Positions 1 to 61,531 of a stretch of 61,531 nt of DNA are shown one piece after another. Location of the stretch: NCBI GenBank assembly GCA_002371155.1, contig DFGC01000012.1, positions 1 through 61,531 of the forward strand, read 5' to 3'. How positions within the stretch are numbered: the stretch's first letter is position 1; each line of letters begins with the position of its first letter. This DNA is from Alphaproteobacteria bacterium UBA3760. GTDB lineage: Bacteria > Pseudomonadota > Alphaproteobacteria > Rs-D84. The translations under genes were made by a program, and so were the position numbers. The notes beneath the pieces were generated by a model that did no database searches, was not told where the DNA came from, and saw only the letters and a list, made by a program, of their open reading frames with translations.

Positions 1-99
1 AACTGGGGAAAATCATGAAAAAATTGCGTATGTTCGATTCGTTAAAATTTGTGTTGGCGACCGTCGCGTGCACATTTATATTAAATGTCGCGCACGCGG
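1..99 (+). repeat. Inverted repeat copy 1 (RBS plus signal-peptide coding leader), partner at 61425..61523
   Basis: Manual alignment to reverse complement of the window end: about 14 mismatches in 99 nt, no gaps. Confidence 0.85.
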
Positions 100-1760
100 A
101 TGAAACGTGTGACACGCATTGGGAAAATTATGTTTCGGCCACGGGAACCGTTAGTCAAAATGGCACCCCGACACCAACAAATCCAATTGAACCAAAATTT
201 TATACCCAGGGAGAAATGGTTCTGCGTGCGGTTGGTAATGTTGCCGATTCATACGATGCCACAACTGGCAAAATCACCCGGCGTATTGGTGTCAAAGTGT
301 TTAATGGAACTGAAAGTTGGGGTATTAGTGAGATGTATTCTGGGACGTATAGGACATTTTGGCTGTATCCAGATGAAATAGGGGCCGTTAGGGTAACCAG
401 TAATATAAAAGCCCCAGTGCTTAGCAATTATTTTTCTGCGGCACCGATTGCGGGCGCCAACAATGCAACACAACGAGATAATACAATAAGCACAAATTCA
501 GTTGCACATTCACCTAATTCGACTTGGATTCGCACAAATGATTTTTCAACCGTGTCAGAGTTTAAATCATGGTTAAGTGCGCGTCATGCCGCAGGAAAAC
601 CGGTTGTTATGTATTATCAGTTGGCAACACCAGTGGAAGAAGATTGGACATCGACGCAGTATTGTGTTGAACCAATAAAAATCGCGACGACAAAATATAA
701 CGAACAACAATTTGCACCGGTGGAAACGGATTTAGATGCGGCGGTTGCGGCGGTGGATACTGTCGTGACCCAGACGATGACCCAGGCACAGCAAATAGAC
801 CAAATCGCGAATGAAAAACAAACCCGCCCAGATGAGTCTTGTCCGCCGTTCAAAAAATGTTTGCTGGTCGAGGACGAGGACGGCACGCCGCATTGGTATG
901 AAATATACGACCCGATAAACGATTTTTTAAGACCGATTTTGGCGGCGGCGGCATTGTCGGGCAACCAAGGCGCACCAGTGCAAACATCGCACAGCGATGG
1001 TTCAAATACAATTATAGATACATCGAATATTTTTTATAACGGCAGTGGCGCATTCAGGAAAAAATATATAGATAACAGCACATCGGCGGCCGATCGTCCG
1101 TTTGGTCCGACAACATTGGACCGGTGTGCGGATAATGCGACACGAACAACATCAACGGTAGATGCGGGGTTGTGTTATAATACGGGCGGAATGTTCCGCA
1201 CACTTACCGAGGGTTCGGATGACGATGCGGGTGAATGGGCATTGGTGTGGAACGGAAATGAGGGTGGCGAGAACTTAGGCATAACGCCGGGTGTGGTGTA
1301 TGGCGTTGCGAAATGCACATCGGTTGGACAACACACAACAGAAATAACCGGTGATGTGCAATCGGGGTCGGAATATTGGTGGCCGAAAAAATTAAATAAT
1401 TATGCGACATCGAATCCGACAACATTGGCGAGTTTGATAACCGAATACCCAAATTCAAATATCGAAACGGTATTTAATCAGCTGCCAAACCCGTATGGGA
1501 CCGAGGATAATCCGGAATACCCACGTGCGAACTATCGTAATTGTTGGTGCAAAATGACGGCGATAGGTGTGCCCGGTTCGGGTGATGATTTTGCCGAGCA
1601 AGCCGCCAATGGTTCAATAATGTCGGTTGCCGGGGGCGGTTGGGTCTTTGACGGCCCGAACACGTCGGCGACGGATTGTGCGCGCATCTGCGCGTACAAC
1701 TGCGCGTACCGCGTTCGGGCTGCCGCCGCGTTCCGCAAAAATGTTTTAACCGTGAGATAA
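15..1760 (+). CDS. Secreted modular protein: signal peptide, phage minor-tail-like N domain, conserved KIATTKY/coiled-coil core, Cys-rich C domain
   Basis: 581 aa ORF, RBS GGGGA, signal ending VAHA; motifs NGTPTP, ITRRIGVKVFNGTESW, FKSWL...YYQLATP resemble siphophage tail proteins; core shared with 60037..61509. Confidence 0.8.
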   Translation: MKKLRMFDSLKFVLATVACTFILNVAHADETCDTHWENYVSATGTVSQNGTPTPTNPIEPKFYTQGEMVLRAVGNVADSYDATTGKITRRIGVKVFNGTESWGISEMYSGTYRTFWLYPDEIGAVRVTSNIKAPVLSNYFSAAPIAGANNATQRDNTISTNSVAHSPNSTWIRTNDFSTVSEFKSWLSARHAAGKPVVMYYQLATPVEEDWTSTQYCVEPIKIATTKYNEQQFAPVETDLDAAVAAVDTVVTQTMTQAQQIDQIANEKQTRPDESCPPFKKCLLVEDEDGTPHWYEIYDPINDFLRPILAAAALSGNQGAPVQTSHSDGSNTIIDTSNIFYNGSGAFRKKYIDNSTSAADRPFGPTTLDRCADNATRTTSTVDAGLCYNTGGMFRTLTEGSDDDAGEWALVWNGNEGGENLGITPGVVYGVAKCTSVGQHTTEITGDVQSGSEYWWPKKLNNYATSNPTTLASLITEYPNSNIETVFNQLPNPYGTEDNPEYPRANYRNCWCKMTAIGVPGSGDDFAEQAANGSIMSVAGGGWVFDGPNTSATDCARICAYNCAYRVRAAAAFRKNVLTVR

Positions 1761-1850
1761 AAAATAATCTGGGGGGGGCATCGCTATGGATGCGCCGCGG
1801 TGGGGCCCGATACGCCGAGATGACGATATTTTCAACCATAAAAAATTAAA

Positions 1851-3116
1851 TTATGCGGCTTTTTTGGGTTCGGCAAATATTTCCATTGGTTGCTTTTTAC
1901 CCAAAACGACATCTTTATCGACAACGATTTCGGTTAAACCGTCCTTTTCTGGCGCATCGAACATCGGTTGCAACAGCAATTTTTCCAAAATACTGCGCAA
2001 ACCACGCGCACCCGTTTTGCGTTTCACCGCCAATTTTGCAATCTCGGTCAAACCATCCGCCGTCACCGTCAATTTCACACCATCTAAATCCAGCATGGCG
2101 GCGTATTGTTTCACAATCGCATTTTTCGGTTCGGTCAAAATTTTCACCAATGCGTCTTCATCCAAATCTTGCAGTGTGGCGATTATCGGCAAACGCCCAA
2201 TCAATTCAGGTATAATTCCGAACTTTACCAAATCTTGGGGTTCGACATCCGCCAAATGATTTTTTTCATCACGTTCCTGTTTTGATGCAACATCGGCACC
2301 AAATCCAATTCCGGCACGCATACTTTTACGATTACCAATAATTTTATTCAGTCCGTCAAATGCCCCACCACATATAAACAAAATTTTTGATGTATCCAAT
2401 TGAATTGTTGCCTCGCCCGGGTGTTTGCGTCCACCCCCGCCCGCCGGCACATTTGCGACGGTGCCTTCGACCAATTTCAATAATGCCTGTTGCACACCCT
2501 CGCCTGAAACATCGCGCGTAAGTGATGGATTTTCTGATTTACGTGAAATTTTATCGATTTCGTCGATGTATATAATTCCGCGACTGGCACGTTCGACATC
2601 AAAATTCGCATTTTGCAACAACCGCGATAAAACACTTTCCACATCATCACCAACATATCCGGCCTCGGTCAATGTGGTTGCGTCCGCAATCGCAAACGGC
2701 ACATCCAAAATTCGCGCCAATGTTTGTGCAAACAATGTTTTACCCGTTCCCGTCGGTCCAATCAATAACACATTAGATTTTTGGATTTCGACATCTGTAT
2801 TTTTTGTTGCCATATGACGTTTGTAATGATTATACACCGCCACCGACAACGCGCGTTTTGCGTCAACCTGGCCAATAATATATTCGTCCAAGAAATCATA
2901 AATTTGATGTGGGGTCGGTAATTTTGTTGCATCATTTTTAATTGCATTGCGTTGCAAATCATCCGCCATAATATCATTACACAGTGCGATACATTCATCG
3001 CAAATGCAAACATTACGACCACTGACCAACTTTTTAACCTCGTACACAGCCTTGCCACAAAACGAACAAAACTGATTATTTTTATCCGGTGAAGACACTT
3101 TTTTATCGTCGCTCAT
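1851..3116 (-). CDS. clpX: ATP-dependent Clp protease ATP-binding subunit ClpX
   Basis: CSFC..CDEC zinc finger, GPTGTGKT Walker A, IDEIDK, IGF loop. Confidence 0.98.
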
Positions 3117-3139
3117 ATCTCTTTAATCCCCATTAAAAA

Positions 3140-3721
3140 TTATTTACGAACCAAAATCCCATCAATTAAACCGAAATCTTTGGCGACATCCGCCGTCATC
3201 CAATTATTGCGTTCCATTGCATCGAACAATTCTTTTTCTTTGCGTCCGGTAAATTCAGCCATTTGTTTAATCAACGCCTTTTTCACGCGCACAGATTCTT
3301 TTAATTCAATTTCCATATCAGTCACCTGACCCCGCGTTCCAGACAATGGTTGATGAATCATAATCGATGTGTTTGGCAAAACGAAACGTTTTCCTTTCTC
3401 GCCCGCCGCCAATAACACAGATGCCATCGACGCAACCAAGCCCATACCAATTGTAGAAACCGGCGATTTAATATACTGCATCGTATCCATAATCGCCCAA
3501 CCGGCGGTCACATCACCACCGGGTGAATTTATATACATTGAAATATCTGCATTTGGATTTTCAGATTCCAACAATAACAACTGGGCAACAATGACATTTG
3601 CCATATTTGTTTCAATTTCGCCAGTCACCATAATAATTCTGTCGCGCAGCAATCGTGAATAAATGTCAAAAGACCGTTCGCCACGTGGCGATTCTTCTAT
3701 AACCATAGGTATCAAAGCCAT
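3140..3721 (-). CDS. clpP: ATP-dependent Clp protease proteolytic subunit
   Basis: [28 protein letters not shown] motifs; upstream of clpX. Confidence 0.98.
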
Positions 3722-3814
3722 ATCACACCCTTTTAATAAAATTCGTTATTTTTACATAATTATAGCACAAAAAAAAGCAGTTCGCAAATTTTCCGCCACT
3801 TTATTAAATATAAT

Positions 3815-4981
3815 CTATAAAGTTAAAATTTCAATAGCTGGCAAAGTGCCATTTTCGATAAATTCTAAAAATGCCCCACCACCGGTCGAAACAAATGTTA
3901 TATCATCGCGCACGCCCGCCGCATCCACGGCCGCAACCGTTTCGCCACCACCAACAACACTGACCAATCGCCCAGATTTAGTCTGTACCGCAATCGCACG
4001 CGCAACGCGAAAACTGGATTCGCCCCAAACCGCGCCCCACTCTGCCATGCCAAATGTCCCATTCCATATAACCGTCGCAGATTTTTCAATTTCCGCAATA
4101 TTACGGGTGGCGGTCATTGGTCCATCATCAATAATCACGTCCCCTTCCGCAATTTCATCCAATGTTTTATTTATCCGCACCGCAGATTTTTCAAATTTTT
4201 CCCCAACACCTTTATCAATGGGCATTAAAAATTTGCACCCATGCGCATCTGCAATTTTCATAATTTCACGTGCCACATCCGCCATATCCGGCTCATACAG
4301 TGAATTTCCAACCCGCGCCCCGCACGCATAATTAAATGTGGTTCCAATCGCGCCACCAACAATTACCGTATCCGCCAATTTGCATAATGTTTTCAACACA
4401 CCAATTTTTCCCGATACCTTGGCACCGCCAACAATCGCCGTCAATGGCCGCCTTGGGTTTTCCAGCAATCGCGAAATATTTTCCACCTCTGATTTCAGTA
4501 ATTCACCGGCGAACGCGGGCAAAATTTTCGTAACACCAACGGTTGATGCCGCCGCCCGATGCGATACCGCAAACGCATCATTTACAAACAAATCAAACCC
4601 ACGCGCCAGCGCACCCGCAAAACCGACGTCGTTTTCTTCTTCGCCCGCATAGAACCGAACATTTTCCAACAGCACAACATCAGAGTCCCGCATACCCGCC
4701 AAAATTTTTTTATCCAAACAATCATCAACAAATGGGATTTTCATGTAATCCGCAACCGGGCGCAACGATAATTCCGGGTTTGCCACACCCCCCGGCCGCC
4801 CCAGGTGCGCACACAACGCAACCCGCGCCCCAGCATCGCGCAATTTATTTATGGTCGGCATCGATTGTTCAATACGGAAAGTGTCCAAAATTTTTCCATT
4901 TTCGATTTGGACATTAAAATCCACCCGCAACAAAACATACTTGCCGCGGACAGAATTATAATCAACACTACGCAGTTGCAT
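3815..4981 (-). CDS. pgk: Phosphoglycerate kinase
   Basis: RVDFNV, HLGRP, LLENVRF, NDAFAVSHR, GGAKVSGK, STGGGAFLE. Confidence 0.97.
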   Translation of the reverse strand: MQLRSVDYNSVRGKYVLLRVDFNVQIENGKILDTFRIEQSMPTINKLRDAGARVALCAHLGRPGGVANPELSLRPVADYMKIPFVDDCLDKKILAGMRDSDVVLLENVRFYAGEEENDVGFAGALARGFDLFVNDAFAVSHRAAASTVGVTKILPAFAGELLKSEVENISRLLENPRRPLTAIVGGAKVSGKIGVLKTLCKLADTVIVGGAIGTTFNYACGARVGNSLYEPDMADVAREIMKIADAHGCKFLMPIDKGVGEKFEKSAVRINKTLDEIAEGDVIIDDGPMTATRNIAEIEKSATVIWNGTFGMAEWGAVWGESSFRVARAIAVQTKSGRLVSVVGGGETVAAVDAAGVRDDITFVSTGGGAFLEFIENGTLPAIEILTL

Positions 4982-4983
4982 TT

Positions 4984-5592
4984 TTATTTTCCTTCCAAAA
5001 TTCGCTTTACCGGACCAAATGTCCGCCGATAATGCTCATTTATACCATATTTTTTGATTGCTTGCAAGTGTTCCGGTGTTGGGTATCCGGCGTTCTTTTC
5101 CCAATGATACCCCGGATATTTTTGCGCCAATTTATGCATCAAACGGTCCCGCGATACTTTCGCCACAATGGACGCCGCCGCAATGGATAACGATTTCGCG
5201 TCCCCTTTGACAACCGCGCACCCATTCAAATTTTTCGGCACACGATTCCCGTCAATCAGGCAAAAATCCGGCACGCACCTCAGATTTGCAACCGCCCGTT
5301 CCATCGCACGCATCGACGCCCACAATATATTTAATTCATCTATTTCCGCGGGACTGCATTCACCCACCGCCCAAATCGTATTATGCGTTATCCAATCATA
5401 TGCCGCATCGCGCTGGGTCGCACTCATTTGCTTTGAATCGCGTATAACCACCGGAATTTCTATATCGCGCCGTGGAAAAATTACCGCAGATGCTACCACC
5501 GGCCCACACAATGGGCCGCGGCCTGCCTCGTCCACACCGGCGACAATACCGTCATGCATCAATTCAAAATTAAAATCTGGATTTGTATTCAT
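4984..5592 (-). CDS. rnhB: Ribonuclease HII
   Basis: GVDEAGRGPL, DSKQ, KGDAKS.SIAAASIVAKVSRD; start trimmed to MNTNPD. Confidence 0.95.
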   Translation of the reverse strand: MNTNPDFNFELMHDGIVAGVDEAGRGPLCGPVVASAVIFPRRDIEIPVVIRDSKQMSATQRDAAYDWITHNTIWAVGECSPAEIDELNILWASMRAMERAVANLRCVPDFCLIDGNRVPKNLNGCAVVKGDAKSLSIAAASIVAKVSRDRLMHKLAQKYPGYHWEKNAGYPTPEHLQAIKKYGINEHYRRTFGPVKRILEGK

Positions 5593-5708
5593 GATTATTA
5601 TCATAGCAAAATTTTCCAAAAAAAACATAATATTTTTAATTGACAAACGATTATACCGTGTAATAATACATGCCAGACAAAAAAACAGAAAAACCAAAGG
5701 ATTATAAA

Positions 5709-5852
5709 ATGCCAAATACCGCAGCAGTCAACGAGGCAACGGCCCCCCAAAAAACACAACAAACACCAAAAGACCCAAATTTTTATGCAAAAATGTTCGC
5801 AAAAATGGCAGAAACGATTTGTAGAACCACACGAAGCAATCTGGGGATGTAA
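5709..5852 (+). CDS. Small hypothetical protein
   Basis: Short ORF after a TTGACA at 5640, abutting the next ORF. Confidence 0.35.
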   Translation: MPNTAAVNEATAPQKTQQTPKDPNFYAKMFAKMAETICRTTRSNLGM

Positions 5853-5857
5853 TTTTT

Positions 5858-6343
5858 ATGCAAAAAATCCAGGTAAATTTACAACTCGACATTTCTGAAC
5901 CAGATACAGAAAAAATTACGGATTTGGTCGTATTATCAACTGCATTGGTTATAGAACAACAAACAATTAAACGTGCCGAAACATTTGGTGAAATTTTTAA
6001 TCACGGTTTGGCAATAACAAATTCCCTTGCTTTGATGCATGTTTTGCACAACACAACAAATAACAAGATTTTTTTCGTTGTGCTCTATATGCCATTGATA
6101 TTATTATTTGCAAAAATGGGTTTTACGCATACTAAACAAAAACAAATTGCCAAAAATGAATTAAACCGCACATCGGCACAAAACAACGCGTTAATTACCG
6201 TTTTGAAATCATCCAACAAACAAACCATCCATCAAATCGCCGAAACATATACCCAAGAAATCGGTGATACGCCAATCAATACCATAACAAAACACCAGGC
6301 AAACAATATAATTGGCCACATATTAATGCGGTATCAACGATAA
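5858..6343 (+). CDS. Hypothetical membrane protein
   Basis: 161 aa, two hydrophobic stretches, fills gap before convergent slt. Confidence 0.6.
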   Translation: MQKIQVNLQLDISEPDTEKITDLVVLSTALVIEQQTIKRAETFGEIFNHGLAITNSLALMHVLHNTTNNKIFFVVLYMPLILLFAKMGFTHTKQKQIAKNELNRTSAQNNALITVLKSSNKQTIHQIAETYTQEIGDTPINTITKHQANNIIGHILMRYQR

Positions 6344-6346
6344 AAA

Positions 6347-8071
6347 CTAAATCGACATACGATTTTCAATTTGATGTTGCACATATTCATCTTCACTGTT
6401 ATACAGTGGCCATTGCCCATTTGCCAATTCCTGCATAGATGTCAACGGTTGATTCAAACGCGCACGATACAACCATAAATTCGACAGAACGCGTTTTATA
6501 TATCCACGTGTTTCATACGCCGGAAAACTTTCAATATATAACAACGGGTCATATGTATTAAAATTCTTTTCAAATTTTTGGACATTACCAATCCCGGCAT
6601 TATACGCCGCCAACATTTTTATAATACTGTTATCTATTACCGGCTGTTGCAATAAATCAACGATATATTGCTGTCCCAAAAACATATTGTGTTCAGGTTT
6701 CGACATATCCATATCCGAAAACTTTATTTTATTTTTATGCGCAACCAAACGCGCCGTTCCCGGCATCAGTTGCATAACACCATTTGCCCCCACCACAGAT
6801 TTAGCCGTCGTTTTGAAACCACTTTCTTGTTTTGTAATTGCGAACAACAACGCGCGGTCAATTGACCAACCACCCATTGGTTCCCAATCTGGCAACGGAT
6901 ATTGCGCGGAATAAATAATATCATCATCTATTTCCAAAATTCCCCTTTCGCGAACGACACTGGCAATATGCAACGCCAACCGTGGCAACGCATACGCCGT
7001 TGCAACCGAATTTATCGCATGCAATGTTTTATCCGACGCATCCGCCGTTATCAAAGATTTCAAATACATTTCTGCACGAACATTTTGTCCAACCTGTAAT
7101 AATGCCAGCGCAATCCGCCCCAATTTCAATTCACGCAATGTCGCAATATCTTCATCGGTACAATCTTGCTCGAAAAATTCATACTCAGGCGTCCGTCCCA
7201 ACATCGTCGCAGACAATGCCCCATAAAACGCCATTGGATGTGCCGCACCAATTTCCCAGTATTTCTTGGCCGCCGACATATCATCATTTGCGTCCGCCGC
7301 GCGTCCCGCCCAAAATGCCGCCTCGACCTTGCGCGCGTCATTTATTTGTTCCAAATCCAAAATACGACCAAAATATTTTTCAGATTCCGCATATTTTGCC
7401 TCTTTATAATAAATCAGTCCCATTGTCCACAAACCATATTCACTGTTTGCGTCCGCCGCAACGAATCCCCATTTGCGTGCCAATTCCAATTCACCATTTG
7501 TATAATAAACATATGCCAAACGCCCCGCCAACCGACCATAATCAACCGACGACAACGCTTTTTTGAATTTTTTATCTTCTAAAATATTTCTGGCACGACG
7601 GGTTGCACCACTGCGAATCGCGCGTCTGAATGTGGTAATTTTTTTCTCGGTCTGTTTAGAATATTTTTTTGTCGTCCATGTTTCACTCTGTGCCGATTCG
7701 CCATGCATTTTCCCCGTCAGTATCGCATACACAATCGGATTTTTCACCTTGACCTTTTTTACCTTGGCGAATTTAGAAACACGCTCCGCACCCGGCATAT
7801 CGTAATATTTATTCATCCAATTTGATAATTCTTTGCCACTGGTGCGATATGATTTAGAAAAAAATCGTTGATATAAAACCTCGTTCATCAAAATTTTATC
7901 GGAAATTTTTGCCTCTAACTTTTTGGCGGCATCGATTTTTTCTTTATCTTGCAGCATAAAAATTTGTTGATACACATCCGCATCCGCGTCCGACAAAATA
8001 TCAATAGTCGGTCGTGCGAACGCATTGCCCGCAAAAAACAAACCGATTAAGATTACAAATATTTTTCTCAT
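6347..8071 (-). CDS. Soluble lytic murein transglycosylase (SLT domain)
   Basis: Signal peptide MRKIFVIL..AFA; helical repeats; KQESGF catalytic Glu, GVMQLMPGTA, AAYNAG, ETRGYIKRV. Confidence 0.92.
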   Translation of the reverse strand: MRKIFVILIGLFFAGNAFARPTIDILSDADADVYQQIFMLQDKEKIDAAKKLEAKISDKILMNEVLYQRFFSKSYRTSGKELSNWMNKYYDMPGAERVSKFAKVKKVKVKNPIVYAILTGKMHGESAQSETWTTKKYSKQTEKKITTFRRAIRSGATRRARNILEDKKFKKALSSVDYGRLAGRLAYVYYTNGELELARKWGFVAADANSEYGLWTMGLIYYKEAKYAESEKYFGRILDLEQINDARKVEAAFWAGRAADANDDMSAAKKYWEIGAAHPMAFYGALSATMLGRTPEYEFFEQDCTDEDIATLRELKLGRIALALLQVGQNVRAEMYLKSLITADASDKTLHAINSVATAYALPRLALHIASVVRERGILEIDDDIIYSAQYPLPDWEPMGGWSIDRALLFAITKQESGFKTTAKSVVGANGVMQLMPGTARLVAHKNKIKFSDMDMSKPEHNMFLGQQYIVDLLQQPVIDNSIIKMLAAYNAGIGNVQKFEKNFNTYDPLLYIESFPAYETRGYIKRVLSNLWLYRARLNQPLTSMQELANGQWPLYNSEDEYVQHQIENRMSI

Positions 8072-8072
8072 A

Positions 8073-8579
8073 TTAAAACAATGTTGTTTTTGGTAATTTA
8101 CACACGATGGCATTATCGTCATCCGCGGGTATTTGGTCAATGATTTTTTTGAAATCCGATATTTTGGAAAATTTACGATACACCGACACAAAACGCACAA
8201 ATGCAATCGGATCCAAATTCAGCAACGAATCCGACACCATTTGTCCCACTGCCGCAGACGAAACTGTTTCATCCGCATTTTCTGTTTCCAAACGCCGATG
8301 AATGGATGTCACCAATTTTTCGATTTGTTCATCCCCCACATCACGATTACGACACGCCAATTTAATACTGCGCGCCAATTTTTCCCGGTCAAACGGTTCC
8401 AATTTACCACTGTTTTTACGCACCATCAAATCACGCATTTGCACGCGTTCGACGGTTGTGAACCGCGCGCCGCACTGATTACAAACCCGCCGGCGCCGAA
8501 TAATTGCGTCTTCGATATCGGGGCGTGAATCCAACACGCGGCTATCAGTAGAATTACAGTATGGACATCTCATATCCAT
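8073..8579 (-). CDS. nrdR: Transcriptional repressor NrdR
   Basis: MRCPYC..DSRV.DSR, RRRRVC..CGARFTT.ER, ATP cone, AFVRFVSVYR. Confidence 0.97.
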   Translation of the reverse strand: MDMRCPYCNSTDSRVLDSRPDIEDAIIRRRRVCNQCGARFTTVERVQMRDLMVRKNSGKLEPFDREKLARSIKLACRNRDVGDEQIEKLVTSIHRRLETENADETVSSAAVGQMVSDSLLNLDPIAFVRFVSVYRKFSKISDFKKIIDQIPADDDNAIVCKLPKTTLF

Positions 8580-8748
8580 ATAAATTTAGCAATGAAAACG
8601 ACAAGTGTAAAGCATATTTTTTTACATAAAAATGCAAAAAAATTGTTTTTTCAAAAAAATCAAGCCTTTTTATTCATTTTTTTTGCCAAACACGAAAAAA
8701 AATCACCAAAAAATATGATAAAATATTACGCATAGGGATTGGGGAGAG

Positions 8749-9849
8749 ATGGAAAAATATCTGAATCAAATATTATCTGGCGATTGCATTGAAATAATGC
8801 GCAAAATGCCCGACGCGTCTGTGGACGCAATTTTCGCAGATTCCCCATACAATTTACAACTGGGCGAAAAAACATTATATCGCCCCGAAGACCAAACCGC
8901 CGCCCGCGCAGTGCGCGACGCATGGGATTCTTTTGCCAGTCCCGCCGCATACAACCAATTTTGTCGTGATTGGCTGCGCGAATGTAAACGCATATTAAAA
9001 CCCGACGGCGCAATGTGGGCAATCGGTTCATATCACAATATTTTCCAAATCGGCGCAATTATGCAAGACCTGGGGTTTTGGATTTTGAATGACATTGTTT
9101 GGGTAAAAACAAATCCTATGCCAAACTTTCGTGGAACGCGTTTTACGAACGCCCATGAAACATTGATTTGGGCGACACCAACAAAAACTGGCAAATACAC
9201 ATTTAATTATGAAACAATGAAGAAATTAAATGGCGGCAAACAAATGCGTTCAGATTGGAATTTGGACATATGCCTGGGGCACGAACGGATTAAGGGTGCC
9301 GATGGCAAAAGCCTGCATAACACACAAAAACCATTGACATTATTGCATCGCGTTATATTGTCATCGACAAAACCCGGCGACATAATATTGGACCCATTTA
9401 TGGGTTCTGGGACAACCGCCGCCGCCGCCAAAGAACTGGGGCGCCAATTCATCGGAATTGACCGCGACGAAACATATGTTGCCGCGGCACGCAAACGCGT
9501 CGCAAACACAACCCCCATAGATTTAACAAATATCGAGGTCACCAAACCCAAACGGGACGAGGTTCGTGTCGCATTCCGCGAACTTATCGATGCGGGATTA
9601 TTATATGTCGGCCAAACATTGGTCAGTCCCCGCGGCGAACGTGTTATGATTACACACGACGCACAATTGGCTCACACAATTTATGGCAAGGCATCTATCC
9701 ATGTTATGGCGGCGCGCATCCAACACAGTGTCAGTTTCAACGGTTGGGATTATTGGTCGGCACAAAAACGCGACGGCACATTGGTTCCAATCGACGATTT
9801 ACGTAAATATATCCGCGACATAAAATCAGGCATCAAAAAAGCCGCATAA
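8749..9849 (+). CDS. ccrM: CcrM-family beta-class N6-adenine DNA methyltransferase (motif IV reads DSPY)
   Basis: IGSYHNIF, WILNDIVWVKTNPMPNFRGTRFTNAHET, GKQMRSDW, DPFMGSGTT, CcrM-type C domain SIH...NGW. Confidence 0.92.
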   Translation: MEKYLNQILSGDCIEIMRKMPDASVDAIFADSPYNLQLGEKTLYRPEDQTAARAVRDAWDSFASPAAYNQFCRDWLRECKRILKPDGAMWAIGSYHNIFQIGAIMQDLGFWILNDIVWVKTNPMPNFRGTRFTNAHETLIWATPTKTGKYTFNYETMKKLNGGKQMRSDWNLDICLGHERIKGADGKSLHNTQKPLTLLHRVILSSTKPGDIILDPFMGSGTTAAAAKELGRQFIGIDRDETYVAAARKRVANTTPIDLTNIEVTKPKRDEVRVAFRELIDAGLLYVGQTLVSPRGERVMITHDAQLAHTIYGKASIHVMAARIQHSVSFNGWDYWSAQKRDGTLVPIDDLRKYIRDIKSGIKKAA

Positions 9850-10146
9850 CCCATACGATTTTTCAACATCAAAAATCAAAAAACTCTGCCTGCTCCGCCT
9901 GTGTGACCTGCCACCCATAGCATCGCAGATGCGAAGGGTGGGCGGCCGCAGCTGGGAGCCTCGATACACAATAATAAAAATCAAACAAAAGAAAGGGCAG
10001 CTGGATTCCCTCACGCGGCACACATCGTGTGCCGGTTGCGGGGAAACCGTGACGATTGTGGTGCGTTAACACTTCCACAATCTACTTGTTTTCGAACCGG
10101 CCGCTTGCGCGACGTGGCACCGCCCCATCGCCACAGAACCAAAAAT

Positions 10147-10170
10147 TAAACCCGTCTTGTGACGGGTTGA
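10147..10170 (-). terminator. Hairpin terminator downstream of tRNA-Gln
   Basis: aacccgtc-ttgt-gacgggtt with A/T flanks. Confidence 0.65.
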
Positions 10171-10175
10171 ATTTT

Positions 10176-10249
10176 TGGTTGGGGCAGCTGGATTCGAACC
10201 AACACTAGCGGAGTCAGAGTCCGATGTTCTACCATTAAACTATGCCCCA
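10176..10249 (-). tRNA. tRNA-Gln(CTG)
   Basis: Reverse complement TGGGGCATAG...CTCTGAC...GGTTCGAATCC...CCCCAACCA folds as a cloverleaf, encoded CCA. Confidence 0.95.
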
Positions 10250-10381
10250 AGACGTGCGATTATTATAATTTATTCTGTGGCATTTGCAAATATTTTTTTT
10301 ATATGCATTTACACATAAAAATACTTTGTTTTTATCTGCATTTAATGATATTATATCTATATACAAACAAAGGACAAAAAC

Positions 10382-10660
10382 ATGGGAATTATTTCTACAC
10401 TTTTGGGTTCGGCTGTATTAATGTATGTAATCGCATTTATTTGCGCTGTTGTATGCATACGCTGTTTAATTTATGGTGTCATGGGCGGCACATCGGCATT
10501 ATTGCGAATTTTATTCACATTGCTGTTTGCGGCACTGGCATATTATTGCTGGCGCAATGCGGGGCTGGCACATGGGGCAAATGCGATTGACAGTTTTGTT
10601 TTCGACACATGGGGCGAATTAAAACAGTTCATCGTATTCATCAAATCTAAATTTATATAA
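10382..10660 (+). CDS. Small membrane protein
   Basis: 92 aa, two TM-like segments, RBS AAGGA, followed by terminator. Confidence 0.7.
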   Translation: MGIISTLLGSAVLMYVIAFICAVVCIRCLIYGVMGGTSALLRILFTLLFAALAYYCWRNAGLAHGANAIDSFVFDTWGELKQFIVFIKSKFI

Positions 10661-10670
10661 AGAAAACCAT

Positions 10671-10702
10671 AAAAAAACACCGCCAAATTGGCGGTGTTTT
10701 TT
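10671..10702. terminator. Bidirectional intrinsic terminator
   Basis: A-run caccgcc-aaatt-ggcggtg T-run. Confidence 0.8.
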
Positions 10703-10767
10703 TGCATTCATACCTATCAAAAAACACTGCAACAATTTGGCATAATTATGTCCAAAGGGGGGCTTAC

Positions 10768-11844
10768 ATGAAAAAAATTATTTATATCTTATGCACAATA
10801 ACATTGGCAACACCGGCATTTGCATGCACCGGAATCACCCTGCACGCGCGCGATGGCGGGGTTGTTTCCGCCCGCACAATTGATTGGGCAAAAACCGACA
10901 CCGACAACATTTACACCATCGTTCCACGCGGTCATGTGTCGCGGTCTTTTTTACCCGACGGCACCCAGAACGGTTTAGAATTTACCGCAAAATATGGATT
11001 TGTGGGACTGGGCCCTGAACGTCCCGAATTTGTTGTTGACGGCACGAACGAGGCGGGCCTGAACGCGGGATTATTTTATTTCCCAGATTATGGCGAATAC
11101 AAAAAATATGACGAGGCCGCACGCGATATTTCCATCGCCGATTTGCAAGTCGTATCATGGATACTATCTAATTTTGCAACAATTGACGAAGTCCGCGAAA
11201 ACATAAACAATATTCGCGTGATAAATATTTATCCTGATTCTTCGACTGTTCATTGGCGCATCACTGAACCCGGCGGTCGCGTTGTTGTTATGGAAATTAT
11301 CAACGGTGAACCGGTATTTCACGAAGACGAAATCGGCGCAATTGCAAACGCGCCTGGCTTTGATTGGCAATTGACGAACCTGAACAATTATGTAAATTTA
11401 CGCGCCGGCACCGCCGAACCATTAAAATTGGGGCCAGACACCCTGACATCTTTCAGTGGCGGAACGGGGCTGCTGGGGCTGCCGGGTGATTTTTCATCCC
11501 CGTCGCGTTTTGTTCGTGCCGCATTTTTTGGCAATATGGTGGATAAACAACAAAACACAGAATCCACCGTTCCAATTGCATTTCACATATTGAATAACCT
11601 GGATGTTCCATTTGGCACAACATACAACAACGGGCGCGCACCAACAAATATGCCCTCCTCCACCCAATGGACAATTGCCAGCGACCTGGACAACAAAGTT
11701 TTATATTATCACACAATGTTCAACCGCACGATTCGCAAAATTGATATGAACGAAATCAATTTCGAAACCGTTCCATTTCAATTCAGTCCACTGGACGATG
11801 TAAAACGCGAAACGATGATATCTGTTCAAATAAATAAAGAATAA
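10768..11844 (+). CDS. Choloylglycine hydrolase / penicillin V acylase family Ntn hydrolase, secreted
   Basis: Signal peptide then CTGI (N-terminal nucleophile Cys), RTIDW, GLFYFP, LPGDFSSPSRFVRAAF. Confidence 0.92.
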   Translation: MKKIIYILCTITLATPAFACTGITLHARDGGVVSARTIDWAKTDTDNIYTIVPRGHVSRSFLPDGTQNGLEFTAKYGFVGLGPERPEFVVDGTNEAGLNAGLFYFPDYGEYKKYDEAARDISIADLQVVSWILSNFATIDEVRENINNIRVINIYPDSSTVHWRITEPGGRVVVMEIINGEPVFHEDEIGAIANAPGFDWQLTNLNNYVNLRAGTAEPLKLGPDTLTSFSGGTGLLGLPGDFSSPSRFVRAAFFGNMVDKQQNTESTVPIAFHILNNLDVPFGTTYNNGRAPTNMPSSTQWTIASDLDNKVLYYHTMFNRTIRKIDMNEINFETVPFQFSPLDDVKRETMISVQINKE

Positions 11845-11847
11845 AAT

Positions 11848-11876
11848 TTGCCTTTTATAAAATCGGTGATTATAAT
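11848..11876 (+). promoter_or_regulatory. Sigma70-type promoter of the DUF1015 gene
   Basis: TTGCCT-17 nt-TATAAT. Confidence 0.6.
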
Positions 11877-11909
11877 CAAATCATCGATTTTTATCAAAAG
11901 GAGTAAATC

Positions 11910-13151
11910 ATGAAAATTAAACCATTTGCCGGTGTTCGTCCACCACGTGAATTAGCATCCGATGTTGCATCGCGTCCGTATGACGTTCTGAACTCTGCCG
12001 AAGCCAAGGCCGAGGCCGGGGAAAAATCATTACTGCACATCATCAAACCAGAAATCGATTTTGACCCAATCGCCGGCGAACACGAACAACGCACCTATGA
12101 CAAGGCCGTTGAAAATTTCAAAAAATGGCAATCAAATGGCTGGTTGGTCCAAGACGACAAAGAAATGTATTACATCTATGCCCAAACAATGGATGGCCGC
12201 ACACAATATGGCCTGGTTGCGGCGGCAAATGTTGATGACTATATGTCTGGCAAAATTAAAAAGCACGAATTGACCCGCAAAGAAAAAGAAGATGACCGTA
12301 TGATTCATGTTCGTATCCAAGACGCAAATTTGGAACCGGTGTTCTTTGCGTATCCTGATGTTGATGAAATGAATAAATTGGTTGCCGATTGGGTAAAAAA
12401 TCATGAACCTGAATATGACTTTGTTGCGCCCGATGGTTTCGGTCATACATTTTGGAAAATTGATGACGATGCGACAAACGCGCGCATAACCGAAATATTC
12501 AAAAATATTCCGGCGATGTATGTTGCCGACGGTCACCATCGCACCGCCGCGGCGGCACGTGTTGGCGCAGAAAAACGCGAACAAAATCCAAATCACACCG
12601 GCACAGAAGAATACAATTATTTCTTGGCGGTGATTTTCCCGGCATCACAATTACACGTGATTGATTACAACCGTGTTGTCAAAGATTTGAACGGACTTAG
12701 CCCCGAACAATTTATTGCCGAATTGGAAAAATCTTTCGTTGTCCAAGACATGGGGACATCAATTTACAAACCAAACGCATTACACAATTTTGGTATGTAT
12801 TTGAACGGACATTGGTATTCATTGACCGCGCGCCCGGGCACATACAACGACAACGACCCAATTGGAGTATTGGACGTGACGGTTTTGTCGAATTTGGTAT
12901 TCGATAAAATTCTGAATTTGGGCGATTTGCGCACATCAAACAGAATCGATTTTGTTGGCGGAATTCGGGGGCTGGGCGAATTGCAAAAACGTGTTGATTC
13001 CGGCGAAATGGTTGCGGCATTTGCACTGTATCCGGTGACGATGAAACAAATTATCGACATCGCCGACACAGGCAACATTATGCCACCAAAAACAACTTGG
13101 TTTGAACCAAAATTACGCAGTGGTTTGGTCATTCACAAATTGTCAAAATAA
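11910..13151 (+). CDS. DUF1015 family protein
   Basis: IKPFAG.RP, SRPYDV, IKKHELTR, YVADGHHRTAAA, MPPKTTWFEPKLRSGL. Confidence 0.93.
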   Translation: MKIKPFAGVRPPRELASDVASRPYDVLNSAEAKAEAGEKSLLHIIKPEIDFDPIAGEHEQRTYDKAVENFKKWQSNGWLVQDDKEMYYIYAQTMDGRTQYGLVAAANVDDYMSGKIKKHELTRKEKEDDRMIHVRIQDANLEPVFFAYPDVDEMNKLVADWVKNHEPEYDFVAPDGFGHTFWKIDDDATNARITEIFKNIPAMYVADGHHRTAAAARVGAEKREQNPNHTGTEEYNYFLAVIFPASQLHVIDYNRVVKDLNGLSPEQFIAELEKSFVVQDMGTSIYKPNALHNFGMYLNGHWYSLTARPGTYNDNDPIGVLDVTVLSNLVFDKILNLGDLRTSNRIDFVGGIRGLGELQKRVDSGEMVAAFALYPVTMKQIIDIADTGNIMPPKTTWFEPKLRSGLVIHKLSK

Positions 13152-13167
13152 ACAAAAATATCGAACA

Positions 13168-13197
13168 AAAAAATCCGTCAATCGACGGATTTTTTTA
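13168..13197. terminator. Bidirectional terminator between convergent genes
   Basis: A-run atccgtc-aatc-gacggat T-run. Confidence 0.8.
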
Positions 13198-13204
13198 TTA
13201 TAAA

Positions 13205-15505
13205 TTATTCTGATTCCGATTTATTAAAATCCACATAGTTGCCTAAAATATTTCCCATTGTGCCACCCGCCGCACCAATACCAACCGCACCCAATCCGGT
13301 ATCTATACGATTTTGTGTATTGGTTGCATCATCGGCAATACGCGATATATCGTTTGGATTTCCAACCGACGCACGATAAAGCGATGCATATGTTCCATTT
13401 TGCACACCCGACCCAACATCATCATATAAACCGGTATATTCGCGTTTGAATACAACCGCCGATTCAATTCCCGGCGCATATCCCAATGCATCTTTGCGTT
13501 CATGCAAATCATCCGCCAACGCAACATATTCGCTGTATAAACCCGTCAAAGCATTTTCGCCACCAACATTTACCGATTTTTCATTAAAACGATACCGCCG
13601 CCCACCAACACGACATTGCATTTTTTGTGTATATGCCGCCATATCCGCCGCCGCCGCGGCGTCCGCCGATTGTGCCGCCAAACCAGACGCCAATTGCATC
13701 CCACCAATTCCCGTCGCCCCAATCGTCGCACCCGACATCAGACGGTTTTTCAACGACATTTCGTTTTCCCGCGCAGACGCATATTCTTCTTCGGCGGCAC
13801 GAATACCATCATCAACACACGCGCCGTTTTCCAAACGATACCCGCGCGCACAGTGCACCGGACGACACACACCATTTACAAATTCGAACCTGTCCGCATT
13901 TGGAAATTGTGCTTTTTCTGATTCATTACATTCGGTCCTGGGTTTTTCCGCGCTTTTCCATTTTGCAACCAAAGTTTTTTTACCACCATTGTTTTCATCA
14001 AACATAAAAGTCCTTTGCGGATTAACACACGCCGCGTCAACACACCAACCATCAAAAACATAACCCGATCGCTGGGGTTCGCAATCAACCGTAAATTGTT
14101 GCCCCACGATATAATTTTTGGGTGCATTATCACAACCGGTTCCACCGCCCAAGTTATAATTTATTGCATAGACCTCTTCTTCGGGTGCCTCTTGCTCTGA
14201 ACTCGCCTGATTTGTTATTACACTGGTATCACCCGCCTTGCACGTTGGATTAAACGAATTTTCATTTGCATCGGGAACAAAGCCTGGCTCACACCATGTC
14301 CTGTAATTACACTGGGATTGGCCATCACTGCCGACCAATTCGCATTTTGCTTTTGCCCCAGGCGCACATTCCGCACATGCAACACACTCACCATTTTGCA
14401 ATATATAACCATTCTGACAAGATTTCGGACGACACACACCACCTACAAATTCGAATTCTTTTACATTTGAAAATTTTGCTTTTTCTTCATCGCTACACTC
14501 TCTTCTCTCTTTTGCTACCGCCGTCCATTTTGCATAAAATGTTTTATCACCCATATCCGTGTCGCCAATCACACGATTCTTTTGTGGGTCATTCAAATCA
14601 TTTGTCGTACACCATCCATCAAAAACAAATTCTGATTTGGTTGGTTGACATTCAATCTTTGTCTGTGCCCCATATGTATGGGTCAAACTGTCGCACCCAT
14701 TCCCACCATTTAAATTTAATGTTATTTGATACATATTTGGTGAACACGACGGATTGTATTTACCGGCATTCTGTTCGTTTCCATATCCGGTCTCGCACGA
14801 TGTTTTATATCGACAATTTTTCAACCCATCACTGCCGGTCATTTCACAATTTGCATGCGTCGGCGAACATGATTGACATGGAACACATACCGCATCATCC
14901 GTATTATCATGTTCCAACACATACCCAGAAACACACTTTGTCGGCATACAAATCACATCTGTATTCTTATCTAAATCTTGGGTATGCGCTCTATTCAATT
15001 CGTGATTTATGCCTGATTGCGCATTTAACCGACCCAATTCTGACTCTGTACATTTATTGTCAGATTTCACACAATCATCTGTTGTAATCGTAATCCCATT
15101 CAAAGTATGCTTTTTCAATTCATATCCAGATTTACAAAAACTTTCATGCCGACAAATTCCTTTGGAACGCGTTGGTCTGCCCATTGAATCCTTGTAATAA
15201 GACAAATAATATCCGTTTTCGTTTCTGCACGATTTTCTGACACAGGTTAAAACATTCTTGCCATTATTTTTTTGTATCTGACATGTTCCTGTTTTTGTGT
15301 TATCACTGCATGAATCGCCATTTTTTTTACCAACACACAATTTATCATTCATACCACCACCAGATTGCGCCCCCGAATACCCGGTTTCTATTCCGCTGGC
15401 ATTCACTGTTCTGGTTGGCCCGCTGTTTGTATTTGCGGCATACACGCCACCAACGCAAAATGCGCAAAACACAAACGCGACAAAAACGCGACAAATGCGA
15501 AACAT
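13205..15505 (-). CDS. Secreted Cys-rich surface protein with two InlB B-repeat-like (Listeria-Bacteroides) domains and conserved Gly-rich C-terminal module
   Basis: Signal MFRICRVF..VYA; ITLNLNGG..GYVFDGW..FYAKW motifs; CxPxxCxxGYxL repeats; C terminus shared with next gene. Confidence 0.8.
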   Translation of the reverse strand: MFRICRVFVAFVFCAFCVGGVYAANTNSGPTRTVNASGIETGYSGAQSGGGMNDKLCVGKKNGDSCSDNTKTGTCQIQKNNGKNVLTCVRKSCRNENGYYLSYYKDSMGRPTRSKGICRHESFCKSGYELKKHTLNGITITTDDCVKSDNKCTESELGRLNAQSGINHELNRAHTQDLDKNTDVICMPTKCVSGYVLEHDNTDDAVCVPCQSCSPTHANCEMTGSDGLKNCRYKTSCETGYGNEQNAGKYNPSCSPNMYQITLNLNGGNGCDSLTHTYGAQTKIECQPTKSEFVFDGWCTTNDLNDPQKNRVIGDTDMGDKTFYAKWTAVAKERRECSDEEKAKFSNVKEFEFVGGVCRPKSCQNGYILQNGECVACAECAPGAKAKCELVGSDGQSQCNYRTWCEPGFVPDANENSFNPTCKAGDTSVITNQASSEQEAPEEEVYAINYNLGGGTGCDNAPKNYIVGQQFTVDCEPQRSGYVFDGWCVDAACVNPQRTFMFDENNGGKKTLVAKWKSAEKPRTECNESEKAQFPNADRFEFVNGVCRPVHCARGYRLENGACVDDGIRAAEEEYASARENEMSLKNRLMSGATIGATGIGGMQLASGLAAQSADAAAAADMAAYTQKMQCRVGGRRYRFNEKSVNVGGENALTGLYSEYVALADDLHERKDALGYAPGIESAVVFKREYTGLYDDVGSGVQNGTYASLYRASVGNPNDISRIADDATNTQNRIDTGLGAVGIGAAGGTMGNILGNYVDFNKSESE
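13326..13795. repeat. 470-bp direct repeat copy 1 (partner 15674..16143)
   Basis: Ungapped, visually >90% identical, encodes EEEYASARENEMSLKN...ISRIADDA. Confidence 0.9.
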
Positions 15506-15567
15506 TTCCCCCTGCAATTCTATCAGAATTATTATATCACAAAACACACAATTTCCAAACGACGAAT

Positions 15568-18210
15568 TTATTGTTTATTTGGCCTATTTATTATCAAATT
15601 TCCACCAACACCGCTCGCCGCGCCGACGCCAGCCACCACCGCACCGGTCTTGATACGCGTTTCTGATTTTGCCGCATCATCGGCAATACGCGATATATCG
15701 TTTTCATTTCCAATCGACGCGCGATAAAGTGATGCATATGTTCCATTTTGCACACCCGACCCAACATCATCATATAAACCGGTATATTCGCGTTTGAATA
15801 CAACCGCCGATTCAATACCGGGCGCATATCCCAACGCGTCTTTGCGTTCATGCAAATCATCCGCCAACGCAACATATTCGCTGTATAAACCCGTCAAAGC
15901 ATTTTCACCACCAACATTTACCGATTTTTCATTAAAACGATACCGCCGCCCACCAACCCTGCATTGCATTTTTTGCGTGTACGCCGCCATATCCGCCGCC
16001 GCATCCACGTCCGCCGATTGTTCGGCAATCCCAGACGCCAATTGCATTCCACCAATTCCCGTCGCCCCAATCGCCGCACCCGACATCAGACGGTTTTTCA
16101 ACGACATTTCGTTTTCCCGCGCAGACGCATATTCTTCTTCGGCCCCCTTTACTTGTTCTTGTAATTTTTTATCGACGCAAACACCGCGACGCAGTATAAA
16201 TTCATCACTTTCACATTCCGATGGCACACATTTTCCATCACGCACAACTAATGTTTTTGCGTGTAATGCAGATTTATTGACATCATCACACATCCAAACG
16301 CACTTGGTCGGATTTTTCGCATTATCAAATTTATATTCATCAATGCACTTTGTCGGAACACAGATTTCACCCCGCACCGCAACCGTTTCCGCATTCAACA
16401 AACCCGGTGCATTCGCATCACAAATTTCAACACACACGCCACTATCCAAATTATACCCATTGACACAATCCGTCGGAACACATTGATTTTCAATCCAATT
16501 TCCACTCGTCGCGTGTAAATTATTTAATTCCGTTGCGGAACATTCACGCGCAAATTTTGCGTGATATGTTTTTGCACCACTTGTCCCCGCCGCAATTTCA
16601 ATTTTAGATTGTGGCGAATCACAATTCGCATCATTTTCACACCAACCCAAAAAACGGAATCCATCGGCAACATCCGTTGGAACATGCTCTATCGTTATGC
16701 CCCTATCATACGCATATTCATAAGTTTTTGATTGTGTTCCACCCGCACCATTATTCCATGACAAAGTAATTTGATATGTTTTGGCATTTGTGCAATATGC
16801 ATTATACGCCCCACTATTCACAATTGTTTCATATCCGGTTTTGCATGCCGTTTCATAATGACATTGCTCATTCACCATACTTAAAACACATGTTGCATTT
16901 GTATTATCTTTGCACGGCAAACAACACAATTTGCCTCCCGTCAGTTCATATTCACCAACACACCCCGTCGGGACACATTGATTATTTTCTGGGCGACCAT
17001 TTAACGCATGCAATCCCGCCAAAACATCCGCGCTGCAAATTTCAACACACACCGCATCATCCGTTCCACCCTTTTCCAAACGATATCCGTCTTTGCACTC
17101 CGTCGGGACACATGGCAACCCTGGTTTTTGCGCTGTTTTCTTTCTTCCTTTCTTTGCATGCAACCGTTTCAAAAAATCATCATTACAAGCATTCTCAACA
17201 ACCAGCGCTTCAACCACATTCTTTTTGATAACCGGTTCTGGTTCCAAATTTATTGTTAAATTTTCACCACAATTTACAATCTGACTTTTATACGTTGAAA
17301 ACCCTACTTGTAATTTGCAATTACTTGGGACATTACTATCCTTAAAATCAAATTTTCCGTCAATATCCGTAGGATGCACCCTGCCAGACGTTCCGGATAA
17401 CTTATCACCGTTTTCATCAACAAAAAATACCGTTGCCCCAGGCAACCCTACCCCATCTTCATCCAACACAACACCACTGACCCGTATTGTTCCGGTCCCC
17501 GTCCGCGCACTGGACGCACCACGCGCCACAACATTTCTGGTATTCTCAACACTTTCTGATTTTTTTGTTTCAACCTTCTTATCGTCCGATTTTAATTGTT
17601 CGGTTGAATTTGACTTTTGTTCCGTATTCGTATTTTCCGATTCCGTGGGCGCAACCGTCGCCACACTTGCGGATTTCTGTGCTGTGGGCGCACTTTCTGT
17701 CTTTGCCGGTTTTTTCGCCGATTCAGGATGCAATTCCGCATATGTTTTTACGCCTTTTTCAATCAACAATTTTTCTATATTTTTACACGGTTTATCATAT
17801 CCATCGCTTTGTCCTTGTTCATTCTTACTTGTACACACCGAATCATTATTTATATGCTCGCGAACAAAGTCCAACAATGTGCCTTTTTTTGTTCCAAACC
17901 CCTGCACAACGGGATAATTTATCTCCGCATTTATATTCGCACCACGATTTACAAACTCTTCAACAATTTTATCACGTCTATTATTACCACAACATTCCGC
18001 AACAGCCAATTCTATTCCAGACATATTTTTATATGTCGGATTTGATATTTTTGCATTGAGCATCTCTGGGTTCTTGTTTAATAAATCCCGAACCCCAGAC
18101 ACATCATCACGCATAATCGCTTTTTCCAAACTAACCGATGCGCCCAACACCGGCGCATGAAACGCGCACACGGCAATCATTATAAAAAAAGCACGATAAA
18201 AACGACCCAT
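15568..18210 (-). CDS. Secreted protein: ankyrin-like N domain, carboxypeptidase-regulatory-like domain, Cys-rich repeats, InlB B-repeat-like domain, conserved C-terminal module
   Basis: Signal peptide; NRGANINA; VSGVVLDEDGVGLPGATV..TDIDGKF; repeated CVPTxCxxxY; paralogue of 13205..15505. Confidence 0.8.
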   Translation of the reverse strand: MGRFYRAFFIMIAVCAFHAPVLGASVSLEKAIMRDDVSGVRDLLNKNPEMLNAKISNPTYKNMSGIELAVAECCGNNRRDKIVEEFVNRGANINAEINYPVVQGFGTKKGTLLDFVREHINNDSVCTSKNEQGQSDGYDKPCKNIEKLLIEKGVKTYAELHPESAKKPAKTESAPTAQKSASVATVAPTESENTNTEQKSNSTEQLKSDDKKVETKKSESVENTRNVVARGASSARTGTGTIRVSGVVLDEDGVGLPGATVFFVDENGDKLSGTSGRVHPTDIDGKFDFKDSNVPSNCKLQVGFSTYKSQIVNCGENLTINLEPEPVIKKNVVEALVVENACNDDFLKRLHAKKGRKKTAQKPGLPCVPTECKDGYRLEKGGTDDAVCVEICSADVLAGLHALNGRPENNQCVPTGCVGEYELTGGKLCCLPCKDNTNATCVLSMVNEQCHYETACKTGYETIVNSGAYNAYCTNAKTYQITLSWNNGAGGTQSKTYEYAYDRGITIEHVPTDVADGFRFLGWCENDANCDSPQSKIEIAAGTSGAKTYHAKFARECSATELNNLHATSGNWIENQCVPTDCVNGYNLDSGVCVEICDANAPGLLNAETVAVRGEICVPTKCIDEYKFDNAKNPTKCVWMCDDVNKSALHAKTLVVRDGKCVPSECESDEFILRRGVCVDKKLQEQVKGAEEEYASARENEMSLKNRLMSGAAIGATGIGGMQLASGIAEQSADVDAAADMAAYTQKMQCRVGGRRYRFNEKSVNVGGENALTGLYSEYVALADDLHERKDALGYAPGIESAVVFKREYTGLYDDVGSGVQNGTYASLYRASIGNENDISRIADDAAKSETRIKTGAVVAGVGAASGVGGNLIINRPNKQ
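15674..16143. repeat. 470-bp direct repeat copy 2
   Basis: See copy 1. Confidence 0.9.
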
Positions 18211-18266
18211 GAAAATTATCTCTCCATGGGTGTTATTATATCACAAAAAAATATTTTTCTTTACAA

Positions 18267-18659
18267 CTATTTTACATTTTCGTGCAAATCTGCAATAACA
18301 CGATTTTTCAATCCGCGCGGCAACAATGGAAACACACACGGCACTTTTTTACCAACGGCTTTTTTGTCCGCACTGCGTTTCGATTTTACATTTTTCAACA
18401 AATCATTTTCACTATTCCACAACGATGCACGCACAATCAGTGTTTTAAAACCAAAATCCGTTTTATAATAACGCGTAAAATGCAGATTCGATTTCACACC
18501 GTTCGATTTCAGGATATATTTCACAACCGGTAATTCAGACAATTTTCTTAGACGAAAATAAACATATTTTTTTCCATCTGACGCCCTTAATGTTTCAACA
18601 TCACGACACAATGCCCACAATAATTCAGAACTCTGATTTGTATCCAAACTGTAATTCAT
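18267..18659 (-). CDS. Hypothetical protein
   Basis: Basic 130 aa ORF, RBS-like GAAAGGGG upstream, between rpsU and the surface gene. Confidence 0.6.
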   Translation of the reverse strand: MNYSLDTNQSSELLWALCRDVETLRASDGKKYVYFRLRKLSELPVVKYILKSNGVKSNLHFTRYYKTDFGFKTLIVRASLWNSENDLLKNVKSKRSADKKAVGKKVPCVFPLLPRGLKNRVIADLHENVK

Positions 18660-18739
18660 ACCAATACCCCTTTCCTCAGAAAAAATCGCCAGGATTTTTT
18701 TCCTGGCGATAAAAATTGAAAAACCAAACACAACCGATA

Positions 18740-18946
18740 TTAAAAACCAAATACCATGCGTTGCTTTGATTGACGTTTCTTTTCGTTACGCACCGCCTCT
18801 TCTGCCTTGCGTTTGCGTTTTGTTGTCGGTTTTTCGTAACGTTGACGTTCTTTCATTTCGCGATACAGACCCTCTTTCTGTGATTTGCGTTTTGCAACAC
18901 GCAGTGCCTGTTCAACATTATTATCACGAACCAAAACTTTGACCAT
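18740..18946 (-). CDS. rpsU: 30S ribosomal protein S21
   Basis: [13 protein letters not shown]...YEKPT. Confidence 0.97.
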
Positions 18947-19098
18947 TATATATTCACCCCCTTTTGGCGAATTTTGTATTATTCTTAACTTTTTAATTCT
19001 ATGCCCGTCTCAATCGCTGTCGCGATTCTGCCGCGGCACTGAATTTTGGCAAACCACTATTGGTGGCCTGCCACCCATAGCGTCGCAGACGCGAAAGG

Positions 19099-19174
19099 TG
19101 GTGGAGCTGATCAGACTCGAACTGACGACCCTCTGCTTGCAAAGCAGATGCTCTACCAACTGAGCTACAACCCC
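19099..19174 (-). tRNA. tRNA-Ala(TGC)
   Basis: GGGGTTGTAGCTCAGTTGGTAGAGC..TTGCAA..GTTCGAGTC..CTCCACCA; G3.U70 Ala determinant. Confidence 0.96.
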
Positions 19175-19180
19175 AAAACT

Positions 19181-19332
19181 TTTACGGAATCGCGCCATTT
19201 TGACAGACCCGTCACTCTCACAAAGCAACTTACCTCTACCAACCCGGCTACAACCCCAAAACTTTCCATGGGCTCTACCAACTTTATCGCGGCGGTGCCA
19301 TGCACCGACGGATGAGATACAACCCCAAAACT
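19181..19332 (-). pseudogene. Two degenerate tandem copies of tRNA-Ala upstream of the intact gene
   Basis: caaccccaaaact at 19168, 19251, 19320; ctctaccaac (D loop) in all three; middle copy keeps TGCTTTG and GGGTC.GTCA. Confidence 0.55.
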
Positions 19333-19466
19333 CTATCTTCCTATTCCAGAAAGCTCACATATTTTATACATTTATTTCAAATAAGTCAAATAAAAAATCA
19401 TTTTACATATTGACAAAAAAAATTTCTAATATAAACTAAAACCGATAATAATGGAGTGTGATTAGC

Positions 19467-20228
19467 ATGGAACAAAAACCGATAACTTTGACTTGTGATT
19501 ATTTATACAAGAAAGACGCAACCACAACATTTTATAATTGTGGCAATGGCAACGACACCATCGCATTGTTTTCTGGGTTTGGTCAAACCGTTGTCCAACA
19601 CAATGTCCTGAAAGCCGTTTTTGATTGGGCAATGGCGGAACAATATCAAATTGTCGTCGTTGAAACATTTATAAATGACATTAAAACATGCGCACAAAAA
19701 ACAAAATACGAATACAACGATTTCCAAAAATTGATTGATATAATATTGGGGATTATTCCAACAATAACGCATAATTACCCACATATCATCGCACACAGCA
19801 CACCAACAATTCCAATCGCAAAAAATTTCAGCAACAGTATCCAAACAAAACAGGCCGTATTGGCAAAATCCGCAACATTTTTTGCACCATTTCCAACAAA
19901 TTCCAATATATTGGACAGCCTGCAACGCGGAACCCGGGACGAAGATATAAAAAACCAAATAACCAATATAAAAACATTTGCAGAAAAATTGTTCGCAGAG
20001 GAAATACAACCGACACAGATGGGGAAATATAAATTTCCATTTGGACTGGTTGCCGGAAAAAAAGACACCACCGCACCAGCAGAACATACATCAAAGTTAG
20101 TCACAGATGCTGCGAATTCAAATATTGTATGGACGGCCGTAAACGAAAATCACAATTTTTCTAAAATTCCACAGCCAGAAATTATAAAAATTGTAAAAGC
20201 ACAAATCGAACGTACAAAAGGTGAATAA
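19467..20228 (+). CDS. Putative alpha/beta hydrolase fold protein
   Basis: LFSGFG oxyanion-like, AHST nucleophile elbow, VAGKKD, NENHNF; RBS GGAG. Confidence 0.65.
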   Translation: MEQKPITLTCDYLYKKDATTTFYNCGNGNDTIALFSGFGQTVVQHNVLKAVFDWAMAEQYQIVVVETFINDIKTCAQKTKYEYNDFQKLIDIILGIIPTITHNYPHIIAHSTPTIPIAKNFSNSIQTKQAVLAKSATFFAPFPTNSNILDSLQRGTRDEDIKNQITNIKTFAEKLFAEEIQPTQMGKYKFPFGLVAGKKDTTAPAEHTSKLVTDAANSNIVWTAVNENHNFSKIPQPEIIKIVKAQIERTKGE

Positions 20229-20724
20229 AATGCCACTAAACATAAATACTTTAACCAAATACATGCAAACCGAACCAGAATCCGATTTTTCAATTGAATA
20301 TCCCGAATGGAATACCCGATATGAAAAAATAAATGCCACATTAAAACATTTTGGTATAACCCCATCGTATGGCGATAACAATCCATATCTGGCAAAAAAT
20401 CCACGTGAATTACGAAAAATCATAAATACATATTTCACAAAATATTACAAAACATCTCGTATCGTATACGGCACATTCAAACAAGAATGTTTAATTCCGC
20501 ATATTACGCCCGATCAAAATATATATGATGCAAAACTGCACCGCGAACACACAACAATCGATTGGTGCCCGGAACTTGCATTATGTTCTTTTTTTTACAA
20601 AATCGAAAAACGATTCCGAATTATAATCCCAGAAGAAAAAGCATCCGAATTGGATACTTTGCACAAATGGTGCAATTATATTGCAACGACCAAAGAAATC
20701 ACAATACCACAAAACACAAAATAA
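20221..20724 (+). CDS. Hypothetical protein with acyl-carrier-protein-like C terminus
   Basis: IEKRFRIIIPEEKASELDTLHKWCNYI resembles ACP helices II-IV; overlaps upstream gene. Confidence 0.55.
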   Translation: MNKMPLNINTLTKYMQTEPESDFSIEYPEWNTRYEKINATLKHFGITPSYGDNNPYLAKNPRELRKIINTYFTKYYKTSRIVYGTFKQECLIPHITPDQNIYDAKLHREHTTIDWCPELALCSFFYKIEKRFRIIIPEEKASELDTLHKWCNYIATTKEITIPQNTK

Positions 20725-20752
20725 AAAAAATCGGGGTTAAACCCCGATTTTT
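20725..20752. terminator. Bidirectional terminator
   Basis: A-run atcgggg-ttaaa-ccccgat T-run. Confidence 0.8.
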
Positions 20753-22808
20753 ATTTTACCGTTAATTCATCACCATGCACATCAACATACACCGTTGCGC
20801 CATCGGTAATCACGCCTGATAAAATCAAATCTGCGATTTTATCTTCGACGGCACTCATTATCAACCGTTTCAACGGTCGCGCACCAAACACCGCATCATA
20901 CCCGTGCGTTGCCAACCATTTGATTGCCGGCGCCGTCACATCCAATGTGATATTGCGTTCGGCTAAGCGACGCGACAAATTACGCAACTGGATTTTAACA
21001 ATGCCATCCATCACATCAGGTGCCAATTCATTAAAGAATAAAATATCATCTATTCTGTTTATGAATTCCGGCCGGAAATGTTTTTTCACCGCATCCATCG
21101 ATGGCAAATTACTGGTCATGATAATAATTGTGTTTGTGAAATTAACAACATGACCCTGACCATCGGTTAAACGACCATCATCCAGAATTTGTAAAAATAC
21201 ATTAAACACATCTGGATGCGCCTTTTCAATTTCATCAAACAACAACACCTGATACGGACGACGACGCACAGATTCCGTCAACACACCACCCGCATCATAC
21301 CCGACATATCCCGGGGGCGCACCAATTAAACGCGCAACCGAATGTGGTTCCATATATTCACTCATATCGATTCGGGTCATGGCCGTATCATCATTAAACA
21401 GATATTCCGCCAATGCTTTGGCAACCTCGGTCTTACCAACACCGGTTGGCCCCAAAAACATAAAACTGGCAATCGGACGACGCGGGTCAGACAATCCCGC
21501 GCGCGAACGCCGAATCGCACGCGCAATAACATTTAATGCGGCATCTTGCCCCACAACGCGTTTGCGCAATTCGTCCTCGATATTTAATAATTTCGATTGT
21601 TCTTCGGTGCTCAGTTTATCCGCCGGCACCCCGGTCCATTTACTGACCACCATGGCGATATGTTCCGGCAGCACCGTTTTATATTCGCGTGCATCCGCAT
21701 TCATCTTTTTTATTTTTTCAGTCAATTCTGGTATTTTTCCATATTGCAACGCAGATGCCTTTTCATAATCCCCGGTGCGCACCGCCGTTGCAACCTCGGC
21801 TTTTGCCGCATCCAATGCCGCCATTGCATCTGACAGGCCGCGCATTTTTTCTTGTTCTGCATGCCATGCATCGGTCAATTTTTTCGATTCTTCTTCGGTT
21901 TTTTTAATAAGGCTTTCCAATTCAACCAATCGCCGTTTTGATTCATCATCTTTTTCTTTTTTCAATGCCTGTTGTTCGATTTTTAATTGTTGCAAGCGTC
22001 TATCAACCTCGTCCAATGCATCTGGCTTAGACGATATTTCAATACGAACACGCGCAGCGGCCTCGTCAATCAAATCGATTGCTTTATCCGGCAAAAAACG
22101 GTCTGTGATATAACGATTAGACAATTTTACCGCCGACACCAATGCCGCATCAGAAATACGCACACCATGATGACCCTCATATTTTTCCTTTAATCCACGC
22201 AATATAGAAATCGTATCATCAACCGTTGGTTCTTCGACATATACGGGTTGAAAACGACGCGCCAACGCCGGGTCTTTTTCGATATACTGACGATATTCAT
22301 CCAATGTGGTCGCACCCAAACAGTGCAATTCACCACGCGCCAACATTGGTTTTAATAAATTTCCAGCGTCCATAGACCCCTCACCCTTGCCGGCACCGAC
22401 CATAGTATGCAATTCATCTATGAACAAAATAATTTGACCATTTGAATCTTTGACCGCCTTTAATATCGCCTTTAACCGGGCCTCGAATTGACCGCGATAC
22501 ATTGCGCCCGCCATCAACGCCCCCATATCCAGCGACAATAATTTTTTATTCTGCAAATTTTCCGGAATATCACGCGACACGATACGTTCCGCCAAACCTT
22601 CGACAATGGCGGTTTTTCCAACGCCCGGATTTCCAATCAAAACCGGATTATTTTTTGTTCGGCGCGATAAAACCTGGATAGTCCGACGAATTTCTTCATC
22701 GCGTCCAATAACCGGGTCCAATTTACCGTCCGCCGCCAGTTTTGTAAAATCAGTCGTATATTTTGCAATCGCCTGATCTGGCGTTTCATTCATTTCTTCT
22801 GGATTCAT
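20751..22808 (-). CDS. clpB: Chaperone ClpB lacking the N-terminal domain
   Basis: [28 protein letters not shown], middle coiled coil, [15 protein letters not shown]; start at MNPEE. Confidence 0.95.
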
Positions 22809-22989
22809 AAAATCACCTCTTTTTTTACTGTTATGATATATAATGCGGAACAAAAATATTTCAATAACCCCCAGGAAAACAAACCACAAAAAAAATATAA
22901 AAAAAATAAACTTGAAACCGTGCCCCACTTGTGCGATAAATACAAAACACAAAAAATAGAAAATTATAAAAACAACAACGGAGAAAAAA

Positions 22990-24252
22990 ATGTTCAAAAT
23001 TACAGATATTCATGCCCGTCAAATTATGGATTCCCGTGGCAATCCAACGGTCGAATGTGATGTTAGATTGTCCGGTGGGGCATGCGGTCGCGCGGCGGTG
23101 CCATCGGGCGCATCAACCGGCAGTTTCGAGGCACTGGAACTGCGCGATGGTGGCACCGCATACATGGGCAAAGGTGTTTTGACGGCGGTTAAAAACGTGA
23201 ACGAAATTATTCGCCCAGCACTGATTGGTATGACGGCAACATCACAAAACGAAATCGACGAAAAAATGTTGGAATTGGATGGCACACCAAACAAAGACAA
23301 ATTGGGGGCAAATGCAATTTTGGCGGTATCTTTATCGGTTGCAAATGCCGCGGCAAAACAAAAACAAATCCCATTATATAAATATATTGCTGAAATTTAT
23401 GGAAATCAAAATCCATGCGTTTTACCACGTCCAATGATGAATATTATAAACGGTGGTGCGCATGCCGACAACGGTCTGGACGCCCAAGAATTCATGATTA
23501 TTCCAAACGGTGCACACAGTGAATTCGAAGCGATTCGCATGGGATCTGAAATTTTCCACAACTTAAAAAAAATATTAAAATCATCAAACAATTCGACAAA
23601 TGTCGGCGACGAAGGCGGTTTTGCCCCAAACTTTAATTCCTGTGACGAGGCATTATCGACAATCGTTGACGCGATAAAACAGGCGGGTTATATCCCCGGC
23701 GACCAAGTATCCATCGGATTGGATGTCGCGGCATCTGAATTTTATCATGACGGCGTATATAATTTTGAGGGTAAAAAATTATCCGCCGACGAAATGATTG
23801 AATTCTTTGATAAATTATGCGCAAAATACCCAATCATTTCTATCGAAGATGCCCTGGCCGAGGAAGATTGGGCGGGCTGGAAAAAACTGACCGCGAAATT
23901 GGGCGACCGTATTCAATTGGTTGGCGATGATTTATTTGTGACCAATCCGATTCGTTTGAAAAAAGGTATCGAAAACAATGTTGCAAACGCGATTTTGATT
24001 AAATTTAATCAAATTGGAACACTGTCCGAAACATTGCGCACAATTCGCATGGCCCAAGACGCAAATTATGGTGTCGTGGTATCTCATCGCAGTGGTGAAA
24101 CCGAAGACACATTTATCGCAGATTTATCGGTTGCAACAAATGCCGGACAAATCAAAACTGGTTCAATGTCACGCACCGACCGCATGGCAAAATACAACCA
24201 ATTGGTTCGTATCGAAGAAGAACTGGACAAATCGGCAAAATACGGTTTATAA
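22990..24252 (+). CDS. eno: Enolase
   Basis: [41 protein letters not shown]. Confidence 0.98.
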
Positions 24253-24305
24253 TATGCATAAATAGAGTATAGGGGGGCGAAAACAAACGCCCCCTGATTT
24301 ATAAA

Positions 24306-24512
24306 ATGGATTGGGTAAATTTAATTTTTTTATATTTTAAATATATATTGGCCATAATCATAATAATAACAATTATTCTGGCACCGGCGTGGTTGGCGCG
24401 CCAAAACAAGAAAAATAAAACTGCAACCGCATGGATTCGCATATACAGTTGGCTGTTCGGGTGGACTGGGATTGGATGGTTGGTTGCATTATATATGGCG
24501 GTCCGGAAATAA
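24306..24512 (+). CDS. Superinfection immunity protein family, small membrane protein
   Basis: 68 aa; P..LA..K...I...WLFGWTGIGWLVAL pattern of the Imm_superinfect family. Confidence 0.75.
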   Translation: MDWVNLIFLYFKYILAIIIIITIILAPAWLARQNKKNKTATAWIRIYSWLFGWTGIGWLVALYMAVRK

Positions 24513-24540
24513 AGAACAAAAACAACACGTATGGAACACC

Positions 24541-24860
24541 GACCACGACAAGAATCCACCACATCCCAAGAAATTAAATTTTATGAGATTATTGGATGTG
24601 GTCGATGTTCCGCAGTGTACAAATGCTACATAAGGGACATCGACCATGACAAGAATCCACCACATCCCAAGAAATTAAATTTTATGAGATTATTGGAAGC
24701 GATTGTTGGTTCGCAGTGTAGTTGACCTACATAAGAACCGACAATCACGACAAGAATCCACCGCATCCCAAGAAATTAAATTTTATGAGATTATTGGATG
24801 TGGTCGATGTTCCGCGGTGTACAAATGCTACATAAGGGACATCGACCACGACAAGAATCC
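24541..24860. repeat. Tandem array of 101-bp units with RPE-like hairpins
   Basis: gacaagaatcc at 24547, 24648, 24749, 24850; 50-bp constant part plus 51-bp palindromic part. Confidence 0.9.
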
Positions 24861-24879
24861 ATAAAATTTAATTTATTTC

Positions 24880-24908
24880 TTGACTTTGGTGGATTTTTGT
24901 TCTAAATT
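24880..24908 (+). promoter_or_regulatory. Sigma70-type promoter of rpmB-tRNA-Leu
   Basis: TTGACT-17 nt-TAAATT. Confidence 0.55.
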
Positions 24909-24936
24909 ATGCCCTGCAATTAAAGGATATTGAATT

Positions 24937-25305
24937 ATGCCACGTGTATGTGATGTTACTGGTAAAAAAACAACTGTTGGTCACAATGTGTCCCATTCGG
25001 AACGCAAGACTAAACGCACATTTTTACCGAATTTACAAAAATTAAAATTTCACAGTGATATATTGGGTCGCGACTTTTTGTTGCGTATTTCGACGGCGGG
25101 TTTGCGCACATTAACCAAACACGGCGGTCTGGACGGATACGTAATGGCGAAACCAATTTCACGTTTAACCGACGAAATGGCGGCAATTAAACGCGCCATT
25201 GAAAAAAAGAATGGCACGGCTGCGACACCGGCGAAAAAACCTGTGCGCAAGGTGAATCGTTCGGCCCGTTTGGTTAAAAAGGTTTCCGCGAAAACCGCAA
25301 AATAA
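24937..25305 (+). CDS. rpmB: 50S ribosomal protein L28 with basic C-terminal extension
   Basis: MPRVCDVTGK...VSHS..KTKRTFLPNLQ. Confidence 0.97.
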   Translation: MPRVCDVTGKKTTVGHNVSHSERKTKRTFLPNLQKLKFHSDILGRDFLLRISTAGLRTLTKHGGLDGYVMAKPISRLTDEMAAIKRAIEKKNGTAATPAKKPVRKVNRSARLVKKVSAKTAK

Positions 25306-25321
25306 TTGCGGCGGCGGTAAT

Positions 25322-25406
25322 GGCTCTGTGGCGGAACTGGTAGACGCGCTTGACTCAAAATCAAGTTCAGCAATGAGTATCGGTTCGATTCCGATCAGAG
25401 CCACCA
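25322..25406 (+). tRNA. tRNA-Leu(CAA)
   Basis: GGCTCTGTGGCGGAACTGGTAGACGC..CTCAAAA..long variable arm..GGTTCGATTCC..GAGCCACCA. Confidence 0.95.
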
Positions 25407-25450
25407 AAAATTAAAACCCATCTTGCATGGGTTTTTATTTTTGCATGTAA

Positions 25451-25892
25451 ATGACGGACATCGAACCGATAGGTTCGGAACGGAGCGTCAGCGTAGTGAA
25501 AGGGGCCCGCCAAAATCACCAAGAACAAAGTGATTGGATTGATTTTGGCAGGGAATTATACATTCCGAGAAGCCGCCACCACGAATTTTCGTTAGTAAAA
25601 AAAACGCCAAATGGCGTTTTTTTTATTTAAGAAAATTCAGTGCCTCGGCGTAGCAATCGCAGTCAACGATAATCATCCATATCACAACAAAATTTTTTAT
25701 TCGAAATTACTCACTAGCGAAGACGGGCAAAAATTTTCTATGACGGATATCGAACCGATAGGTTCGGAACGGTTAGTTGATGAAAACGAGTGAAACGAAG
25801 TTTGAATCTTACGACGCGAAAGGGCCCCGCGAATACAATTCGTGGGAATCTACATTCCGAGAAGCCGCCACCACGAATTTTCGTTAGTAAAA
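25451..25892. repeat. Two related ~150-bp units downstream of tRNA-Leu (25451..25601, 25740..25892), each followed by a terminator hairpin
   Basis: Shared atgacgga.atcgaaccgataggttcggaacgg start and tacattccgagaagccgccaccacgaattttcgttagtaaaa end. Confidence 0.85.
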
Positions 25893-25913
25893 ATCACCCA
25901 AACGGGTGATTTT

Positions 25914-28900
25914 TTATATTCCCAACCGATGTGATAATTTCATCATAAATATCGATTCGTTTCCAAACGCATCTGTATTGTTTGGGTTTACGCGATATAT
26001 GAACCCCAACGCACCGTCGGTCCAATCACCAAATTTATGACGATACGACGCATTAAAACGATATTCTCTTTTTTCTGGTGTTAAATCAATATCGCGTTCA
26101 CCTAAATAATTTACAATCAATGCGCCATTTTCATCTACATCAAAATCTGCAAACGAATAACGCATAACACCACCCGTCAATGCCAATGGGACAGACACCC
26201 CAAAATCAAAATTGCCAAACCGCGCACCCGCCGCAAAGGCATTTGATTTCAATTCATCCAATCCCAACACAATCCCATTTGCAATATCCCCAACATGTGT
26301 CCATGCAAATGTTGCGCGCAAAGATAAATCAATATTTTCATCAAACGCATATCGTGCAACCGAATCGATATAATTTGTATCGGCGCCATTCAAATCAAAA
26401 AATCCATAGCCCGCCGCACCCAAAACAGTATTCGATTCGTGCATTGTTCCAACATTCGATACAATCGACAATTTTTCATCACTAAATTTTATTCCTGATT
26501 CTGCGCCCGACGCATCGCCCAATTTTGCTGCCGCGAAATTATTCGACACCACGGGGTCATTTTCCAGCAATCCATCCGTTGTAATATTTCCAACAAACCC
26601 GCGCATGGCAATCGCAAATTTCCCAGACTTTAATTCCGCGCCCGTTGACACTGCATTTGACACCAAACCCAACACCGGATTCGCATGTCCCCAGAAACGC
26701 GATTCGCCATCGGTCAAATAATGCTGATATTCTGATTTTAATCCATACCGGTCATTTGCCCATGCAATCGACAAATTATCCACACCCGACATATTATCAT
26801 CATATAATTTTTCATGACGCGCAAAACCAAATTGCAAATTGCCGAATGATACAGTATTCGCAACATCATGCGTTTTCAATTCACCCAATGTATCACCCAA
26901 ATATAATCCATGCGCCACGCCATCACTCAACATAAATTCATTGTTCCACACGCGCGCCACAGATAATTCTGAATCTTGCGATGATAACACATCATACGCC
27001 GCGACCGGCACAACGACACCACGCGCACCAAATACATTTGTCATACGAACCCCAGATGCCCGGAAACTGTCCCAGAACAAACTATTCCCCGACACGATGT
27101 CACCATTTGCATAATAATAAATTTTTTCATTTGGCGTGACCGCACGTTCCAAATTTATTAAACCATAACCAAACACCTGTTTGAACGCATCCAAATAAGC
27201 CGTCCCCGTCAATGCATCTTTCTGCACAGACATCGTATATTTTGATTTCAGAAACGCAACCAAATCATCGACACTATACCAATCACCCGACGGATTTTTT
27301 GCCAGATATGGCCCATCCGCCGTCAAAGCCAACAAATTGAAAATCGTTTGATTCGACATATATCCAAAAGCTTTTTTCAACGATGCCACCGCCCCAGACA
27401 TCGCCGCAACCGCATATTCTGAATTATCGCCCGGCGCCGCAAAGCACCATGGGTCAACGCCACCAACCCCACTGCCCGCGACACCACACATACGCGAACG
27501 ATATACATTTGTGCCACCATCGTTCCATGTTGACAACTGAACTTTTCCAAACAATGAACCAACGCCATTACCATATTGCGCAACCGTCGTCGCAGCAGCA
27601 GTCCCCAGCACATGTTGAACCGCGACCACAGAAATAAAATTCTTGTCAATTTTATCCGAATACACAACCGGGGCATAATTTTCAAATGTCGCATCCACAC
27701 CCGACGGATAATTTGCAACATTATATCCACCAACCGAATTTACAACAATCGGTGAACCGACATTATAACGACTGAACAAATCGTCTGCATATGCGCCCTG
27801 GCCTGTGCCATACCAATATGCAATCCGTGTTTGAAAATTCGACGATGTTGCACCACCCGCCGAATTAGAAAAACCATCAATCGTGTCATATCCCGACGAT
27901 GTCAACGAATTTGTATTCTGAACAACATTTGCGATAACATCAGGCGTTGGACTTAAACGCAACGCATCATACATTGCGCGATAATTATATATACCACTCG
28001 CACCATCGCCAATTCGATATACCGCCAAAGAACCATACGGCACAAATCCATATAAATCACCCGAACGACCACCCGCCGCCCAACCGGCAACAATTTTCGC
28101 GATATTATTATCCTTCGCCGTTGCCGCCGAATTTTCAACCGCCGTCCCATTTCCAGACAAATCAAAATCTGTATTTTCCGTCCCAACGCAATTCGTGCCA
28201 TTACATCCCGAATTATTATAGTTTTTATATTTATCGACATAACTGACGCCGCCCATAACACTGTCGGCGACCGGTATTCCACCCGCACGCACCAAAGATC
28301 CACTTGAATTGTCTATGCCATTGGCGGTAATCAACGCAACCAGCGCAGGTGTTCCGCCATGAACCTCGGCTGCGACACCAGACATTAACAGAGGAACCTT
28401 GGTCGTTTCATTTCTGAAAATATATTGTCCATAATAACTGTTGGCAAACAAATCATATCCATGCGACATCAGTAAATAATTTTGCATATAATTCGAATCT
28501 GTGGCGGGCAATCCACGCAACCAATCAAAATCAGTTTTTCCAATGGTATTTGCCCAATTATCACCACTGACATTTGCATTTGGATTTATCGTTCCATCAG
28601 TTGCCAAATATGCCGGACTATACGGCACAACCAACGACGGATTGACCGCGTCGTCATCGCCCGTTCCCCCACCCGGGGTATTTCCAGAATGACTGCCTGA
28701 ACCCGTCCCAGAATCATTGTCATTGCCACCGTCGAACGCATCCGTCAACCACAACAAACCGCCAATCACCGCGCCCGCACCGACAACACCCAACAACAAT
28801 TTATGACTGGACGACAGACCGGAAAACATACCTGTATCATCGGCATTTTGATTTCGCGCGCGATAGTTTTTAATCTGTCGATCACATTGCGACGCATCTG

Positions 28901-29153
28901 CGCCATACATTTGTAATATTTGCACCGCACGCATATCGTTATTCATAACCGCAGTGCACACAACCGACACGCCTGTTGAATCGACATAATTTACATCGGC
29001 ACCACTGTTAATTAAATTTTGCACCAAACGCGTATTTCCATTGCGCGCTGCCGACAGCAACTGGGCCGCCATATTAAAATCAGCCCCCGCCGCCATCGCG
29101 CCAACGGGACAAAACACCACACCACCCAAGATAAATTTATTGAATTTCAACAA
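25914..29153 (-). CDS. Ankyrin repeats plus degenerate subtilase-like domain plus putative C-terminal beta-barrel (autotransporter-like)
   Basis: LLSAARNGN..LINSGADVN; WCFAAPG..SGAVA.L..AF..LL..TA..FGYGLINL; alternating beta-strand C terminus; TTG start. Confidence 0.7.
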   Translation of the reverse strand: MLKFNKFILGGVVFCPVGAMAAGADFNMAAQLLSAARNGNTRLVQNLINSGADVNYVDSTGVSVVCTAVMNNDMRAVQILQMYGADASQCDRQIKNYRARNQNADDTGMFSGLSSSHKLLLGVVGAGAVIGGLLWLTDAFDGGNDNDSGTGSGSHSGNTPGGGTGDDDAVNPSLVVPYSPAYLATDGTINPNANVSGDNWANTIGKTDFDWLRGLPATDSNYMQNYLLMSHGYDLFANSYYGQYIFRNETTKVPLLMSGVAAEVHGGTPALVALITANGIDNSSGSLVRAGGIPVADSVMGGVSYVDKYKNYNNSGCNGTNCVGTENTDFDLSGNGTAVENSAATAKDNNIAKIVAGWAAGGRSGDLYGFVPYGSLAVYRIGDGASGIYNYRAMYDALRLSPTPDVIANVVQNTNSLTSSGYDTIDGFSNSAGGATSSNFQTRIAYWYGTGQGAYADDLFSRYNVGSPIVVNSVGGYNVANYPSGVDATFENYAPVVYSDKIDKNFISVVAVQHVLGTAAATTVAQYGNGVGSLFGKVQLSTWNDGGTNVYRSRMCGVAGSGVGGVDPWCFAAPGDNSEYAVAAMSGAVASLKKAFGYMSNQTIFNLLALTADGPYLAKNPSGDWYSVDDLVAFLKSKYTMSVQKDALTGTAYLDAFKQVFGYGLINLERAVTPNEKIYYYANGDIVSGNSLFWDSFRASGVRMTNVFGARGVVVPVAAYDVLSSQDSELSVARVWNNEFMLSDGVAHGLYLGDTLGELKTHDVANTVSFGNLQFGFARHEKLYDDNMSGVDNLSIAWANDRYGLKSEYQHYLTDGESRFWGHANPVLGLVSNAVSTGAELKSGKFAIAMRGFVGNITTDGLLENDPVVSNNFAAAKLGDASGAESGIKFSDEKLSIVSNVGTMHESNTVLGAAGYGFFDLNGADTNYIDSVARYAFDENIDLSLRATFAWTHVGDIANGIVLGLDELKSNAFAAGARFGNFDFGVSVPLALTGGVMRYSFADFDVDENGALIVNYLGERDIDLTPEKREYRFNASYRHKFGDWTDGALGFIYRVNPNNTDAFGNESIFMMKLSHRLGI

Positions 29154-29261
29154 TCTCTCTCATGCTTTACGAACATGCTATCACATAACCCGAAACCAAG
29201 TCCAGAAAAAAACATAAAAAATACCGTCCAAACGGACGGTATAAAAACACAAAACAAAAGT

Positions 29262-29723
29262 TTAATGATAAACATACCCCTTAAATTTACACGTAACCAT
29301 AATCTGAGTCTGTTTCGTTGTATCTTGCGGTATCGTATCTTGTTTCGGTTCTGGTTTAACCGGATTTTTTTTCGGTTCTACCACTGGCTTTCTTTTCCTT
29401 GGCACAGGTTTTTGTTCCCGTTGTTTATCGCAATCACAACAACTGTCAACAATACTCAAAATAGAATCCGCCGTTTCCTGTAAATCATCAACCTTGGCTT
29501 CGGTTCTTTGAACGACTGTATACGTTGCTTTATCAAACGCCTTTGTCGTATCAGCATCACGTTTTAACAAATCAGTATCTCCAAGAACCTTTTTCACACC
29601 TTCGTTGGTTTCACGCGCCACATCGCCATCAGAACAATTTTTAATTCCCAACAACAACAACGCCCCCAATGTCACATATAACACAGGTCTTTCTGCACGT
29701 GCCAAAACATTTTTCAATTTCAT
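29262..29723 (-). CDS. Hypothetical membrane-anchored protein
   Basis: 153 aa, RBS GGAG, N-terminal TM, coiled coil, CCDC motif, Pro/Lys linker. Confidence 0.7.
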   Translation of the reverse strand: MKLKNVLARAERPVLYVTLGALLLLGIKNCSDGDVARETNEGVKKVLGDTDLLKRDADTTKAFDKATYTVVQRTEAKVDDLQETADSILSIVDSCCDCDKQREQKPVPRKRKPVVEPKKNPVKPEPKQDTIPQDTTKQTQIMVTCKFKGYVYH

Positions 29724-29848
29724 TTTTTACTCCTAAATTTCATATTACGACGATAATATAATACAAAAACGATATTTTGTCAATAGAAAATATTATTTTT
29801 TTCTTTTTTATGCTACAATTTTTTGATATAATACACACTCGAGAGAGT

Positions 29849-30700
29849 ATGATGAAAAAAATCGCGATTTTTGCGCTATCTTTACTTGTCGTCCCCGAAA
29901 TAGTTCTGGGCGCGCCATGTTCGCGCATAAATTTGACGCGTTGTTTGGATTCTGCATGCGCAATAAATTTATCATCAAATCCGGCGGCGCGTTGCCAATA
30001 TTGCGGCACCGCCCAGGCGGGCACCCCCGCATCAAACATGCGAAACATATCCGCCGGCACATCATCAAAAAACACGATAACCGCGCGGGAATTGCACTCT
30101 GCACCGTCTGACCCGGGTGAACGATACATTTGGGCAACAAAATTATGCCTGGGGCGCGTTGAAAATTGCACAACCACAGATGTCGACGAAACATACGACC
30201 CATTGATTGAAAAATCTTGCACGGCGGCGGGTGTCCAACGAACATTTGCACAAATTCAGCAATCAAATGCAAAAACGACACGCAACGCAAATGTATGCAG
30301 TAACGAAATTTCTGTGTGCATAACAAAATCAGACAAATGCAACACAGATTATTCCACATGCACCGACGACGCAAAATTCGACCAATTTTTCGCCGCCTGT
30401 GCCAGTCAATCAACTGGTTGCACCGCATATGTTGATAACATCCGTCGTGATATAAATTCAACACGCAAAACATTTTTATCAACCGTAAATGAATCCGTTG
30501 AATCGATTGCCGCCGCACACAAATCTGCGCGCGAACAAGAAATAACAATAACCCGCTCTAATTGCAGCCGAAATACAGAATTCGACAAATGTGTCGCGAC
30601 GATATGCCAAAACAATACATCGGACAATTGCGCATCCGATAAAAGTATCGCCACCGCACTATGTCAATTCTATAAAACCGCATGCACCAAGGTAAAATAA
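29849..30700 (+). CDS. Secreted Cys-rich protein
   Basis: Signal MMKKIAIF..VLG; many Cys; N domain similar to 36543..39329. Confidence 0.75.
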   Translation: MMKKIAIFALSLLVVPEIVLGAPCSRINLTRCLDSACAINLSSNPAARCQYCGTAQAGTPASNMRNISAGTSSKNTITARELHSAPSDPGERYIWATKLCLGRVENCTTTDVDETYDPLIEKSCTAAGVQRTFAQIQQSNAKTTRNANVCSNEISVCITKSDKCNTDYSTCTDDAKFDQFFAACASQSTGCTAYVDNIRRDINSTRKTFLSTVNESVESIAAAHKSAREQEITITRSNCSRNTEFDKCVATICQNNTSDNCASDKSIATALCQFYKTACTKVK

Positions 30701-30703
30701 AAA

Positions 30704-31876
30704 ATGACAAACAAAAAAAATATTAAATCATGGATTATATTTGGCGCAACATGCGGGATGATTTTCATGAATACATGCTCGGGCGCAGTGGTGTATGAAC
30801 GTGAATCAAAAACACCCGCACAAACAATTGAAAACAAAAGTTCTGTATTTGGCACACAAATATCCAGTGAATCTGACGACACTGCATTGGCGGACCAAAT
30901 TCGCGCACAACGCAACGCACGCGATGCCGCCGATATGCGCAACAACACATCGACCCAGATAAATTCTGGGACATCACAAATAAATTGCGACAACGCATTA
31001 CGCAAATGTATAGAATCACAATGCGGGGCAAAATATACCAAATGCGCAACCGATTCCGACACAACATTTTCAGATAAATTAAATGCATGTCGAAAAAACA
31101 CAACATGCACAGCACACGAATTCAATGTATTCACAAATGAAATCAAGGCAGACAAATCGCAACAGGTTTTACTTGCCCAATATACTGCAACCATAGATTG
31201 CGGCAATCGTTATAATAATTGTATCATTTCCAAATGTGGCACACATTTCAATAAATGCCTGGGTAAAACATCTGGCGACCGCGCGATTGCAGATTGCAAA
31301 CAAATTGCAACCGAATGTAACACATATGATTCGGGTTTAACATCACGCATTGGTTCGGTATTCGCAACACTGCGCACCAATGCCCAGGAACAAATTCGTC
31401 GCGACGAACAACGGTTATACGCATTACGCGATCAAATGCGCCAGGTATGTGAATCATTGGGCGCAATGTTTGACGACCGAACATTGGATTGCGTATTCAC
31501 CGCCAACCTGTATTCTGGCGACAATTATAACACGCCCGTCGCATCGAAAAAATTATACGCGGGCTCTGTATTTGATTGCACACCCGATTGGTTTGGTATA
31601 GACATCACAACATTCAAAGAAAACGCATACAGATTGACCCGCGCACAAAGTTCCGCATCCGCGGCGATGTTGGGATCGGGACTGGGGATTGCCACCGGTG
31701 CAATAACATCGGGCGCAATTGACCGCGCCGTCACATCCCAAGAGGCATTGGATAAATTAAAAACATTATGCGACCGCGCCGGTGGCGATGTCCAAGACGG
31801 CAAATGTGTTTATCCCGACGACACAGAAACCGACACCCAAAATACAAACAATCAAAATAGAAACGGCATCAAATAA
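30704..31876 (+). CDS. Secreted Cys-rich protein with C-terminal glycine zipper
   Basis: 3 nt after previous stop; signal-like N terminus; LGSGLGIATGAITSG. Confidence 0.75.
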   Translation: MTNKKNIKSWIIFGATCGMIFMNTCSGAVVYERESKTPAQTIENKSSVFGTQISSESDDTALADQIRAQRNARDAADMRNNTSTQINSGTSQINCDNALRKCIESQCGAKYTKCATDSDTTFSDKLNACRKNTTCTAHEFNVFTNEIKADKSQQVLLAQYTATIDCGNRYNNCIISKCGTHFNKCLGKTSGDRAIADCKQIATECNTYDSGLTSRIGSVFATLRTNAQEQIRRDEQRLYALRDQMRQVCESLGAMFDDRTLDCVFTANLYSGDNYNTPVASKKLYAGSVFDCTPDWFGIDITTFKENAYRLTRAQSSASAAMLGSGLGIATGAITSGAIDRAVTSQEALDKLKTLCDRAGGDVQDGKCVYPDDTETDTQNTNNQNRNGIK

Positions 31877-31881
31877 CCACC

Positions 31882-32745
31882 CTATCGCGCCTTGGGCTGT
31901 GCATGCATATACACGGTATCGCAACAAAAATCGTATTTGAACCGTTTATCGCTTTTCAATAAATCAGATATAATTTTATTTTTAGATGCCAATGTATCAA
32001 CAATCATAATTCCATCATCATTCAAATTAGAACTCAATTTATTTATAATATTATAAATCTGCCCGACGCCATTTGCATAGCCCAACACATTTGACAGATA
32101 AATAACATCATATTTTTTGCCATTTATGCGCCCCGGTAATTCATATAAATCCGACCATATAAAATTGAAATATTTTGGCATACATGATTTTGCCGCATTA
32201 TATTCAGAATCCGACATAAAAAACATTTTATTCATACGATACGCACCAAAAATATTACACCCACGCATATTTTCCAAATAATTTAATATATCACTATCGT
32301 TATTATCGGAAAATGTATCACGCACAACATCCCAACGACTATATGACGAAAACAAACACGGACAGCCCGACAAAGATTCCAAAACATCATAATATTTTTG
32401 TTTGGGAAAATCTTTTTTCATCATATGCATTTTAACCCGCATAACAAAATACGCATGAATTGAAATATCAAACACATCAACATTTTTTGCACCCGCACCC
32501 GCCAACATCAACGGCATATCACCACCACCACACACCGCCAATGCCGTTTTATTTTCTGGACACGCCCACCATTTTACAATTTCCGATAACATTTCATTTG
32601 AAATTAAATAAGACGGCGAATATTTGGAAAATTGATAACCTTGCCAATCATCTAATCCCACAAATCCCCAATAAATAAAATGCGTTCCCAACGGACGATA
32701 TCCGCGCCGCGCCACATTTGCATCAATATTATATTTTGCCCACAT
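31882..32745 (-). CDS. Putative SAM-dependent methyltransferase (DUF3419/BtaA-like)
   Basis: ALAVCGGGD motif I-like, VDVFDIS, YDVIYLSNVLGY. Confidence 0.65.
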   Translation of the reverse strand: MWAKYNIDANVARRGYRPLGTHFIYWGFVGLDDWQGYQFSKYSPSYLISNEMLSEIVKWWACPENKTALAVCGGGDMPLMLAGAGAKNVDVFDISIHAYFVMRVKMHMMKKDFPKQKYYDVLESLSGCPCLFSSYSRWDVVRDTFSDNNDSDILNYLENMRGCNIFGAYRMNKMFFMSDSEYNAAKSCMPKYFNFIWSDLYELPGRINGKKYDVIYLSNVLGYANGVGQIYNIINKLSSNLNDDGIMIVDTLASKNKIISDLLKSDKRFKYDFCCDTVYMHAQPKAR

Positions 32746-32814
32746 ATTCTAAGCCTCTATAAAAAAATTATAGACAATAATTATTTTATGTCAAACAAAT
32801 TATTCCCGCCCAAT

Positions 32815-32962
32815 CGTCATCCCGCGGACGCGCGGGATCCAGTTGACGACATTTGTCGTCAACCTGTGTCATTTGGCATAATTACGCAAGTTTTGCGTCC
32901 CGCAAAACTGGATACCGCCCTGGCATGACGACACTTTCAACCCCGCCCTTGCGGCGGGACTC
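32815..32962. repeat. Palindromic REP/RPE-like element
   Basis: cgtcatcccgcg..gcgggatcc, nested hairpins, ..ggcatgacg; ccccgcccttgcggcggg also near 59283 and 59670. Confidence 0.7.
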
Positions 32963-32986
32963 GAATGGGGCGGAATTTTTAACAAT

Positions 32987-33016
32987 AAAAAAACGGATGC
33001 CGAAACCGGCATCCGT
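32987..33016. terminator. Terminator of the minus-strand 33047..35320 gene
   Basis: A-run acggatgccg-aaac-cggcatccgt. Confidence 0.75.
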
Positions 33017-33046
33017 ACTCAAAATCCCCAAAGATTTCGAATAGCC

Positions 33047-35320
33047 TTAGTGTTGCATCACTTCAACATCTGTCGTTGACGCCCACGGCACATCTGGACC
33101 ATACGGCGTAATCGGTGTTGGATCACGTCCATCACGCGTACATGCACCATACGACACCGCAACCGAACGATTTTCTATACATACACTGCCCGACATTTTG
33201 CATGCGCCCCGCACTAATGTTGTCGTGTTGCGACCGGGCTTTTGATAATTAATCTGCACGGCTTTGCAATCTTCGGCTGTGGTATACATGCCACAAGTTG
33301 CAATCCAATCCGCACATGATGTCACCCGGGCGGTTGGCGATATCGAATCTGCCACACGCAAATTCCATTTCACATAGAAATCTTTCAAAGAATCTATAGT
33401 GAACGCCTTGCCGAAACCAACCGTATTCAAACCGTCCCCAACATGGCACGAAATATTATTGCGTTCCACGAATGCGGTAATTGCGGTTGCAACACCACCG
33501 GCACCCAAACCAACCCCGGCACCGACCAACGCCGATTTACCACGATTGGATTTTTGCCCCATCAGTATATCGCCAATGTTGTTATATACCTTGTCTAATT
33601 GCGCAACCTGGGTTTCTGCAGTTGCCTTATCAACGCAATTGGCCGTAACCTCACCATTACACAATACACTATCTACGCGTTCCACATTTTGCAAAGTCGA
33701 AAAACGACAATTTCCTCGAACTGGCACTTCTGTAACTCCGCATTTGGCTTTACACTCATCTATCAGATCTCTAACTGTTGTGTTAGAGATAGATCCGCCA
33801 TCTTTATCAACCAATCCTCGTGTCTCGTTCAACGCAACTTTCTTAGTACCATCACCATTTTCTTGCATCAAAGTTATTTCACCATCAGTTGCATTAAACT
33901 CACCACAGTCTGCACTTGCACTATAGAAAACACCATTATCTTTTAAACGAATCTTACACTCATAAACAGAGCTTGCGGTCCGGGTTCCAGTCGCCGAACA
34001 ATTTGGCAAAGCACTCTTAACATTACGATACTTATCATACAGTTTTAGCAAATCCTCGCACCAGTCTGTATCCACATCAGCCGGATTCAATGGCACAGAT
34101 TTCTTCAAATACGTCGATAAAGTATTATCCAATTTTTTATCTTTGATTCTTTGCCACAATTCTTTGCGCATATCGTCATTATTGCAATCAAATGCACGCG
34201 CATCATGCCCCGCCAACGCACCGATACCGGCGCCAACCAACGCACCACCCGGCAACGCAGTCGCCGCAACGGTGCTGGTATCATTTAACAATGAAAAATC
34301 AAACAAATCTTTGTTGCATGTAAATGTCGAACCGGCATCTTGCCAAACCTCGGCGGCACGGTCATCACCCAATGCACCAAACAACCAATTATTTGTAATC
34401 AGTTTATCTTTGTTATATGCCGCAACACGAACCTTGCACACTGCGTTCGTTGCATCCCAACGCGCATAGTGTCCGCGTTCACCATCAACACCCGACACAT
34501 TTCCATTGGCAGTATTATTCACCATTGGACCTTGGGGTTGATTTTTCGACAACGAACCATTCATTTGTTCATTGTATGCGCCAACCTTGTCATTATATTC
34601 ACTTGTCACGCCACCATTTGTCGCAACCGCCGCAAACGAACGACCATATGTGTTTTTATCTAACAATTCACATACATTTTCCGCCTGGTTCGGGGTCAGA
34701 CCCGTTCTGCGCAAAACAAAGTTATAATATTCCGGTTGAACAATTCTGGAATTGAAATCCAACCAAACATCCACAGACGAATCGTAAATACTGCGACAAT
34801 CGACACGAACCTCACGAATACATTTGTCAACCTCGGACGCACAAATGCCCATGCCGTTTATTATCGAATTACGCAAATCTTCATTAAACAAATCATTTAA
34901 TCCATGCGGCAAAACACCACTTTGTACACAATTCAATACCGATTGCATACAATCATCAACGGTAAAGGATGAATTACGCACACCGCCATCCGGGCAATCG
35001 CCATTACCCGGATTATCTGGATTATCCGGGTTGTTCGGATTGTTCGGATTATTCGGGTTGTTCGGATTATTCGGATTGTTCGGATTATTTGGCGTTGGAA
35101 CATCCGGTATTGCCGAACCATTACCACCCGTTGTCGTAACACCTGACACCGCATGTGTCCCAATTGTATTGATTGACATCGTTGGCATTGTCGGCATACG
35201 CGTCCGCCCAGAATTAGAAGTTGCCACAACCGAACGCGACGCGGCATACGCGCCACTGACACAGACAATCGCCGTCATCCCAGCGATACAAGACCATAAC
35301 AATTTAGACGTTTTTTGCAT
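33047..35320 (-). CDS. Secreted Cys-rich protein with NNP low-complexity linker and two glycine-zipper segments
   Basis: Signal peptide; (NNP)n; GGALVGAGIGALAG and ALVGAGVGLGAGG. Confidence 0.78.
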   Translation of the reverse strand: MQKTSKLLWSCIAGMTAIVCVSGAYAASRSVVATSNSGRTRMPTMPTMSINTIGTHAVSGVTTTGGNGSAIPDVPTPNNPNNPNNPNNPNNPNNPNNPDNPDNPGNGDCPDGGVRNSSFTVDDCMQSVLNCVQSGVLPHGLNDLFNEDLRNSIINGMGICASEVDKCIREVRVDCRSIYDSSVDVWLDFNSRIVQPEYYNFVLRRTGLTPNQAENVCELLDKNTYGRSFAAVATNGGVTSEYNDKVGAYNEQMNGSLSKNQPQGPMVNNTANGNVSGVDGERGHYARWDATNAVCKVRVAAYNKDKLITNNWLFGALGDDRAAEVWQDAGSTFTCNKDLFDFSLLNDTSTVAATALPGGALVGAGIGALAGHDARAFDCNNDDMRKELWQRIKDKKLDNTLSTYLKKSVPLNPADVDTDWCEDLLKLYDKYRNVKSALPNCSATGTRTASSVYECKIRLKDNGVFYSASADCGEFNATDGEITLMQENGDGTKKVALNETRGLVDKDGGSISNTTVRDLIDECKAKCGVTEVPVRGNCRFSTLQNVERVDSVLCNGEVTANCVDKATAETQVAQLDKVYNNIGDILMGQKSNRGKSALVGAGVGLGAGGVATAITAFVERNNISCHVGDGLNTVGFGKAFTIDSLKDFYVKWNLRVADSISPTARVTSCADWIATCGMYTTAEDCKAVQINYQKPGRNTTTLVRGACKMSGSVCIENRSVAVSYGACTRDGRDPTPITPYGPDVPWASTTDVEVMQH
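35010..35093 (-). repeat. 9-bp-period tandem repeat encoding (N/D)NP
   Basis: ggattatct/ggattatcc/gggttgttc/ggattgttc/ggattattc units with synonymous variation. Confidence 0.9.
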
Positions 35321-35421
35321 AAAACATTCTCCCTTTTTTTGCTATTATATCATAAAAAAGCCCATAAAAAAACCTTTTTTACAATTTTTTCTATAATTTT
35401 ATGCAATTTGATTATTTTTAA

Positions 35422-35449
35422 TTGACAAAAACACAATATTGTCTATAAT
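35422..35449 (+). promoter_or_regulatory. Consensus sigma70 promoter, probably leaderless transcript
   Basis: TTGACA-16 nt-TATAAT; ATG starts 7 nt downstream of the -10 element. Confidence 0.65.
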
Positions 35450-35455
35450 ACAAGC

Positions 35456-36472
35456 ATGTTAAAAGCAACCGATTTTATAAAAAAGTGCAAAATTCCAGCC
35501 ATTTGGACGATTTGTTATATTTTCGTCACCTGGGCAATTTTACGCATTTTATTTAATTTTGAAATGTTCAGTCAAATGGACTGGATACGCATTTCGCACG
35601 CACATTTACGCGGAATCGGCGGTTTAACATTTTGTTTGATAATAATTTCAACAATTCCATTATATATCGCAACAACATCTATTGTTATCAAAACGCAAAA
35701 GCCCCTATTGGCCATACCTGTTCCGCATTTTATATCCAAAATCATGAAAAAATTTTTCCCATCAGAAATGACAACGGACGAAAAAACATCTGACAAAGAT
35801 TCTGAATCCGAATCGCCAACCATAACCCACGATGTTGCAACCGAACAATTCCCGGCGGAAATGCGTGGCGCATTTATTCGTGCCCGCACCCACCCCGACC
35901 GCATAAACGCACCAATCTGCACGGTATGCACAACCACACCAAATGTATATCCCGACACGCCATCCGCCCCACAATCATTTAATGATGATGTTCCAATTCC
36001 ATCTGACTTTGATTTTGATGACGCACAACCTGCGCCCGCCGCACCCGTATTCCAAGATATAAATTTTTATAACGACGATGACAACACCGATACAGAAAAC
36101 AACGATAACACACAAACGAACACAACAAACTTTATTCAATCGGACACCGATTACGACCCGACCGAAATAATTGAGCATTTTGCAAAAACGAATCGGCAAT
36201 TTGATATTTTACCAAACGGAATTATATTAACAAATGATGCCGCAATCGCTGTTCACACCGATTCGGATTTTTGGATTATGGACGACCCGATATGGTTTGC
36301 ATCCGGCAAAACCCGCGAATCACCATTGAACGATTTACGCAATATTGCAACCGAACGCGGATTGCGTGCTGTTTTTTACCTGGGCGCAGACAACATTATG
36401 AACGCACCCGCCAAAATCCAAGAATGGGAACAAAACGGAATCCATGTTGTAAAAAAATTATCCGATTTATAA
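35456..36472 (+). CDS. Hypothetical membrane protein (two N-terminal TMs, acidic linker, C-terminal globular domain)
   Basis: 338 aa ORF with hydrophobic N terminus. Confidence 0.75.
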   Translation: MLKATDFIKKCKIPAIWTICYIFVTWAILRILFNFEMFSQMDWIRISHAHLRGIGGLTFCLIIISTIPLYIATTSIVIKTQKPLLAIPVPHFISKIMKKFFPSEMTTDEKTSDKDSESESPTITHDVATEQFPAEMRGAFIRARTHPDRINAPICTVCTTTPNVYPDTPSAPQSFNDDVPIPSDFDFDDAQPAPAAPVFQDINFYNDDDNTDTENNDNTQTNTTNFIQSDTDYDPTEIIEHFAKTNRQFDILPNGIILTNDAAIAVHTDSDFWIMDDPIWFASGKTRESPLNDLRNIATERGLRAVFYLGADNIMNAPAKIQEWEQNGIHVVKKLSDL

Positions 36473-36542
36473 TAAAAAAACACCGCCAAAAAAACCCACG
36501 AAAATCTTTTAAATTTTCGTGGGGATAACCTGGGCGGTGCGT

Positions 36543-39329
36543 TTACATTGGTATATCTTGACTGGTAATCACCGGTTGCGCCATACGCGTGCATACATTT
36601 CCAGTATAATTTTTCACGACACCACCGCCACTGTGTCCACCAATACCAATAAACCAATTAGACCCGCCAAATCCGATACCACCACTGCTGCCATTTTCAT
36701 CGACCGTGTTATAAACATCTTTCATATTTTCACACATAGTTGTATAACTGGTCAATTTACAGGTATCCGTATCCGATGAATAGACCGCATTCATAACAAT
36801 TTTACCAATCATATTGCCAAATGTATCCACCTGAACAAATTCACCGCGTCCAGATTTTTGTTGATTTAACAATTCGTTCATCGTCATTCCGTCAATAACC
36901 AACCGTACATCATATACACCGGGGCGCGCCTTGGATTCACGCAAACCCGCAAAATTATTGCTAACAATTTCTTTGGGCGTCACAGTCAGCCCAGACATTT
37001 TTTTCAGGTTTTGCAACACTGACCCAATTGTCGGTGCCTCGACGAACACATCTGATTTTCCATTATCTACATCGGGCACATCGGTTGCCATCGCCGCACA
37101 CAATGCCGCCTTGATTTCATCGCTTTGTTGTTCCAACGCCCCAGCAACCAATTCATTGTATTTTTTAGAATAATTTTCTGTTGCCTTGTCTAAACCGGCA
37201 TTTACAATTGACATTATCGCAGAATCCAACAAATGCGGATATCGCGCTGTGTCGCGGGTTTCGGAACGTTTGCTGTTTGAACCACGAATTTGCGTCATAT
37301 CGCGCCCGTTCACGCACATACTGATTTTCGGGTCAGATGTCAACAACGCAATCTTTTGATTTATTTTATTTTGTGTCGATTGCAATGTCGATAACACGCG
37401 TCCCTTTATTACAGAAGTCCCATCAACATTTTGTATGTTGTCCGAATAATTTTCGATATCCAATTCATATTTACCAAATTTAACATCATCAGATGTACTG
37501 GTCGTTTCTTTGATTTTAACATTCCCAAAGGTCACCAAACCTTCGATAACAAAACTGCCATCACGCGCCTTGTAACTGGTTAAACTGTCCGCACCCATGG
37601 TTGTGTCATTATCAAATGCCGCACATGCAATATCATCACCACATATTTCGATATACTTTGCATTTACCGCATTTTGACAATTCGTCAGCAAAGAATTATC
37701 TATATCCAAATAAACACCTTGGACAATATTATCGATAACATCCCATGTGGCATCTTGTCCATTTTCTTGGCACGCAATCAGTTTTGCCAACGGACACATA
37801 TCACGAATTGATTGCAAATCCAACCCGACACATTTCGAATAATCAGACCCGCATCGGTCTTCATCGGTCAAACAATTTTTAACCTCGGTCGTGCACGCGT
37901 CAACCCGCATAGATGCCAATCGCGCATAAACATAATCCAAAATTTTTGGTTCGGCGGCAATACACGGTTCAATTTGCACACTGCATAACGCCCGCATAGT
38001 TTCCGGACGCGACAAACACATATCATACGAACCGTCCGGATTACTCGGGTCAATATTATCTTTACACGCGGTCTGGAAACACGATGAAATATCACTGATA
38101 CAATTCATACGCAAATTCGATTCTGCAATCAGTTCCGCAGATTTAATTTCCGGCGCGGCTTCAACCAAGAATGTATCCCACACTTTATCTTTGACGGCAA
38201 CACATTGCTTGGTCACACTTTCGCACATTGTTTTCTTGGCCATCAACACATCGTATGTCCCCGCCGCAATAGAAATATTTGTCGCACCGGTTTTAACTGT
38301 TTTATTTTTCTTGTTTGATTGTAAATTTTGCATTGCAACCGATGACGCACATTTGGAAAAATCATCACCACACCCCGCGGTTGTCTGCATACATTGCTTG
38401 AACCGAATCGTGCATTGCCCCAAATCGTATTTATTAGCATTTTGATATTGCTCCAACGCAGCATCACGCATGGCGGTCTGCGCCGTTTGCAATTTTTTCA
38501 TCGAAGAATTTCTTTGTTGTTTCAAACTGTTTTCATATGCCGTGCAATCAGATTTTATTTGTTGCGCATACATCAATTTCAACATAGACATACTGGCACG
38601 ACATCCCGGAATTTGCGCCGCACACATTGATGACGCCGATGAATACAACGCATCACCCGTTTTGTTTGATATACTATCTTCGGCCGCAAAATCATCTATA
38701 TCTTCATAAACATCATTCCACGCATCCAAATCCAGATTCAGGCTGCGCGTGCGTTTGGCATTACTGGTTGCCGATTGCGCCGCCGCATTTGCCGCACTGT
38801 CCACCATTTTTTGCACTGCATCCGCGTCCGCACCCATATTTATGCGGTCAACCCCCATCGTCGCCATAGCATAACTTTGTTCGTCCAATTTTTGGATTTC
38901 TTCCAACACAGTATCCAATTCCATATGCCGATTACTGCATAAACAACGCCCACCATTGACATTATCCAACATACAAAAAGAATCCATACATCCAAAATAT
39001 TTTGTTCTGCACTCTTCACTGACGATTGTGTTTGTTGTGGCACCGGCAATTTGTGTTCCACTTGATATAACTTTCTTGGTCGTTGCCGCACGCGCCGAAA
39101 CCGCCCCAGATTTTTGTGAACCCAACCCCGTGTTTGTTGCCACCGTCCCAGACCGCCGAACCGCCAAACGCGCAGGCATCGCCAACCCGCCCGACGAAGT
39201 GTTCGCCACATCTGTTGAATTCGTTGTGGCCGGCACACGACGCAATGTCGTCGAACTGCGAACCGCCGCATCCGCCCCAAAACCCACAAAACAACAAAAT
39301 AAAAGATTCAGCGCAATCAGTTTTTTCAT
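36543..39329 (-). CDS. Large secreted Cys-rich protein
   Basis: 928 aa; signal peptide, Arg/Ala/Thr-rich linker, repeated Cx6C..CxxD[YF]SKC modules. Confidence 0.8.
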   Translation of the reverse strand: MKKLIALNLLFCCFVGFGADAAVRSSTTLRRVPATTNSTDVANTSSGGLAMPARLAVRRSGTVATNTGLGSQKSGAVSARAATTKKVISSGTQIAGATTNTIVSEECRTKYFGCMDSFCMLDNVNGGRCLCSNRHMELDTVLEEIQKLDEQSYAMATMGVDRINMGADADAVQKMVDSAANAAAQSATSNAKRTRSLNLDLDAWNDVYEDIDDFAAEDSISNKTGDALYSSASSMCAAQIPGCRASMSMLKLMYAQQIKSDCTAYENSLKQQRNSSMKKLQTAQTAMRDAALEQYQNANKYDLGQCTIRFKQCMQTTAGCGDDFSKCASSVAMQNLQSNKKNKTVKTGATNISIAAGTYDVLMAKKTMCESVTKQCVAVKDKVWDTFLVEAAPEIKSAELIAESNLRMNCISDISSCFQTACKDNIDPSNPDGSYDMCLSRPETMRALCSVQIEPCIAAEPKILDYVYARLASMRVDACTTEVKNCLTDEDRCGSDYSKCVGLDLQSIRDMCPLAKLIACQENGQDATWDVIDNIVQGVYLDIDNSLLTNCQNAVNAKYIEICGDDIACAAFDNDTTMGADSLTSYKARDGSFVIEGLVTFGNVKIKETTSTSDDVKFGKYELDIENYSDNIQNVDGTSVIKGRVLSTLQSTQNKINQKIALLTSDPKISMCVNGRDMTQIRGSNSKRSETRDTARYPHLLDSAIMSIVNAGLDKATENYSKKYNELVAGALEQQSDEIKAALCAAMATDVPDVDNGKSDVFVEAPTIGSVLQNLKKMSGLTVTPKEIVSNNFAGLRESKARPGVYDVRLVIDGMTMNELLNQQKSGRGEFVQVDTFGNMIGKIVMNAVYSSDTDTCKLTSYTTMCENMKDVYNTVDENGSSGGIGFGGSNWFIGIGGHSGGGVVKNYTGNVCTRMAQPVITSQDIPM

Positions 39330-39399
39330 AAAAAAATCTCCTACAACTATCCCCTATATTTTATCATAAAAACCCACATTCACCAAACATTTTATAAAC

Positions 39400-39429
39400 A
39401 AAAAACCTGCAAAAAATTGCAGGTTTTTA
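39400..39429 (-). terminator. Terminator after rplQ
   Basis: A-run acctgcaa-aaaa-ttgcaggt T-run. Confidence 0.75.
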
Positions 39430-39453
39430 TCTTAAGTATCAAAACCAAATTCA

Positions 39454-40026
39454 TTATTTGCCTGTCGCGCGACGTTTAACCGCAACAGTTTTTTTCGCCG
39501 CCGTCGCTTTGGCCTTTGGCGCATCTTTTTCGGCTTTTACTGTTGTTTTTTTCGCCGCGGATTTTGGTGCTTTGGCTTCGGCATCCGCCGGTGTTGCTTC
39601 TTTTTCAACCGCCGCATTGCTTTCAGTCGCCGCCGGTTTCACAACAGATTTTTTCGCGTTAACATCACGGTCAACCAATTCAATAATTGCCATAGGTGCC
39701 GCATCACCATAACGGAACCCGGCCTTTAATACACGGGTATAACCGCCCGGACGTTTTGCATAACGCACGCCCAACACAGCAAACAATTTTTTAACTGTTT
39801 TATCCGCACCATTGCCCAATTCAGAGGCAATTAAACGACGATTCGCCACAGAATCAACCTTGGCACGTGTAATCAATTTTTCAACAACACGACGCAAATC
39901 TTTTGCCTTGGGTAATGTTGTTTTAATTTGTTCACGTTCAATTAAATTTTTCGCCAAGCCAATCATCAAAGCCTTGCGTGCATTTGTATCGCGATTAAAA
40001 GTGCGACCTGATTTCATGTGTCTCAT
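39454..40026 (-). CDS. rplQ: 50S ribosomal protein L17
   Basis: [24 protein letters not shown]. Confidence 0.98.
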
Positions 40027-40154
40027 TGATTACTCCTTTTTGTTTCTGCCCCAGATTCCTGGGGATTTATCGACACACCATAACCTGGTATTTCTATCAG
40101 TATTATGGGACTTTTACCAAACTTTCCCTATTATTCCAGAAAATTCACCATTTT

Positions 40155-40309
40155 CAAGAAAATAATTTATGTGGGGGAATCGCAACAAGTCCCCACACAA
40201 ATTTTCAAGAAAATAAATTATGTGCGGGAATTGGAAGCGATTGGCGGTTCGCAGTGTAGTTGACCTACATAAGAACCGGCAATCGCGACAAGTCCCCACA
40301 GAATTTATT
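40155..40309. repeat. RPE-like palindromic element between rpoA and rplQ
   Basis: Nearly identical to unit 2 of the 24.6 kb array (gcagtgtagttgacctacataagaaccg). Confidence 0.85.
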
Positions 40310-41344
40310 TTATTTGTAGGGGTCTTCGTATTTCTTGGCCAACTCCGCAATATTTTCTGGTGGCCAACCCGGGACTTCCATACCCAATCCCAATCCCATG
40401 GCCTCTAATTGGATTTTGATTTCATTCAAAGATTTACGGCCAAAGTTTGGTGTTTTCAACATATCGGCCTCGGTCTTTTGAACCAATTCACCCAACCAAT
40501 TGATTTTATCGTTTTTCAAGCAATTATTTGCACGAACCGACAATTCCAATTCATCAACATGCTTCAACAATTTCGGATCAAATGGCAAAGCATCTTTGAC
40601 CTTGTCATCTTCCGCCGGCGCACTGATTTGTGCCGGGTCATCAAAATTGATAAATACAGATAATTGGTCCGTCAAAATGCGCGCTGCAAACGCGATTGCA
40701 TCTTCTGGGGACACAGAACCATTTGTTTTCACCGTCAATTCCAATTTATCATAATCGGTTGATTGACCGACACGCGTTTGTGAAACCGCCGAAGAAACAT
40801 TCAAAATCGGCGAAAAAATAGAATCAACCGGAATAACACCCAATGGCAAATCAACATCATGGGCATTTGCCGCGACATAACCACGTCCCGAATCCAATGT
40901 GATTTCCATATCAAATGTTGCATCTTTATCCAAAGTGCAAATTTCGGCATCTTTATTCATAACATCAACACCCGCAGATGTTTCAATCATACCCGCCGTC
41001 ACAACAACCGGACCACGCGCCTTGATTGTTGCCTTGTGCTGACCCTCGGCATTTGCCTTGAAATAAACACCCTTTAAATTCAATATAATATCAGAAATAT
41101 CTTCACGAACACCGGGCAAAGTGCTGAATTCATGTTGCACACCATCAATTTTTACATATACCGGCGCACACCCCTGTAATGAAGACAACAGAACACGACG
41201 CAACGCCGTTCCCAATGTCAAACCAAAACCCTTTTCCAGCGGTTCAACAATTAATGTTCCAATATTAGGATTTTTTTCATCAACTTTGATGTCCATTCTT
41301 TTTGGCTTAATCAAAGTCATCCAATTTTTTTCAATCATATTCAC
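40310..41344 (-). CDS. rpoA: RNA polymerase alpha subunit
   Basis: [42 protein letters not shown]. Confidence 0.99.
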
Positions 41345-41500
41345 TCCATTCGGCTTAGTTTATTATTTTCGCCAATCGGCACGCATTAAAAAAATCTTTA
41401 ACGCATGCGCCAATTCTATACCGCGATTTTACAAAAGTCAACAAAAACAAGCATTCACAAACAATAAAAAACGGCAAAATTTGCCGTTAAATAAAAAAAA

Positions 41501-41968
41501 CTAACTACCCGATGCAACGCCACCAACAATTTTCACCCATTGCTTAGTACCATTTGCACCAGTTCCCTTTATATAACCACACGCCGAAACATTATACCCA
41601 TTAACGTTCGTGGTATCACAAGCACTCCCTGGTTTTGCCAAACGATCTCCCAAACCAGTAACCGCCGTTCCATTGGCGGTAACAACATTCTGTTGCGTAT
41701 CTGCCCTAGTTTTCAACGCATTAACATCAGAATAAACCGCATTAACCTTGGTACCAACATATTTTGTTGTTGCAACCTTGACAACATCATCTTTGACACT
41801 TTTCTGTGCCGCGGTTGTCGGCTTTCCCGAAACAAATTCAGGATACGCAGGACTAGGACTATCACTTGGGAAACTAAAACCACTATCCGTCACAACCGGT
41901 TGTGCCGCATTTGCCACACCAATCATAAACAGCCCAAAAATCGCCGAAAAAAACAGTATTTTTTTCAT
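41501..41968 (-). CDS. Small secreted protein, core-only member of the KIATTKY family
   Basis: RBS AGGAG, signal ending ANA; VKVATTKY..coiled coil..KPGSAC..CGYI..WVKI. Confidence 0.8.
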   Translation of the reverse strand: MKKILFFSAIFGLFMIGVANAAQPVVTDSGFSFPSDSPSPAYPEFVSGKPTTAAQKSVKDDVVKVATTKYVGTKVNAVYSDVNALKTRADTQQNVVTANGTAVTGLGDRLAKPGSACDTTNVNGYNVSACGYIKGTGANGTKQWVKIVGGVASGS

Positions 41969-42111
41969 AATTTCTCCTAAAAAATCTTCCCTTTAGATAA
42001 AGTCTAGCAAAAATACAAATTTCAACGCAAGCAAAAAACGCAATACATATATTTTTTTATTTTTCCCCAGATTTTTGCACCATACACCGACACAACCGAT
42101 TCGTTTTGTTA

Positions 42112-42143
42112 TAAAAAAATCTGCCGTTTTGGCAGATTTTTTA
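42112..42143 (-). terminator. Terminator after rpsK
   Basis: A-run atctgcc-gtttt-ggcagat T-run. Confidence 0.75.
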
Positions 42144-42161
42144 TAAATACATAATATACAA

Positions 42162-42545
42162 TTACACACGACGCACTTTCTTTGGACGGCACCCATTGTG
42201 CGGAATACGCGTTGTGTCGGTAATCGATTGCACAATTAAACCCGCGTTTGCCAAACCACGCACCGCCGATTCACGACCCTGACCAATACCACGCATCAAA
42301 ACATCAACCGTTTTCATGCCCATTTCTGCAACCTTTTTACCAACCGCATCCGCGACAACCGTTGCAGCATATGGTGTAGATTTTTTTGCACCCTTGAAAT
42401 TATTTGCGCCCGCGGTTGCCCATGTCAAAACCGCACCCGTCGGGTCAGTAATTGTGATACGTGTATTGTTATTCGTCGCAACAACATGCGCAATGCCATG
42501 CGATACTTTTTTTACAACTTTCTTTTTTGCTTTTGTTACAGCCAT
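42162..42545 (-). CDS. rpsK: 30S ribosomal protein S11
   Basis: KKSTPYAA, IPHNGCRP. Confidence 0.98.
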   Translation of the reverse strand: MAVTKAKKKVVKKVSHGIAHVVATNNNTRITITDPTGAVLTWATAGANNFKGAKKSTPYAATVVADAVGKKVAEMGMKTVDVLMRGIGQGRESAVRGLANAGLIVQSITDTTRIPHNGCRPKKVRRV

Positions 42546-42606
42546 TTTTTTACCTTTATTTTAGATGTCTTCAATTAACTATTGTGTTAATCTCTACCTG
42601 AAAAAA

Positions 42607-42984
42607 TTATTTACCCTTGGTTGCCGAACCCGCGACCACAACGCGTTTACCCTTACGAGTTCTGGCGTTTGTTTGTGTGCGTTGACCACGAACGGGCAAA
42701 CGATTACGATGACGAATGCCACGATATGTTTTCAAATCTTGCAACCGTTTAATATTCATTGCAACTTCGCGACGGACATCACCTTCGACCTTAAAGTTTT
42801 GTTCAATATAATTAGAAATTTTGATAACATCCTCGTCGGTCAAATCTTTCGCGCGCAATCCATCTTTCAATTTCAACGCAGCACAAACCTGGGCGGCTTT
42901 TGCTGGGCCGATACCATGAATATAACGCAACGCAATTTCAATGCGTTTTTCTGATGGGATGTTAACACCTGCTATACGTGCCAT
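42607..42984 (-). CDS. rpsM: 30S ribosomal protein S13
   Basis: [26 protein letters not shown]. Confidence 0.98.
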
Positions 42985-43143
42985 CTTTTATTTTCCTTTT
43001 TTATTTTACCTGTGGGACGAAATATCGTCCGATTAAAATCCAAAATTTTGGGGTGCCCAAAACTTTGAAACTATTTTGATTTTGTCCGACATATATTATA
43101 ACAAATCAGACAAAAGTCAAATTTTGTTTGCCGTCCGCAAAAA

Positions 43144-44457
43144 TCATCCGCGAAAACGACCGTGTTTCTTGTTCACAATGCCACTGTATTGTTTCGCGAC
43201 CAAATAAGATTGCACCTGGTTCATAGTATCCAGCACAACCCCCGCCACAATCAACACACTGGTTCCACCAATCATCAACGGCATACCCGCATGGGTATTC
43301 AAAATGATTGGGATAACGCAAACAACAATCAAATAGCAAACGCCAATCGCCGTCGTTCTGGACACAACCGCATCCAGGTATTGCATGGTCTGTTCACCGG
43401 GCCGCACCCCCGGGATATACCCACCGGCATTTCTCAAATTATTACTGGTTTCTTCGGAATTAAACACAACCGCAGTCTGGAAATACGCAAAGAACACAAT
43501 CAAAACTGTATACAACGCGATATACGACCATGCACCATATGTAAAGAACCCAATAATCGATTGCACAACCAAACTATCACTTTGCGCGAACCGTTGAATA
43601 AATGCAGGCAACATCATAATTGACGACGCAAACACCGGCCCCATAACGCCCGACATATTCACCTTGATTGGCAAATACGACGCATTAGTATTCATAACGC
43701 CATTTGCCATGGCTTGACGCGGATACAGAATCTGGATACGACGTTGTGCCTGTTCAAAGAACGCAATCAACGCGACAATACCGACAACAAACGCAATAAT
43801 CAACATAATCATCGTCGGCGAAATTTGTCCAACACTGCCCAACGAGAACATTTTACCAATGCCGGCTGGAACCTCGGCGATAATACCCGCAAAAATCAGC
43901 AACGATGCACCCTGGCCAACACCACGCGCAGTTATTTGCTCGGCCAACCACATAACGAACACTGTTCCGCCAACCAATGCAATCAAAGCCGACAACTCAA
44001 ACGACCAACCCGGATTTACAACCGCGGCAACACCATTTACCGGTGCCATCATTTCCAAACCACGAACAACCGCCCAACCTTGGACAACCGCCAAAACGAC
44101 CGCCAAATAACGGGTATATTGGTTGATTTTAATGCGGCCTGATTCACCCTCTTTGCGCAAATCAGTCAATGACTTACTGGTCGCAGTCAACAATTGCAAA
44201 ACGATAGACGCAGAAATATATGGGAAAATATTCAATGCCAAAACCGACATACGGGACAATGAACCACCCGCAAACATATCGAACATCCCCAACATTCCAC
44301 TGCCCTCGCCAGTGAACAAATGCAACACAGCCGACGCATTAACACCCGGCAATGGGATAAACGAACCAATACGATAAACAACCAACGCAGCAGCCGTAAA
44401 TAAAATACGTTTTTGCAAATCACTAAGATTTTTGAAAAAGTTTTTTATTGCTCTCAT
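43144..44457 (-). CDS. secY: Preprotein translocase SecY
   Basis: Ten TM pattern, GRIKINQYTRY, GGYIPGVRPG, GGTSVLI. Confidence 0.98.
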   Translation of the reverse strand: MRAIKNFFKNLSDLQKRILFTAAALVVYRIGSFIPLPGVNASAVLHLFTGEGSGMLGMFDMFAGGSLSRMSVLALNIFPYISASIVLQLLTATSKSLTDLRKEGESGRIKINQYTRYLAVVLAVVQGWAVVRGLEMMAPVNGVAAVVNPGWSFELSALIALVGGTVFVMWLAEQITARGVGQGASLLIFAGIIAEVPAGIGKMFSLGSVGQISPTMIMLIIAFVVGIVALIAFFEQAQRRIQILYPRQAMANGVMNTNASYLPIKVNMSGVMGPVFASSIMMLPAFIQRFAQSDSLVVQSIIGFFTYGAWSYIALYTVLIVFFAYFQTAVVFNSEETSNNLRNAGGYIPGVRPGEQTMQYLDAVVSRTTAIGVCYLIVVCVIPIILNTHAGMPLMIGGTSVLIVAGVVLDTMNQVQSYLVAKQYSGIVNKKHGRFRG

Positions 44458-44522
44458 CGCTTTACTTTCCAGATATGACCATAACCCGGGGAATAATTCC
44501 CCCCAGGCAATAAGTCTAATTA

Positions 44523-44981
44523 TTATTTATTGGAAATTTTTCCACCGGCTTTCACGATTGCTTCTTCGGCGGCCTTGGACCATTTATCCGCAACAATCGT
44601 CACCGCTGTTTTAATTTCACCTTTGGCCAAAACTTTCAATCCGTTCAATTTACGGTTGATAATTTTTGCATCCAACAAAGAATCCATCGTGATAGATTTT
44701 TTAGCATCAATTTTGCCCGATTTGATAAATTTTTCAATATCGCCCAAATTGATTGTCACATAATGTTTCGCAAATGGATTTGTAAAACCAAATTTTGGGA
44801 AACGACGCAAGATTGGCATTTGACCACCTTGGAAAGTTGCCTGTTTGCGCGAACCCGCACGTGCCTTTTGACCCTTGGTTCCACGACCCGCGGTTTTACC
44901 ATAGCCCGATGCCATACCGCGACCAACGCGTTTAACACCCTGGCGTGCACCTAAATTATCCATCAAAGCATTTAATTTCAT
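44523..44981 (-). CDS. rplO: 50S ribosomal protein L15
   Basis: KRVGRG..SG.GKTAGRG.KGQKAR. Confidence 0.98.
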   Translation of the reverse strand: MKLNALMDNLGARQGVKRVGRGMASGYGKTAGRGTKGQKARAGSRKQATFQGGQMPILRRFPKFGFTNPFAKHYVTINLGDIEKFIKSGKIDAKKSITMDSLLDAKIINRKLNGLKVLAKGEIKTAVTIVADKWSKAAEEAIVKAGGKISNK

Positions 44982-45059
44982 TTCTATGTCCTTTTTCCTA
45001 CGACTATATTATAGTCTTTATCGCGCATAATACAAGATTACGCACTCGGTTTTATTTAT

Positions 45060-45239
45060 TTATTTTTCAACGATTTCGACCAGATGTGAAACGCGCGCAA
45101 CCATGCCACGAACACTTTCCGTATCGTTAATTTCGCGTGTGCGACCAACGCGTCCCAACCCCAAAGCCAACACAATTTTGCGTTGATTTTCTGGACGACC
45201 GATAATGCTTTTTACTTGTTTTACAGTTATCTTAGCCAT
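45060..45239 (-). CDS. rpmD: 50S ribosomal protein L30
   Basis: ITVKQVKS.IGR, LGLGR, GM..V.HLV. Confidence 0.95.
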   Translation of the reverse strand: MAKITVKQVKSIIGRPENQRKIVLALGLGRVGRTREINDTESVRGMVARVSHLVEIVEK

Positions 45240-45262
45240 GTCTAATCTCCACATTTACGCAT

Positions 45263-45826
45263 TTATTTGTTTGCTTCGGCGTCCTGGGCAACTTCTAATT
45301 TTTTGCCATCACGACCCGCGATGATTTCAGCCACCGTTTTACCACGACGCGCCGCAACCGTTTTTGGCGAATTCATTTTCTTGAAAGCCAAAAACGCCGC
45401 ACGAATCATATTGTTTGGATTGTTCGAACCTTGGGATTTTACAACAACATCTTGAACCCCCAAACATTCAAACACCGCACGCAACGCACCACCCGCAATA
45501 ATACCAGTACCAGGAACCGCACTGCGCACAACCAATTTAGACGCACCATATTTTGCCTCGACATCGTGATGCAATGTGCGACCTTCTTTTAACGGAACAC
45601 GAACCATTTTTGCCTTGGCGGCCTTGGTTGCTTTTTGGACAGCAGATTGTACTTCCAACGCTTTACCCTTGCCAAATCCGACGCGACCTGCCTTGTCACC
45701 AACAACGACCAACGCCGAAAAAGACATATTACGTCCGCCCTTCACCGTTTTAGAAACGCGGTTGATAGAAACCAATTTATCTACCAAATTATCCGTTTGC
45801 AATTTTTTATCATCAAAACGTGCCAT
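45263..45826 (-). CDS. rpsE: 30S ribosomal protein S5
   Basis: [20 protein letters not shown]. Confidence 0.98.
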
Positions 45827-45842
45827 TGTAATCTCCGTTTAA

Positions 45843-46199
45843 TTAAATATTTACACCACCCGCGCGAATCGCTTCACACAGTGCCTTTACGCGACCATGA
45901 TAACGAAAACCGCCACGATCAAAATAACAATTGTCAACAATACCGGCCTTTACCGCACGTTCAGCAAACATTTTGCCAACCATTTCTGCCCCGGCGATAT
46001 TCCAACCTTTGCCGTTAAAACCTTTTTCCTTGCTGGATGCCGCGCACAATGTGTGCCCACGCGTATCGTCAATCGCCTGGATTTCAATATGACGGCCCGA
46101 ACGAAAAACCGACAAACGAACCTTGCCTGGATTCTTCATTTTCAACGCACGACGATTTGCCAATGTGCGTCTTTCTTCTGAACTCAAATGTTTCAACAT
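45843..46199 (-). CDS. rplR: 50S ribosomal protein L18
   Basis: RLSVFRS, FDRGGFRYHGRV. Confidence 0.97.
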   Translation of the reverse strand: MLKHLSSEERRTLANRRALKMKNPGKVRLSVFRSGRHIEIQAIDDTRGHTLCAASSKEKGFNGKGWNIAGAEMVGKMFAERAVKAGIVDNCYFDRGGFRYHGRVKALCEAIRAGGVNI

Positions 46200-46249
46200 T
46201 TCATTTCCTTTTTTTTCTAATTCCCGTAACAGCGGAAATCACTTATTTA

Positions 46250-46801
46250 TTATTTCTTTTTGCCTTCTTTGCGACGGATTTCTTCGCCCTTATAGAAGAT
46301 TCCTTTGCCTTTATACGGGTCGGCTTTACGGATTTTGTGGATTTTATCCGCAAACAATCCCAACGCACATTTATCAATACCACTGATTGTGAATTCAGTT
46401 GGTTTTTCACCCATTTTAACTGTCAAACCCGCCGGTATCTCCATAACGACATCATGCGAAAAACCGACAACCAACGTCAATTTGTTCCCCGCCACAGACG
46501 CCTTGTATCCAACACCGTTCATGTACATATCTTTGGAAAAACCATCTTTGACACCAATAACCGCAGATTTAATATTGCGGGTCATGGTTCCCCACATTGC
46601 GCGCGATGTTTTATCTTCGGCATCTTTTGGTGTCACAACGACACAGCCATCTTTGATTTCAACATCAACCAAATGAGAATTTTTTGTGCCCAATTTAACA
46701 CTCAATTCACCCTTTGGACCCTTTATAACCACAGCGTTGTCTTTGATTTCTGCCGACACACCGTCAAGTAATTTAACTGGATATTTTCCTGCACGAGACA
46801 T
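46250..46801 (-). CDS. rplF: 50S ribosomal protein L6
   Basis: MSR.GK.PV, GPKGEL, PYKGKG. Confidence 0.97.
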   Translation of the reverse strand: MSRAGKYPVKLLDGVSAEIKDNAVVIKGPKGELSVKLGTKNSHLVDVEIKDGCVVVTPKDAEDKTSRAMWGTMTRNIKSAVIGVKDGFSKDMYMNGVGYKASVAGNKLTLVVGFSHDVVMEIPAGLTVKMGEKPTEFTISGIDKCALGLFADKIHKIRKADPYKGKGIFYKGEEIRRKEGKKK

Positions 46802-46820
46802 TTCTTCATCCTTATTGCTA

Positions 46821-47219
46821 TTATATAACCTTGCACAATACTTCGCCACCAACATTCATCAAGCGCGCCTTGTGATCGGTCATAACGCCACATGGTGTGG
46901 AAACGATTGCGATACCCAAACCGTTCAAAACTTTTGGCATTTTGGCACAGCCTGAATAAACACGACGTCCCGGTCTGGACACAACCGAAATTTCCTGGAT
47001 TGCACCAACACCGCCGTTGTATTTCAATTCAACGACCAAATTCGAACGATGTTCGTCAATTTGTTCTTTGCGAAAATCCGTGATGAAACCTTCGTCCTTT
47101 AACACAGTCAAAACCGCTGCACGCAATTTGCTGTTCGGGACAGTTATAAATTCTTTACCGGCCGCTTGACCATTACGAATACGGGTCAGCATATCTCCGA
47201 TTGGGTGTGATAATGACAT
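46821..47219 (-). CDS. rpsH: 30S ribosomal protein S8
   Basis: PIGDMLTRIRN, SRPGRRVY, GGEVLC. Confidence 0.98.
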   Translation of the reverse strand: MSLSHPIGDMLTRIRNGQAAGKEFITVPNSKLRAAVLTVLKDEGFITDFRKEQIDEHRSNLVVELKYNGGVGAIQEISVVSRPGRRVYSGCAKMPKVLNGLGIAIVSTPCGVMTDHKARLMNVGGEVLCKVI

Positions 47220-47288
47220 CTTTATACTCCTTGTTTGTGGATAATTCCACATTCCCCAGTTGCATTGTCCACAACTGGTATTAAAATT

Positions 47289-47591
47289 TTACCAACTAGA
47301 TTTACGAACACCTGGCAATTTACCTTCGGATGCCAATGTCCGCAACTGTTGACGACACAAACCAAACATACGTGAATAACCACGTGCACGACCGGTAACA
47401 GAACAACGATTGTGCAAACGTGTCGGATTCGCATTACGTGGCAATTTTGCCAATTTTTTCATCGCATCCATACGTTCATCTGGTGTTGCATTTACAGACA
47501 TTTTTTCTTTGATTGCCGCACGCTTTTTTGCATATTTTGCAACCAATTTTTCACGTCTGTGTTGTTTATTTATCAATGCTAATTTAGCCAT
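47289..47591 (-). CDS. rpsN: 30S ribosomal protein S14 (long, zinc-free type)
   Basis: RLHNRC..TGR, LPGVRKSSW. Confidence 0.98.
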   Translation of the reverse strand: MAKLALINKQHRREKLVAKYAKKRAAIKEKMSVNATPDERMDAMKKLAKLPRNANPTRLHNRCSVTGRARGYSRMFGLCRQQLRTLASEGKLPGVRKSSW

Positions 47592-47608
47592 TTTTTTTCC
47601 TTACTGCT

Positions 47609-48154
47609 TTATTTCAAAACCAACGGCAGGCCGATTTTTGTCAGCAATGCACGCGCTTCATCATCTGTTTTTGCTGTTGTTGCAATTACAATATCCATAC
47701 CACGGATAGAATCAATTTTATCAACAGAAATTTCTGGGAATATCAAGTGTTCTTTGATACCAAACGCATAATTGCCACGACCATCAAATTTAGATTTTGA
47801 CAATCCGCGGAAATCTTTAACACGTGGCAACGCAACCGTAATCAATTTATCCAAGAAATCATACATTCTTTTACCACGCAATGTGACCTTGGTTCCAATC
47901 GCCTGCCCTTCACGCAAACGATATGTCGCAATAGATTTCTTTGCAACCGTCACAACCGGTTTTTGCGCCGCAATCGCTGTCAAATCGACAACCGCCGCAT
48001 CCAATTTTTTCTTGTCAGATACCGCTTCGCCAACACCCATGTTCAAAACAATTTTGGTCAGTTTCGGCACAGCCAACGCATTTTTGTACCCGAATTCTTT
48101 AACCAATTCTGGCACAACATTTTTTTCATAAATTTCACGCAATCTGCTTTGCAT
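47609..48154 (-). CDS. rplE: 50S ribosomal protein L5
   Basis: [25 protein letters not shown]. Confidence 0.98.
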
Positions 48155-48201
48155 TTTTTTACCCTTATTATTAGTTTCCGTAACAGCGGAAACGATTATT
48201 T

Positions 48202-48504
48202 TTATAATTCTGTTCCAGATTTTTTAGAAACACGAACCTTTTTATCGCCACGCATCACATATCCAACGCGGGATGCTTTTTTGGTTTTTGGATCCACCAA
48301 TGCAACATTGGATACATGGATTGGCGCTTCGCGATCAATAATATGACCGGCTTGTTCCTGTGTTGGTTTGATGTGCCATTTATGACGATTGACCCCAGAC
48401 ACAACAACACGCGATTCAGATGGACGTGATTCCAGCACTTTGCCTTTAACGCCCTTGTATTTCCCTGAAATAACTACGACTTCGTCGCCTTTTTTAATTT
48501 TCAT
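48202..48504 (-). CDS. rplX: 50S ribosomal protein L24
   Basis: [21 protein letters not shown]. Confidence 0.98.
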
Positions 48505-48531
48505 TTTTCCAGCCTCTTTGTGTCTAATCTA

Positions 48532-48906
48532 TTAAATAACCTCTGGTGCCAAAGACACGATTTTTTGCACATCATATTTGCGACGAACCTCACGCGCAAT
48601 TGGTCCAAAAATACGTGTTCCAATTGGTTCAAAGTTGTTTTTATTGATTAAAACAACCGCGTTATCATCAAAACGGATAATCGAACCGTCTGGACGTTTA
48701 ACAGGAAACTTTGTTCTAACGATAATTGCACGTTGAACCGTTCCCTTTTGAACTTTGCCACGTGGAATGGCTTCTTTGATTGCAACAACGATTTTATCAC
48801 CAACTGTTGCATAGCGACGATGTGAACCGCCCAAAACCTTGATGCACAATGCTTTACGCGCACCACTGTTATCAGCGACCGTCAAAACTGTTTCATTTTG
48901 AATCAT
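48532..48906 (-). CDS. rplN: 50S ribosomal protein L14
   Basis: MIQ.ET.L.VADNSGA, GTRIFGP, SLAPEV. Confidence 0.98.
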
Positions 48907-49016
48907 TTTACTATCCTTGTTCCTGCACACGGGGCAATCCCCCATGGCTTTGTTAATGGGTCCCGACTGTCGCGCACGACCTCAAAGAACCCGACCCAAT
49001 GATTGACCAACAAAAT

Positions 49017-49286
49017 TTAGTCAACCACTTCCACAGAACCGTCTTTGGCAACACCAACGCGACCCTTTACAATCCAAGTTTTTGTCTTGGAAATTGGACG
49101 ATGTTCTTCAATTGCAACAACATCACCAACCTTGTATTCATTGGCCTCGTCATGTGCTTTATACTTTTTGTTCTGCTTCACAAATTTACCATACAACGGA
49201 TGACGAAAACGGCGTTCAACTTCAACGACAACCGTTTTATCATTTGCTGTACTTTTAACTGTTCCTTGCAGTATACGTTTTGGCAT
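49017..49286 (-). CDS. rpsQ: 30S ribosomal protein S17
   Basis: DKTVVV.VER..HPLYGK, RPISKTK. Confidence 0.97.
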
Positions 49287-49374
49287 AACTGTTATTCCTC
49301 TATTGTTTTTTACTGTCAATCCTGGTTATAATATACTAAAATTTAGAAAAAACAACCAAAATCAACACACCTTT

Positions 49375-49569
49375 TTATTTTTTTGTCGCATTCAGTTTTG
49401 TTTTCACACGCGCAATCTCACGACGTGTTTTACGCAAAACATGCGTTTTTGGCATTTGCCCCGCCGCCAATTGAAAACGTTGATTCATTTGTTCCTTTTT
49501 CAAATCAACCAATTTGCTTTCCAAGGCCTCGACCGTCAAAGATTCTGTTTTTTTGCTTTTTTCTGCCAT
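49375..49569 (-). CDS. rpmC: 50S ribosomal protein L29
   Basis: LKKEQMNQRFQ..GQ, RREIARVKT. Confidence 0.96.
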   Translation of the reverse strand: MAEKSKKTESLTVEALESKLVDLKKEQMNQRFQLAAGQMPKTHVLRKTRREIARVKTKLNATKK

Positions 49570-49585
49570 ATCTATCACCTTTTAA

Positions 49586-49999
49586 TTAGTTGATTTTACG
49601 TTCAACGATTTTCGTTTTTACTGGCAATTTTGCCGCCGCCAACGCAAACGCTTCATACGCGATTTCAGATTTCACACCATCTAATTCGAACATGATGCGT
49701 CCCGGTTTAACGCGACATACCCAGTATTCAACGGCACCCTTACCTTTACCCATACGAACCTGTGCAGGCTTTGTTGTAACCGGCACATCTGGGAAAATAC
49801 GAATCCACAATTTACCCTGACGTTTCATATGACGGGTAATTGCGCGACGCGCTGCTTCTATCTGACGTGCAGTCACACGTTCAGGACTCATTGCTTTCAG
49901 ACCAAACGACCCAAACGCCAATTCACTACCGCCCTTGGCGACACCGTGAATACGACCTTTTTGCAGTTTGCGAAATTTTGTTTTATTTGGCATTAACAT
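49586..49999 (-). CDS. rplP: 50S ribosomal protein L16
   Basis: [18 protein letters not shown]. Confidence 0.98.
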
Positions 50000-50022
50000 G
50001 ATTAAAATCCTTTGATTTTATG

Positions 50023-50724
50023 TTATTTACTTTTTCTTTCGCTTGTGCCGGCATATTCTGTTGGACGCGCCATTTCAGAAGCCAACTTTTCTTTGTTCAC
50101 AACGTCCCCAGTGTAAATCCAAACTTTGACACCGATAACGCCGTATGTTGTTTTTGCTTGAATTGACGCATAGTCAACATCCGCGCGCAAAGTATGCAAT
50201 GGAATACGACCTTCGCGGATTTGTTCACTGCGTGCAATTTCCGCACCATTCAAACGCCCAGAACACATGACTTTGATACCCATAACGCCCGCTTTCTGTG
50301 CATTTTGAACAGCTTTTTTCATTGCGCGTTTGAATGAAACACGCCCTTCGATTTGTTGCGCGATGCTTTGTGCAACCAATTGCGCATTTGAATCAGGACG
50401 ACGCACTTCATAGATATTTACAACAACTTGGTCATTTTTAACCAATTTTTTAATATCATTACGCAATGCTTCGATATCGGCACCATTTTTACCGATAATC
50501 ATCCCAGGACGAGATGTGTGAATTGTCACAACAACCTTTTTAGCAAAACGTTCGATAACAACCTTTGCCAATCCTGCTTTTTTCAATTTTTTTTCAATAA
50601 ATTTGCGAATTTTAATATCTTCGGCTAAAAGATTTGCGTAATCTTTTTTACCGGCAATCCAACGAGAGTCAGTGACTTTGTTGATAAATTCGCGTAATGA
50701 AATAGGTGATACTTTCTGTCCCAT
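50023..50724 (-). CDS. rpsC: 30S ribosomal protein S3
   Basis: [33 protein letters not shown]. Confidence 0.98.
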
Positions 50725-50810
50725 TTTTTATTTTCCTTACGTTTATATCCGGTGTTCTTGAAACCTTGCGGTTTTATTCAAGGGTCGCCCCCATACCACC
50801 GGTCTTTCCA

Positions 50811-51218
50811 TTATTTAGCCTTTTTATCAGCCTTTGGTTCTTGTTTTTTCTTTGCCGGCGCATTACCAGATTCCAAAACGATTGTCAAATTTGAAAAAGG
50901 TTTCAAAATCGGACGCGCACTGCCACGTGGACCCGGCATAATACGTTTCATGGTCAATGCTTTGCCACACCAAATTTCTTTGACGAACAAAGTTTCAACC
51001 GGCAAATTTTTGTTGTGTTCGGCATTTGCAACCGCAGACAACAAAGTTTTCAAAACTTCATCAGAAACACGTTTCTTTGAAAATTTCAAAACATCCACAG
51101 CACGATCCACAGGCAACCCACGAACCATGTCGCAAACCAAATTCAGTTTCTGATGACTGATGCGAATCATTTTATTAAATGCGCGCACCTGATTATCTTT
51201 AATTCCATATCTTGTCAT
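50811..51218 (-). CDS. rplV: 50S ribosomal protein L22
   Basis: RIS.QKL.LV.D.VRG, SAVANAEHN. Confidence 0.96.
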   Translation of the reverse strand: MTRYGIKDNQVRAFNKMIRISHQKLNLVCDMVRGLPVDRAVDVLKFSKKRVSDEVLKTLLSAVANAEHNKNLPVETLFVKEIWCGKALTMKRIMPGPRGSARPILKPFSNLTIVLESGNAPAKKKQEPKADKKAK

Positions 51219-51239
51219 AACTTTATCCTTTAATCAGAA

Positions 51240-51521
51240 TTATTTGGCCGCTGCTTTTTTGTTTGCCGCATGTCCTTTGAATGTGCGGGTTGGTGCAAAT
51301 TCACCCAATTTGTGTCCAATCATATCTTCAACAATCAACACTGGGATAAATTTATTACCATTGTGCACTTCAAATGTTAAACCAACCATTGGCGGCACAA
51401 TCGTGCTACCACGGGACCATGTTTTAATAGGTTTGTGGTCATTTTTTTCATTTGCCACCGCGATTTTTTTCAACAACGATGGATGAATATAAGGACCTTT
51501 CCATACTGAACGAGACATCAT
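51240..51521 (-). CDS. rpsS: 30S ribosomal protein S19
   Basis: [19 protein letters not shown]. Confidence 0.98.
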
Positions 51522-51537
51522 TTACTCCGTTTTTTTA

Positions 51538-52371
51538 TTATTTTTTCTTCGCCAAATGTCTGCTACGGATAATCATCCGGCTTGTACGTTTATTGCTACG
51601 GGTACGATATCCCTTGGCTGGAATACCTGTACGTGAAACAGGTTCGTGACCTTTACTGTGCCCGTTACCACCACCCATCGGGTGATCATTCGGGTTCATC
51701 GCCATACCACGAACAGATGGACGAACACCCAACCAACGGGCACGACCGGCCTTGCCCAAGTTCACATTGCGTTGATCCGGATTAGAAACCGCACCAACGG
51801 TTGCCAAACAATCGGAATGAACTTTACGCAACTCGCCACTGTTCATTTTAATCTGGGCATAAACACCGTCTTTACCCATCAACTGAGCATAACAACCTGC
51901 ACTGCGGGCCAATTGACCACCCGCACCCGGTTTCAATTCAACATTATGCACAATTGTTCCGATTGGCATATTTTTCAATGGCATTGCATTACCCGGTTTA
52001 ATATCTTCGCGTTCACCGGAAATAACCACATCGCCCGCCTTTAAATCGCGTGGTGCCAAAATATAGGAACGAATACCATCTTTGTATTCAATCAACGCGA
52101 TAAATGCAGTCCGATTCGGATCGTATTCCAAACGAACAACCGTTGCCGGCATGCCAAATTTTTTGCGTTTGAAATCAATTAAACGATAACTGCGTTTATG
52201 ACCACCACCTTGGTGCATCACAGTCACCTGACCAAAATTATTACGACCGCCGTGTGATTTCAAACCAACGGTCAAAGCCTTTTCTGGTTTACCACGATGC
52301 AATTCCGCGCGACTGACCAATGTCAATCCACGTGTTCCCGCGGTAACCGGCTTAAAATGCTTTAATGCCAT
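51538..52371 (-). CDS. rplB: 50S ribosomal protein L2
   Basis: GGRNN.G, EYDPNR, GKAGR.RW.G.RP.VRG.AMNP.DHP. Confidence 0.99.
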
Positions 52372-52435
52372 TTTTTTCTATCCTTTGTTTTCTTGGACAA
52401 TAACACCCCGATATATTGGGTTCTCTGACCAAGAG

Positions 52436-52777
52436 TTATTTACTTTGTGCCTCGACCGACAAATCCAATGTGGCATCCGCCGGTAATGACACATACGCTT
52501 TTTTTACATCACGTTGTGTACCACGACTGCGCCCACGGAAAGTTTTCACTTTACCTTTGGTGATAACGATGTTGACCTTGGTTGGTTTCACACCGTAAAT
52601 CGCCTGCATTGCGCGCACAACATCCGCCTTGGTGGCACATGGTGCAACCTCGAACACAACGCCATTGTTTTCAGACAATCTTGCAGATTTTTCCGACACA
52701 ACCGGACGAACCAGTATATCATAAACACCCGCAGTTGCCACAATTTTCTTTTCTGAACTAACTTTCTTTTCTGCCAT
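52436..52777 (-). CDS. rplW: 50S ribosomal protein L23
   Basis: RPVVSEKS, VFEVA..ATK, KKAYV.L. Confidence 0.96.
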   Translation of the reverse strand: MAEKKVSSEKKIVATAGVYDILVRPVVSEKSARLSENNGVVFEVAPCATKADVVRAMQAIYGVKPTKVNIVITKGKVKTFRGRSRGTQRDVKKAYVSLPADATLDLSVEAQSK

Positions 52778-52792
52778 CTTACATCCTTATGA

Positions 52793-53422
52793 TTATGCCA
52801 ATCTGGCTTCGACGGATTTGACGGCATCGGCTGTCAAAACCAATTTTTCGTGTTTCAAGATGTCCAAAACATTCAAACCAATCGTCGGCAACGCATCAAC
52901 ATTTGCGATATTTGCCACAGATTTTTTGAAGTTTTCATCCAATTCCGCTGCACCCACAAACAACACAGAATCCAAATCCAATTTTTTCAATTGCTTTGCC
53001 ATTGTGTTTGTTTTGACCGCTAAAACCTTTTCAGAATCAATAACGATTAAATTGCCATCTTGTAATTTCGAAGACAACGCCATTTTCAATCCCAACGAAC
53101 GGATTTTCTTTGGCAAATCAATGCTGTGATCACGAACAACCGGTCCATGAACCACACCACCGCCACGCATGTGAACATTATATTTTTCACCCTGACGCGC
53201 ATTACCAGTTTTTTTCTGTTTAAATGCCTTGCGACCACTGCCCGCAACATCCGACACAGTTTTCACCGCATGCGTTCCGGCGCGGGAATTTGCACGTTGC
53301 CATGTAACAACACGATGCAAAATATCCGCACGTGGAGCAACACCGAATACACTATCAGCCAAATCAACTTTGCCGACTGATTTACCATCAAAATTTATAA
53401 CATCTAATTGCATTTTTTCCAC
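52793..53422 (-). CDS. rplD: 50S ribosomal protein L4
   Basis: WQRAN.RAGTH, RGGGVVHGP, LPKKIR. Confidence 0.97.
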   Translation of the reverse strand: MEKMQLDVINFDGKSVGKVDLADSVFGVAPRADILHRVVTWQRANSRAGTHAVKTVSDVAGSGRKAFKQKKTGNARQGEKYNVHMRGGGVVHGPVVRDHSIDLPKKIRSLGLKMALSSKLQDGNLIVIDSEKVLAVKTNTMAKQLKKLDLDSVLFVGAAELDENFKKSVANIANVDALPTIGLNVLDILKHEKLVLTADAVKSVEARLA

Positions 53423-53446
53423 CTTAGTATTATTTTGCCCATGTTA

Positions 53447-54169
53447 TTATTCCGCAACATCACTTGTTTCGGTTGTGGCACTTGGCGCCGCATCAACTGT
53501 TTTTACAAATGTTGGAACCGGCAATTCTTTTTGTTCTTTTTTGATTGCATCCGTCACCAATACAAATGTTCCATTTGCACCCGGAACCGCACCTTCGACG
53601 AATACCAAATTTTCAGCATCATCAATGCCAAAAATTTTCAAATTTTGAACAGTCACAGTTTCATTGCCCATTTGTCCAGACATCTTTTTACCCTTCAAAA
53701 CACGACCTGGCCATTCGCGCATACCTGTACCACCCAAAGAACGATGCGCCTTTAACACACCATGCGATGCCTCTTTACCGCCAAAATTATGACGTTTCAT
53801 CGCACCTTGAAAACCTTTACCTTTGCTTGTTGCTTGGACATCAACAAATTGCCCGACAACAAAATGAGACGCAGACAACTGTGTTCCCGCCGGGATAACA
53901 CAATCGTCAGACACGCGGAATTCTACGACTTTGCGATATGGTTTAATACCCGCCTTTTCCGCCGCCACCGCTTGTGGTTTTGCAACATGTTTTGCCTTGG
54001 CCTCGCATACACCTAAAATGTTTGCGATATAACCATTTTTTTCCATTGTTCGATTTCCAATAACCGCACAATCGCCCACAGACAACACTGTGACAGCATG
54101 TGCCACGCCCGCATCATCATACAGACGCGTCATTCCTATTTTTGTTGTAATCAATCCGCTACGTTTCAT
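53447..54169 (-). CDS. rplC: 50S ribosomal protein L3
   Basis: KIGMT, SKGKGFQG.MKRHNF, GAVPG. Confidence 0.98.
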   Translation of the reverse strand: MKRSGLITTKIGMTRLYDDAGVAHAVTVLSVGDCAVIGNRTMEKNGYIANILGVCEAKAKHVAKPQAVAAEKAGIKPYRKVVEFRVSDDCVIPAGTQLSASHFVVGQFVDVQATSKGKGFQGAMKRHNFGGKEASHGVLKAHRSLGGTGMREWPGRVLKGKKMSGQMGNETVTVQNLKIFGIDDAENLVFVEGAVPGANGTFVLVTDAIKKEQKELPVPTFVKTVDAAPSATTETSDVAE

Positions 54170-54228
54170 TTTTTTATGCCTTTTTTATTTGCCAGAGGTT
54201 AATAAACACACCTTTACTAACCTAACAA

Positions 54229-54540
54229 TTACAATTTAATTTTTACATCCACACCAGACGCCAAATCCAACTTCATCAAGGCATCAACTGTCTGAGGGGT
54301 TGGATTAACAATATCGACAACCGCTTTATGATTGCGAATTTCGAATTGTTCACGCGATTTTTTATCAACGTGTGGTGAACGGTTGACTGTAAACTTTTGA
54401 ATCAATGTCGGCAAGCGAACAGGCCCCACCACATCTGCGCCTGTGCGCTTTGCAGTCTTGACTAATTCGTCAACCGATTCGATCAACACACGGTGATCAA
54501 ATGCTGTCAATTTAATGCGAATTTTTGATGTTGGTACCAT
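54229..54540 (-). CDS. rpsJ: 30S ribosomal protein S10
   Basis: [23 protein letters not shown]. Confidence 0.98.
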
Positions 54541-54578
54541 TTTGTTCGTTTCCTTATTTTTTTATTACCATTCCGTAA

Positions 54579-54620
54579 TAACGGGGGTCGGTTGTTCTTG
54601 CAACCTGCCCCCCGTTATAG
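54579..54620 (-). terminator. Long hairpin between tuf and rpsJ
   Basis: ataacggggg..ggttg-loop-caacc..cccccgttat. Confidence 0.6.
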
Positions 54621-54626
54621 TTGTTA

Positions 54627-55814
54627 TTATTTGTTGATTTTTGATACAACACCCGCACCGACTGTACGGCCACCTTCGCGGATAGCGAAACGACGACCTT
54701 CACTCATTGCAATAGGTGCAATCAATTGCACACTGATGCGAACGTTATCGCCCGGCAAAACCATTTCTTTGCCTTCTGGCAATGTGATTGTCCCGGTCAC
54801 ATCGGTTGTGCTGAAATAGAACTGTGGACGATAGTTCGAGAAGAACGGTGTATGACGGCCACCTTCCTCTTTCTGCAAGATATAGACTTCGGCTTCAAAG
54901 TCTGTATGTGGGGTAATAGAACCCGGTTTGCAGATAATTTGACCACGTTCGACATCTTCTTTTTTGGTTCCACGCAACAACAAACCAACGTTATCACCGG
55001 CTTCGCCTTGATCCAACAATTTGCGGAACATTTCAACACCGGTAACTGTTGTTTTTTGTGTTGGACGCAAACCAACGATTTCACATTCGTCGCCAATTTT
55101 AACAACACCCGATTCGATACGACCAGTGACCACTGTTCCACGACCGGTGATGCTGAACACGTCTTCGATTGGCATCAAGAAAGGTTTATCAACCGGACGT
55201 TCTGGCATTGGGATGTATTCATCGCATGCTTTCAACAAAGCATCAATTGATTCTTTGCCCAAACCGTCTTTCTTTTCTTCCAATGCGGAAATAGCCGAAC
55301 CACGGATGATTGGTGCATTGTCGCCATCAAAATCGTTCGCAGACAACAATTCACGAATTTCCATTTCAACCAATTCCAACAATTCTGGATCGTTCGCCAA
55401 ATCACATTTGTTCAAATAAACAACGATTTTTGGAATACCGACCTGACGCGCCAACAAAATGTGTTCACGTGTTTGTGGCATTGGACCGTCTGTTGCGGCA
55501 ACGACCAAAATCGCACCGTCCATTTGCGCCGCACCGGTAATCATGTTTTTAACATAGTCCGCGTGTCCTGGGCAGTCAACGTGCGCATAGTGACGATTCG
55601 CTGTTTCGTATTCAACGTGGGCCGTGTTAATTGTTATACCACGTGCTTTTTCTTCTGGGGCGTTATCGATTTGGTCAACACCTTTTTGTGCATCGATACC
55701 GACACCATAATAGTGAACGATAGCAGCAGTCAAAGTTGTTTTACCATGGTCAACGTGACCAATCGTACCAATATTGACGTGTGGCTTTGTTCTTACATAT
55801 TTTTCTTTTGCCAT
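54627..55814 (-). CDS. tuf: Elongation factor Tu
   Basis: [31 protein letters not shown]. Confidence 0.99.
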
Positions 55815-55907
55815 AGTTTTCTCCTTATAGGCTTCTTGTTAAACTGACTTTCAAATTCCAGTTTCGAACACAATCATAAACCAGATTTTAAAAATCGCAA
55901 TCTTTTT

Positions 55908-57989
55908 TTACTTTGTCATCTTTTTTATTACTTCGTCAGCAACATTTTGCGGAACTTCGGCATAGTGCGACAATTCCATATACGGATTTGCACGCCCCTG
56001 GGACAAAGAACGCAAGGTTTTGACATAACCGAACAGATTTGCCAACGGCACAAACGCAGAAATCAATTGGTTGCCGAATTGTGTTTCGATACCATTGATT
56101 TGACCACGACGACTGTTCAAGTCACCGATAATGTCACCGACGTATTCTTCCGGTGTATTGACCGAAAGTTTCATAATCGGTTCCAATAATTTTGGCGCAG
56201 ACTTTTTCATCGCTTCGCGGAAGCAAGCACGCGCCGCAATTTCAAAGCATAACACATTAGAGTCAACCTCGTGATATTTACCATCAACCAATGTTGCCTT
56301 GAAATCCACAGTTGGATAGCCAATCAAAACACCTGTTTGTTGTGCTATCTTTAACCCTTTTTCAACGCCGGGTATGTATTCTTTTGGAATCGCACCACCG
56401 ACAATCTTGTTTTCAAATTCGTATCCAGACCCCGGTTCCAATGGTTCAAATTCAATTTTAACCTGGGCATATTGACCCGAACCACCCGACTGTTTCTTAT
56501 GAGTATATTCTTCGGTGACCGGTTTGCTGAATGTTTCACGATATGCAATGCGCGGTTCACCGACATTAACATCAACCTTAAACTCACGCAATAATCTGTC
56601 AACCAAAATTTCCAAGTGCAATTCACCAACGCCAGACAAAATCGTTTGACCAGATTCTTCGTCAACCGATACGCGGAAAGACGGGTCTTCTTTGGCCAAT
56701 GCCTGAAGTCCCAATGACATCTTTTCAATATCGGCCTTGGTTTTTGGTTCAACCGCAATTGAAATAACCGGTTCTGGAACATGGATAGATTCCAAAATAA
56801 TCGGATTTGCTTCGTCACATAATGTGTCGCCAGTAATCGTTTCCTTCATACCAACCAAAGTGATAATATCACCCGCCGATGCTTCTTTAATTTCTTCACG
56901 GGTATTTGCGTGCATCAACAGCATACGACCAACGCGTTCGCGTTTATCACGATTGGAATTATATATGTACGAACCAGATTGCAATTTACCCGAATAAATA
57001 CGGATAAACATCAAATTCCCAACGAATGGATCATTGGCAACCTTGAACGCCAATGCACTGAACGGTTCTTTGGGATCTGCATGACGCACAGCTTCTGTTT
57101 TACCATCCATTTTTGTTCCCTTAATCGCAGGAATATCCAACGGCGATGGCAAATAATCAACAATCGCATCCAACAACGGTTGCACGCCCTTGTTCTTGAA
57201 CGCCGTCCCGCACAATACTGGCACAAAGTTTTGTGCAATCACACCCTTGCGCAATAATTTTTTGATTGTTGCGACATCTGGGATTTTGCCGTCCATGTAT
57301 TCTTCCATAATGGTATCGTCCAAAGTCACCGCTTCTTCAATCAGATGGTCGTGCAATTCTTGCGCTTTGGCCTTTAATTCTTCGGGAATTTCGATTGTCA
57401 CCGGATGAGAACCCGTTTCATCTTCCCAAATCAAGCCCTTCATTTCCAAAACATCAACAACACCACGGAAATCCGCTTCGGCACCAATTGGGAAATTCAA
57501 CACCAATGGATTTGCACCCAAACGTTCGCGAATCATATCAACACAGCGGAAGAAATTTCCACCGATACGATCCATTTTATTAATAAAGCAAATACGCGGA
57601 ACATTATAACGGTCGGCCTGACGCCACACAGTTTCGGTTTGTGGTTGCACACCCGACACAGATTCAAACACCGCAACCGCGCCGTCCAACACACGCAACG
57701 AACGTTCCACTTCCATTGTAAAATCCACGTGTCCCGGTGTATCAATCAAATTGATACGATGATCACGCCAAAAACATGTTGTTGCCGCCGAAGTAATCGT
57801 AATACCGCGTTCTTGTTCTTGAACCATCCAGTCCATTGTCGCGGCACCATCGTGCACTTCGCCGATTTTATATGTTTTACCTGTATAGAACAAAATACGT
57901 TCCGATGTGGTTGTTTTACCTGCATCAATATGCGCCATAATTCCTATGTTACGATACATATGCAAAGGTGCGGTTTTTCCAACAGACAT
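55908..57989 (-). CDS. fusA: Elongation factor G
   Basis: [27 protein letters not shown]. Confidence 0.99.
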
Positions 57990-58013
57990 TTATCTTTCCT
58001 TTTCTTAGTTTTA

Positions 58014-58490
58014 TTACCAACGGAAATGAGCAAACGCTTTATTCGCTTCTGCCATTTTATGAGTATCAATTTTCTTTTTGAACGCGCCACCTGTGCCATT
58101 CAACGCATCGCGCAATTCTGCGAACAAACGTTCCTGCATTGAACGTTCACCGCGCTTACGCGCAAACATAACCAACCAACGCAAGGCCAATGTTTGTTGA
58201 CGTTCCGGACGAACTTCGACTGGGACTTGGTATGTTGCACCGCCGACACGACGACTTTTGGCTTCGACCGATGGTTTCAACGCATCAATGGCCTCTAAAA
58301 ACAACGCCAATTCATCTTTGCCATCTTGGGCCAAAGTTTTCAATTTATCCAATGCACCATAAACAATGTTTTCGGCAACTTCTTTTTTACCATCCCACAT
58401 AACAACATTGATACATTTCGCAACAACCAGATTATTATATTTGGAATCTGGCAAAATTTCACGTTTTGTTGCAGCCTTACGTCTTGACAT
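58014..58490 (-). CDS. rpsG: 30S ribosomal protein S7
   Basis: [26 protein letters not shown]. Confidence 0.99.
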
Positions 58491-58561
58491 ATTTTATTCC
58501 TTTTATTTTTCTTCACCCGAACCACGCGTCGGATTACTCACCCACGGGTTTCCCCACGGTG

Positions 58562-58933
58562 TTATTTTTTAACCTTTGCCCCATATAAAGAGCGACCTTG
58601 TTTTCTCGATTCGACACCCTTGGTATCCAAAACACCACGAATGATATGATATTTTACACCCGGCAAGTCCTTGACACGACCACCACGAATCATAACCACA
58701 CTGTGCTCTTGTAAATTGTGCCCTTCGCCAGGGATATACGCGGTCACTTCGCGTCCATTGGCCAATTTCACACGGGCAACCTTACGTTGTGCCGAGTTAG
58801 GTTTCTTTGGTGTTGTGGTGTATACACGTGTGCAAACGCCACGTTTTTGCGGACATTCCATCATATCAGGTGCGGTACTTTTGACCACTTTTCTTTTACG
58901 AGGTTTCCGAATCAGTTGATTTACTGTTGGCAT
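58562..58933 (-). CDS. rpsL: 30S ribosomal protein S12
   Basis: [24 protein letters not shown]. Confidence 0.99.
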
Positions 58934-59214
58934 TCAAAATCTCTTTGTTTTTACTTGACTTTTTGTTTACATAAAACAACACCCCAGACCTATTTCGAAC
59001 GCACGCATCCGATTATAAATCTGTCAAAAAGTGCGGTTTTCTGTGTTTTTCCACTTTCCTTGTTTACACGGAAAGCAAAATTAGTATAAACATGAACTTT
59101 GAAATTGTCAAGCAAAATTCATTAAAAAACCGCCAATTTTTGGGTTGTTTTTTGATTCAGCCCCAAAAATCCGCGACATTTAATAAAAAGTGGCAGAAAT
59201 CCGCCACCCGCAAC

Positions 59215-60005
59215 ATCGTCATCCCGCGTGCCGGGGTGGGTATTCCGCCCCATCGGGGAGGGGAATATGGCTGCTTTTCCAACCCCACCCTTGCGGCGGG
59301 GTCGCAGAGCGCAAACATTTGTTTAGCGCGATGCGGGGGCGGGTATTCCTCCCCCGGGCGTCCCCTTCTTTCCCAAAGAAGGGGTGGCAGCCGCAGGCTG
59401 ACGGGGTAATTTGACACAATCCCATACACACCGGATGCCCGAACCTTTCACAACTACCTCCCCCCGCTAGCGCGGGGTACTCCTTCTTTCATAAAGAAGG
59501 AGAATATCCAAGTTCGACCATTTCATATTCCCCGTCTTTTACCGCCCCCGCGGAAAAGAAGGGGTGGATTGTGAGCAAAGCGAACAAGACGGGGCAGTTC
59601 AGTATAATCACACCCTCCCCGTCGCTGCGCGCCACCCCTCCACAGGAGGGGAATATGACTGCTTTTCCAACCCCGCCCTTGCCCGGGCCCCACGCAAATT
59701 CTTTGCGTGGGTGGATTCGGCGGGGTCGGCAAGACAATGTGAAACACTTGTCGAGCCGGGGGCGGGTATTCCTCCCCCGGGCGTCCCCTTCTTTCCCAAA
59801 GAAGGGGTGGCAGCCGCAGGCTGACGGGGTAATTTGACACAATCCCATACACACCGGATGCCCGAGCCTTTCACCCTCCCCGTCGCTGCGCGCCACCCCT
59901 CCTGTGGAGGGGAATATTCCGCCCCAATCGGGCCCCGCCGCGGCGCAATTTGCGACGGGTGGGTGGTGCCTGGGGAGGGGGACCAACGAAGTTGGTGGAG
60001 GGGGT
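59215..60005. repeat. GC-rich mosaic of REP-like palindromes including a 108-bp direct repeat (59335..59442 and 59758..59865)
   Basis: Recurrent ccttctttcccaaagaagg, caccctccccgtcgctgcgcgccacccctc, ggaggggaatat. Confidence 0.85.
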
Positions 60006-60036
60006 AAACAAAACACGAAACAATAACAAAAACAAA

Positions 60037-61509
60037 TTACATATCCGGGCCGGCGGTAAAAGTTCCCGTTCCCGCATTGGTAAAGAATTGCCCCGACACC
60101 ATATCATACATACCAACGACACCCGATGAATTTTTTGCCGGGATACCATTAAATACTAATTTATTATTATCGTTATATATTTTTACATATCTCCAAGAAG
60201 AACTACTTTTATTATAACTTGATGTTGTTTTGTCGTTATTTGTTTTACCTATCCACAAAGATAAATCTGAATTTGAAAAAGATTCTCCTGCCAAATTATT
60301 AGATTTTAATACATCATTTATATACAGCCCATCTTTTGTTATTTTATAATTATAAAACGTATTTGTTGTAACATCCAAATTTGATATAACTGCATTCATT
60401 CCGGTTCCACCTTTACCCCAAAACGAATGCCCAGAACTGTTTGCTAATCCAAATTGAGCTCCCCAAACAGTAGAACTCCAAATACCAGACCCCGCGCCAA
60501 AAAAATAATCCCCAGCCTTTGGAACAGACATTTCAAATTGAGCAGACCAATTCCAATTCGTGGCTACGATTCCGGTATCAATCCATGAATTTCCATCCGT
60601 TTGTAAATACTGCAATTCCGTGTATCCGGCGGGGAGTGCATGCGCGACACCATTTGCACCCGCAATCGGATACCAATGCGGGGTGCCGTCTTCATCCTCG
60701 ACCAATAAACAGTATTTCGCCGTGCATCCCTCGTCCGGGCGGGTTTGCTTTTCATTCGCAATTTGGTCTATTTGCTGCGCCTGACTCATCGTCTGGGTCA
60801 CGACAGTATCCACCGCCGCAACCGCCGCGTCTAAACGCGTTTCCACCGGCGCAAATTGTCGTTCGTTATACCGCGTCGTTGCAATTTTGATTGATACCGG
60901 CAGCCCCGCGATGAATTCACCCGTGCCCGCATTGGTATGAAACGCAGTTTCTGGATTTGCATCCGCCAAATCATACATACCCAACACACCATCGCTATCA
61001 CGCCGTGCCGGTATACCGTCAAATACTAAACTATCATTTTTTGAAGCCTTGTAATAGTAAATTTTAACATTTTTATTTTTATAATTAGTACCACTACTGT
61101 TGTTAAGATTAAATAAATACAACATAGAGGACCCCACCCTACCGTTTGTATATGTTGTGCCATTGGTTTCGTTCGTAAAATACCATCTGGTGTCCAAAAC
61201 ATTTTGCTTTATAATGTAAACCCCAGGTTCACTTGTACCATAACGCCTATCTTTTACACCTACCTGAGATGCACCGTTCACAAACATAAAACCTGATGAA
61301 TCATTCACAGTTTCAAATTTTAATTCCATATAATCAATCGTTGCTTCGTTCACATTAGTATTAATCCATTGTGTTCCGGTGGATTCGATGTATTCCAATT
61401 CGGTATATCCGGCGGGGAGTGTTGCCGCATGGGCGACATTTAATATAAACATGCATGTGACGGCCGCCAACACTAATTTTAACGAATCGAATATACGCAA
61501 AAATTCCAT
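60037..61509 (-). CDS. Secreted modular protein: signal peptide, two phage-tail/ConA-like 'LPAGYTELEY' domains flanking the KIATT core
   Basis: 490 aa; LPAGYTEL.Y...G..WI.T..., GIPA...G..GMYD...F.TNAGTG.F.AG twice; core shared with 15..1760. Confidence 0.82.
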   Translation of the reverse strand: MEFLRIFDSLKLVLAAVTCMFILNVAHAATLPAGYTELEYIESTGTQWINTNVNEATIDYMELKFETVNDSSGFMFVNGASQVGVKDRRYGTSEPGVYIIKQNVLDTRWYFTNETNGTTYTNGRVGSSMLYLFNLNNSSGTNYKNKNVKIYYYKASKNDSLVFDGIPARRDSDGVLGMYDLADANPETAFHTNAGTGEFIAGLPVSIKIATTRYNERQFAPVETRLDAAVAAVDTVVTQTMSQAQQIDQIANEKQTRPDEGCTAKYCLLVEDEDGTPHWYPIAGANGVAHALPAGYTELQYLQTDGNSWIDTGIVATNWNWSAQFEMSVPKAGDYFFGAGSGIWSSTVWGAQFGLANSSGHSFWGKGGTGMNAVISNLDVTTNTFYNYKITKDGLYINDVLKSNNLAGESFSNSDLSLWIGKTNNDKTTSSYNKSSSSWRYVKIYNDNNKLVFNGIPAKNSSGVVGMYDMVSGQFFTNAGTGTFTAGPDM

Positions 61510-61523
61510 GGTTTTCCCCAGTT
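61425..61523 (-). repeat. Inverted repeat copy 2 (leader shared with 1..99)
   Basis: See copy 1. Confidence 0.85.
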
Positions 61524-61531
61524 CTCTCTCA

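Follow-up and report, generated by a model that had tools for sequence, protein, structure and literature searches.

Two genes at opposite ends of the window (the whole 61,531-nt stretch of DNA that was analysed), here called A and B, encode what we read, at a probability of roughly 0.55, as lineage-specific, Sec-exported modular binding proteins: phase-variable, recombination-shuffled and probably trimeric adhesins. This reading is carried by their modular anatomy, the modelled folds of two head types, the size and narrow taxonomic range of their family and the differing heads at syntenic loci, together with a near-identical upstream cassette that holds paired inverted sites and an internal segment found in both orientations across loci.

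Genes A and B share a leader and a core

Both open reading frames were present as the first-pass annotation had described them, gene A on the plus strand (15..1760) and gene B on the minus strand (60037..61509). They and their upstream regions divide into the following features, each given with its basis.

1..14, plus strand: last 14 nt of the gene A upstream cassette (remainder at L001 4207-4467; L001 is 100% identical to window 1-10049)
15..98, plus strand: gene A signal peptide, aa 1-28, MKKLRMFDSLKFVLATVACTFILNVAHA (84.5% nucleotide identity to the B leader; family N-termini)
99..659, plus strand: gene A module X, aa 29-215, a beta-rich head with a GTPTPTNPIEP motif (AF2 model; Foldseek against viral models; PHROG matches of homologous X/W modules)
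660..908, plus strand: gene A constant core, aa 216-298 (BLASTP, repeats, AF2 model, core profile)
909..1760, plus strand: gene A module Z, aa 299-581, plus stop codon (AF2 model; pairings in relatives)
60037..60660, minus strand: gene B C-terminal module Y2, aa 284-490, plus stop codon, predicted LamG/ConA-like jelly roll (AF2, Foldseek against the PDB)
60661..60894, minus strand: gene B constant core, aa 206-283 (BLASTP, alignment, repeats)
60895..61425, minus strand: gene B N-terminal module Y1, aa 29-205, predicted LamG/ConA-like jelly roll (repeat D13, AF2, Foldseek)
61426..61509, minus strand: gene B signal peptide, aa 1-28 (BLASTP, alignment)
61510..61531, minus strand: last 22 nt of the gene B upstream cassette (remainder at L004 9740-10000; L004 is 100% identical to window 59587-61531)

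That A and B have a leader and a core in common and are otherwise built of unrelated domains was confirmed by BLASTP, alignment and a repeat finder. BLASTP confined the protein similarity to residues 1-28 and to A 213-297 versus B 206-282 (E = 4e-39), with no significant similarity between A and B outside leader and core. Because gene B lies on the minus strand, the common segments appeared as inverted repeats within the window: 1-99 versus 61425-61523 (99 nt, 86%), 673-836 versus 60730-60893 (164 nt, 88%) and 852-899 versus 60670-60717 (48 nt, 85%). The cores were 88.5% identical in nucleotide sequence and differed over 52 codons by 10 synonymous and 4 non-synonymous changes, suggesting that selection at the protein level, and not very recent copying between A and B, keeps the core. 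Two features had been overlooked in the first-pass annotation: within gene B, Y1 and Y2 represent a single domain type in two diverged versions (repeat D13), and the constant 5′ part extends about 260 nt upstream of the ATG, past both window ends. The RNA content of the window, as judged by Rfam, was three tRNAs only.

A predicted helix-hairpin core between heads of different fold

Motifs in the core follow the order C-x3-IKIATTxYN, a five-heptad helix, KQTRP, a CPxxKKC loop and an LLVEDxDGxPHWYEI hairpin. AF2 predicted a heptad helix and a beta-hairpin for the cores of both A and B, in A as a helix at residues 231-266 (36 residues) followed by strands at 282-286 and 292-296; the helix had a pLDDT below 50 in both models, which are monomers of moderate overall quality (pLDDT 67 for A and 70 for B). 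Heptad a positions are occupied by F233, L240, V247, T254 and I261, and d positions by V236, A243, V250, Q257 and L264. The hydrophobic a/d/e pattern was conserved over 120 sequences and beta-branched residues were abundant, while T254, Q257 and the two cysteines C276 and C282 were invariant. The core had no match in Pfam, NCBIfam or the PDB, and PDB sequence searches with three profiles matched nothing. The core is probably a trimeric oligomerisation module: its five heptads, a disulfide loop and the beta-hairpin would oligomerise the protein, most likely as a trimer, and display the heads in the manner of a collectin or a phage receptor-binding protein.

Foldseek searches of the PDB with the jelly roll of module Y returned, at probabilities of 0.95-1.0, the neurexin LNS domains L2-L3 (1.7e-5), laminin LG4-5 (5.5e-4), agrin G domains (TM 0.5-0.6 over the target) and sialidase lectin domains; the Y sequence itself had no match to Pfam Laminin_G. 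Module X gave 15 matches at E ≤ 1e-3 against viral models, to tail fibre, BppU and virion structural proteins. In sequence, homologues with X/W modules matched phrog_19519 (neck protein, 8.5e-8), phrog_11541 (6e-12) and phrog_23208 (5.8e-4), the neck and virion structural matches coming from the X/W modules of P0015, P0039 and P0012. Pfam, NCBIfam and PHROG scans of proteins A and B returned no match, and the best PDB hit of the A model in Foldseek had E = 1.6. As modelled, Y shows a LamG/ConA-like lectin fold and X a fold like that of phage virion proteins. Z is a Cys-rich alpha/beta C-terminal module with an AF2 pLDDT mostly of 80-90, which found no match in the PDB by fold or sequence; in close relatives it follows X, Y or other N-terminal modules and is 70-83% identical.

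A large family confined to one gut lineage

A core profile run over 1.84 billion representative proteins recovered 342 clusters at the 50% identity level (324 at E ≤ 1e-10), a sharply delimited family with exactly one core in each protein, and protein searches returned 292 and 940 relatives, all unnamed and from Alphaproteobacteria MAGs. The core was restricted to uncultured gut Alphaproteobacteria, Ca. Enterousia and relatives of the order Rs-D84 with genomes under 1 Mb; a scan of species genomes with a core alignment of 7 closer sequences yielded 72 core loci in 8 of 185,579 genomes. Rather than two or three core copies with fixed flanks, we found variable flanks and at least five paralogs in the window organism (A, B, P0006, P0009 and P0163), 25 copies in Ca. 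Enterousia onthequi and 10-14 in each of three rumen MAGs. The A, B and P0006 contigs had equal coverage (93-99x) in sample ERZ12302850, and A, P0009 and P0163 co-occurred in sample ERZ28612945. According to PMC12306168, the genomes of Rs-D84/Enterousia measure 0.75-1.0 Mb and are without most biosynthetic pathways, and a dependence on partners is predicted from them.

The general layout is a signal peptide, one or more N-terminal heads, one core and zero to two C-terminal heads, a signal-peptide-like N-terminus (basic, then hydrophobic) being present in 255 of the 287 family proteins that start with M (about 89%). With heads of the Y, X, W, Z and other types, some 50 architectures occurred among 219 relatives, N-terminal heads being as variable as C-terminal ones, and many members, including most E. 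onthequi copies, stop at the core hairpin without a C-terminal module. The proposal of a constant leader and core with interchangeable flanks therefore holds for the family at large. Pfam searches of ten diverse relatives gave nothing except a Flg_new repeat in one protein, and a literature search found no description of the family, which is undescribed, as had been supposed.

Family genes sit singly next to housekeeping genes (ClpX/ClpP, rpsL/rpsG, RNase J, acetate kinase, rpoD, SmpB). No phage genes were found near family loci, and neither A nor B had a tblastn match among 50,697 phage records. The lead towards phage fibres that the first-pass annotation had offered was thus good for the X/W modules (Foldseek against viral models, PHROG); the genes themselves do not lie in phage or prophage structural modules. 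It is accordingly very improbable that they belong to prophages, gene transfer agents or tailocins and encode tail fibres or appendages, a reading that the relation of X/W to phage virion proteins in structure and sequence, and the predicted coiled coil and hairpin in the core, would favour: besides the scattered single positions near ClpX, rpsL, RNase J, acetate kinase and rpoD and the negative phage search, the Sec signal peptides on about 89% of members and the 10-25 copies per genome of under 1 Mb speak against it.

The same anatomy could belong to secreted antagonistic effectors, lectin-like bacteriocins or polymorphic toxins whose heads would target competitors and whose Z or other C-terminal modules would be toxic. 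Polymorphic toxins likewise join a constant N-terminal part to variable C-terminal modules, the targeting modules resemble phage receptor-binding proteins, and Z is Cys-rich without a fold match. We regard this as improbable, given that no known toxin domain and no pattern of adjacent small immunity-like genes was seen, that the neighbours are housekeeping genes, that many members lack any C-terminal module and that heads vary equally on both sides of the core.

Heads differ around the core and at syntenic loci

Comparison of individual members revealed DNA mosaics with breakpoints at the core. One relative (L078) carries the Y2 of B at 100% DNA identity over about 615 nt; the core that precedes it has 35 mismatches, and the N-terminal head is unrelated. 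P0121 resembles B by 40% in Y1, 84% in the core and 88% in Y2; in P0122 and P0123, Y1 is 92-93% identical to that of B and the C-terminal head differs (Y1 93%, core 80%, Y2 35-39%). Syntenic loci hold different heads: the ClpX-adjacent locus of gene A reads X-C-Z here, W-X-C in RUG13870 and u-C-Y in RUG14746, and the locus of gene B upstream of rpsL reads Y-C-Y here and Y-W-u-X-C in RUG13870. At A's locus, a strain with 96% identical flanking genes holds a different family gene in the opposite orientation. For L079, in which the family gene is inverted beside a 416-aa gene, we considered simple models with one inversion event, recombining A with B through their leaders, their cores or REP elements, and none of them fitted.

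The A and B proteins were each identical across three assemblies, indicating that shuffling of the coding part is evolutionary, with no sign of rapid recombination. Nor was a programmed cassette system evident: silent or promoterless cassettes were not seen, and every complete locus has its own start codon, leader and upstream cassette with a promoter region. The repertoire may diversify as copies recombine homologously where they are conserved, namely in leader, core and upstream cassette.

A candidate invertible switch precedes each copy

The upstream cassette of about 260 nt is 96-99% identical between paralogs; from the first site to the ATG, those of A and B agree at 183 of 185 nt. It contains AAAACCAAGGTTTTTTTGC and its exact reverse complement, sites of 19 nt each set 82 nt apart, which lie 66-185 nt before the ATG in A, B, P0006, P0009, P0121 and P0163. 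Three other species have paired AAACCTAGGTTT sites, 109-119 nt apart. Over 362 kb, 41 of 43 sites stood just upstream of family genes; the AAACCWWGGTTT site was absent from the window and from the rest of the 22 kb of L134. A 33-aa upstream open reading frame in the cassette was rejected as coding, being poorly kept across loci (not conserved, with an early stop in L080). At L081 the cassette has an odd distal-distal structure.

The 82-nt internal segment was inverted, with unchanged flanks, at 4 of about 39 loci (L116, L103, L012 and L133), about 35 having the common orientation; L133 is the P0163 gene of the window organism. Comparing the L012 segment with that of L014 gave 93 of 98 identical positions as reverse complement versus 58 of 98 in the same orientation. 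Cross-comparison of metagenome contigs never recovered one locus in both orientations within one sample, and look-ups of P0204, P0009, P0006 and P0163 among contigs with distinct neighbours found no second orientation of the switch. Inversions that became fixed in the course of evolution could account for these four loci.

That repeats misled the assemblers and so produced the mosaics and inversions is scarcely credible. Contigs do often end at family genes (both window ends, many species-genome loci), and L003, L005 and L131 all begin 54 nt before the ATG; the structure of L081 might also be counted here. However, independent assemblies returned the same proteins and contexts at 100% identity, and the inversions come from four assemblies of different projects. 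At 19-30 nt, the inverted sites do not reach the length of the final k-mers given in the contig ids (k141), so that an inverted contig requires spanning reads.

A consensus scan predicted a sigma-70-like promoter straddling the gene-proximal site. In RUG13870 the predicted -35 lies inside the invertible part; for the window species the scan predicts an identical -35/-10 pair whichever way round the segment lies. No recombinase tied to the sites was found around the loci examined; the one candidate invertase, an integrase-like gene 6 kb from B, was rejected, having Arm and central domains without a recognisable catalytic domain and not being found at other loci.

These results bear on what we hold to be an unlikely, if weighty, alternative, in which an ordinary fast-evolving family of exported, lectin-like paralogs (serving, for example, glycan capture in periplasm or medium) shuffles as a by-product of duplication, the sites serve as operators for a dimeric regulator and what inversions there are arose as rare accidents at a palindrome and became fixed. 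Every upstream site is itself a near-perfect palindrome, as is typical of regulator binding sites, and the scarcity of inverted loci, none of them in both states, the core promoter hexamers that the scan finds unaffected by inversion in the window species, the invariance of A and B over three assemblies and the lack of a detected anchor domain all suit it. Against it, three or more lineages underwent inversion separately, and the breakpoints coincide with the paired sites. The cassette (99%) is also more conserved than the coding sequence under its control, investment is heavy at 10-25 copies in genomes under 1 Mb, and the head common to B and L078 at 100% DNA identity was exchanged recently. 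We keep to phase-variable adhesins, for which the candidate invertible switch upstream of every copy is the feature that most suggests a system; the cassette would act as a switch turning single paralogs on or off.

Proposed role and significance

Metabolically dependent Rs-D84 bacteria would need contacts with partner cells or host glycans, and the family proteins may serve these outside the cytoplasm as adhesins or lectins; presumably they are surface-located, trimeric and actively switched. Neither A and B nor the relatives examined showed a membrane anchor, an outer-membrane translocator or a sorting signal, so surface display is something we infer, and the proteins could be periplasmic or released.

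A bolder version, which we find doubtful and offer tentatively, is that Rs-D84 took over receptor-binding modules from phages and turned them into 5-25 exported, trimeric adhesins, every one of them behind its own mini inverton; one global recombinase would serve all of these. If so, a cell would display one or few binding specificities at once and could switch its partner or host glycan, and recombination in leader, core and cassette would keep producing fresh combinations of heads. Such a system would do for a cell what host-range switching does for a phage, would form the lineage's main host interface and would be a further, clear instance of receptor-binding modules from phages put to a cellular use.

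Rs-D84 (Ca. Enterousia and relatives) is a widespread, uncultured gut lineage of humans, ruminants, horses and birds (PMC12306168). With several percent of a genome under 1 Mb given over to it, the family is an obvious candidate for the interface between the bacterium and whatever feeds it, and it is presently invisible to Pfam, NCBIfam and PHROGs. Experimental handles are at hand: the heads for ligands, the core for oligomerisation and a 120-nt switch whose orientation can be read from metagenomic data already available.

Comparison with known systems

As in Anaplasma msp2/p44 and Neisseria pilE/pilS, conserved blocks flank variable ones, an arrangement that allows segmental recombination, and alleles are mosaic; unlike those systems, in which one expression site draws on silent cassettes that lack promoters, the family consists of complete genes, all with their own leader and upstream cassette. 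Trimeric autotransporter adhesins such as YadA and BadA have in common with the family the signal peptide, modular heads, predicted coiled coils and expansion in host-associated Proteobacteria. They differ in their C-terminal beta-barrel anchor and YadA-type head and stalk motifs, which Pfam did not detect in A, B or ten diverse relatives, and the core helix here spans only about five heptads. Collectins (SP-D, mannose-binding lectin) offer an analogy only, in that a coiled-coil neck would present lectin-fold heads; one viral Foldseek match is annotated as an SP-D-like coiled coil plus lectin. The heads here are LamG/ConA-like and not C-type lectins, the collagen region is absent and heads occur on both sides of the neck.

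Similar in part are phage receptor-binding proteins and tail fibres (BppU-type, siphophage baseplate). X/W agree with phage virion proteins in modelled fold and weakly in sequence, the layout of a coiled coil and then a small beta-hairpin is predicted here too, and modules are likewise exchanged at conserved linkers. The T4 fibritin foldon offers a further comparison, to which the hairpin may bear a likeness. Unlike phage proteins, members of the family have Sec leaders and no virion-attachment domain and are encoded by single chromosomal genes beside housekeeping genes, A and B being without a phage-genome match.

The organisation is paralleled by the P35/Mpl lipoproteins of Mycoplasma penetrans and the invertible-promoter loci of Bacteroides, where, according to PMC2268961 (citing Horino 2003 and Coyne 2003), a short segment bounded by inverted repeats lies directly upstream of each gene. 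The proteins here are unrelated to P35/Mpl and are not lipoproteins, but place phage-like and LamG-like modules round a constant core. The host, unlike that of either system, is an alphaproteobacterium, and in the window species inversion leaves the -35/-10 prediction intact. All are variable exported multigene families scattered round a small genome, each member with its own switch-like segment, and a common site sequence would let one recombinase act globally.

The constant parts of gene A and gene B

The DNA shared by the two family genes at the window ends is arranged as inverted repeats.

Family genes and their shared DNA
15..1760, + strand, gene A, 581 aa, window start
60037..61509, - strand, gene B, 490 aa, window end
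1-99 versus 61425-61523, inverted repeat, 86% identity
673-836 versus 60730-60893, inverted repeat, 88% identity
852-899 versus 60670-60717, inverted repeat, 85% identity

BLASTP restricted the alignment of the two proteins to residues 1-28 and to A 213-297 versus B 206-282 (E = 4e-39) and detected no relatedness outside leader and core, which, together with the DNA repeats (85-88%), confirmed the first-pass annotation's description of a constant leader and core with otherwise unrelated flanks. The cores differ at 14 codons, 10 of them synonymously, indicating that the core was kept by selection on the protein and reflects no fresh copy event. The two flanking domains of B are diverged copies of a single domain type (repeat D13).

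Family size and taxonomic range

Sequence searches with proteins A and B gave no match in Pfam, NCBIfam, PHROGs or PDB, and our literature search found no paper describing the family. Searches returned 292 relatives with A and 940 with B as query, none of them named; where stated, the source was a gut-sample MAG labelled 'Alphaproteobacteria bacterium'. Consistent with a gut habitat, the window contains a gene of the choloylglycine (bile-salt) hydrolase family (10702-11844, +). The core profile search that the annotation had proposed for counting copies and flanks yielded 342 clusters among 1.84 billion representative proteins (324 below 1e-10), with exactly one core per protein. Scanning a single genome for each of 185,579 species located 72 core loci, confined to 8 genomes; the per-genome figures are minimum values, as the scan relied on only two peptide patterns and many of the loci are found where contigs end. 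The core is a discrete module, narrow in taxonomy.

Core loci per genome (lower bounds)
Ca. Enterousia onthequi, 25
RUG14746, 14
RUG13870, 13
RUG13827, 10
Four other MAGs, 1-4 each

The window organism holds at least five copies; genes A and B were found with the relative P0006 in one sample on equally covered contigs (93-99x), and A was found with P0009 and P0163 in a second. With these copies, up to 25 elsewhere and varying heads, the suggestion that the core might occur two or three times per genome with fixed flanks did not hold.

Predicted folds of core and heads

A and B were modelled by AlphaFold2 with family alignments (moderate quality, pLDDT 67 and 70). The two Y modules of B were modelled as beta jelly rolls, which in a structure search of PDB matched tandem LamG/LNS domains (neurexin, 1.7e-5; laminin LG4-5, 5.5e-4), as well as agrin G domains, sialidase lectin domains and a Bacteroides carbohydrate-binding protein. 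Model A matched no PDB structure; among viral models it gave 15 matches (E <= 1e-3, probability 1.0), comprising phage tail fibre, BppU-domain, 'virion structure' and SP-D-like coiled-coil-plus-lectin proteins. Sequence evidence agrees with this phage likeness, since in relatives the X/W modules gave matches to phrog_11541 (6e-12), phrog_23208 'virion structural protein' (5.8e-4) and phrog_19519 'neck protein' (8.5e-8), the last alignment extending into the core start. The Cys-rich module Z was confidently modelled as alpha/beta and had no match. A signal-peptide-like N-terminus is present in ~89% of family proteins beginning with M.

The core is predicted to form a helix of 36 residues and then a beta-hairpin. 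Across 120 sequences, hydrophobic residues at a, d and e give the helix a clean heptad pattern, in which T254 (a) and Q257 (d) are invariant; the motif C276-P-x-x-K-K-C282 is likewise invariant. Beta-branched a/d residues together with buried polar T/Q are a common mark of trimers, and the core may oligomerise the protein.

Shuffling of heads between old loci

Module mapping onto 219 relatives revealed ~50 architectures (C, core), among them Y-C-Y, X-C-Y, W-X-C, X-C-Z, Y-C-Z, Y-X-C-Y, X-X-C-Y-Y and Y-C with a repeat-rich C-terminal module; in most members from E. onthequi the core is the C-terminal end. Mosaics between family members are sharp. Contig L078 carries the C-terminal head of B with a DNA identity of 100% across ~615 nt; the core ahead of it shows 35 mismatches, and the N-terminal head is unrelated. 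Relative P0121 is 88% identical to B in Y2 but only 40% in Y1, whereas P0122 and P0123 are 92-93% identical in Y1 and only 35-39% in Y2. The combinatorial reading proposed earlier was largely borne out.

Architectures at two conserved loci
Convergent with ClpX-ClpP: window X-C-Z; RUG13870 W-X-C; RUG14746 u-C-Y
Upstream of rpsL-rpsG: window Y-C-Y; RUG13870 Y-W-u-X-C; RUG14746 not recovered

Because synteny is kept while heads differ between species, the loci are old and their heads are not. Such contexts suit a toxin or bacteriocin poorly, making that reading improbable; a prophage fibre also fits them badly and is very improbable, and an assembly artefact, likewise at odds with the contexts, is close to negligible. 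In a strain with flanking genes 96.3% identical (L079), the locus of A holds P0122 in reversed orientation, with a B-like N-terminal head (L079 1-1814 compared with L001 3932-4524); this arrangement is not explained by any one inversion between elements of A and B. A was 100% identical in three independent assemblies, as was B, which counts against rapid switching of the coding part.

An upstream cassette with paired inverted sites

The window ends 14 nt (A) and 22 nt (B) short of the start codons, within a multi-copy repeat, and the cassette was read from assemblies 100% identical to the window ends.

Upstream cassettes
L001 4207-4467, cassette of A, directly outside window position 1
L004 9740-10000, cassette of B, directly outside window position 61531

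The constant 5' part extends ~260 nt upstream of the ATG. The cassettes of A and B are identical at 251/261 nt (183/185 from the first site to the ATG; paralogs overall 96-99%), far exceeding the identity of leader and core (84-88%). In each, the 19-nt site AAAACCAAGGTTTTTTTGC is separated by 82 nt from its exact reverse complement, and a predicted sigma-70-like promoter (TTGCAA-17-TATCAT) overlaps the gene-proximal site. The design recurs in other species, where paired AAACCTAGGTTT palindromes are spaced 109-119 nt apart. The sites are specific to the family, since 41 of 43 in 362 kb lie directly upstream of family ORFs, none occurs in the 61.5-kb window (chance expectation 0.01) and no further one was found in 22 kb around P0163 beyond its cassette.

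P0204 (619 aa) occurs as an identical protein in two distal neighbourhoods (L124/L125 versus L126/L128), next to either a Peptidase_M23 or a SurA-like gene upstream. The change-over falls inside the cassette, where the sequences become identical, suggesting that cassettes of different loci may exchange.

The cassette has been inverted repeatedly: of ~39 loci with unchanged flanks, ~35 carry the internal segment in the common orientation and four inverted.

Loci with the inverted segment
L116
L103
L012, versus L014 93/98 as reverse complement and 58/98 in the same orientation
L133, the P0163 paralog of the window organism

P0163 shares its scaffold with P0009, whose segment has the common orientation. 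Inversion in RUG13870 replaces the predicted -35, which falls within the invertible part; in the window species the predicted hexamers are symmetric and survive it. By sequence, the cassette is a candidate inverton ahead of every family gene. No locus was recovered in both states among the metagenome contigs compared, and no convincing recombinase for the sites was found among the contigs examined. An integrase-like gene 6 kb from B (L004 3068-4069) has Arm-DNA-binding and central domains with no recognisable catalytic domain, and is absent near other family loci. The main rival, in which the family is as described here while the palindromes are operator sites and the inversions rare fixed accidents, is possible though rather unlikely.

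A 1.1-kb metagenome contig, L081, has at 327-593 the gene-distal cassette flank on both sides of the invertible segment (distal-site-segment-site-distal*), and could be a deletion product, an inter-locus recombination product or a chimera.

Other features in and around the window

REP-like repeats (58% GC versus 43% for the window; copies 97-99% identical) lie downstream of B (59100-60000) and upstream of A (L001 3941-4206); spurious ORFs arise from them and contigs break there. Between enolase and tRNA-Leu (24527-24867), a 101-nt unit with a hairpin inside it occurs as three tandem copies, and a fourth copy (84%) lies near rplQ/rpoA (40206-40304); no Rfam family matched. Two adjacent large paralogs with signal peptides (13205-15547 and 15568-18210, -; 780 and 880 aa) share 300 nt at 89% and an upstream promoter-like motif with a third copy at 40128 (repeat D6); one bears Listeria-Bacteroides (Flg_new) repeats. 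No Pfam family matched three further large ORFs with signal-peptide-like N-termini (25914-29153, 33047-35320 and 36543-39329, -; 1079, 757 and 928 aa). With A, B and the paralogous pair counted in, predicted exported proteins without assigned function occupy ~27% of the window. The upstream neighbour of A (L001 2604-3872) is a Cys-rich exported protein of 416-422 aa with no Pfam match, conserved at this locus in the 96%-identical strain (L079).

Proposed mechanism and comparison with known systems

The family is exported, modular and lineage-specific, combining lectin-fold and phage-like heads with one invariant core in recombination mosaics. In the mechanism we favour (probability roughly 0.55), the core would oligomerise the protein, the heads are predicted to recognise glycans or surface structures on partner cells or the host, the conserved leader, core and cassette would act as recombination handles, and the cassette would be an inverton conferring phase-variable expression on each paralog. 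Enterousia/Rs-D84 bacteria have genomes of 0.75-1.0 Mb from which most biosynthesis is missing, and are presumed to rely on partner cells (PMC12306168); a candidate per-gene switch in such a genome-reduced, partner-dependent gut lineage makes the family more interesting.

Unlike trimeric autotransporter adhesins, the core family has no anchor; unlike phage fibres, it has a leader and a chromosomal housekeeping context; and unlike silent-cassette conversion systems, it consists of complete genes throughout, so it is a member of none of these. By predicted structure, the proteins appear similar to phage receptor-binding proteins or collectins. In putative regulation, the closest systems are Bacteroides invertons and the M. 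penetrans mpl family, in which all 38 genes have an invertible promoter of their own (PMC2268961). We rate the family as kin to phase-variable, shuffled surface-protein repertoires (putative here), its novelty being a protein family absent from libraries.

Follow-up and report, generated by a model that had tools for sequence, protein, structure and literature searches.

Two adjacent paralogous genes, A and B, of an uncultured, Ca. Enterousia-like gut alphaproteobacterium (order Rs-D84) encode a shared module, and it is well supported that the 471-nt core of this module undergoes repeated short-tract gene conversion. The passengers of the two proteins and their 3' tails, including the second Gly-rich helix, are evolving independently. 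The module itself is previously undescribed and is without a known sequence relative or solved fold in the databases searched. Among the loci inspected so far, it is restricted to the Rs-D84 / Ca. Enterousia gut Alphaproteobacteria. These bacteria are widespread and uncultured, and the module family takes up a sizeable share of their small genomes.

The A and B genes and their shared module

Both genes lie on the minus strand of the window, which is the whole stretch of 61,531 nucleotides analyzed, and both open reading frames were confirmed. Each begins with a cleavable-type signal peptide followed by a long Cys-rich, repeat-rich passenger. The features of the locus are as follows.

13205 to 15505, minus strand: gene A, 766 amino acids, with signal peptide, Cys-rich passenger, two Flg_new repeats, module and short tail
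15531 to 15558, minus strand: promoter-like site of gene A, TTGGAA, 16 nt and a TG-extended TATAAT, with 10 of 12 matches (consensus match only)
15437 to 15505, minus strand: signal peptide of A, MFRICRVFVAFVFCAFCVGGVYA, without a lipobox
14528 to 14731, minus strand: Flg_new (Listeria-Bacteroides repeat) copy 1 in passenger A, PF09479 (protein E 1e-19) and TIGR02543
13955 to 14149, minus strand: Flg_new-type repeat copy 2 in passenger A, a profile match
13164 to 13199, minus strand: intrinsic-terminator-like hairpin downstream of A, a 16-bp stem followed by a T run
15568 to 18210, minus strand: gene B, 880 amino acids
17269 to 17481, minus strand: CarboxypepD_reg-like (SusC N-terminal-extension-like) domain in passenger B, Pfam E 1.1e-5, below the cut-off
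13223 to 13795, minus strand: family-level module in A, ORF codons 585 to 775
15586 to 16143, minus strand: family-level module in B, codons 690 to 875
13325 to 13795, minus strand: gene-conversion core tract, A copy, 471 nt, 94% identical to the B copy
15673 to 16143, minus strand: gene-conversion core tract, B copy, 471 nt, aligned to the A copy
13673 to 13741, minus strand: Gly/Ala-rich helix 1 of A, LMSGATIGATGIGGMQLASGLAA, within the core tract
16021 to 16089, minus strand: Gly/Ala-rich helix 1 of B
13613 to 13615, minus strand: invariant Cys codon of the A module, in KMQC
13208 to 13324, minus strand: paralog-specific tail of A, including Gly-rich helix 2 (13235 to 13300, TGLGAVGIGAAGGTMGNILGNY), not homogenized
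15583 to 15648, minus strand: Gly-rich helix 2 of B, TGAVVAGVGAASGVGGNLIINR, in the paralog-specific tail

The mechanical reading frame of gene A reaches a GTG at 15547, which falls within the -10 box, and the ribosome-binding site AGGGGGA lies between the promoter-like site and the ATG at 15505. This RBS and promoter-like site indicate that the start of gene A is most likely the ATG at 15505 and not the GTG at 15547. In gene B the signal peptide is followed by an N-terminal region that resembles the passengers of the orthologous locus, a low-complexity linker, the CarboxypepD_reg-like domain, Cys-rich repeats, the module and a short tail.

The earlier note on this DNA described the passengers as divergent, and their domain content does differ: two clear Flg_new repeats are seen in A, while B has the CarboxypepD_reg-like domain, which also matches the N-terminus of TIGR04056 (E 4.6e-7), and the low-complexity linker. 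They are not unrelated, however, since both contain Cys-rich and Flg_new-type repeats, which are 28-33% identical. The Cys content of passenger A is 7.4%. A and B may be surface-exposed and anchored, for which the hydrophobicity evidence is no more than suggestive. In SusC-type transporters the CarboxypepD_reg domain resides in the periplasm, and the passengers may therefore not be exposed on the surface at all.

The module is about 190 residues long. It begins with a helix containing E-x-S-x-x-N, followed by Gly-zipper helix 1, an acidic helix and one invariant Cys, and continues with a beta-hairpin, helices with PGIE and GLYDD motifs and Gly-zipper helix 2. Small-xxx-small motifs occur in both Gly-rich helices, which are separated by about 125 amino acids. 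The segment after helix 1 is strongly acidic, and helix 2 is followed by the basic cluster RDKK. A search of the window for further module copies returned only those of A and B, and no link was found between A or B and the KIATT proteins. Small exported proteins adjoin some module-only genes elsewhere, but no such conserved partner gene lies within the window. Metatranscriptomes from samples holding the strain were too shallow to show expression, and the S21 gene was the only gene detected in them.

Gene conversion between the module copies

Positions 13326-13795 and 15674-16143, which are offset by 2348 nt, form a gapless alignment with 94.3% identity over 470 nt; an independent repeat search of the window recovered the same pair. 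At the 5' edge in the sense of the genes (13795/16143), identity falls abruptly to the random level, and on the 3' side of the core it decays to 60-73%. The core (A codons 585-741, B codons 690-846) has a dS of 0.18 and a dN of 0.03, with 17.5 differences at 111 synonymous sites, so that it is fair to describe the near-identity of the two tracts as extending to synonymous positions. In contrast, dS is about 1.0 and dN 0.53 in the 29-codon tail, and the 317 alignable passenger codons have a saturated dS of 1.64 and 36% amino acid identity. The passengers are therefore not as similar as the modules. Two Gly/Ala-rich helices were said to bracket the module, and both are indeed present, but helix 2 is outside the near-identical tract and within the divergent tail. 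Because this tail is homologous yet divergent, the tract has a limit at either end. In a public run that contains this strain at about 112x, the contigs end precisely at the borders of the repeat.

Comparisons with related strains provide further evidence. These tests used longer JGI contigs, which were preferred over k=31 Logan contigs. Across a small sample of two A and three B orthologs, one of them partial, 13 polymorphisms in the core are common to both paralogs and only one difference is fixed, so shared polymorphisms far outnumber fixed differences. The tail, in contrast, is strictly paralog-specific; the A tail of L087, for instance, is 99.1% identical to the A tail of the window and 53% identical to the B tail. 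The cores of the orthologs L087, L088 and L089 are mosaics of A-type and B-type alleles, and some of the switches between alleles are 6-14 nt apart, which is below any assembler k-mer. In strain X2, the B copy has variants at the sites that distinguish the paralogs, at which it carries the A allele (P about 1e-11). The mosaics in the X2 Logan contigs are suggestive, although a k=31 assembly could produce mosaics artificially. An explanation of the mosaics by retention of ancestral alleles was considered and rejected, given the 13 sites with both alleles in both paralogs. One hybrid contig, L086, joins a B passenger to an A module and tail exactly at the repeat edge. It may represent a real unequal crossover or deletion or an assembly chimera, the switch being inside a 69-nt identical stretch.

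Overall, the paralogs are more similar to each other than to orthologs within a bounded tract that includes synonymous sites (core dS of 0.18 versus 1.0-1.6 in the flanks), and the 13 shared versus one fixed polymorphisms, together with the reciprocal allele swaps among strains, indicate repeated exchange. The homogenization by gene conversion that the earlier note proposed is thus substantiated by the dS contrast, the tract boundaries, the polymorphism counts and the mosaic alleles. An origin without ongoing conversion, whether through a single recent event of duplication or domain transfer or through purifying selection on the protein alone, merits almost no credence: a single transfer would also yield a low dS and a sharp 5' boundary, but purifying selection cannot preserve synonymous sites, the orthologous modules of other species are only 49-55% identical, the shared polymorphisms and reciprocal swaps call for more than one exchange, and the divergent homologous tail marks the limits of the tract on both sides. 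The pair provides a clean natural case of tract-limited gene conversion with a paralog-specific tail adjoining the tract.

Distribution and architecture of the module family

The module family comprises at least 885 clusters at 50% identity and 196 loci in GTDB species representatives. All of the 80 loci inspected belong to Ca. Enterousia or uncultured Alphaproteobacteria, with the exception of one contig binned as Muribaculaceae. Among these loci the module is confined to Rs-D84 / Ca. Enterousia-type MAGs, in agreement with the suggestion that it is lineage-specific. The genomes of this lineage are under 1 Mb, and its members are predicted to depend on other cells as obligate symbionts or parasites (PMC12306168).

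The usual layout is a signal peptide, a Cys-rich variable passenger and the module, often followed by a linker, which contains Cys, and an OmpA-like peptidoglycan-binding domain. Passenger types include CarboxypepD_reg, CPL1/cEGF-like Cys repeats, Flg_new and trypsin. The combination of a constant with a variable part, first noted for A and B, is found throughout the family. An architecture is thereby defined in which a variable passenger is joined to a constant module, which evolves in concert within genomes, and to an optional peptidoglycan-binding domain. The sequences flanking the module are rich in Cys (4.2% and 4.5%), whereas the module has a single Cys, the invariant one, in 166 of 168 relatives. 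A signal peptide is still present on relatives of 226-280 amino acids that consist of the module only.

The module had been regarded as inherently C-terminal and as a possible export signal, and neither idea is upheld. In 77 of 168 full-module relatives, more than 150 amino acids extend beyond the module and its helix 2. The OmpA-like domain (PF00691) is found in 28 of the 54 long members and is C-terminal of the module in all ten proteins mapped; it is absent from A and B. The internal position of the module and the OmpA-like domain beyond it argue against a C-terminal sorting or export signal. Moreover, the LPXTG, PEP-CTERM, GlyGly-CTERM and T9SS CTD sorting signals gave no match in NCBIfam or Pfam, and unlike these signals the module is not always terminal.

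Homogenization limited to the module also occurs between dispersed paralogs of other genomes. In five of ten genomes, pairs of modules are 85-93% identical, compared with a median of 53% between genomes. Dispersed pairs have a dS of 0.22-0.44 and unrelated flanks, and the homogenized pairs combine OmpA-bearing with OmpA-less architectures. At the syntenic locus of other species, the flanking proteins are 90-100% identical and the module 49-55%. This orthologous locus holds either one gene of 295-764 amino acids or two genes, and B is the positional ortholog of the single gene.

Searches of A, B and relatives against Pfam, NCBIfam, PHROGs and PADLOC gave no match to the module, and in a sequence-profile search of the PDB the best hit (E = 0.055) was spurious. 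AF2 gave an unusable model with a 28-sequence alignment (mean pLDDT 43.9) and a moderate one with 90 sequences (mean pLDDT 64.6, pTM 0.30). The latter has long continuous helices across the helix 1 region and a core of helix, beta-hairpin and helix, with low confidence (below 56) in both Gly-rich helices. Foldseek found no match to this model in the PDB (best E 1.7). A known anchor family, which would have contradicted the earlier note, was accordingly not encountered in Pfam, NCBIfam or the PDB, nor as a fold by Foldseek.

Possible functions of the module

The interpretation that we prefer, with a confidence slightly better than even, is that the module is a Sec-exported glycine-zipper scaffold with a gene-converted core that associates with a membrane, probably the outer membrane, and serves in anchoring and oligomerization. 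The whole protein would be exported by Sec, and the signal peptides even on the module-only proteins of 226-280 amino acids point toward export. The Cys-rich flanks around a module with a single Cys, and the position of the OmpA-like domain C-terminal of the module, also speak for an exported envelope scaffold. The two GxxxG-type Gly/Ala-rich helices would attach to a membrane, most likely the outer one, or zip up with those of other modules to form oligomers, or do both. The module could then tie the variable passengers to the envelope and, in the OmpA-bearing paralogs, to peptidoglycan as well. Homogenization would probably be favored because paralogous modules must stay compatible for co-assembly or must fit one shared partner, and the homologous core may also give recombination a handle by which passengers and tails are reshuffled.

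In favor of the scaffold, the Gly-rich helices are less hydrophobic on the Kyte-Doolittle scale (1.04-1.58) than all ten SecY helices of the same organism (at least 1.56). Helix 1 has a family mean of 1.15 and a value of 1.04 in A and B, under every SecY helix, and helix 2 reaches 2.0 in some members. An argument from biological hydrophobicity, by which both helices scored above 0 as a crude sum, was dropped. Genuine SecY helices cover the same range, and because this sum does not discriminate, only the weaker Kyte-Doolittle comparison was kept.

Glycine-zipper helices are found in the Escherichia coli outer-membrane lipoproteins SlyB, YfgH, OsmB and YiaD, the last of which also has an OmpA C-terminal domain (doi 10.64898/2025.12.22.696046). 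SlyB/Pcp, YfgH, OsmB and YiaD, which are of the Pfam glycine zipper 2TM type, are exported by Sec into the envelope, as the members of the module family probably are; in both groups the GxxxG helices are rich in Gly/Ala and only slightly hydrophobic, and the pairing seen in YiaD recurs in about half of the long family members. These lipoproteins oligomerize, which is only proposed for the module. Several features, however, set the module apart. No lipobox (L-[AS]-[GA]-C) was seen by eye in A, B or the short relatives, whose signal peptides end in AxA-like sites. The glycine-zipper HMMs PF05433, PF13488, PF13436 and PF13441 gave no match at E<=1 in A, B and 28 relatives, nor at E<=0.001 in 54 relatives or E<=0.01 in 18 more. 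Additionally, the helices are about 125 amino acids apart, around a conserved helix, beta-hairpin and helix domain with an invariant Cys, and the family bears large N-terminal passengers and is, as far as inspected, found in Rs-D84 only. The missing HMM match and lipobox, and helices too far apart for a tight hairpin, count against the scaffold interpretation, as do the moderate AF2 model with its low confidence in the Gly-rich helices and the possibility that homogenization is a neutral by-product of recombination and was not selected. If the module is an alpha-helical outer-membrane anchor, it would join the very few devices for outer-membrane anchoring that are not beta-barrels. The module and its passengers are concrete targets for metaproteomics, structural work and localization studies.

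The OmpA/MotB/Pal-type proteins are comparable in that an element presumed to be membrane-associated is combined with PF00691 in 28 of 54 long members. They differ in that A and B lack PF00691 and the element is not a beta-barrel, lipid anchor or classical hydrophobic helix. The MotB arrangement figures in an alternative, which is unlikely though not negligible, in which the module is a two-helix anchor of the inner membrane. Helix 1 would act as stop-transfer for a periplasmic passenger, the middle of about 125 amino acids would be cytoplasmic, and helix 2 would return to the periplasm, where the tail or OmpA-like domain then binds peptidoglycan as in MotB. A cytoplasmic middle domain fits the single module Cys of nearly all relatives (166/168) between Cys-rich flanks (4.2% and 4.5%), an OmpA-like domain after a membrane helix is the MotB/ZorB arrangement, and helix 2 can be as hydrophobic as 2.0; the crude delta-G scale, moreover, cannot tell the Gly-rich helices from weak SecY helices. 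Nevertheless, helix 1, at 1.15 (1.04 in A and B), is less hydrophobic than every SecY helix and is followed by a strongly acidic flank, such Gly-zipper helices are typical of Sec-exported outer-membrane lipoproteins, and a signal peptide on module-only proteins would be pointless if these were mostly cytoplasmic.

A more elaborate form of the scaffold interpretation is tentative and rather improbable. It holds that the paralogs hetero-oligomerize into an alpha-helical glycine-zipper platform in the outer membrane, in which the OmpA-bearing subunits would bind peptidoglycan, the OmpA-less ones, A and B among them, would present their rapidly evolving, Cys-rich passengers at the cell surface, and selection for co-assembly would drive concerted evolution. 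Were it true, the family would be the main cell-contact apparatus of these reduced-genome, partner-dependent gut Alphaproteobacteria.

It is quite unlikely that the module is instead a soluble oligomerization or stalk domain, a periplasmic or extracellular helical bundle or coiled coil in which the Gly/Ala-rich helices are packed and never inserted into a membrane. The low hydrophobicity of these helices, the continuous helices that AF2 predicts through the helix 1 region with the helix, beta-hairpin and helix core, and the coiled-coil-like sequence directly upstream of the module in many relatives are all compatible with it. On the other hand, uncharged Gly/Ala/Ile/Val runs of more than 20 residues with GxxxG spacing, kept across the 885 clusters, would be unusual in soluble bundles, the RDKK cluster after helix 2 resembles that of a membrane anchor, and A, B and the other OmpA-less members would be left without an evident means of attachment to the cell.

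Lastly, the module might mainly provide homology for swapping, deleting and duplicating passengers and tails, with a secondary structural role, as likened to the antigenic-variation families of bacteria. The hybrid contig L086 with its B passenger and A module and tail, the orthologous locus with one gene (295-764 amino acids) or two between flanks 90-100% identical, a weak joint lacking gene B in run X3, and the predicted life of the lineage as an obligate symbiont or parasite (PMC12306168) are in keeping with this. We nonetheless consider it quite unlikely: L086 may be a chimera formed in the 69-nt identical stretch, and the surroundings of the locus showed no silent cassettes, invertible promoters or site-specific recombinase. 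Strong conservation of protein motifs throughout the family, with 21 invariant positions in A1, argues for a function of the module at the protein level. Programmed antigenic-variation systems, in which promoterless or truncated donor cassettes convert a single expression site in one direction, also differ in that A and B are both full-length with start codons, A having its own promoter-like site, and further module copies are missing from the window.

The order of signal peptide, long repeat-rich passenger and conserved C-terminal module in A and B is reminiscent of the Type V autotransporters. No autotransporter profile in Pfam or NCBIfam matched A or B, however, and no beta-barrel, such as their 12-stranded C-terminal translocator domain, was detected in A or B; for the module, a largely helical structure with a single short hairpin is predicted, and in many relatives it is internal, with a periplasmic OmpA-like domain beyond it. 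A further parallel may be seen in the Hop/Bab paralogs of Helicobacter pylori (babA/babB), in which gene conversion drives the concerted evolution of the 3' segments for the membrane anchor. Their anchor is a beta-barrel, whereas the module is predicted to be alpha-helical with a fold that has no match, can be internal, and is followed in A and B by an extreme 3' tail that is not homogenized. In both cases, a variable N-terminal part, exposed in the Hop/Bab proteins and possibly so here, is joined to a conserved 3' segment, presumed here to encode an anchor as well, that is homogenized within the genome; chimeric paralogs occur in the Hop/Bab proteins, and L086 may represent one here.

Genes A and B and their shared tract

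Genes A and B are neighbouring paralogues, each encoding a signal peptide, a variable passenger, a constant module of about 190 residues and a short tail.

13205..15547 (-): gene A, open reading frame (ORF) as called mechanically by ORF search
Upstream of gene A: promoter-like TTGGAA-16-TG-TATAAT site, AGGGGGA ribosome-binding site, then ATG 15505
15568..18210 (-): gene B, from ORF search, adjoining gene A
13325-13795 / 15673-16143 (-): core tract, A copy / B copy, by codon-register alignment

Judging from the sequence, the most likely start codon of gene A is the ATG at 15505, and a strong terminator-like hairpin lies downstream. The gapless, near-identical module described in the earlier note was confirmed: the two intervals align at an offset of 2348 nt with 94.3% identity over 470 nt. 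A repeat search of the window recovered the same pair independently, and tblastn found only these two module copies in the window. In a public gut-metagenome run with the same strain at about 112x, contigs end exactly at the repeat borders. The shared repeat is real and far beyond chance.

At 13795/16143, identity falls at once to the random level on the 5' side (gene sense), and on the 3' side it declines gradually to 60-73%. In a codon alignment of the core (A codons 585-741 vs. B codons 690-846), dS is 0.18 and dN 0.03; over the next 29 codons, dS is about 1.0 and dN 0.53. The passengers are 36% identical, with a saturated dS of 1.64 over 317 alignable codons, and the proposed check of module against passenger dS bears out the earlier note. 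The second Gly-rich helix, one of the two said there to bracket the module, sits outside the near-identical tract, in the divergent tail. The passengers, described as divergent, are otherwise different but have Cys-rich and Flg_new-type repeats in common (28-33% identity).

Synteny with the window is shared by seven retrieved loci (ClpB 90-95%, S21 97-100% and DUF1015 92-96% identity to its proteins). Each has one module gene, of widely different length (295-764 aa), including one with a trypsin passenger, one split gene and one truncated by the contig end. Their modules reach no more than 49-55% identity with A or B. Because the passenger of B is akin to those at three syntenic loci (25-34% identity) and that of A has only weak relatives, B is taken as the orthologue by position, with A as an additional copy. 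A relative, L088, keeps the two genes in tandem in the order B-A, at about 88% nucleotide identity.

Several smaller features accompany these genes. Antisense ORFs of 205 and 230 aa face the module copies (13446-14063 and 15794-16486, +); their N-termini are identical to each other, and they are probably by-products of repeat and strand composition, not genes. Passenger A varies by insertion/deletion between strains at 14407-14523, where about 115 nt are exchanged for other sequence in metagenome run X2 and contig L087. The split gene (L061 4408-6657, MAG RUG13375) is broken within the module into ORFs of 588 and 155 aa; a frameshift, a pseudogene or faulty assembly could explain this. A 154-aa ORF without Pfam match or signal peptide (18267-18731, -) separates S21 from gene B and recurs at the same position in syntenic L010, L011, L014 and L061 (31-43% identity) and as a close copy in L088. 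In run X3, a single contig links 15554 to 18740, which would delete gene B and this ORF; its shorter side is 24 nt and the observation is weak.

Gene conversion between the cores

The proposal that gene conversion homogenised the module stands as a solid reading of the sequences: core dS is low, both ends of the tract fall inside homologous sequence, and orthologues are mosaic and share polymorphisms. Selection on the protein alone is rejected as the cause of the low core dS, and orthologous modules diverge fast. Orthologues from related strains, assigned to A or B by unique passenger sequence, carry mosaic alleles at the 28 positions by which A and B can be told apart in the window; in L087 the A orthologue has the pattern BxBBBBBAAAABBBAAAAAABBBABBBA. 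Because some allele switches lie 6-14 nt apart, below the assembler k-mer, these mosaics are not graph chimeras. Nor are the B-type alleles merely ancestral, which is ruled out by a shared-polymorphism test: 13 core sites have both alleles in both paralogues and one is a fixed difference (19 vary among A orthologues only and 48 among B orthologues only). The adjoining tail is strictly paralogue-specific: in L087, that of A matches the A tail of the window at 99.1% identity and the B tail at 53%.

Two weaker observations agree with this. The B copy of another strain has variants at A/B-distinguishing sites and carries the A allele there, and in a contig of 1.1 kb the B passenger runs into a perfect A module, with the junction precisely at the edge of the repeat. 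Either unequal crossover or chimeric assembly could account for this contig.

Similar behaviour extends across the family. Module pairs within a genome are 85-93% identical in five of the ten genomes with at least two sampled copies, including copies on separate contigs; identity between genomes has a median of 53% and a 95th percentile of 67%. Three of the high-identity pairs have dS of 0.22-0.44, and flanks are unrelated or unalignable. Some pairs join an OmpA-bearing with an OmpA-less protein (L056/L047, L084/L080).

A new module family and its architecture

The module is a new protein family whose evolutionary behaviour is of a known kind. As the earlier note held, it is not a known anchor family: it has no match in Pfam, NCBIfam, PHROGs or PADLOC, and a profile search of the PDB returned nothing significant. 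An AF2 model of moderate confidence (mean pLDDT 64.6; residues about 60-130 at 75-90) has no Foldseek match (best E 1.7). Family alignments define seven elements, in order:

Helix with invariant E-x-S-x-x-N
Gly/Ala-rich helix 1 (TGIGGM)
Acidic helix (D-M-x-A-Y)
Single invariant Cys, then a beta-hairpin
Helix EYVxLAxDLKxRK
PGIE and GLYDD motifs
Gly-rich helix 2, in many cases with a basic cluster after it

Exactly one Cys is present in the module of 166/168 relatives.

When 1.84 billion representative proteins were searched with a profile, 885 module clusters emerged (744 at E<=1e-30). A scan of GTDB species representatives gave 196 loci, and genomes have several copies each. The lineage specificity claimed earlier holds: among the loci inspected, and apart from one short contig binned as Muribaculaceae, homologues belong to gut MAGs that bear the labels 'Candidatus Enterousia', uncultured Alphaproteobacteria or uncultured proteobacterium, from samples including rumen, horse, chicken and human. 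The lineage is the order Rs-D84, with genomes <1 Mb, without respiration and predicted to be an obligate symbiont or parasite (PMC12306168). The family is not described in that paper, nor was a description found by literature keyword searches on 'Enterousia' and 'Rs-D84'.

The module is not intrinsically C-terminal, as had been supposed. In the 168 proteins whose module is complete, the N-terminal extension has a median of 322 aa and the C-terminal one ranges from 0 to 1594 aa, exceeding 150 aa in 77; the module is thus a putative, often internal scaffold. A and B belong to the long-passenger class without C-terminal extension. The 54 long members include matches to the OmpA-family peptidoglycan-binding domain (28), CarbopepD_reg_2 (24), CarboxypepD_reg (20), trypsin (8) and CPL1-like Cys repeats (7). 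In ten mapped proteins, OmpA always follows the module, and CarboxypepD_reg, where present (5/10), precedes it, mostly directly behind the signal peptide. Both flanks are Cys-rich (4.2% and 4.5%). Module-only relatives of 226-280 aa retain typical cleavable signal peptides. Small exported proteins without Pfam matches, 22-31% identical among themselves, adjoin short module-only genes (L001 7094-7997, L005 8698-9528, also L012, L025, L036 and L047) and have no counterpart in the window.

Proposed role and other features of the window

Signal peptides in all member classes, Cys-rich flanks, the OmpA domain of periplasmic type after the module and helices of low hydrophobicity indicate that the proteins are exported. 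The same four features suggest that the module binds membrane or self-associates via glycine-zipper helices. The Gly/Ala-rich helices of A and B (KD values of 1.04-1.58) are less hydrophobic than 10/10 SecY helices of the same organism (1.56 or higher). The module is proposed as a scaffold, shared by the family, for anchoring and oligomerisation, with the outer membrane as its probable site. It would tie the variable passengers to the envelope and, for some paralogues, also to peptidoglycan. Concerted evolution would preserve mutual compatibility of paralogous modules, and the homologous core would also permit reshuffling of passengers and tails. Among known devices, the nearest are glycine-zipper lipoproteins of the outer membrane (SlyB, YfgH, OsmB and YiaD); YiaD combines its glycine zipper with an OmpA C-terminal domain (doi 10.64898/2025.12.22.696046).

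A serious rival is a topology in which the two helices sit in the inner membrane and the middle domain is cytoplasmic, which the single Cys would fit. A crude delta-G scale apparently spoke against inner-membrane insertion and was dropped when its SecY control failed, so this rival stands. Outer-membrane co-assembly, if true, would make the family considerably more interesting.

Elsewhere in the window, 'KIATT' proteins, unrelated to the A/B module, lie at both ends (15-1760, +; 60037-61509, -) and have the common motif IKIATT.YNE.QFAPVET.LDAAVAAVDTVV. Two further large proteins with signal peptides (33047-35320 and 36543-39329, -; 757 and 928 aa; 3.7-3.9% Cys) match nothing in Pfam and do not resemble A or B. 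A 1079-aa protein (25914-29153, -) has a signal peptide, weak ankyrin-repeat matches at its N-terminus and a C-terminal aromatic/hydrophobic alternation that by eye resembles an outer-membrane beta-barrel ending. The only true tRNA in the region 19151-19334 is tRNA-Ala (19102-19174, -); partial copies of its 5' part and upstream bases at 19234-19265 (91% identical) and 19303-19334 (72%) may have been left behind by tandem tRNA genes or by integration events.

What the first reader, a model, noticed from the sequence alone, without database searches (positions are those of the whole stretch)
24541..24860. 101-bp repeat/hairpin array with fully covarying stems and a fixed loop
Seen: a 50-bp constant block alternates with 51-bp segments in A-B-A order. 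A stem tggtcgatgttcc/gggacatcgacca and B stem gcgattgttggttc/gaaccgacaatcac share little sequence but both pair and enclose GCAGTGTA-N7-TACATAA; period is exactly 101. Known: the loop resembles Rickettsia palindromic element RPE-1 (GCAGCGTAC..GTACGTGAG). Inference: a structure-selected RNA or ssDNA element that amplifies in tandem, with the loop as a likely protein recognition site. It lies directly after a superinfection-immunity-like gene.
Basis: partly seen in the sequence, partly recalled or inferred. Interest (0 to 1): 0.62.

Follow-up and report, generated by a model that had tools for sequence, protein, structure and literature searches.

The report
Replication-oriented gene-end hairpin repeat array
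The 101-bp array is three tandem copies of a long foldback DNA repeat that, in tiny gut Alphaproteobacteria, sits where transcription terminators normally sit and always points the same way relative to DNA replication. Its fixed tip is shared by hairpin repeats across many small-genome Alphaproteobacteria, no transposase was found, and it matches no Rfam family or any paper I could search.

Summary
Window 24531-24882 holds a remnant plus three head-to-tail units (A-B-A, period 101). The stems differ but pair, and the apex GCRGTGTA-N7-TACATAA is fixed.

The "constant block" is not a spacer. It is the junctions and one outer arm of a ~125-nt foldback element, and only the last unit has both outer arms.

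The element is a dispersed family:
- 16 copies in this 864-kb genome (Candidatus Enterousia group).
- 0-24 copies in 21 of 25 genomes of the genus.
- The same orthologous sites are occupied across species, with compensatory stem changes.

Its 42-nt apex recurs in 53 of 401 sampled Alphaproteobacteria, at up to at least 93 copies per genome.

In 81 of 85 loci the element lies 0-10 nt after a stop codon, in the terminator slot. Its better-folding strand is always the C-rich (lagging) strand. The rpmB array breaks the gene rule but obeys the replication rule.

Strains carry zero, one or three units at this site, or arrays with other unit contents. I found no RAYT/Y1 transposase, no reverse-transcriptase link, and no Rfam, phage or plasmid match.

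Best reading: a REP/ERIC-like selfish foldback repeat that is tolerated or used as a terminator, with replication-dependent persistence. It is a new variant of a known kind. RNA-seq could not be run.

The parts
24531..24557 (+). Truncated unit 0: only a 3' arm (atggaacaccgaccac), junction GACAAG and aatcc. It starts 19 nt after the stop of the Imm-like ORF.
   Evidence: Sequence. It resembles the 3' arm of unit A. Strain L284 has an equivalent remnant.
24558..24658 (+). Unit 1 (hairpin A). Linker accacatcc, 5' outer arm 24567-24590, junction ATTGGA, stem 24597-24611 / 24634-24647, apex 24612-24633, junction GACAAG + aatcc.
   Evidence: Covariance-model hit 24578-24670, 79 bits.
24659..24759 (+). 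Unit 2 (hairpin B). Same outer arm and junctions. Stem cgattgttggttc / gaaccgacaatca. Apex variant GTAGTTGACCTAC (24713-24734).
   Evidence: 74.7 bits. The B stem is nearly identical to the rpoA-site copy of genome G020 (L067) and related to window 40238-40285.
24760..24882 (+). Unit 3 (hairpin A, apex GCGGTGTA...). This is the only complete element: its 5' outer arm 24769-24792 pairs with the 3' outer arm 24856-24882.
   Evidence: Fold -55.2 kcal/mol, z -7.7. 84.3 bits. The orthologous last unit is present in G018 and in L284 and L291.
24880..24908 (+). rpmB promoter TTGACT-17-TAAATT. Its TTG overlaps the end of the 3' outer arm.
   Evidence: The same promoter is conserved in 16 relatives and in the empty-site metagenome contigs.
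24306..24512 (+). Small membrane ORF (68 aa), Pfam Imm_superinfect. It is a neighbour, not part of the element.
   Evidence: E 7.8e-8. The array occurs without it in G018 and L287.
24937..25305 (+). rpmB (ribosomal protein L28), the downstream neighbour. It is a lagging-strand gene on this contig.
   Evidence: Contig GC skew -0.195.
40206..40316 (+). Second, solitary copy of the family in the window. It lies antisense to rpoA, and its outer arm overlaps the rpoA stop codon (40310-40312). A hairpin-less partial unit precedes it at 40155-40205.
   Evidence: 78.7 bits. The site is occupied in all 15 species examined.

Best explanation
The feature is a tandem array (a remnant plus three units) of a non-coding, non-autonomous foldback repeat of about 125 nt.

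The element is built as follows, from outside to inside:
- an A/T-rich outer stem;
- conserved purine-rich internal loops;
- a 13-14-bp stem of free sequence;
- a fixed apical module: C-G-N-A, then G.U-UGUA-S...S-UACA-U, then R-A-G.

Shown:
- It belongs to a dispersed family of the Candidatus Enterousia group. That family is a branch of a superfamily defined by the apical module and found in many small-genome Alphaproteobacteria.
- Copies occupy the slot directly after a stop codon, where intrinsic terminators normally lie, and can replace the terminator.
- The strand that folds better is always the C-rich (lagging-strand-sequence) strand.
- Stems change while pairing is kept.
- Identical copies occur at different loci in one genome.
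- At the rpmB site, strains carry zero, one or three units, or arrays with other unit contents.

Inferred:
- It is a selfish or semi-domesticated palindromic repeat of the REP/ERIC/MITE kind. It spreads and grows without a dedicated transposase, through replication-linked processes at single-stranded hairpins (template switching, slippage, unequal exchange between the ~50-bp shared blocks).
- It survives only in the orientation that puts its weaker-folding strand on the lagging-strand template. This rests on the orientation-dependent instability of asymmetric palindromes, known from E. coli work that I recall rather than looked up.
- It is tolerated or used because the transcribed hairpin plus T-tract can serve as a terminator or 3'-end protector.
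- In this window the array probably insulates the rpmB promoter from read-through out of eno and the small ORF.
- The fixed apex is probably bound by a conserved host factor. That factor is unidentified.
For: Family and structure:
- 16 own-genome copies.
- 21 of 25 genus genomes carry 1-24 copies.
- 137-copy alignment.
- Covariation is well above shuffled and slid controls.

Orthologous retention with compensatory change: rpoA-rplQ (15 species, 21 of 38 pairs), rpsR-rplI, rpsM-rpsK and the efp 3' end.

Placement: in 81 of 85 resolvable loci the gene next to the element's 3' end points at it, and its stop codon lies 0-10 nt away or inside the outer stem.

Terminator slot. At one gene end:
- ten species have stop + A-tract + GC hairpin + T-tract;
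- G006 has the element there instead;
- G014 has both;
- G000 has the element with an altered C-terminus.

Replication polarity:
- 9 of 9 own loci match the contig GC skew.
- 93 of 97 loci match by local skew, and 62 of 72 by GC3 skew.
- The three loci that break the gene rule sit beside lagging-strand genes and obey the skew rule. They are rpmB in G000 and G018, ClpB in G006 and G024, and one G025 copy.
- About 35% of G000 ORFs are on the lagging strand. Yet essentially none of about 90 elements follows such a gene in antisense orientation.

Strand asymmetry: the model strand folds better in 102 of 121 copies with RNA parameters and 114 of 121 with DNA parameters. It also does so in 20 of 24 distant-lineage loci.

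Mobility and turnover:
- Identical copies at three loci in G021.
- Empty sites in L281, L282, L283, L285, L288 and L289.
- Filled sites with one unit (L284), C-C-C (L286), A-A-B (L287) and B'-C-A (G018).

Superfamily:
- The apex model hits 53 of 401 Alphaproteobacteria in 46 genera.
- Up to at least 93 copies per genome.
- A shared extended core GAGAACCGG..GCG.A[hairpin]GAGCACCGGAAGCGCAG in several families.

No enzyme found: Y1_Tnp in 0 of 41 genomes. Reverse transcriptase is absent from high-copy genomes.

No match in Rfam, phages or plasmids.
Against: - Terminator or insulator activity is therefore unproven. The simple terminator scan flags nothing in the array.
- No target-site duplication or clean empty-versus-filled junction could be defined.
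- No mobilising enzyme is known.
- The strand that folds best is antisense to the adjacent gene in most loci. That is awkward for a purely mRNA-level function.
- G.T versus A.C mismatches in the variable stems show no strand preference. The asymmetry therefore rests on the conserved loops.
- Elements next to lagging-strand genes are under-represented: about 5% observed against about 35% expected. I cannot explain this.
- The orientation-survivorship idea rests on E. coli literature recalled from memory, not on a test here.
- Copies are related by descent, so counts across copies are not independent.
Confidence: 0.6

Rival explanations
1. The element is primarily a functional cis-acting RNA: a 3'-UTR element, an elaborated intrinsic terminator or a protein-binding hairpin. 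It is kept by RNA-level selection and inherited vertically. Its mobility is marginal, and the replication polarity is a by-product of most genes lying on the leading strand.
For: - Placement directly after stop codons in 81 of 85 loci.
- It replaces a canonical terminator.
- A-tract and T-tract flanks.
- Long retention at orthologous sites in ribosomal-protein operons, with compensatory changes.
- The apical module is conserved across families with 29-59% GC.
- REPs within 15 nt of a stop codon are reported to stall ribosomes and lower translation (PMC12306157).
Against: - The mRNA-sense strand is the weaker folder in 102 of 121 copies. In that strand the conserved G.A loops become C.U/U.C.
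- About 35% of ORFs are on the lagging strand, yet elements almost never follow them in the gene-relative orientation. The exceptions keep replication polarity, not gene polarity.
- The window's own array is antisense to the usual gene-relative orientation.
- Copy number runs from 0 to 24 within one genus, and identical copies sit at several loci.
Confidence: 0.22
2. It is a REP/REPIN element mobilised by a RAYT (TnpA_REP), or a palindrome-associated remnant of an IS200/IS605 element moved by a Y1 HUH transposase on single-stranded DNA.
For: - Hairpin repeats downstream of genes.
- Tandem and clustered arrangement.
- Strict polarity relative to replication, as known for IS200/IS605 transposition.
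- Some apices read C-GTAG-TGTAC, which recalls the GTAG tag of REPs.
Against: - Y1_Tnp (PF01797) is absent from all 41 genomes of the order, while the control genomes score.
- Across the class it is present in 5 of 20 module-positive and 3 of 17 module-negative genomes.
- It is absent from the densest genome, G376, with at least 93 copies.
- The 'tag' position is variable (GCAG, GTAG, GAAG, GGAG).
- Here the conserved part is the apex. In REPs it is a terminal tag plus the stem.
Confidence: 0.04
3. It is a member of the Rickettsia palindromic element family (RPE-1).
For: - Similar size (100-150 nt) and palindromic shape, in an alphaproteobacterial host.
Against: - No RPE-1 sequence could be obtained, because the papers found give no consensus.
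- RPEs are known for in-frame insertion inside genes. These copies are intergenic, and the 101-bp period is not a multiple of three.
- Published short RPE-4 and RPE-6 are CGTC-tagged ATTCCC-type hairpins (PMC3733652), which is a different sequence.
- The genomes carrying the variant are unnamed, and their loci have 43-57% GC, unlike Rickettsia.
Confidence: 0.1
4. It is an rpmB-specific leader or L28 autoregulatory structure, or a CRISPR-like or integron attC-like array.
For: - It lies directly upstream of rpmB.
- It shows repeat-and-variable-segment periodicity.
- attC sites are also structure-conserved, sequence-variable hairpins at gene ends that are used as one strand.
Against: - It lies upstream of the rpmB promoter, not in the leader.
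- It is absent from this site in 16 of 18 species and in six metagenome strains.
- The same element sits at many unrelated loci.
- The 'spacers' are palindromes that recur elsewhere (A occurs twice in the array, and B at the rpoA site of G020), so it is not CRISPR.
- The conserved parts are apical, whereas attC conserves the basal R/L boxes. The neighbours are core housekeeping genes, not cassettes.
Confidence: 0.02

Closest known systems
REP / BIME / REPIN elements of gamma-proteobacteria, with their RAYT (TnpA_REP) transposases
   Same: - Short non-coding palindromic repeats found mostly just downstream of genes.
- Single, paired or clustered arrangement, with copy number varying between relatives.
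- REPINs also form hairpins of about 100 nt.
- Proposed roles at mRNA 3' ends. REPs within 15 nt of a stop codon affect translation (PMC12306157).
   Different: - No RAYT in any genome of the order.
- The conserved part is the apex and the internal loops, not a GTAG tag plus stem.
- The arms are not themselves REP palindromes.
- Arrays are head-to-tail, not alternating.
- Replication polarity is strict.
CGTC-tagged REPs of Alphaproteobacteria, including Rickettsia RPE-4/RPE-6 and Neisseria dRS3 (Di Nocera et al. 2013, PMC3733652)
   Same: - Palindromic repeats spread across alphaproteobacterial orders.
- Mostly downstream of coding regions.
- 'Apparently lack a dedicated transposase'.
- Dimers can fold into larger hairpins.
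   Different: - Those are 8-9-bp stems of the ATTCCC type with 4-5-nt loops, a CGTC tag and a CCA tail.
- The present module (CGNA-GUGUAS..SUACAU-RAG) is a different sequence.
- It sits at the tip of a single long foldback.
ERIC / IRU elements of Enterobacteriaceae
   Same: - Imperfect palindromes of about 125 nt in transcribed intergenic regions.
- Sequence conserved across many genera.
- No known transposase, and very variable copy number.
   Different: - ERIC is conserved along its whole length and occurs in both orientations.
- Here only the apex and junctions are conserved, the stems are free, and orientation is fixed relative to replication.
- (The ERIC properties are from my own knowledge.)
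Rickettsia palindromic elements (RPE-1) and Brucella Bru-RS1/2
   Same: Alphaproteobacterial palindromic repeats of about 100-150 nt. Bru-RS is 103-105 bp (PMC2267715).
   Different: - Sequence relationship is untested.
- RPE-1 is famous for in-frame insertion into genes.
- Bru-RS is an IS711 hot spot.
- Neither is described, as far as I could find, as stop-codon-adjacent and replication-oriented.
Integron attC sites
   Same: - Structure is conserved while sequence varies.
- They lie at the 3' end of genes, often overlapping the stop codon.
- One specific strand is the functional folded form.
   Different: - attC conserves the basal R/L boxes and extrahelical bases, needs IntI, and flanks mobile cassettes.
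- Here the apex is conserved and the neighbours are core genes.
- IntI was not searched for.

Membership tests
REP/REPIN (RAYT-mobilised) | A RAYT / Y1 HUH transposase gene in the genome, usually flanked by REPs | tested here: not met
   PF01797 gives 0 of 41 genomes of the order, with positive controls scoring. There is no association across 37 genomes of the class.
REP/REPIN (RAYT-mobilised) | A conserved GTAG (or CGTC) tetranucleotide tag at one end of a short palindrome | tested here: not met
   The position before the apical stem reads GCAG, GTAG, GAAG or GGAG. There is no terminal CGTC + ATTCCC-type stem as described in PMC3733652.
REP-like repeats in the broad sense (repeated extragenic palindromes) | Multi-copy, non-coding, hairpin-forming, intergenic and mostly downstream of genes | tested here: met
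MITE | Terminal inverted repeats plus a target-site duplication, and a related autonomous IS | tested here: inconclusive
   The outer arms act as inverted repeats. However, the outermost pairs are locus-specific and inverted rather than direct. No target-site duplication and no parent IS were found. Empty and filled alleles exist, but their junctions are not alignable.
IS200/IS605-derived palindrome-associated elements | Y1 transposase, sub-terminal hairpins at both ends, and strand-specific insertion 3' of a short target | tested here: not met
   No Y1 transposase. The element is one foldback, not two end hairpins. Only the replication polarity is shared.
Intrinsic (Rho-independent) terminator | A stable hairpin right after the gene, followed by a U-tract | tested here: inconclusive
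   The position and the A/T-tract flanks fit, and the element replaces a canonical terminator in G006. On the other side, the hairpin is far longer than a normal terminator, the simple scan finds none, and no transcript data could be obtained.
Rickettsia palindromic element RPE-1 | Sequence similarity to the RPE-1 consensus, and in-frame insertion in ORFs | not testable with these tools
The copies here are intergenic, with a period of 101.
Described RNA families (Rfam 15) | A match to a curated covariance model | tested here: not met
   No relevant match at E <= 10 in the window region, or at E <= 1 in seven distant loci.
CRISPR array | A constant repeat alternating with unique, non-palindromic spacers, plus cas genes | tested here: not met
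   The variable segments are palindromes sharing a fixed apex. A occurs twice in the array, and B recurs at other loci. cas genes were not searched for.
Integron attC | R''/L''-L'/R' boxes (GTTRRRY core) at the base, an IntI integrase, and a cassette context | not tested
   No GTTRRRY core is evident at the unit ends, and the neighbours are housekeeping genes.

The most novel reading that the evidence does not exclude
The roughly 42-nt apical module is an unrecognised strand-specific signal read by a conserved host factor at gene ends.
- The module is a C-G pair, a 5'-GNA/RA-3' purine loop, a G.U pair, UGUA/UACA, and a 5-nt loop. In many families it sits inside GAGAACCGG..GCG.A[..]GAGCACCGGAAGCGCAG.
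- It occurs across many small-genome Alphaproteobacteria.
- The factor would read it on single-stranded DNA of the leading-strand template or nascent lagging strand, or on an antisense transcript.
- On this reading the foldback families are not mere selfish DNA. They would be the carriers of a shared replication-, transcription- or repair-linked function.
Probability: 0.25. Interest if true: 0.78.

Novelty: new variant of a known kind. Interest (0 to 1): 0.58.

Why it matters
Three points make it matter.

1. It shows how sub-megabase genomes that encode no detectable Y1 (RAYT-type) transposase still carry, gain and lose a structured repeat (other transposase families were not searched). This gives a natural system for studying transposase-independent spread and replication-orientation-dependent survival of palindromes.

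2. The element takes the place of intrinsic terminators after core genes (rpoA, rpsR, efp, dnaN, yebC). It may therefore shape operon expression in an abundant but uncultured group of ruminant gut bacteria.

3. Its apex is conserved across alphaproteobacterial families with 29-59% GC and matches no Rfam family. That points to an unidentified common binding partner.

Practical consequences:
- The arrays vary between strains and break short-read assemblies, so they are useful strain markers.
- They are a caution for annotation. Covarying stems here must not be read automatically as proof of an RNA gene.

Tried and rejected
- **RNA-seq or read evidence.** Transcription, 3' ends and strandedness could not be examined.
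- **RNAalifold on a MAFFT alignment.** It failed to recover the stems because the variable arms were misaligned. I replaced it with a hand-set structure on an ungapped alignment.
- **G.T versus A.C counting to identify the folded strand.** It was not decisive in the variable stems. Comparing fold energies was informative instead.
- **Reverse-transcriptase (target-primed) origin of the 5'-truncated units.** Rejected, because RVT_1 is absent from G000, G004, G021 and G024, which have many copies.
- **RAYT / IS200-605.** Rejected.
- **XerCD/dif mimicry of the apex.** A dif-like site exists in the genome and shares only TTATGTA with the apex. I judged this to be chance.
- **ssoA CS-6 (TAGCGT) resemblance of the sense-strand loop.** The loop is variable across copies, and the resemblance comes from memory only. 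Dropped.
- **An own promoter for a model-strand sRNA.** No acceptable -35/-10 lies upstream of the copies (inspection).
- **Target-site duplication.** The outermost flanks are inverted, not direct.
- **Literature search for the core sequence and for an RPE-1 consensus.** Nothing usable was found.
- **BLAST of the unit and of a distant core against phages and plasmids.** No relevant match.
Full report
**1. The observation**

Window 24536-24861 is a tandem repeat of period 101, with 3.2 copies (repeat finder).
- A stem: 24599-24611 / 24634-24646, and again in the third unit.
- B stem: 24699-24712 / 24735-24748, with one mismatch and one wobble.
- Each stem encloses GCAGTGTA-N7-TACATAA. The third unit reads GCGGTGTA.

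Folding is far beyond shuffled controls: z = -7.7 for the last unit and -14.2 for the array.

The description needs one correction. The "50-bp constant block" is made of five pieces:
- the 3' junction GACAAG;
- aatcc;
- a 9-nt linker;
- a 24-nt 5' outer arm;
- the 5' junction ATTGGA(AG).

The 3' partner of the outer arm (24856-24882) exists only after the last unit. The real element is therefore a foldback of about 125 nt, and units 1 and 2 are copies that lack a 3' outer arm. A truncated unit (24531-24557) precedes them.

**2. A dispersed family**

A search for the apex in the window's own 864-kb assembly found further copies on contigs C2, C4, C6, C7 and C15. Tandem pairs or triplets with 101-103-nt spacing lie on C6 and C15.

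All copies share one architecture, from outside to inside:
- an A/T-rich outer stem;
- an internal loop, either ATTGGAAG/CGACAAG ("type 1", as here) or CAGATGCG/CAGCAGATG ("type 2", forming tandem G.A pairs);
- a 9-14-bp stem of free sequence;
- the apex.

On an ungapped alignment of 12 copies:
- 76.8% of cells pair, against 57% in shuffles and 26-41% when partners are slid;
- 23 of 38 pairs show changes on both sides.

A covariance model (R1) gave these results:
- 16 copies in the genome;
- 1-24 copies in 21 of 25 genomes of the same genus;
- copies in one of 16 genomes from other families of the order.

An exact-motif scan of 185,579 species genomes returned only MAGs labelled Candidatus Enterousia, "Alphaproteobacteria bacterium" or the like (one labelled only "bacterium"), most of them titled as coming from ruminant and other herbivore guts. 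This independently supports the taxon given in earlier notes of this scan.

**3. Where the copies sit**

I mapped flanking ORFs of 88 foreign loci onto the window's genome. In 81 of 85 resolvable cases the gene next to the element's 3' end (in model orientation) is on the opposite strand and ends 0-10 nt away.

Read in the direction of that gene, the pattern is:

stop codon - (a)aa - TTAAATCTAATGGCATATCTA ... apex ... TATCTATACCATTATCT - TTAATTTT

Often the element's own TAA is the stop codon.

The same orthologous sites are occupied across species:
- rpoA-rplQ, in all 15 species examined;
- rpsR-rplI;
- rpsM-rpsK;
- the 3' ends of efp, dnaN and yebC.

Their stems differ in a compensating way. 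At the rpoA site, 21 of 38 pairs show both-sided changes.

At the 3' end of one gene:
- ten species have the classical stop + A-tract + GC hairpin + T-tract;
- G006 has the element in exactly that place;
- G014 has the element followed by the terminator;
- G000 has the element with the protein's last residues changed from PDRHE* to NEI*.

The element therefore occupies, and can replace, the terminator slot.

**4. Polarity follows replication, not transcription**

This genome has a strong GC skew of +/-0.15-0.2. In all nine own loci, the strand carrying the model orientation is the C-rich strand. The same holds in:
- 93 of 97 loci by local skew;
- 62 of 72 loci by third-codon-position skew.

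Three independent loci break the "antisense to the adjacent gene" rule:
- the rpmB array in G000 and G018;
- a ClpB-side copy in G006 and G024;
- one copy in G025.

All three lie beside lagging-strand genes and keep the replication polarity.

About 35% of ORFs in G000 are on the lagging strand. If placement simply followed any gene end, about a third of copies should have the opposite polarity. Essentially none does.

The two strands are not equivalent:
- The model strand folds better in 102 of 121 copies (mean 6.7 kcal/mol, RNA parameters) and in 114 of 121 with DNA parameters.
- The reason is that the conserved internal loops are purine-purine (AGAT/AGAT tandem G.A, GNA/RA) and the closing pair is G.T on that strand.
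- On the other strand these become pyrimidine mismatches and A.C.

In the variable stems, G.T and A.C mismatches are about equally common.

**5. The rpmB locus as a polymorphic site**

Sixteen other species of the genus have no element upstream of rpmB.

G018 has an array at the same place, but with different contents: a decayed B-like unit, then a unit with a third stem (C), then A.

Metagenome contigs sharing the first 24 nt of rpmB gave the following:
- six empty sites, with a DUF4301-type gene stop, then 3-16 nt, then the -35 box;
- one unit A in the same eno / small-ORF context as this window (L284);
- B-A identical to this window (L291);
- C-C-C (L286);
- A-A-B (L287);
- two B-like units (L290).

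In L287 the upstream protein ends inside the element (AHLSPRN* instead of AHTE*).

So copy number and unit content change on short evolutionary scales. Homogeneous runs (A-A, C-C-C) point to duplication by slippage or unequal exchange across the ~50-bp shared block.

The window's linker ACCACATCC is the reverse complement of the junction and stem start of unit A (GGATGTGGT, pairs I16-I19). A short template switch would leave this kind of trace. This is an inference.

The Imm_superinfect-like ORF is real, but it is only a neighbour.

**6. Evidence for movement, and the missing enzyme**

G021 has identical full copies after three unrelated genes. G024 has identical copies at two loci.

Arrays elsewhere contain units that keep the apex and one arm but have lost the other arm. 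The lost arm is replaced by G-rich filler.

One copy (L075) has both G.A loops converted to Watson-Crick pairs, making it a "perfected" palindrome. This suggests that one arm can be copied from the other.

Enzyme and database searches were all negative:
- Y1_Tnp is absent from all 41 genomes of the order, with positive controls scoring.
- RVT_1 is patchy and absent from high-copy genomes.
- Nothing similar exists in the phage or plasmid collections.
- No Rfam family matches.

**7. The apex is much older than the family**

At class level, R1 picked up long hairpins with the same apex in other alphaproteobacterial families. One genome there has 21 copies.

A 42-nt model of the apex plus ten stem pairs (R2) hit 53 of 401 sampled Alphaproteobacteria, in 46 of 307 genera. 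Nearly all hits are genomes of 0.9-2.6 Mb.

Copy numbers reach:
- at least 93 in a 0.9-Mb genome;
- 74 and 67 in two 2.5-Mb genomes;
- 38 and 35 in others.

Several families share a longer core, GAGAACCGG-N-GCG-N-A-[GYGTAS..STACRT]-GAGCACCGGAAGCGCAG. It is set in lineage-specific arms of up to about 160 nt.

The apical stem itself covaries: GTGTA/TACAT, GCGTA/TACGT and GTTTA/TAAAT.

In these distant lineages:
- the model strand again folds better, in 20 of 24 loci;
- the flanks are C-rich on that strand in 40 of 51 loci;
- most copies again abut the stop codon of an opposite-strand gene.

Y1 transposases do not track the module: they occur in 5 of 20 positive and 3 of 17 negative genomes, and are absent from the densest genomes. 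No Rfam family matches.

**8. Interpretation**

Shown: a repeated, structure-preserving foldback with a deeply conserved tip, terminator-slot placement, strict replication polarity, strain-level turnover, and no dedicated transposase detected.

Inferred mechanism:
- The element propagates and forms arrays through replication-linked events at hairpins, namely template switching and slippage.
- It persists only in the orientation that puts its weaker-folding strand on the lagging-strand template. This matches the orientation-dependent deletion of asymmetric palindromes known from E. coli. That knowledge is from my memory and was not tested here.
- It is tolerated or exploited because the transcribed hairpin plus T-tract can end or protect transcripts.

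In this window the array sits between the small ORF's stop and the rpmB promoter (TTGACT-17-TAAATT). In empty-site strains there is no room for any terminator. The array therefore plausibly insulates rpmB from upstream read-through.

The main rival is a primarily RNA-level 3'-end element. It explains the placement but not the polarity or the strand asymmetry.

Covariation here cannot be taken as proof of an RNA, because arm-to-arm copying in DNA would produce the same pattern.

**9. Relation to what is known**

The closest kinds are:
- REP/BIME/REPIN;
- the transposase-less CGTC REPs of Alphaproteobacteria, together with the general finding that REPs lie downstream of genes (PMC3733652);
- ERIC;
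- RPE and Bru-RS (PMC2267715).

REPs within 15 nt of a stop codon are reported to stall ribosomes (PMC12306157), which may also apply here.

The present family differs in four ways:
- the apex is conserved while the arms are free;
- it has its own sequence;
- it forms head-to-tail arrays;
- it has strict replication polarity.

Other agents of this scan have described the same family in other genomes and reached similar conclusions. I re-derived the main claims here rather than relying on them.

**10. Unexplained**

- Why copies beside lagging-strand genes are so rare (about 5% against about 35% expected).
- What binds the apex.
- How a copy reaches a new site.
- The origin of the G-rich filler and of the conserved GCAAGGGG-like motif after many copies.

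Noticed in passing
window 59472-59494 (also C7:62401 outside the window, and near the ends of contigs C9, C10, C16, C17 and C18): A GC-rich repeat (…ccccccgctggcGCGGGGTACTCCTTCTTTCATAAagaaggagaat…) recurs at or near many contig ends. It is probably a multi-copy element that breaks the assembly.
   Followed up: no
G000 contig C3, about 10038, minus strand (outside the window): A dif-like site, GCGCATAATGTATATTATGTAT. It is the best candidate for the chromosome dimer resolution site.
   Followed up: no
L041, L042, L045, L081, L090 (rpoA-rplQ spacers of related species): A small lysine-rich ORF of about 50-60 aa (e.g. MSEKTKKERFERGTRR...) is inserted between the hairpin element and rplQ in some species. 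A conserved structured leader (aatcccacggt...ggcagaaacaaaaaggag) precedes rplQ in all of them.
   Followed up: no
window 24937-25305: Ribosomal protein L28 is 122 aa here. The Pfam domain covers only residues 3-61, and the rest is a Lys/Ala-rich C-terminal tail that is conserved in the genus.
   Followed up: no
L075:412-505 (G016): In one family copy both AGAT/AGAT loops have become Watson-Crick pairs, giving a perfected palindrome. This hints at arm-to-arm copying.
   Followed up: partly
L085, L110, L113, L116 (arrays in G019, G021): Arrays of half units. Each keeps the apex plus one arm, preceded by a small CCCC-N7-GGGG hairpin or G-run of variable length (…caagggggggg…). Some 3' arms come from a different subfamily than the residual 5' arm.
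   Followed up: partly
G000 C6:63572-68266 (outside the window): Three tandem paralogues, about 70% identical, of a gene of about 530 aa. Only the last one carries the hairpin element, and its C-terminus is altered.
   Followed up: partly
10 of 25 genomes of the genus (e.g. G003:C2:167534-168076): RVT_1 reverse-transcriptase genes of 340-380 aa (retron or defence size). They are absent from the window's genome.
   Followed up: no
window 25322-25403: A tRNA gene just downstream of rpmB (Rfam tRNA, 61 bits).
   Followed up: no

Follow-up and report, generated by a model that had tools for sequence, protein, structure and literature searches.

CHCH proteins (twin CX9C), small Tim proteins (twin CX3C; mitochondrial intermembrane space), plant alpha-hairpinins, and CS-alpha/alpha toxins (twin CX3C) carry cysteine pairs that lie whole helical turns apart, and these CX9C/CX3C systems consist of two antiparallel helices, stapled by disulfides in an oxidising extracytoplasmic compartment. 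The Helicobacter Hcp proteins (HcpA/B/C; Sel1-like repeats) are secreted by a host-associated bacterium, are all-helical, and bear a disulfide for each helix pair. The chlamydial OmcA, OmcB, and MOMP complex is formed by lineage-specific Cys-rich envelope proteins of an obligately host-dependent bacterium, which are thought to be disulfide cross-linked. Small-residue GxxxGxxxG stretches are found in the envelope of Proteobacteria in glycine-zipper outer-membrane lipoproteins (SlyB/Pcp and the Rickettsia 17-kDa antigen), and such zippers are typical of channel-forming helices (VacA, MscL).

A locus that can be compared with all of these systems is present in Alphaproteobacteria bacterium UBA3760, a member of Rs-D84; the window analysed is the whole 61,531-nt stretch of contig DFGC01000012.1. 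Rs-D84 bacteria (Candidatus Enterousia and kin) live in the guts of humans, livestock, birds, and termites, where they are widespread; their genomes, below 1 Mb in size, encode few standard transporters and many membrane proteins that are unexplained (PMC12306168). The usual sugar, amino-acid, and peptide importers and most biosynthesis are absent, and peptidoglycan genes are retained (PMC12306168). The host is an uncultured gut alphaproteobacterium, probably with an obligate-symbiont lifestyle. The six genes considered first are:

29849..30700, + strand: gene A, open reading frame for a 283-aa secreted protein with a signal-peptide-like N-terminus
30704..31876, + strand: gene B, open reading frame of 390 aa with a signal peptide, two modules, a helical/beta core, and a glycine zipper
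31882..32745, - strand: gene C, 287 aa, no signal peptide, not Cys-rich, weak class-I SAM methyltransferase similarity
33047..35320, - strand: gene D, open reading frame for a 757-aa secreted Cys-rich protein with 26 mature Cys and two glycine zippers
35456..36472, + strand: gene E, 338 aa, with two N-terminal TM helices, an acidic linker, and a conserved C-terminal domain of ~100 aa
36543..39329, - strand: gene F, open reading frame for a 928-aa secreted protein with 34 mature Cys

The first-pass annotation described a cluster of secreted Cys-rich proteins. This description holds for A, B, D, and F, all of which have signal peptides or signal-peptide-like N-termini; it does not extend to C. 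A further plus-strand gene, E, lies between D and F. Judged by its sequence, C is a cytoplasmic methyltransferase-like protein (Pfam matches to Methyltransf_23 and Methyltransf_31, both below cutoff); it occurs in about 41 loci at variable positions, as a frequent but mobile neighbour. Searches with all nine block genes of Pfam (threshold E<=0.1) and NCBIfam returned nothing for A, B, D, E, or F, and a scan of 19 E-family members against Pfam gave stray 2-TM matches only. PADLOC and PHROGs (anti-phage defence and phage proteins) gave nothing for A to F, and the F, B, and E alignments, used as profiles, had no match in PDB.

The motif that was initially reported to occur five times in three genes does so. 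The pattern C.{6}C.{4,6}C..[DKH][YF][STN][KT]C has exactly five matches, at residue 150 of A, residues 95 and 166 of B, and residues 306 and 479 of F, and none outside these genes in a six-frame translation of the window. The motif as first written is real and covers the first half of a longer unit, a six-Cys module of ~45 residues with the arrangement C-x6-C-x4-6-C-x6-C-x11-14-C-x5-7-C. The five copies are:

30296..30421, + strand: six-Cys module of A (aa 150-191), from the pattern and HMMs
30986..31108, + strand: module 1 of B (aa 95-135), from the pattern and HMMs
31199..31318, + strand: module 2 of B (aa 166-205), from the pattern and HMMs
38202..38414, - strand: module 1 of F (aa 306-376), four canonical Cys at 306-327, then an insert, then C369-x6-C376
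37770..37895, - strand: module 2 of F (aa 479-520), from the pattern and HMMs

The insert in F module 1 comprises 41 aa and, in the AlphaFold model, contains a beta hairpin ahead of the last two Cys. In short modules of Cys-rich proteins, such recurrence might be a chance or compositional artefact, and the low scores of the cross-family HMMs would agree with this. This explanation was tested and rejected, and its remaining probability is negligible. When A, B, D, and F were shuffled together, at least one match to the pattern arose in a fraction of 5e-05 of 20,000 shuffles, and the bare C6C(4-6)C6C skeleton, observed five times, was expected 0.03 times on average from shuffles. An HMM trained on the copies of all families matched the same five sites in the window and nowhere else among 5,368 ORFs, with no match in D, E, the X family (see below), or any other ORF, and the module is kept in hundreds of homologues. 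Profile HMMs had been proposed as a check in the first-pass annotation, and cross-family profiles indeed exceeded shuffled decoys: HMMs of single families recovered the copies of the other families at 11-25 bits, compared with 8-12 bits for the best of 2,000 decoys. Alignment of the families by hhalign gave probabilities of 83% for A-B, 85% for B-F, and 56% for A-F. A, B, and F descend in part from one six-Cys unit. D was rejected as a module carrier, since both hhalign and the all-copy HMM revealed no A/B/F module.

A and F were also said to share an N-terminal domain, and both carry a short Cys motif:

29918..30004, + strand: N-terminal Cys motif of A (aa 24-52: C-x7-C-LDS-x-C-x11-RC-x2-C), a pattern specific to the A and F families
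38937..39011, - strand: N-terminal Cys motif of F (aa 107-131: C-x6-C-MDSFC-x9-RC-x-C), the pattern common to A and F

The pattern C.D[SA].C.{8,12}RC.{1,2}C is present in 38/38 A and 86/102 F homologues and in 0 of the other ~5,200 ORFs, and arose in 2 of 200,000 shuffles. The pattern is specific to both families; homology of the N domains was not detected by profile tests, and the resemblance is real at pattern level only.

The module is proposed to begin with a helix whose C-x6-C cysteines would lie two turns apart on one face; C-G-x-D-[YF]-x-x-C would then close a short loop, and a return helix would follow that bears a second C-x5-7-C. Three disulfides, with the predicted connectivity C1-C6, C2-C5, and C3-C4, probably lock this helical hairpin. 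With its predicted hairpin pairing, the module would resemble the CX9C and CX3C systems in having two antiparallel, disulfide-stapled helices in an oxidising extracytoplasmic compartment, and its cysteine pairs likewise lie whole helical turns apart, with an i,i+7 spacing (two turns) between that of CX3C (one turn) and that of CX9C (three turns). It differs from CHCH, small Tim, and hairpinin proteins in its CX6C spacing, in the third Cys pair that closes the conserved C-G-x-D-[YF]-x-x-C loop, and in that the units are embedded in bacterial secreted proteins of 280-930 aa. No sequence or fold match links these proteins to A, B, and F. The twin CX9C of CHCH is replaced by CX6C and CX5-7C, and the CHCH profile PF06747 had no Pfam match in A, B, or F at E<=0.1. 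Hcp proteins share with this set secretion, helical folds, disulfides, and host association, but differ in Cys spacing and repeat length, and glycine zippers and variable tails occur only here; the Sel1 repeat profile PF08238 did not match, and no PDB sequence or fold match was found.

Helices predominate in the AlphaFold models of F and B (medium confidence, pTM 0.42-0.44), in agreement with the helical module originally proposed, and the secondary structure is compatible with CHCH-like antiparallel helices. The core of B (residues 90-290) was modelled as helical with a pLDDT of 80-93. In F (mean pLDDT 70.4), a disordered N-region rich in S/T/A/R precedes the long-helix body, which holds both canonical modules, and the C-terminus is beta-rich:

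36546..36848, - strand: C-terminal beta-rich domain of F (aa 828-928), long strands and a Gly-rich loop (DSSP of the model)

In Foldseek, neither the F model (against PDB and BFVD) nor the B model (against PDB) had a match, with best E-values of 0.025-2.6 and TM scores of about 0.1; a faint similarity of the F C-terminus to levivirus coat proteins (E 1.5) was not significant. Besides one canonical module, A carries an N-terminal Cys motif and a third Cys cluster of looser form, and its family has only 61 representatives among 1.84 billion proteins. The claim that the module is new is supported by the lack of a match in Pfam, NCBIfam, and PDB sequence and fold searches. No report of a "twin Cx6C" was found in the literature. 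It defines a new protein family whose design principle, disulfide-stapled helices, is already known.

Over hundreds of homologues with 40-65% overall identity, the cysteines of A, B, D, and F do not vary, including all 20 Cys of A. The number of mature Cys is even in 67/69 A, 168/174 D, and 182/194 F homologues, and odd in 148/157 B homologues over a range of 15-77 Cys. Gain and loss are pairwise: 78 homologues have both of the variable B cysteines C356/C368, and none has one of the two alone, and F Cys 860/923 and 752/760 show paired turnover, with phi of 0.98 and 0.91, respectively. The even counts and paired turnover expected of disulfides in exported proteins are thus observed, with B and the X family as systematic exceptions, having exactly one extra Cys each. 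Parity and paired turnover indicate, from homologue sequences, that the cysteines form real disulfides, as was first claimed, with one unpaired in B.

Alternatively, the cysteines might be metal or redox ligands, serving to store zinc, iron, or sulfur or to buffer thiols under strictly anaerobic conditions in the periplasm. The anaerobic habitat would suit such a role, and the Rs-D84 lineage is reported to be without respiratory chains (PMC12306168), which puts the usual quinone-dependent DsbB route to disulfides in doubt. Neither a Dsb-like gene nor any other oxidative folding system (DsbA/DsbB or VKOR) was seen in the 61-kb window, where thioredoxin-type [WFY]CxxC motifs were confined to the ClpX zinc finger and to spurious frames. 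Ligands would not explain why Cys counts are even and why Cys are gained and lost in pairs; neither a CxxC nor a His-rich ligand pattern is present; the proteins are large and structured, unlike short metallothionein-like peptides; and i,i+7 on helices is the dominant Cys spacing. Of about 99 gaps between neighbouring Cys, 26 have a length of 6 (a strong enrichment), and the CX6C pairs fall in predicted helices of F and B. A ligand role is accordingly very improbable. The equality C1+C6 = C2+C5 was discarded as evidence for antiparallel pairing, being trivially true for any two CX6C pairs.

Further elements of B and D, and additional secreted proteins encoded in the window, are:

31661..31720, + strand: glycine zipper of B (aa 320-339), invariant G324-x3-G328-x3-G332-x3-S336
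34208..34255, - strand: glycine zipper 1 of D (aa 356-371)
33470..33535, - strand: glycine zipper 2 of D (aa 596-617)
35177..35200, - strand: N-terminal RMPTMPTM motif of D (aa 41-48), from homologue counts
35006..35098, - strand: Pro/Asn repeat linker of D (aa 75-105, PNN x8 then PDN), from translation
15568..18210, - strand: X-family paralogue, 880 aa, 36 Cys, Ig-like CarboxypepD_reg domain, Cys repeats, C-terminal anchor
13205..15547, - strand: second X-family paralogue, 780 aa, 44 Cys, Listeria-Bacteroides repeats, same C-terminal anchor as the first
25914..29153, - strand: U2, 1079-aa secreted ankyrin-repeat protein (Pfam ankyrin), conserved divergent neighbour of A

X is a further Cys-rich family of the neighbourhood, found directly 3' of B in other genomes. 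Its anchor contains two glycine zippers and one lone invariant Cys, and its region parity is even / 1 / even in 25/26. Homology of X to B, D, or F was rejected, as the similarity is only zipper-like low complexity. In B, 15 Cys precede the zipper and an even number follow it in 146/157 homologues. The tail of B is hypervariable, the protein ranging from 390 to 587 aa among strains 93-97% identical in the core, and is almost wholly deleted in this strain. Counts of the RMPTMPT-type motif were 172/174 in D, 45/157 in B, 4/194 in F, and 0/1027 in background ORFs, and the Pro/Asn linker of D differs in length and composition among homologues. The GxxxGxxxG stretches of B and D resemble those of SlyB/Pcp and the 17-kDa antigen, but B and D are not lipoproteins, and their zippers lie inside large Cys-rich proteins; the glycine-zipper profiles PF13488, PF13441, PF13436, and PF05433 did not match at E<=0.1.

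One possibility is that the locus encodes a trans-envelope channel or an uptake/secretion device, in which the zippers of B, D, and X form pores, the C-terminal beta hairpins of F insert into the outer membrane, and E is the inner-membrane/cytoplasmic partner, and which would compensate for the standard transporters and importers that the symbiont lacks. The invariance of the zippers, the succession of long helices and long strands in the F model, and the odd / even / odd region parity of D (168/174 homologues), which fits two membrane passes with disulfide-joined N and C regions on the same side, are in keeping with this proposal. The block contains no ATPase or known secretion component, however, Foldseek revealed no likeness to TolC, secretins, Wza, or any channel, and the zippers are weakly hydrophobic and modelled with low confidence, which makes a channel device distinctly unlikely.

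The loci examined numbered 79 at species level, some of them from termite-gut lineages whose F is 41% identical, and across them the neighbourhood rpoA-rplQ-F, E<>D, A>B was conserved. A>B were adjacent in 36/37 loci, E<>D were divergent neighbours in 59/60, F immediately followed rplQ in 47/62, and A, B, D, and E all lay <=10 kb from F in 21/37 loci with full flanks. Synteny across related MAGs, which the first-pass annotation had named as its own test, was thus positive. F is encoded in 380 species genomes. Within Rs-D84, a gut order with reduced genomes, A, B, D, F, and X are core genes, and they are specific to it. Two co-transcribed plus-strand genes had been described as facing two minus-strand genes; A and B, separated by 3 nt, do converge on C and D, but C and D appear to be separate units. 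The signals concerned are a perfect TTGACA-16-TATAAT at 35422-35449 ahead of E, which is divergent from D, and three hairpins:

39401..39428, - strand: terminator-like hairpin between rplQ and F
36495..36523, - strand: terminator-like hairpin after F
32993..33016, - strand: terminator-like hairpin downstream of D

Judged by such terminator- or promoter-like signals, F, E, D, and C each look like their own transcription unit, and A and B are the only pair that is clearly co-transcribed.

We consider it about an even call that A, B, D, F, and X, as exported, mainly alpha-helical, disulfide-stapled proteins, form what would most likely be an envelope-associated structural or attachment assembly. 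Production would be from fixed gene pairs, with A and B translationally close and E and D divergent. A and F would be soluble or peripheral components of the periplasm or outer surface, B, D, and X might be held in a membrane or oligomer by their invariant zipper segments, and B and X would expose variable, repeat-rich, Cys-paired tails outside, a placement to which the length variation of the B tail points. The unpaired Cys of B, for which C249, C263, and C292 are the candidates, could form covalent B-B or B-X links. Counting against the assembly are the separate transcription signals, the absence of the common module from D and X, the medium confidence of the models, the doubt over a DsbB route to disulfides in a lineage reported to lack respiratory chains, and the zipper stretches of B, D, and X, which have only moderate hydrophobicity and, in the B model, a pLDDT below 50. 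The "one envelope complex" first suggested is supported by synteny and export signals but unproven; A, B, and F probably build part of the cell envelope or surface.

The separate transcription units would be expected if these were independent secreted or surface proteins (adhesins, effectors, or antigens), forming no machine and having in common only a protease-resistant stapled block, with their proximity arising from local duplication and common regulation. Such independence would also suit the shuffled block order of some genomes, the antigen-like hypervariability of the B tail, the nearby ankyrin protein U2, and the presence in the genome of more, unrelated Cys-rich surface proteins, such as X with its Ig-like and Listeria-Bacteroides repeats. 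It is harder to reconcile with A>B and E<>D pairings that are nearly absolute over deep divergence, with cores that are highly conserved and have every Cys fixed, unlike typical fast-evolving effectors, and with exactly one unpaired Cys in B and in X, which suggests a partner. Independence is a serious but doubtful alternative.

For the proposed assembly, the chlamydial Cys-rich outer membrane complex is, by analogy, the closest functional counterpart of a disulfide-braced envelope. The helical proteins described here differ from the beta-rich OmcB, peptidoglycan genes are retained in Rs-D84, and homology is absent, with no Pfam or NCBIfam match to the Chlam_OMP3 or Chlam_OMP6 profiles. A bolder version, in which the block A-B-(X)-D-E-F is a novel envelope apparatus of stapled helices, with zipper rather than beta-barrel anchors and with B and X joined by their lone Cys, serving partner-cell attachment or metabolite uptake, is rather unlikely as a whole. 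About 8 kb, roughly 1% of a genome under 1 Mb, is spent on these conserved Cys-rich exported proteins, which makes them prime candidates for the interface with host or partner cells. The six-Cys module and two further short signatures provide handles usable as family models, Cys parity predicts which regions belong to the same compartment, and the single unpaired Cys in B and in X predicts a covalent partner. The locus also raises the puzzle of the route by which a non-respiring anaerobe makes dozens of structural disulfides. Elsewhere in the window, an SLT gene is present, and three tRNAs were the only Rfam matches.

The segment was found to be part of a bacterial chromosome (GC ~42%), the minus strand of which carries the str-S10-spc-alpha ribosomal protein operons with secY, rpoA, and rplQ. 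Six genes, designated A to F, adjoin rplQ:

29849-30700 (+): A, 283 aa, 20 Cys
30704-31876 (+): B, 390 aa, 19 Cys
31882-32745 (-): C, 287 aa, 8 Cys, weak similarity to SAM-methyltransferases, no signal peptide
33047-35320 (-): D, 757 aa, 28 Cys
35456-36472 (+): E, 338 aa, few Cys, conserved protein with two TM helices
36543-39329 (-): F, 928 aa, 36 Cys

The N-termini of A, B, D, and F consist of a basic and then a hydrophobic stretch, as in Sec signal peptides; the C-terminal domain of E had no known match. The gap between A and B is 3 nt, terminator-like hairpins lie 3' of each of F, D, and rplQ, and consensus promoters are present at E and C, indicating that only A and B clearly share one transcript. 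Of the layout proposed in the first-pass annotation, the A-B transcript thus stands, while the other genes have terminator or promoter signals of their own. Beyond A are a small gene (U1) and U2 (25914-29153, minus strand), which encodes a secreted protein of 1079 aa: a signal peptide and ankyrin repeats (aa ~20-92) at the N-terminus, an extended middle section that matched nothing and, as read from its sequence, a C-terminus of alternating hydrophobic and polar stretches. U2 is a conserved divergent neighbor of A in 25-28 loci, and the presence of ankyrin repeats in a secreted protein hints at a partner, eukaryotic or cellular.

The motif C-x6-C-x(4-6)-C-x2-[DKH]-[YF]-[STN]-[KT]-C, reported earlier as occurring five times in three genes, was confirmed: six-frame translation of the window gave exactly five matches, at the sequences cited there, one in A and two each in B and F, and none elsewhere. 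Shuffled versions of the four Cys-rich proteins A, B, D, and F almost never contain the motif, and a chance origin of its recurrence can be discarded with near certainty. The full unit exceeds the motif by two cysteines (C-x6-C-x4-6-C-x6-C-x11-14-C-x5-7-C), and the first copy in F carries a 41-residue insertion ahead of the last Cys pair. When all family copies were combined in one HMM, it matched only these five sites; the ORFs searched were all those of the window plus 5,368 from related loci, and D, E, and the further Cys-rich family X gave no match. Single-family HMMs recovered the copies of the other families at the correct positions with 11-25 bits, compared to best scores of 8-12 bits for 2,000 shuffled decoys, and profile-profile probabilities were 83% (A-B), 85% (B-F), and 56% (A-F). 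By these sequence comparisons, the module is real and common to A, B, and F, with a weak cross-family signal.

AlphaFold2 models were obtained for F (67 sequences, mean pLDDT 70, pTM 0.44) and B (61 sequences). In the F model, the first 100 residues are S/T/A/R-rich and disordered; long helices of up to 58 residues make up the body, and the C-terminus is a beta region of long strands. The core of B (residues 90-290, pLDDT 80-93) is helical and is followed by a small sheet, a glycine zipper modeled at low confidence, and a helix. Within each module, both models place the first C-x6-C on a single helix and the C-G-x-D-[YF]-x-x-C segment in a loop, with the final two cysteines on or beside the helix that follows. 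The i,i+7 spacing places both cysteines on the same helical face; gaps of exactly 6 account for 26 of the ~99 between adjacent cysteines, an enrichment with P ≤ 0.0006 in A, B, and F, and 0.015 in D. Together, the spacing and the helix/loop/helix layout make a stapled helical hairpin, with putative Cys pairing, the natural reading of the module. Neither Foldseek comparisons with PDB and BFVD nor profile searches against PDB sequences gave a match.

The stapling of helices by Cys pairs whole helical turns apart is a principle shared with CHCH (CX9C) proteins, small Tims and alpha-hairpinins (CX3C), and Helicobacter Hcp repeats, and the chlamydial Cys-rich outer membrane complex offers an ecological analogy. 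None of the defining profiles or spacings of these systems was found. The proteins are a new family with a new module, a fresh version of a known structural theme outside any described family.

The cysteines of the mature proteins are all invariant while overall identity drops to 40-50%. Counted after the signal peptide, the number of cysteines is even in A (67/69), D (168/174), and F (182/194), and odd in B (148/157; range 15 to 77). Variable cysteines change in pairs: C356 and C368 of B occur together in 78 sequences and never alone, and the F pairs 860/923 and 752/760 vary together with phi of 0.98 and 0.91, respectively. Such parity and pairwise variation are as genuine cystines would predict, and the parity data disfavor a metal or redox role for the cysteines, which is very improbable. 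When the proteins were split at their glycine zippers, the regional counts were odd/even/odd in D (168 of 174), 15/even in B (146 of 157), and even/exactly one invariant Cys/even in X (25 of 26). These counts imply a disulfide between the N- and C-terminal regions of D, one unpaired cysteine in the B core (C249, C263, or C292), and one in the anchor domain of X. The lone cysteines may be free or form homodimers, or, as we infer, may join B to X. Two points sit less easily with cystines: the lineage lacks a respiratory chain, and no Dsb-like gene was found in the window.

An N-terminal domain shared by A and F had also been proposed. The pattern C-x-D-[SA]-x-C-x8-12-R-C-x1-2-C matched 38 of 38 homologues of A, 86 of 102 of F, and none of the other ORFs examined, whereas profiles did not link the two regions; it is best described as a shared sequence signature of unproven homology.

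Invariant GxxxGxxxG(S) glycine zippers occur once in B and twice in D. X proteins (600-870 aa), which directly follow B in many Rs-D84 genomes, have two, and the window holds two tandem paralogues:

13205-15547 (-): X family, 780 aa, Cys-rich surface protein
15568-18210 (-): X family, 880 aa, Cys-rich surface protein

These carry Listeria-Bacteroides repeats or a CarboxypepD_reg-like domain, and their near-identical C-terminal ~200 aa contain both zippers and one lone invariant Cys. The length and content of the B tail vary even between strains with 93-97% identity in the core, which encode 454-587 aa, with 60-200 extra tail residues, versus 390 aa here, where a clean in-frame deletion at the end of the gene (31830-31876) has removed nearly all of the tail and kept the last residues, NRNGIK. 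In other lineages, the tail contains repeated small Cys-paired units, and its variability suggests exposure to diversifying pressure. D contains a Pro/Asn repeat spacer and, directly after its signal peptide, RMP[TS][ML] (35177-35200; D aa 41-48), which is present in 172/174 D, 45/157 B (including loci L013, L017, and L021), 4/194 F, and 0/1027 other ORFs, and may be a sorting or anchoring tag of undefined kind.

Analysis of related loci by tblastn and ORF comparison bore out the expected synteny. A is adjacent to and upstream of B in 36/37 loci, E and D are divergent neighbors in 59/60, and F lies directly downstream of rplQ in 47/62. Of the 37 loci in which F is flanked by 9 kb or more on each side, D and E were found in 31, A in 27, B in 28, and all four in 21. 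The order is sometimes rearranged (e.g., U2- A+ B+ C+ E- D+ F+), yet the blocks remain together, even in termite lineages with F identity of only 41%. This cohesion, and the signal peptides of A, B, D, and F, partly support the proposed undescribed envelope complex, the function of which is still inferential. The reading we favor, at about even confidence, is that a set of exported helical proteins, braced by disulfides and specific to the clade, forms the envelope or is attached to it; glycine zippers would anchor B, D, and X, variable parts would face outward, and A-B and E-D would act as functional pairs. Its main rival, that these are independent surface or secreted proteins with only a stable building block in common, is a lesser but real possibility. 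A trans-envelope channel or uptake device, more specific than the favored reading and without positive structural support, is improbable.

Homologue clusters number more than 1,500 for F, 826 for B, and at least 743 for D, all unnamed or "hypothetical protein" from Alphaproteobacteria MAGs; F is encoded in 380 species when one genome per species is scanned. With A as the query, an exhaustive HMMER search of 1.84 billion representatives returned only 61 matches, all A-like, the most distant coming from the same kind of MAG. The 79 loci fetched, from MAGs of rumen, hindgut, human, mouse, chicken, and termite guts, are labeled Candidatus Enterousia, Alphaproteobacteria, or "Rickettsiales bacterium". 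The clade carrying the block is the GTDB order Rs-D84, whose genomes are <1 Mb, lack a respiratory chain, and encode few transporters, and for which a partner-dependent lifestyle has been proposed (PMC12306168); the block offers a solid and testable entry point to these gut symbionts, an abundant but uncharacterized clade. One contig labeled Bacteroides fragilis (CAVGNU010000007.1, L063) carries Rs-D84-type rpoA, rplQ, and F, and is most likely mis-binned in that public assembly. In a termite-gut MAG (JAISKV010000001.1, L044), a second and shorter paralogue of F (801 aa) adjoins A, B, and X-like genes and lies ~6 kb away from the main copy.

Elsewhere in the window, secreted paralogues without Pfam matches lie at opposite ends in inverted orientation (15-1760, plus; 60037-61509, minus), with similar signal peptides and a near-identical internal segment of ~60 aa, IKIATT.YNE.QFAPVET.LDAAVAAVDTVVTQTM.QAQQIDQIANEKQTRPDE. 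A gene for a 155-aa secreted protein (41501-41968, minus) sits between rpsK and rpoA, within the ribosomal operon, and is restricted to 6-7 loci of the closest relatives. The genome, reported to be <1 Mb, has also kept a gene of the choloylglycine (bile-salt) hydrolase family (10702-11844, plus).
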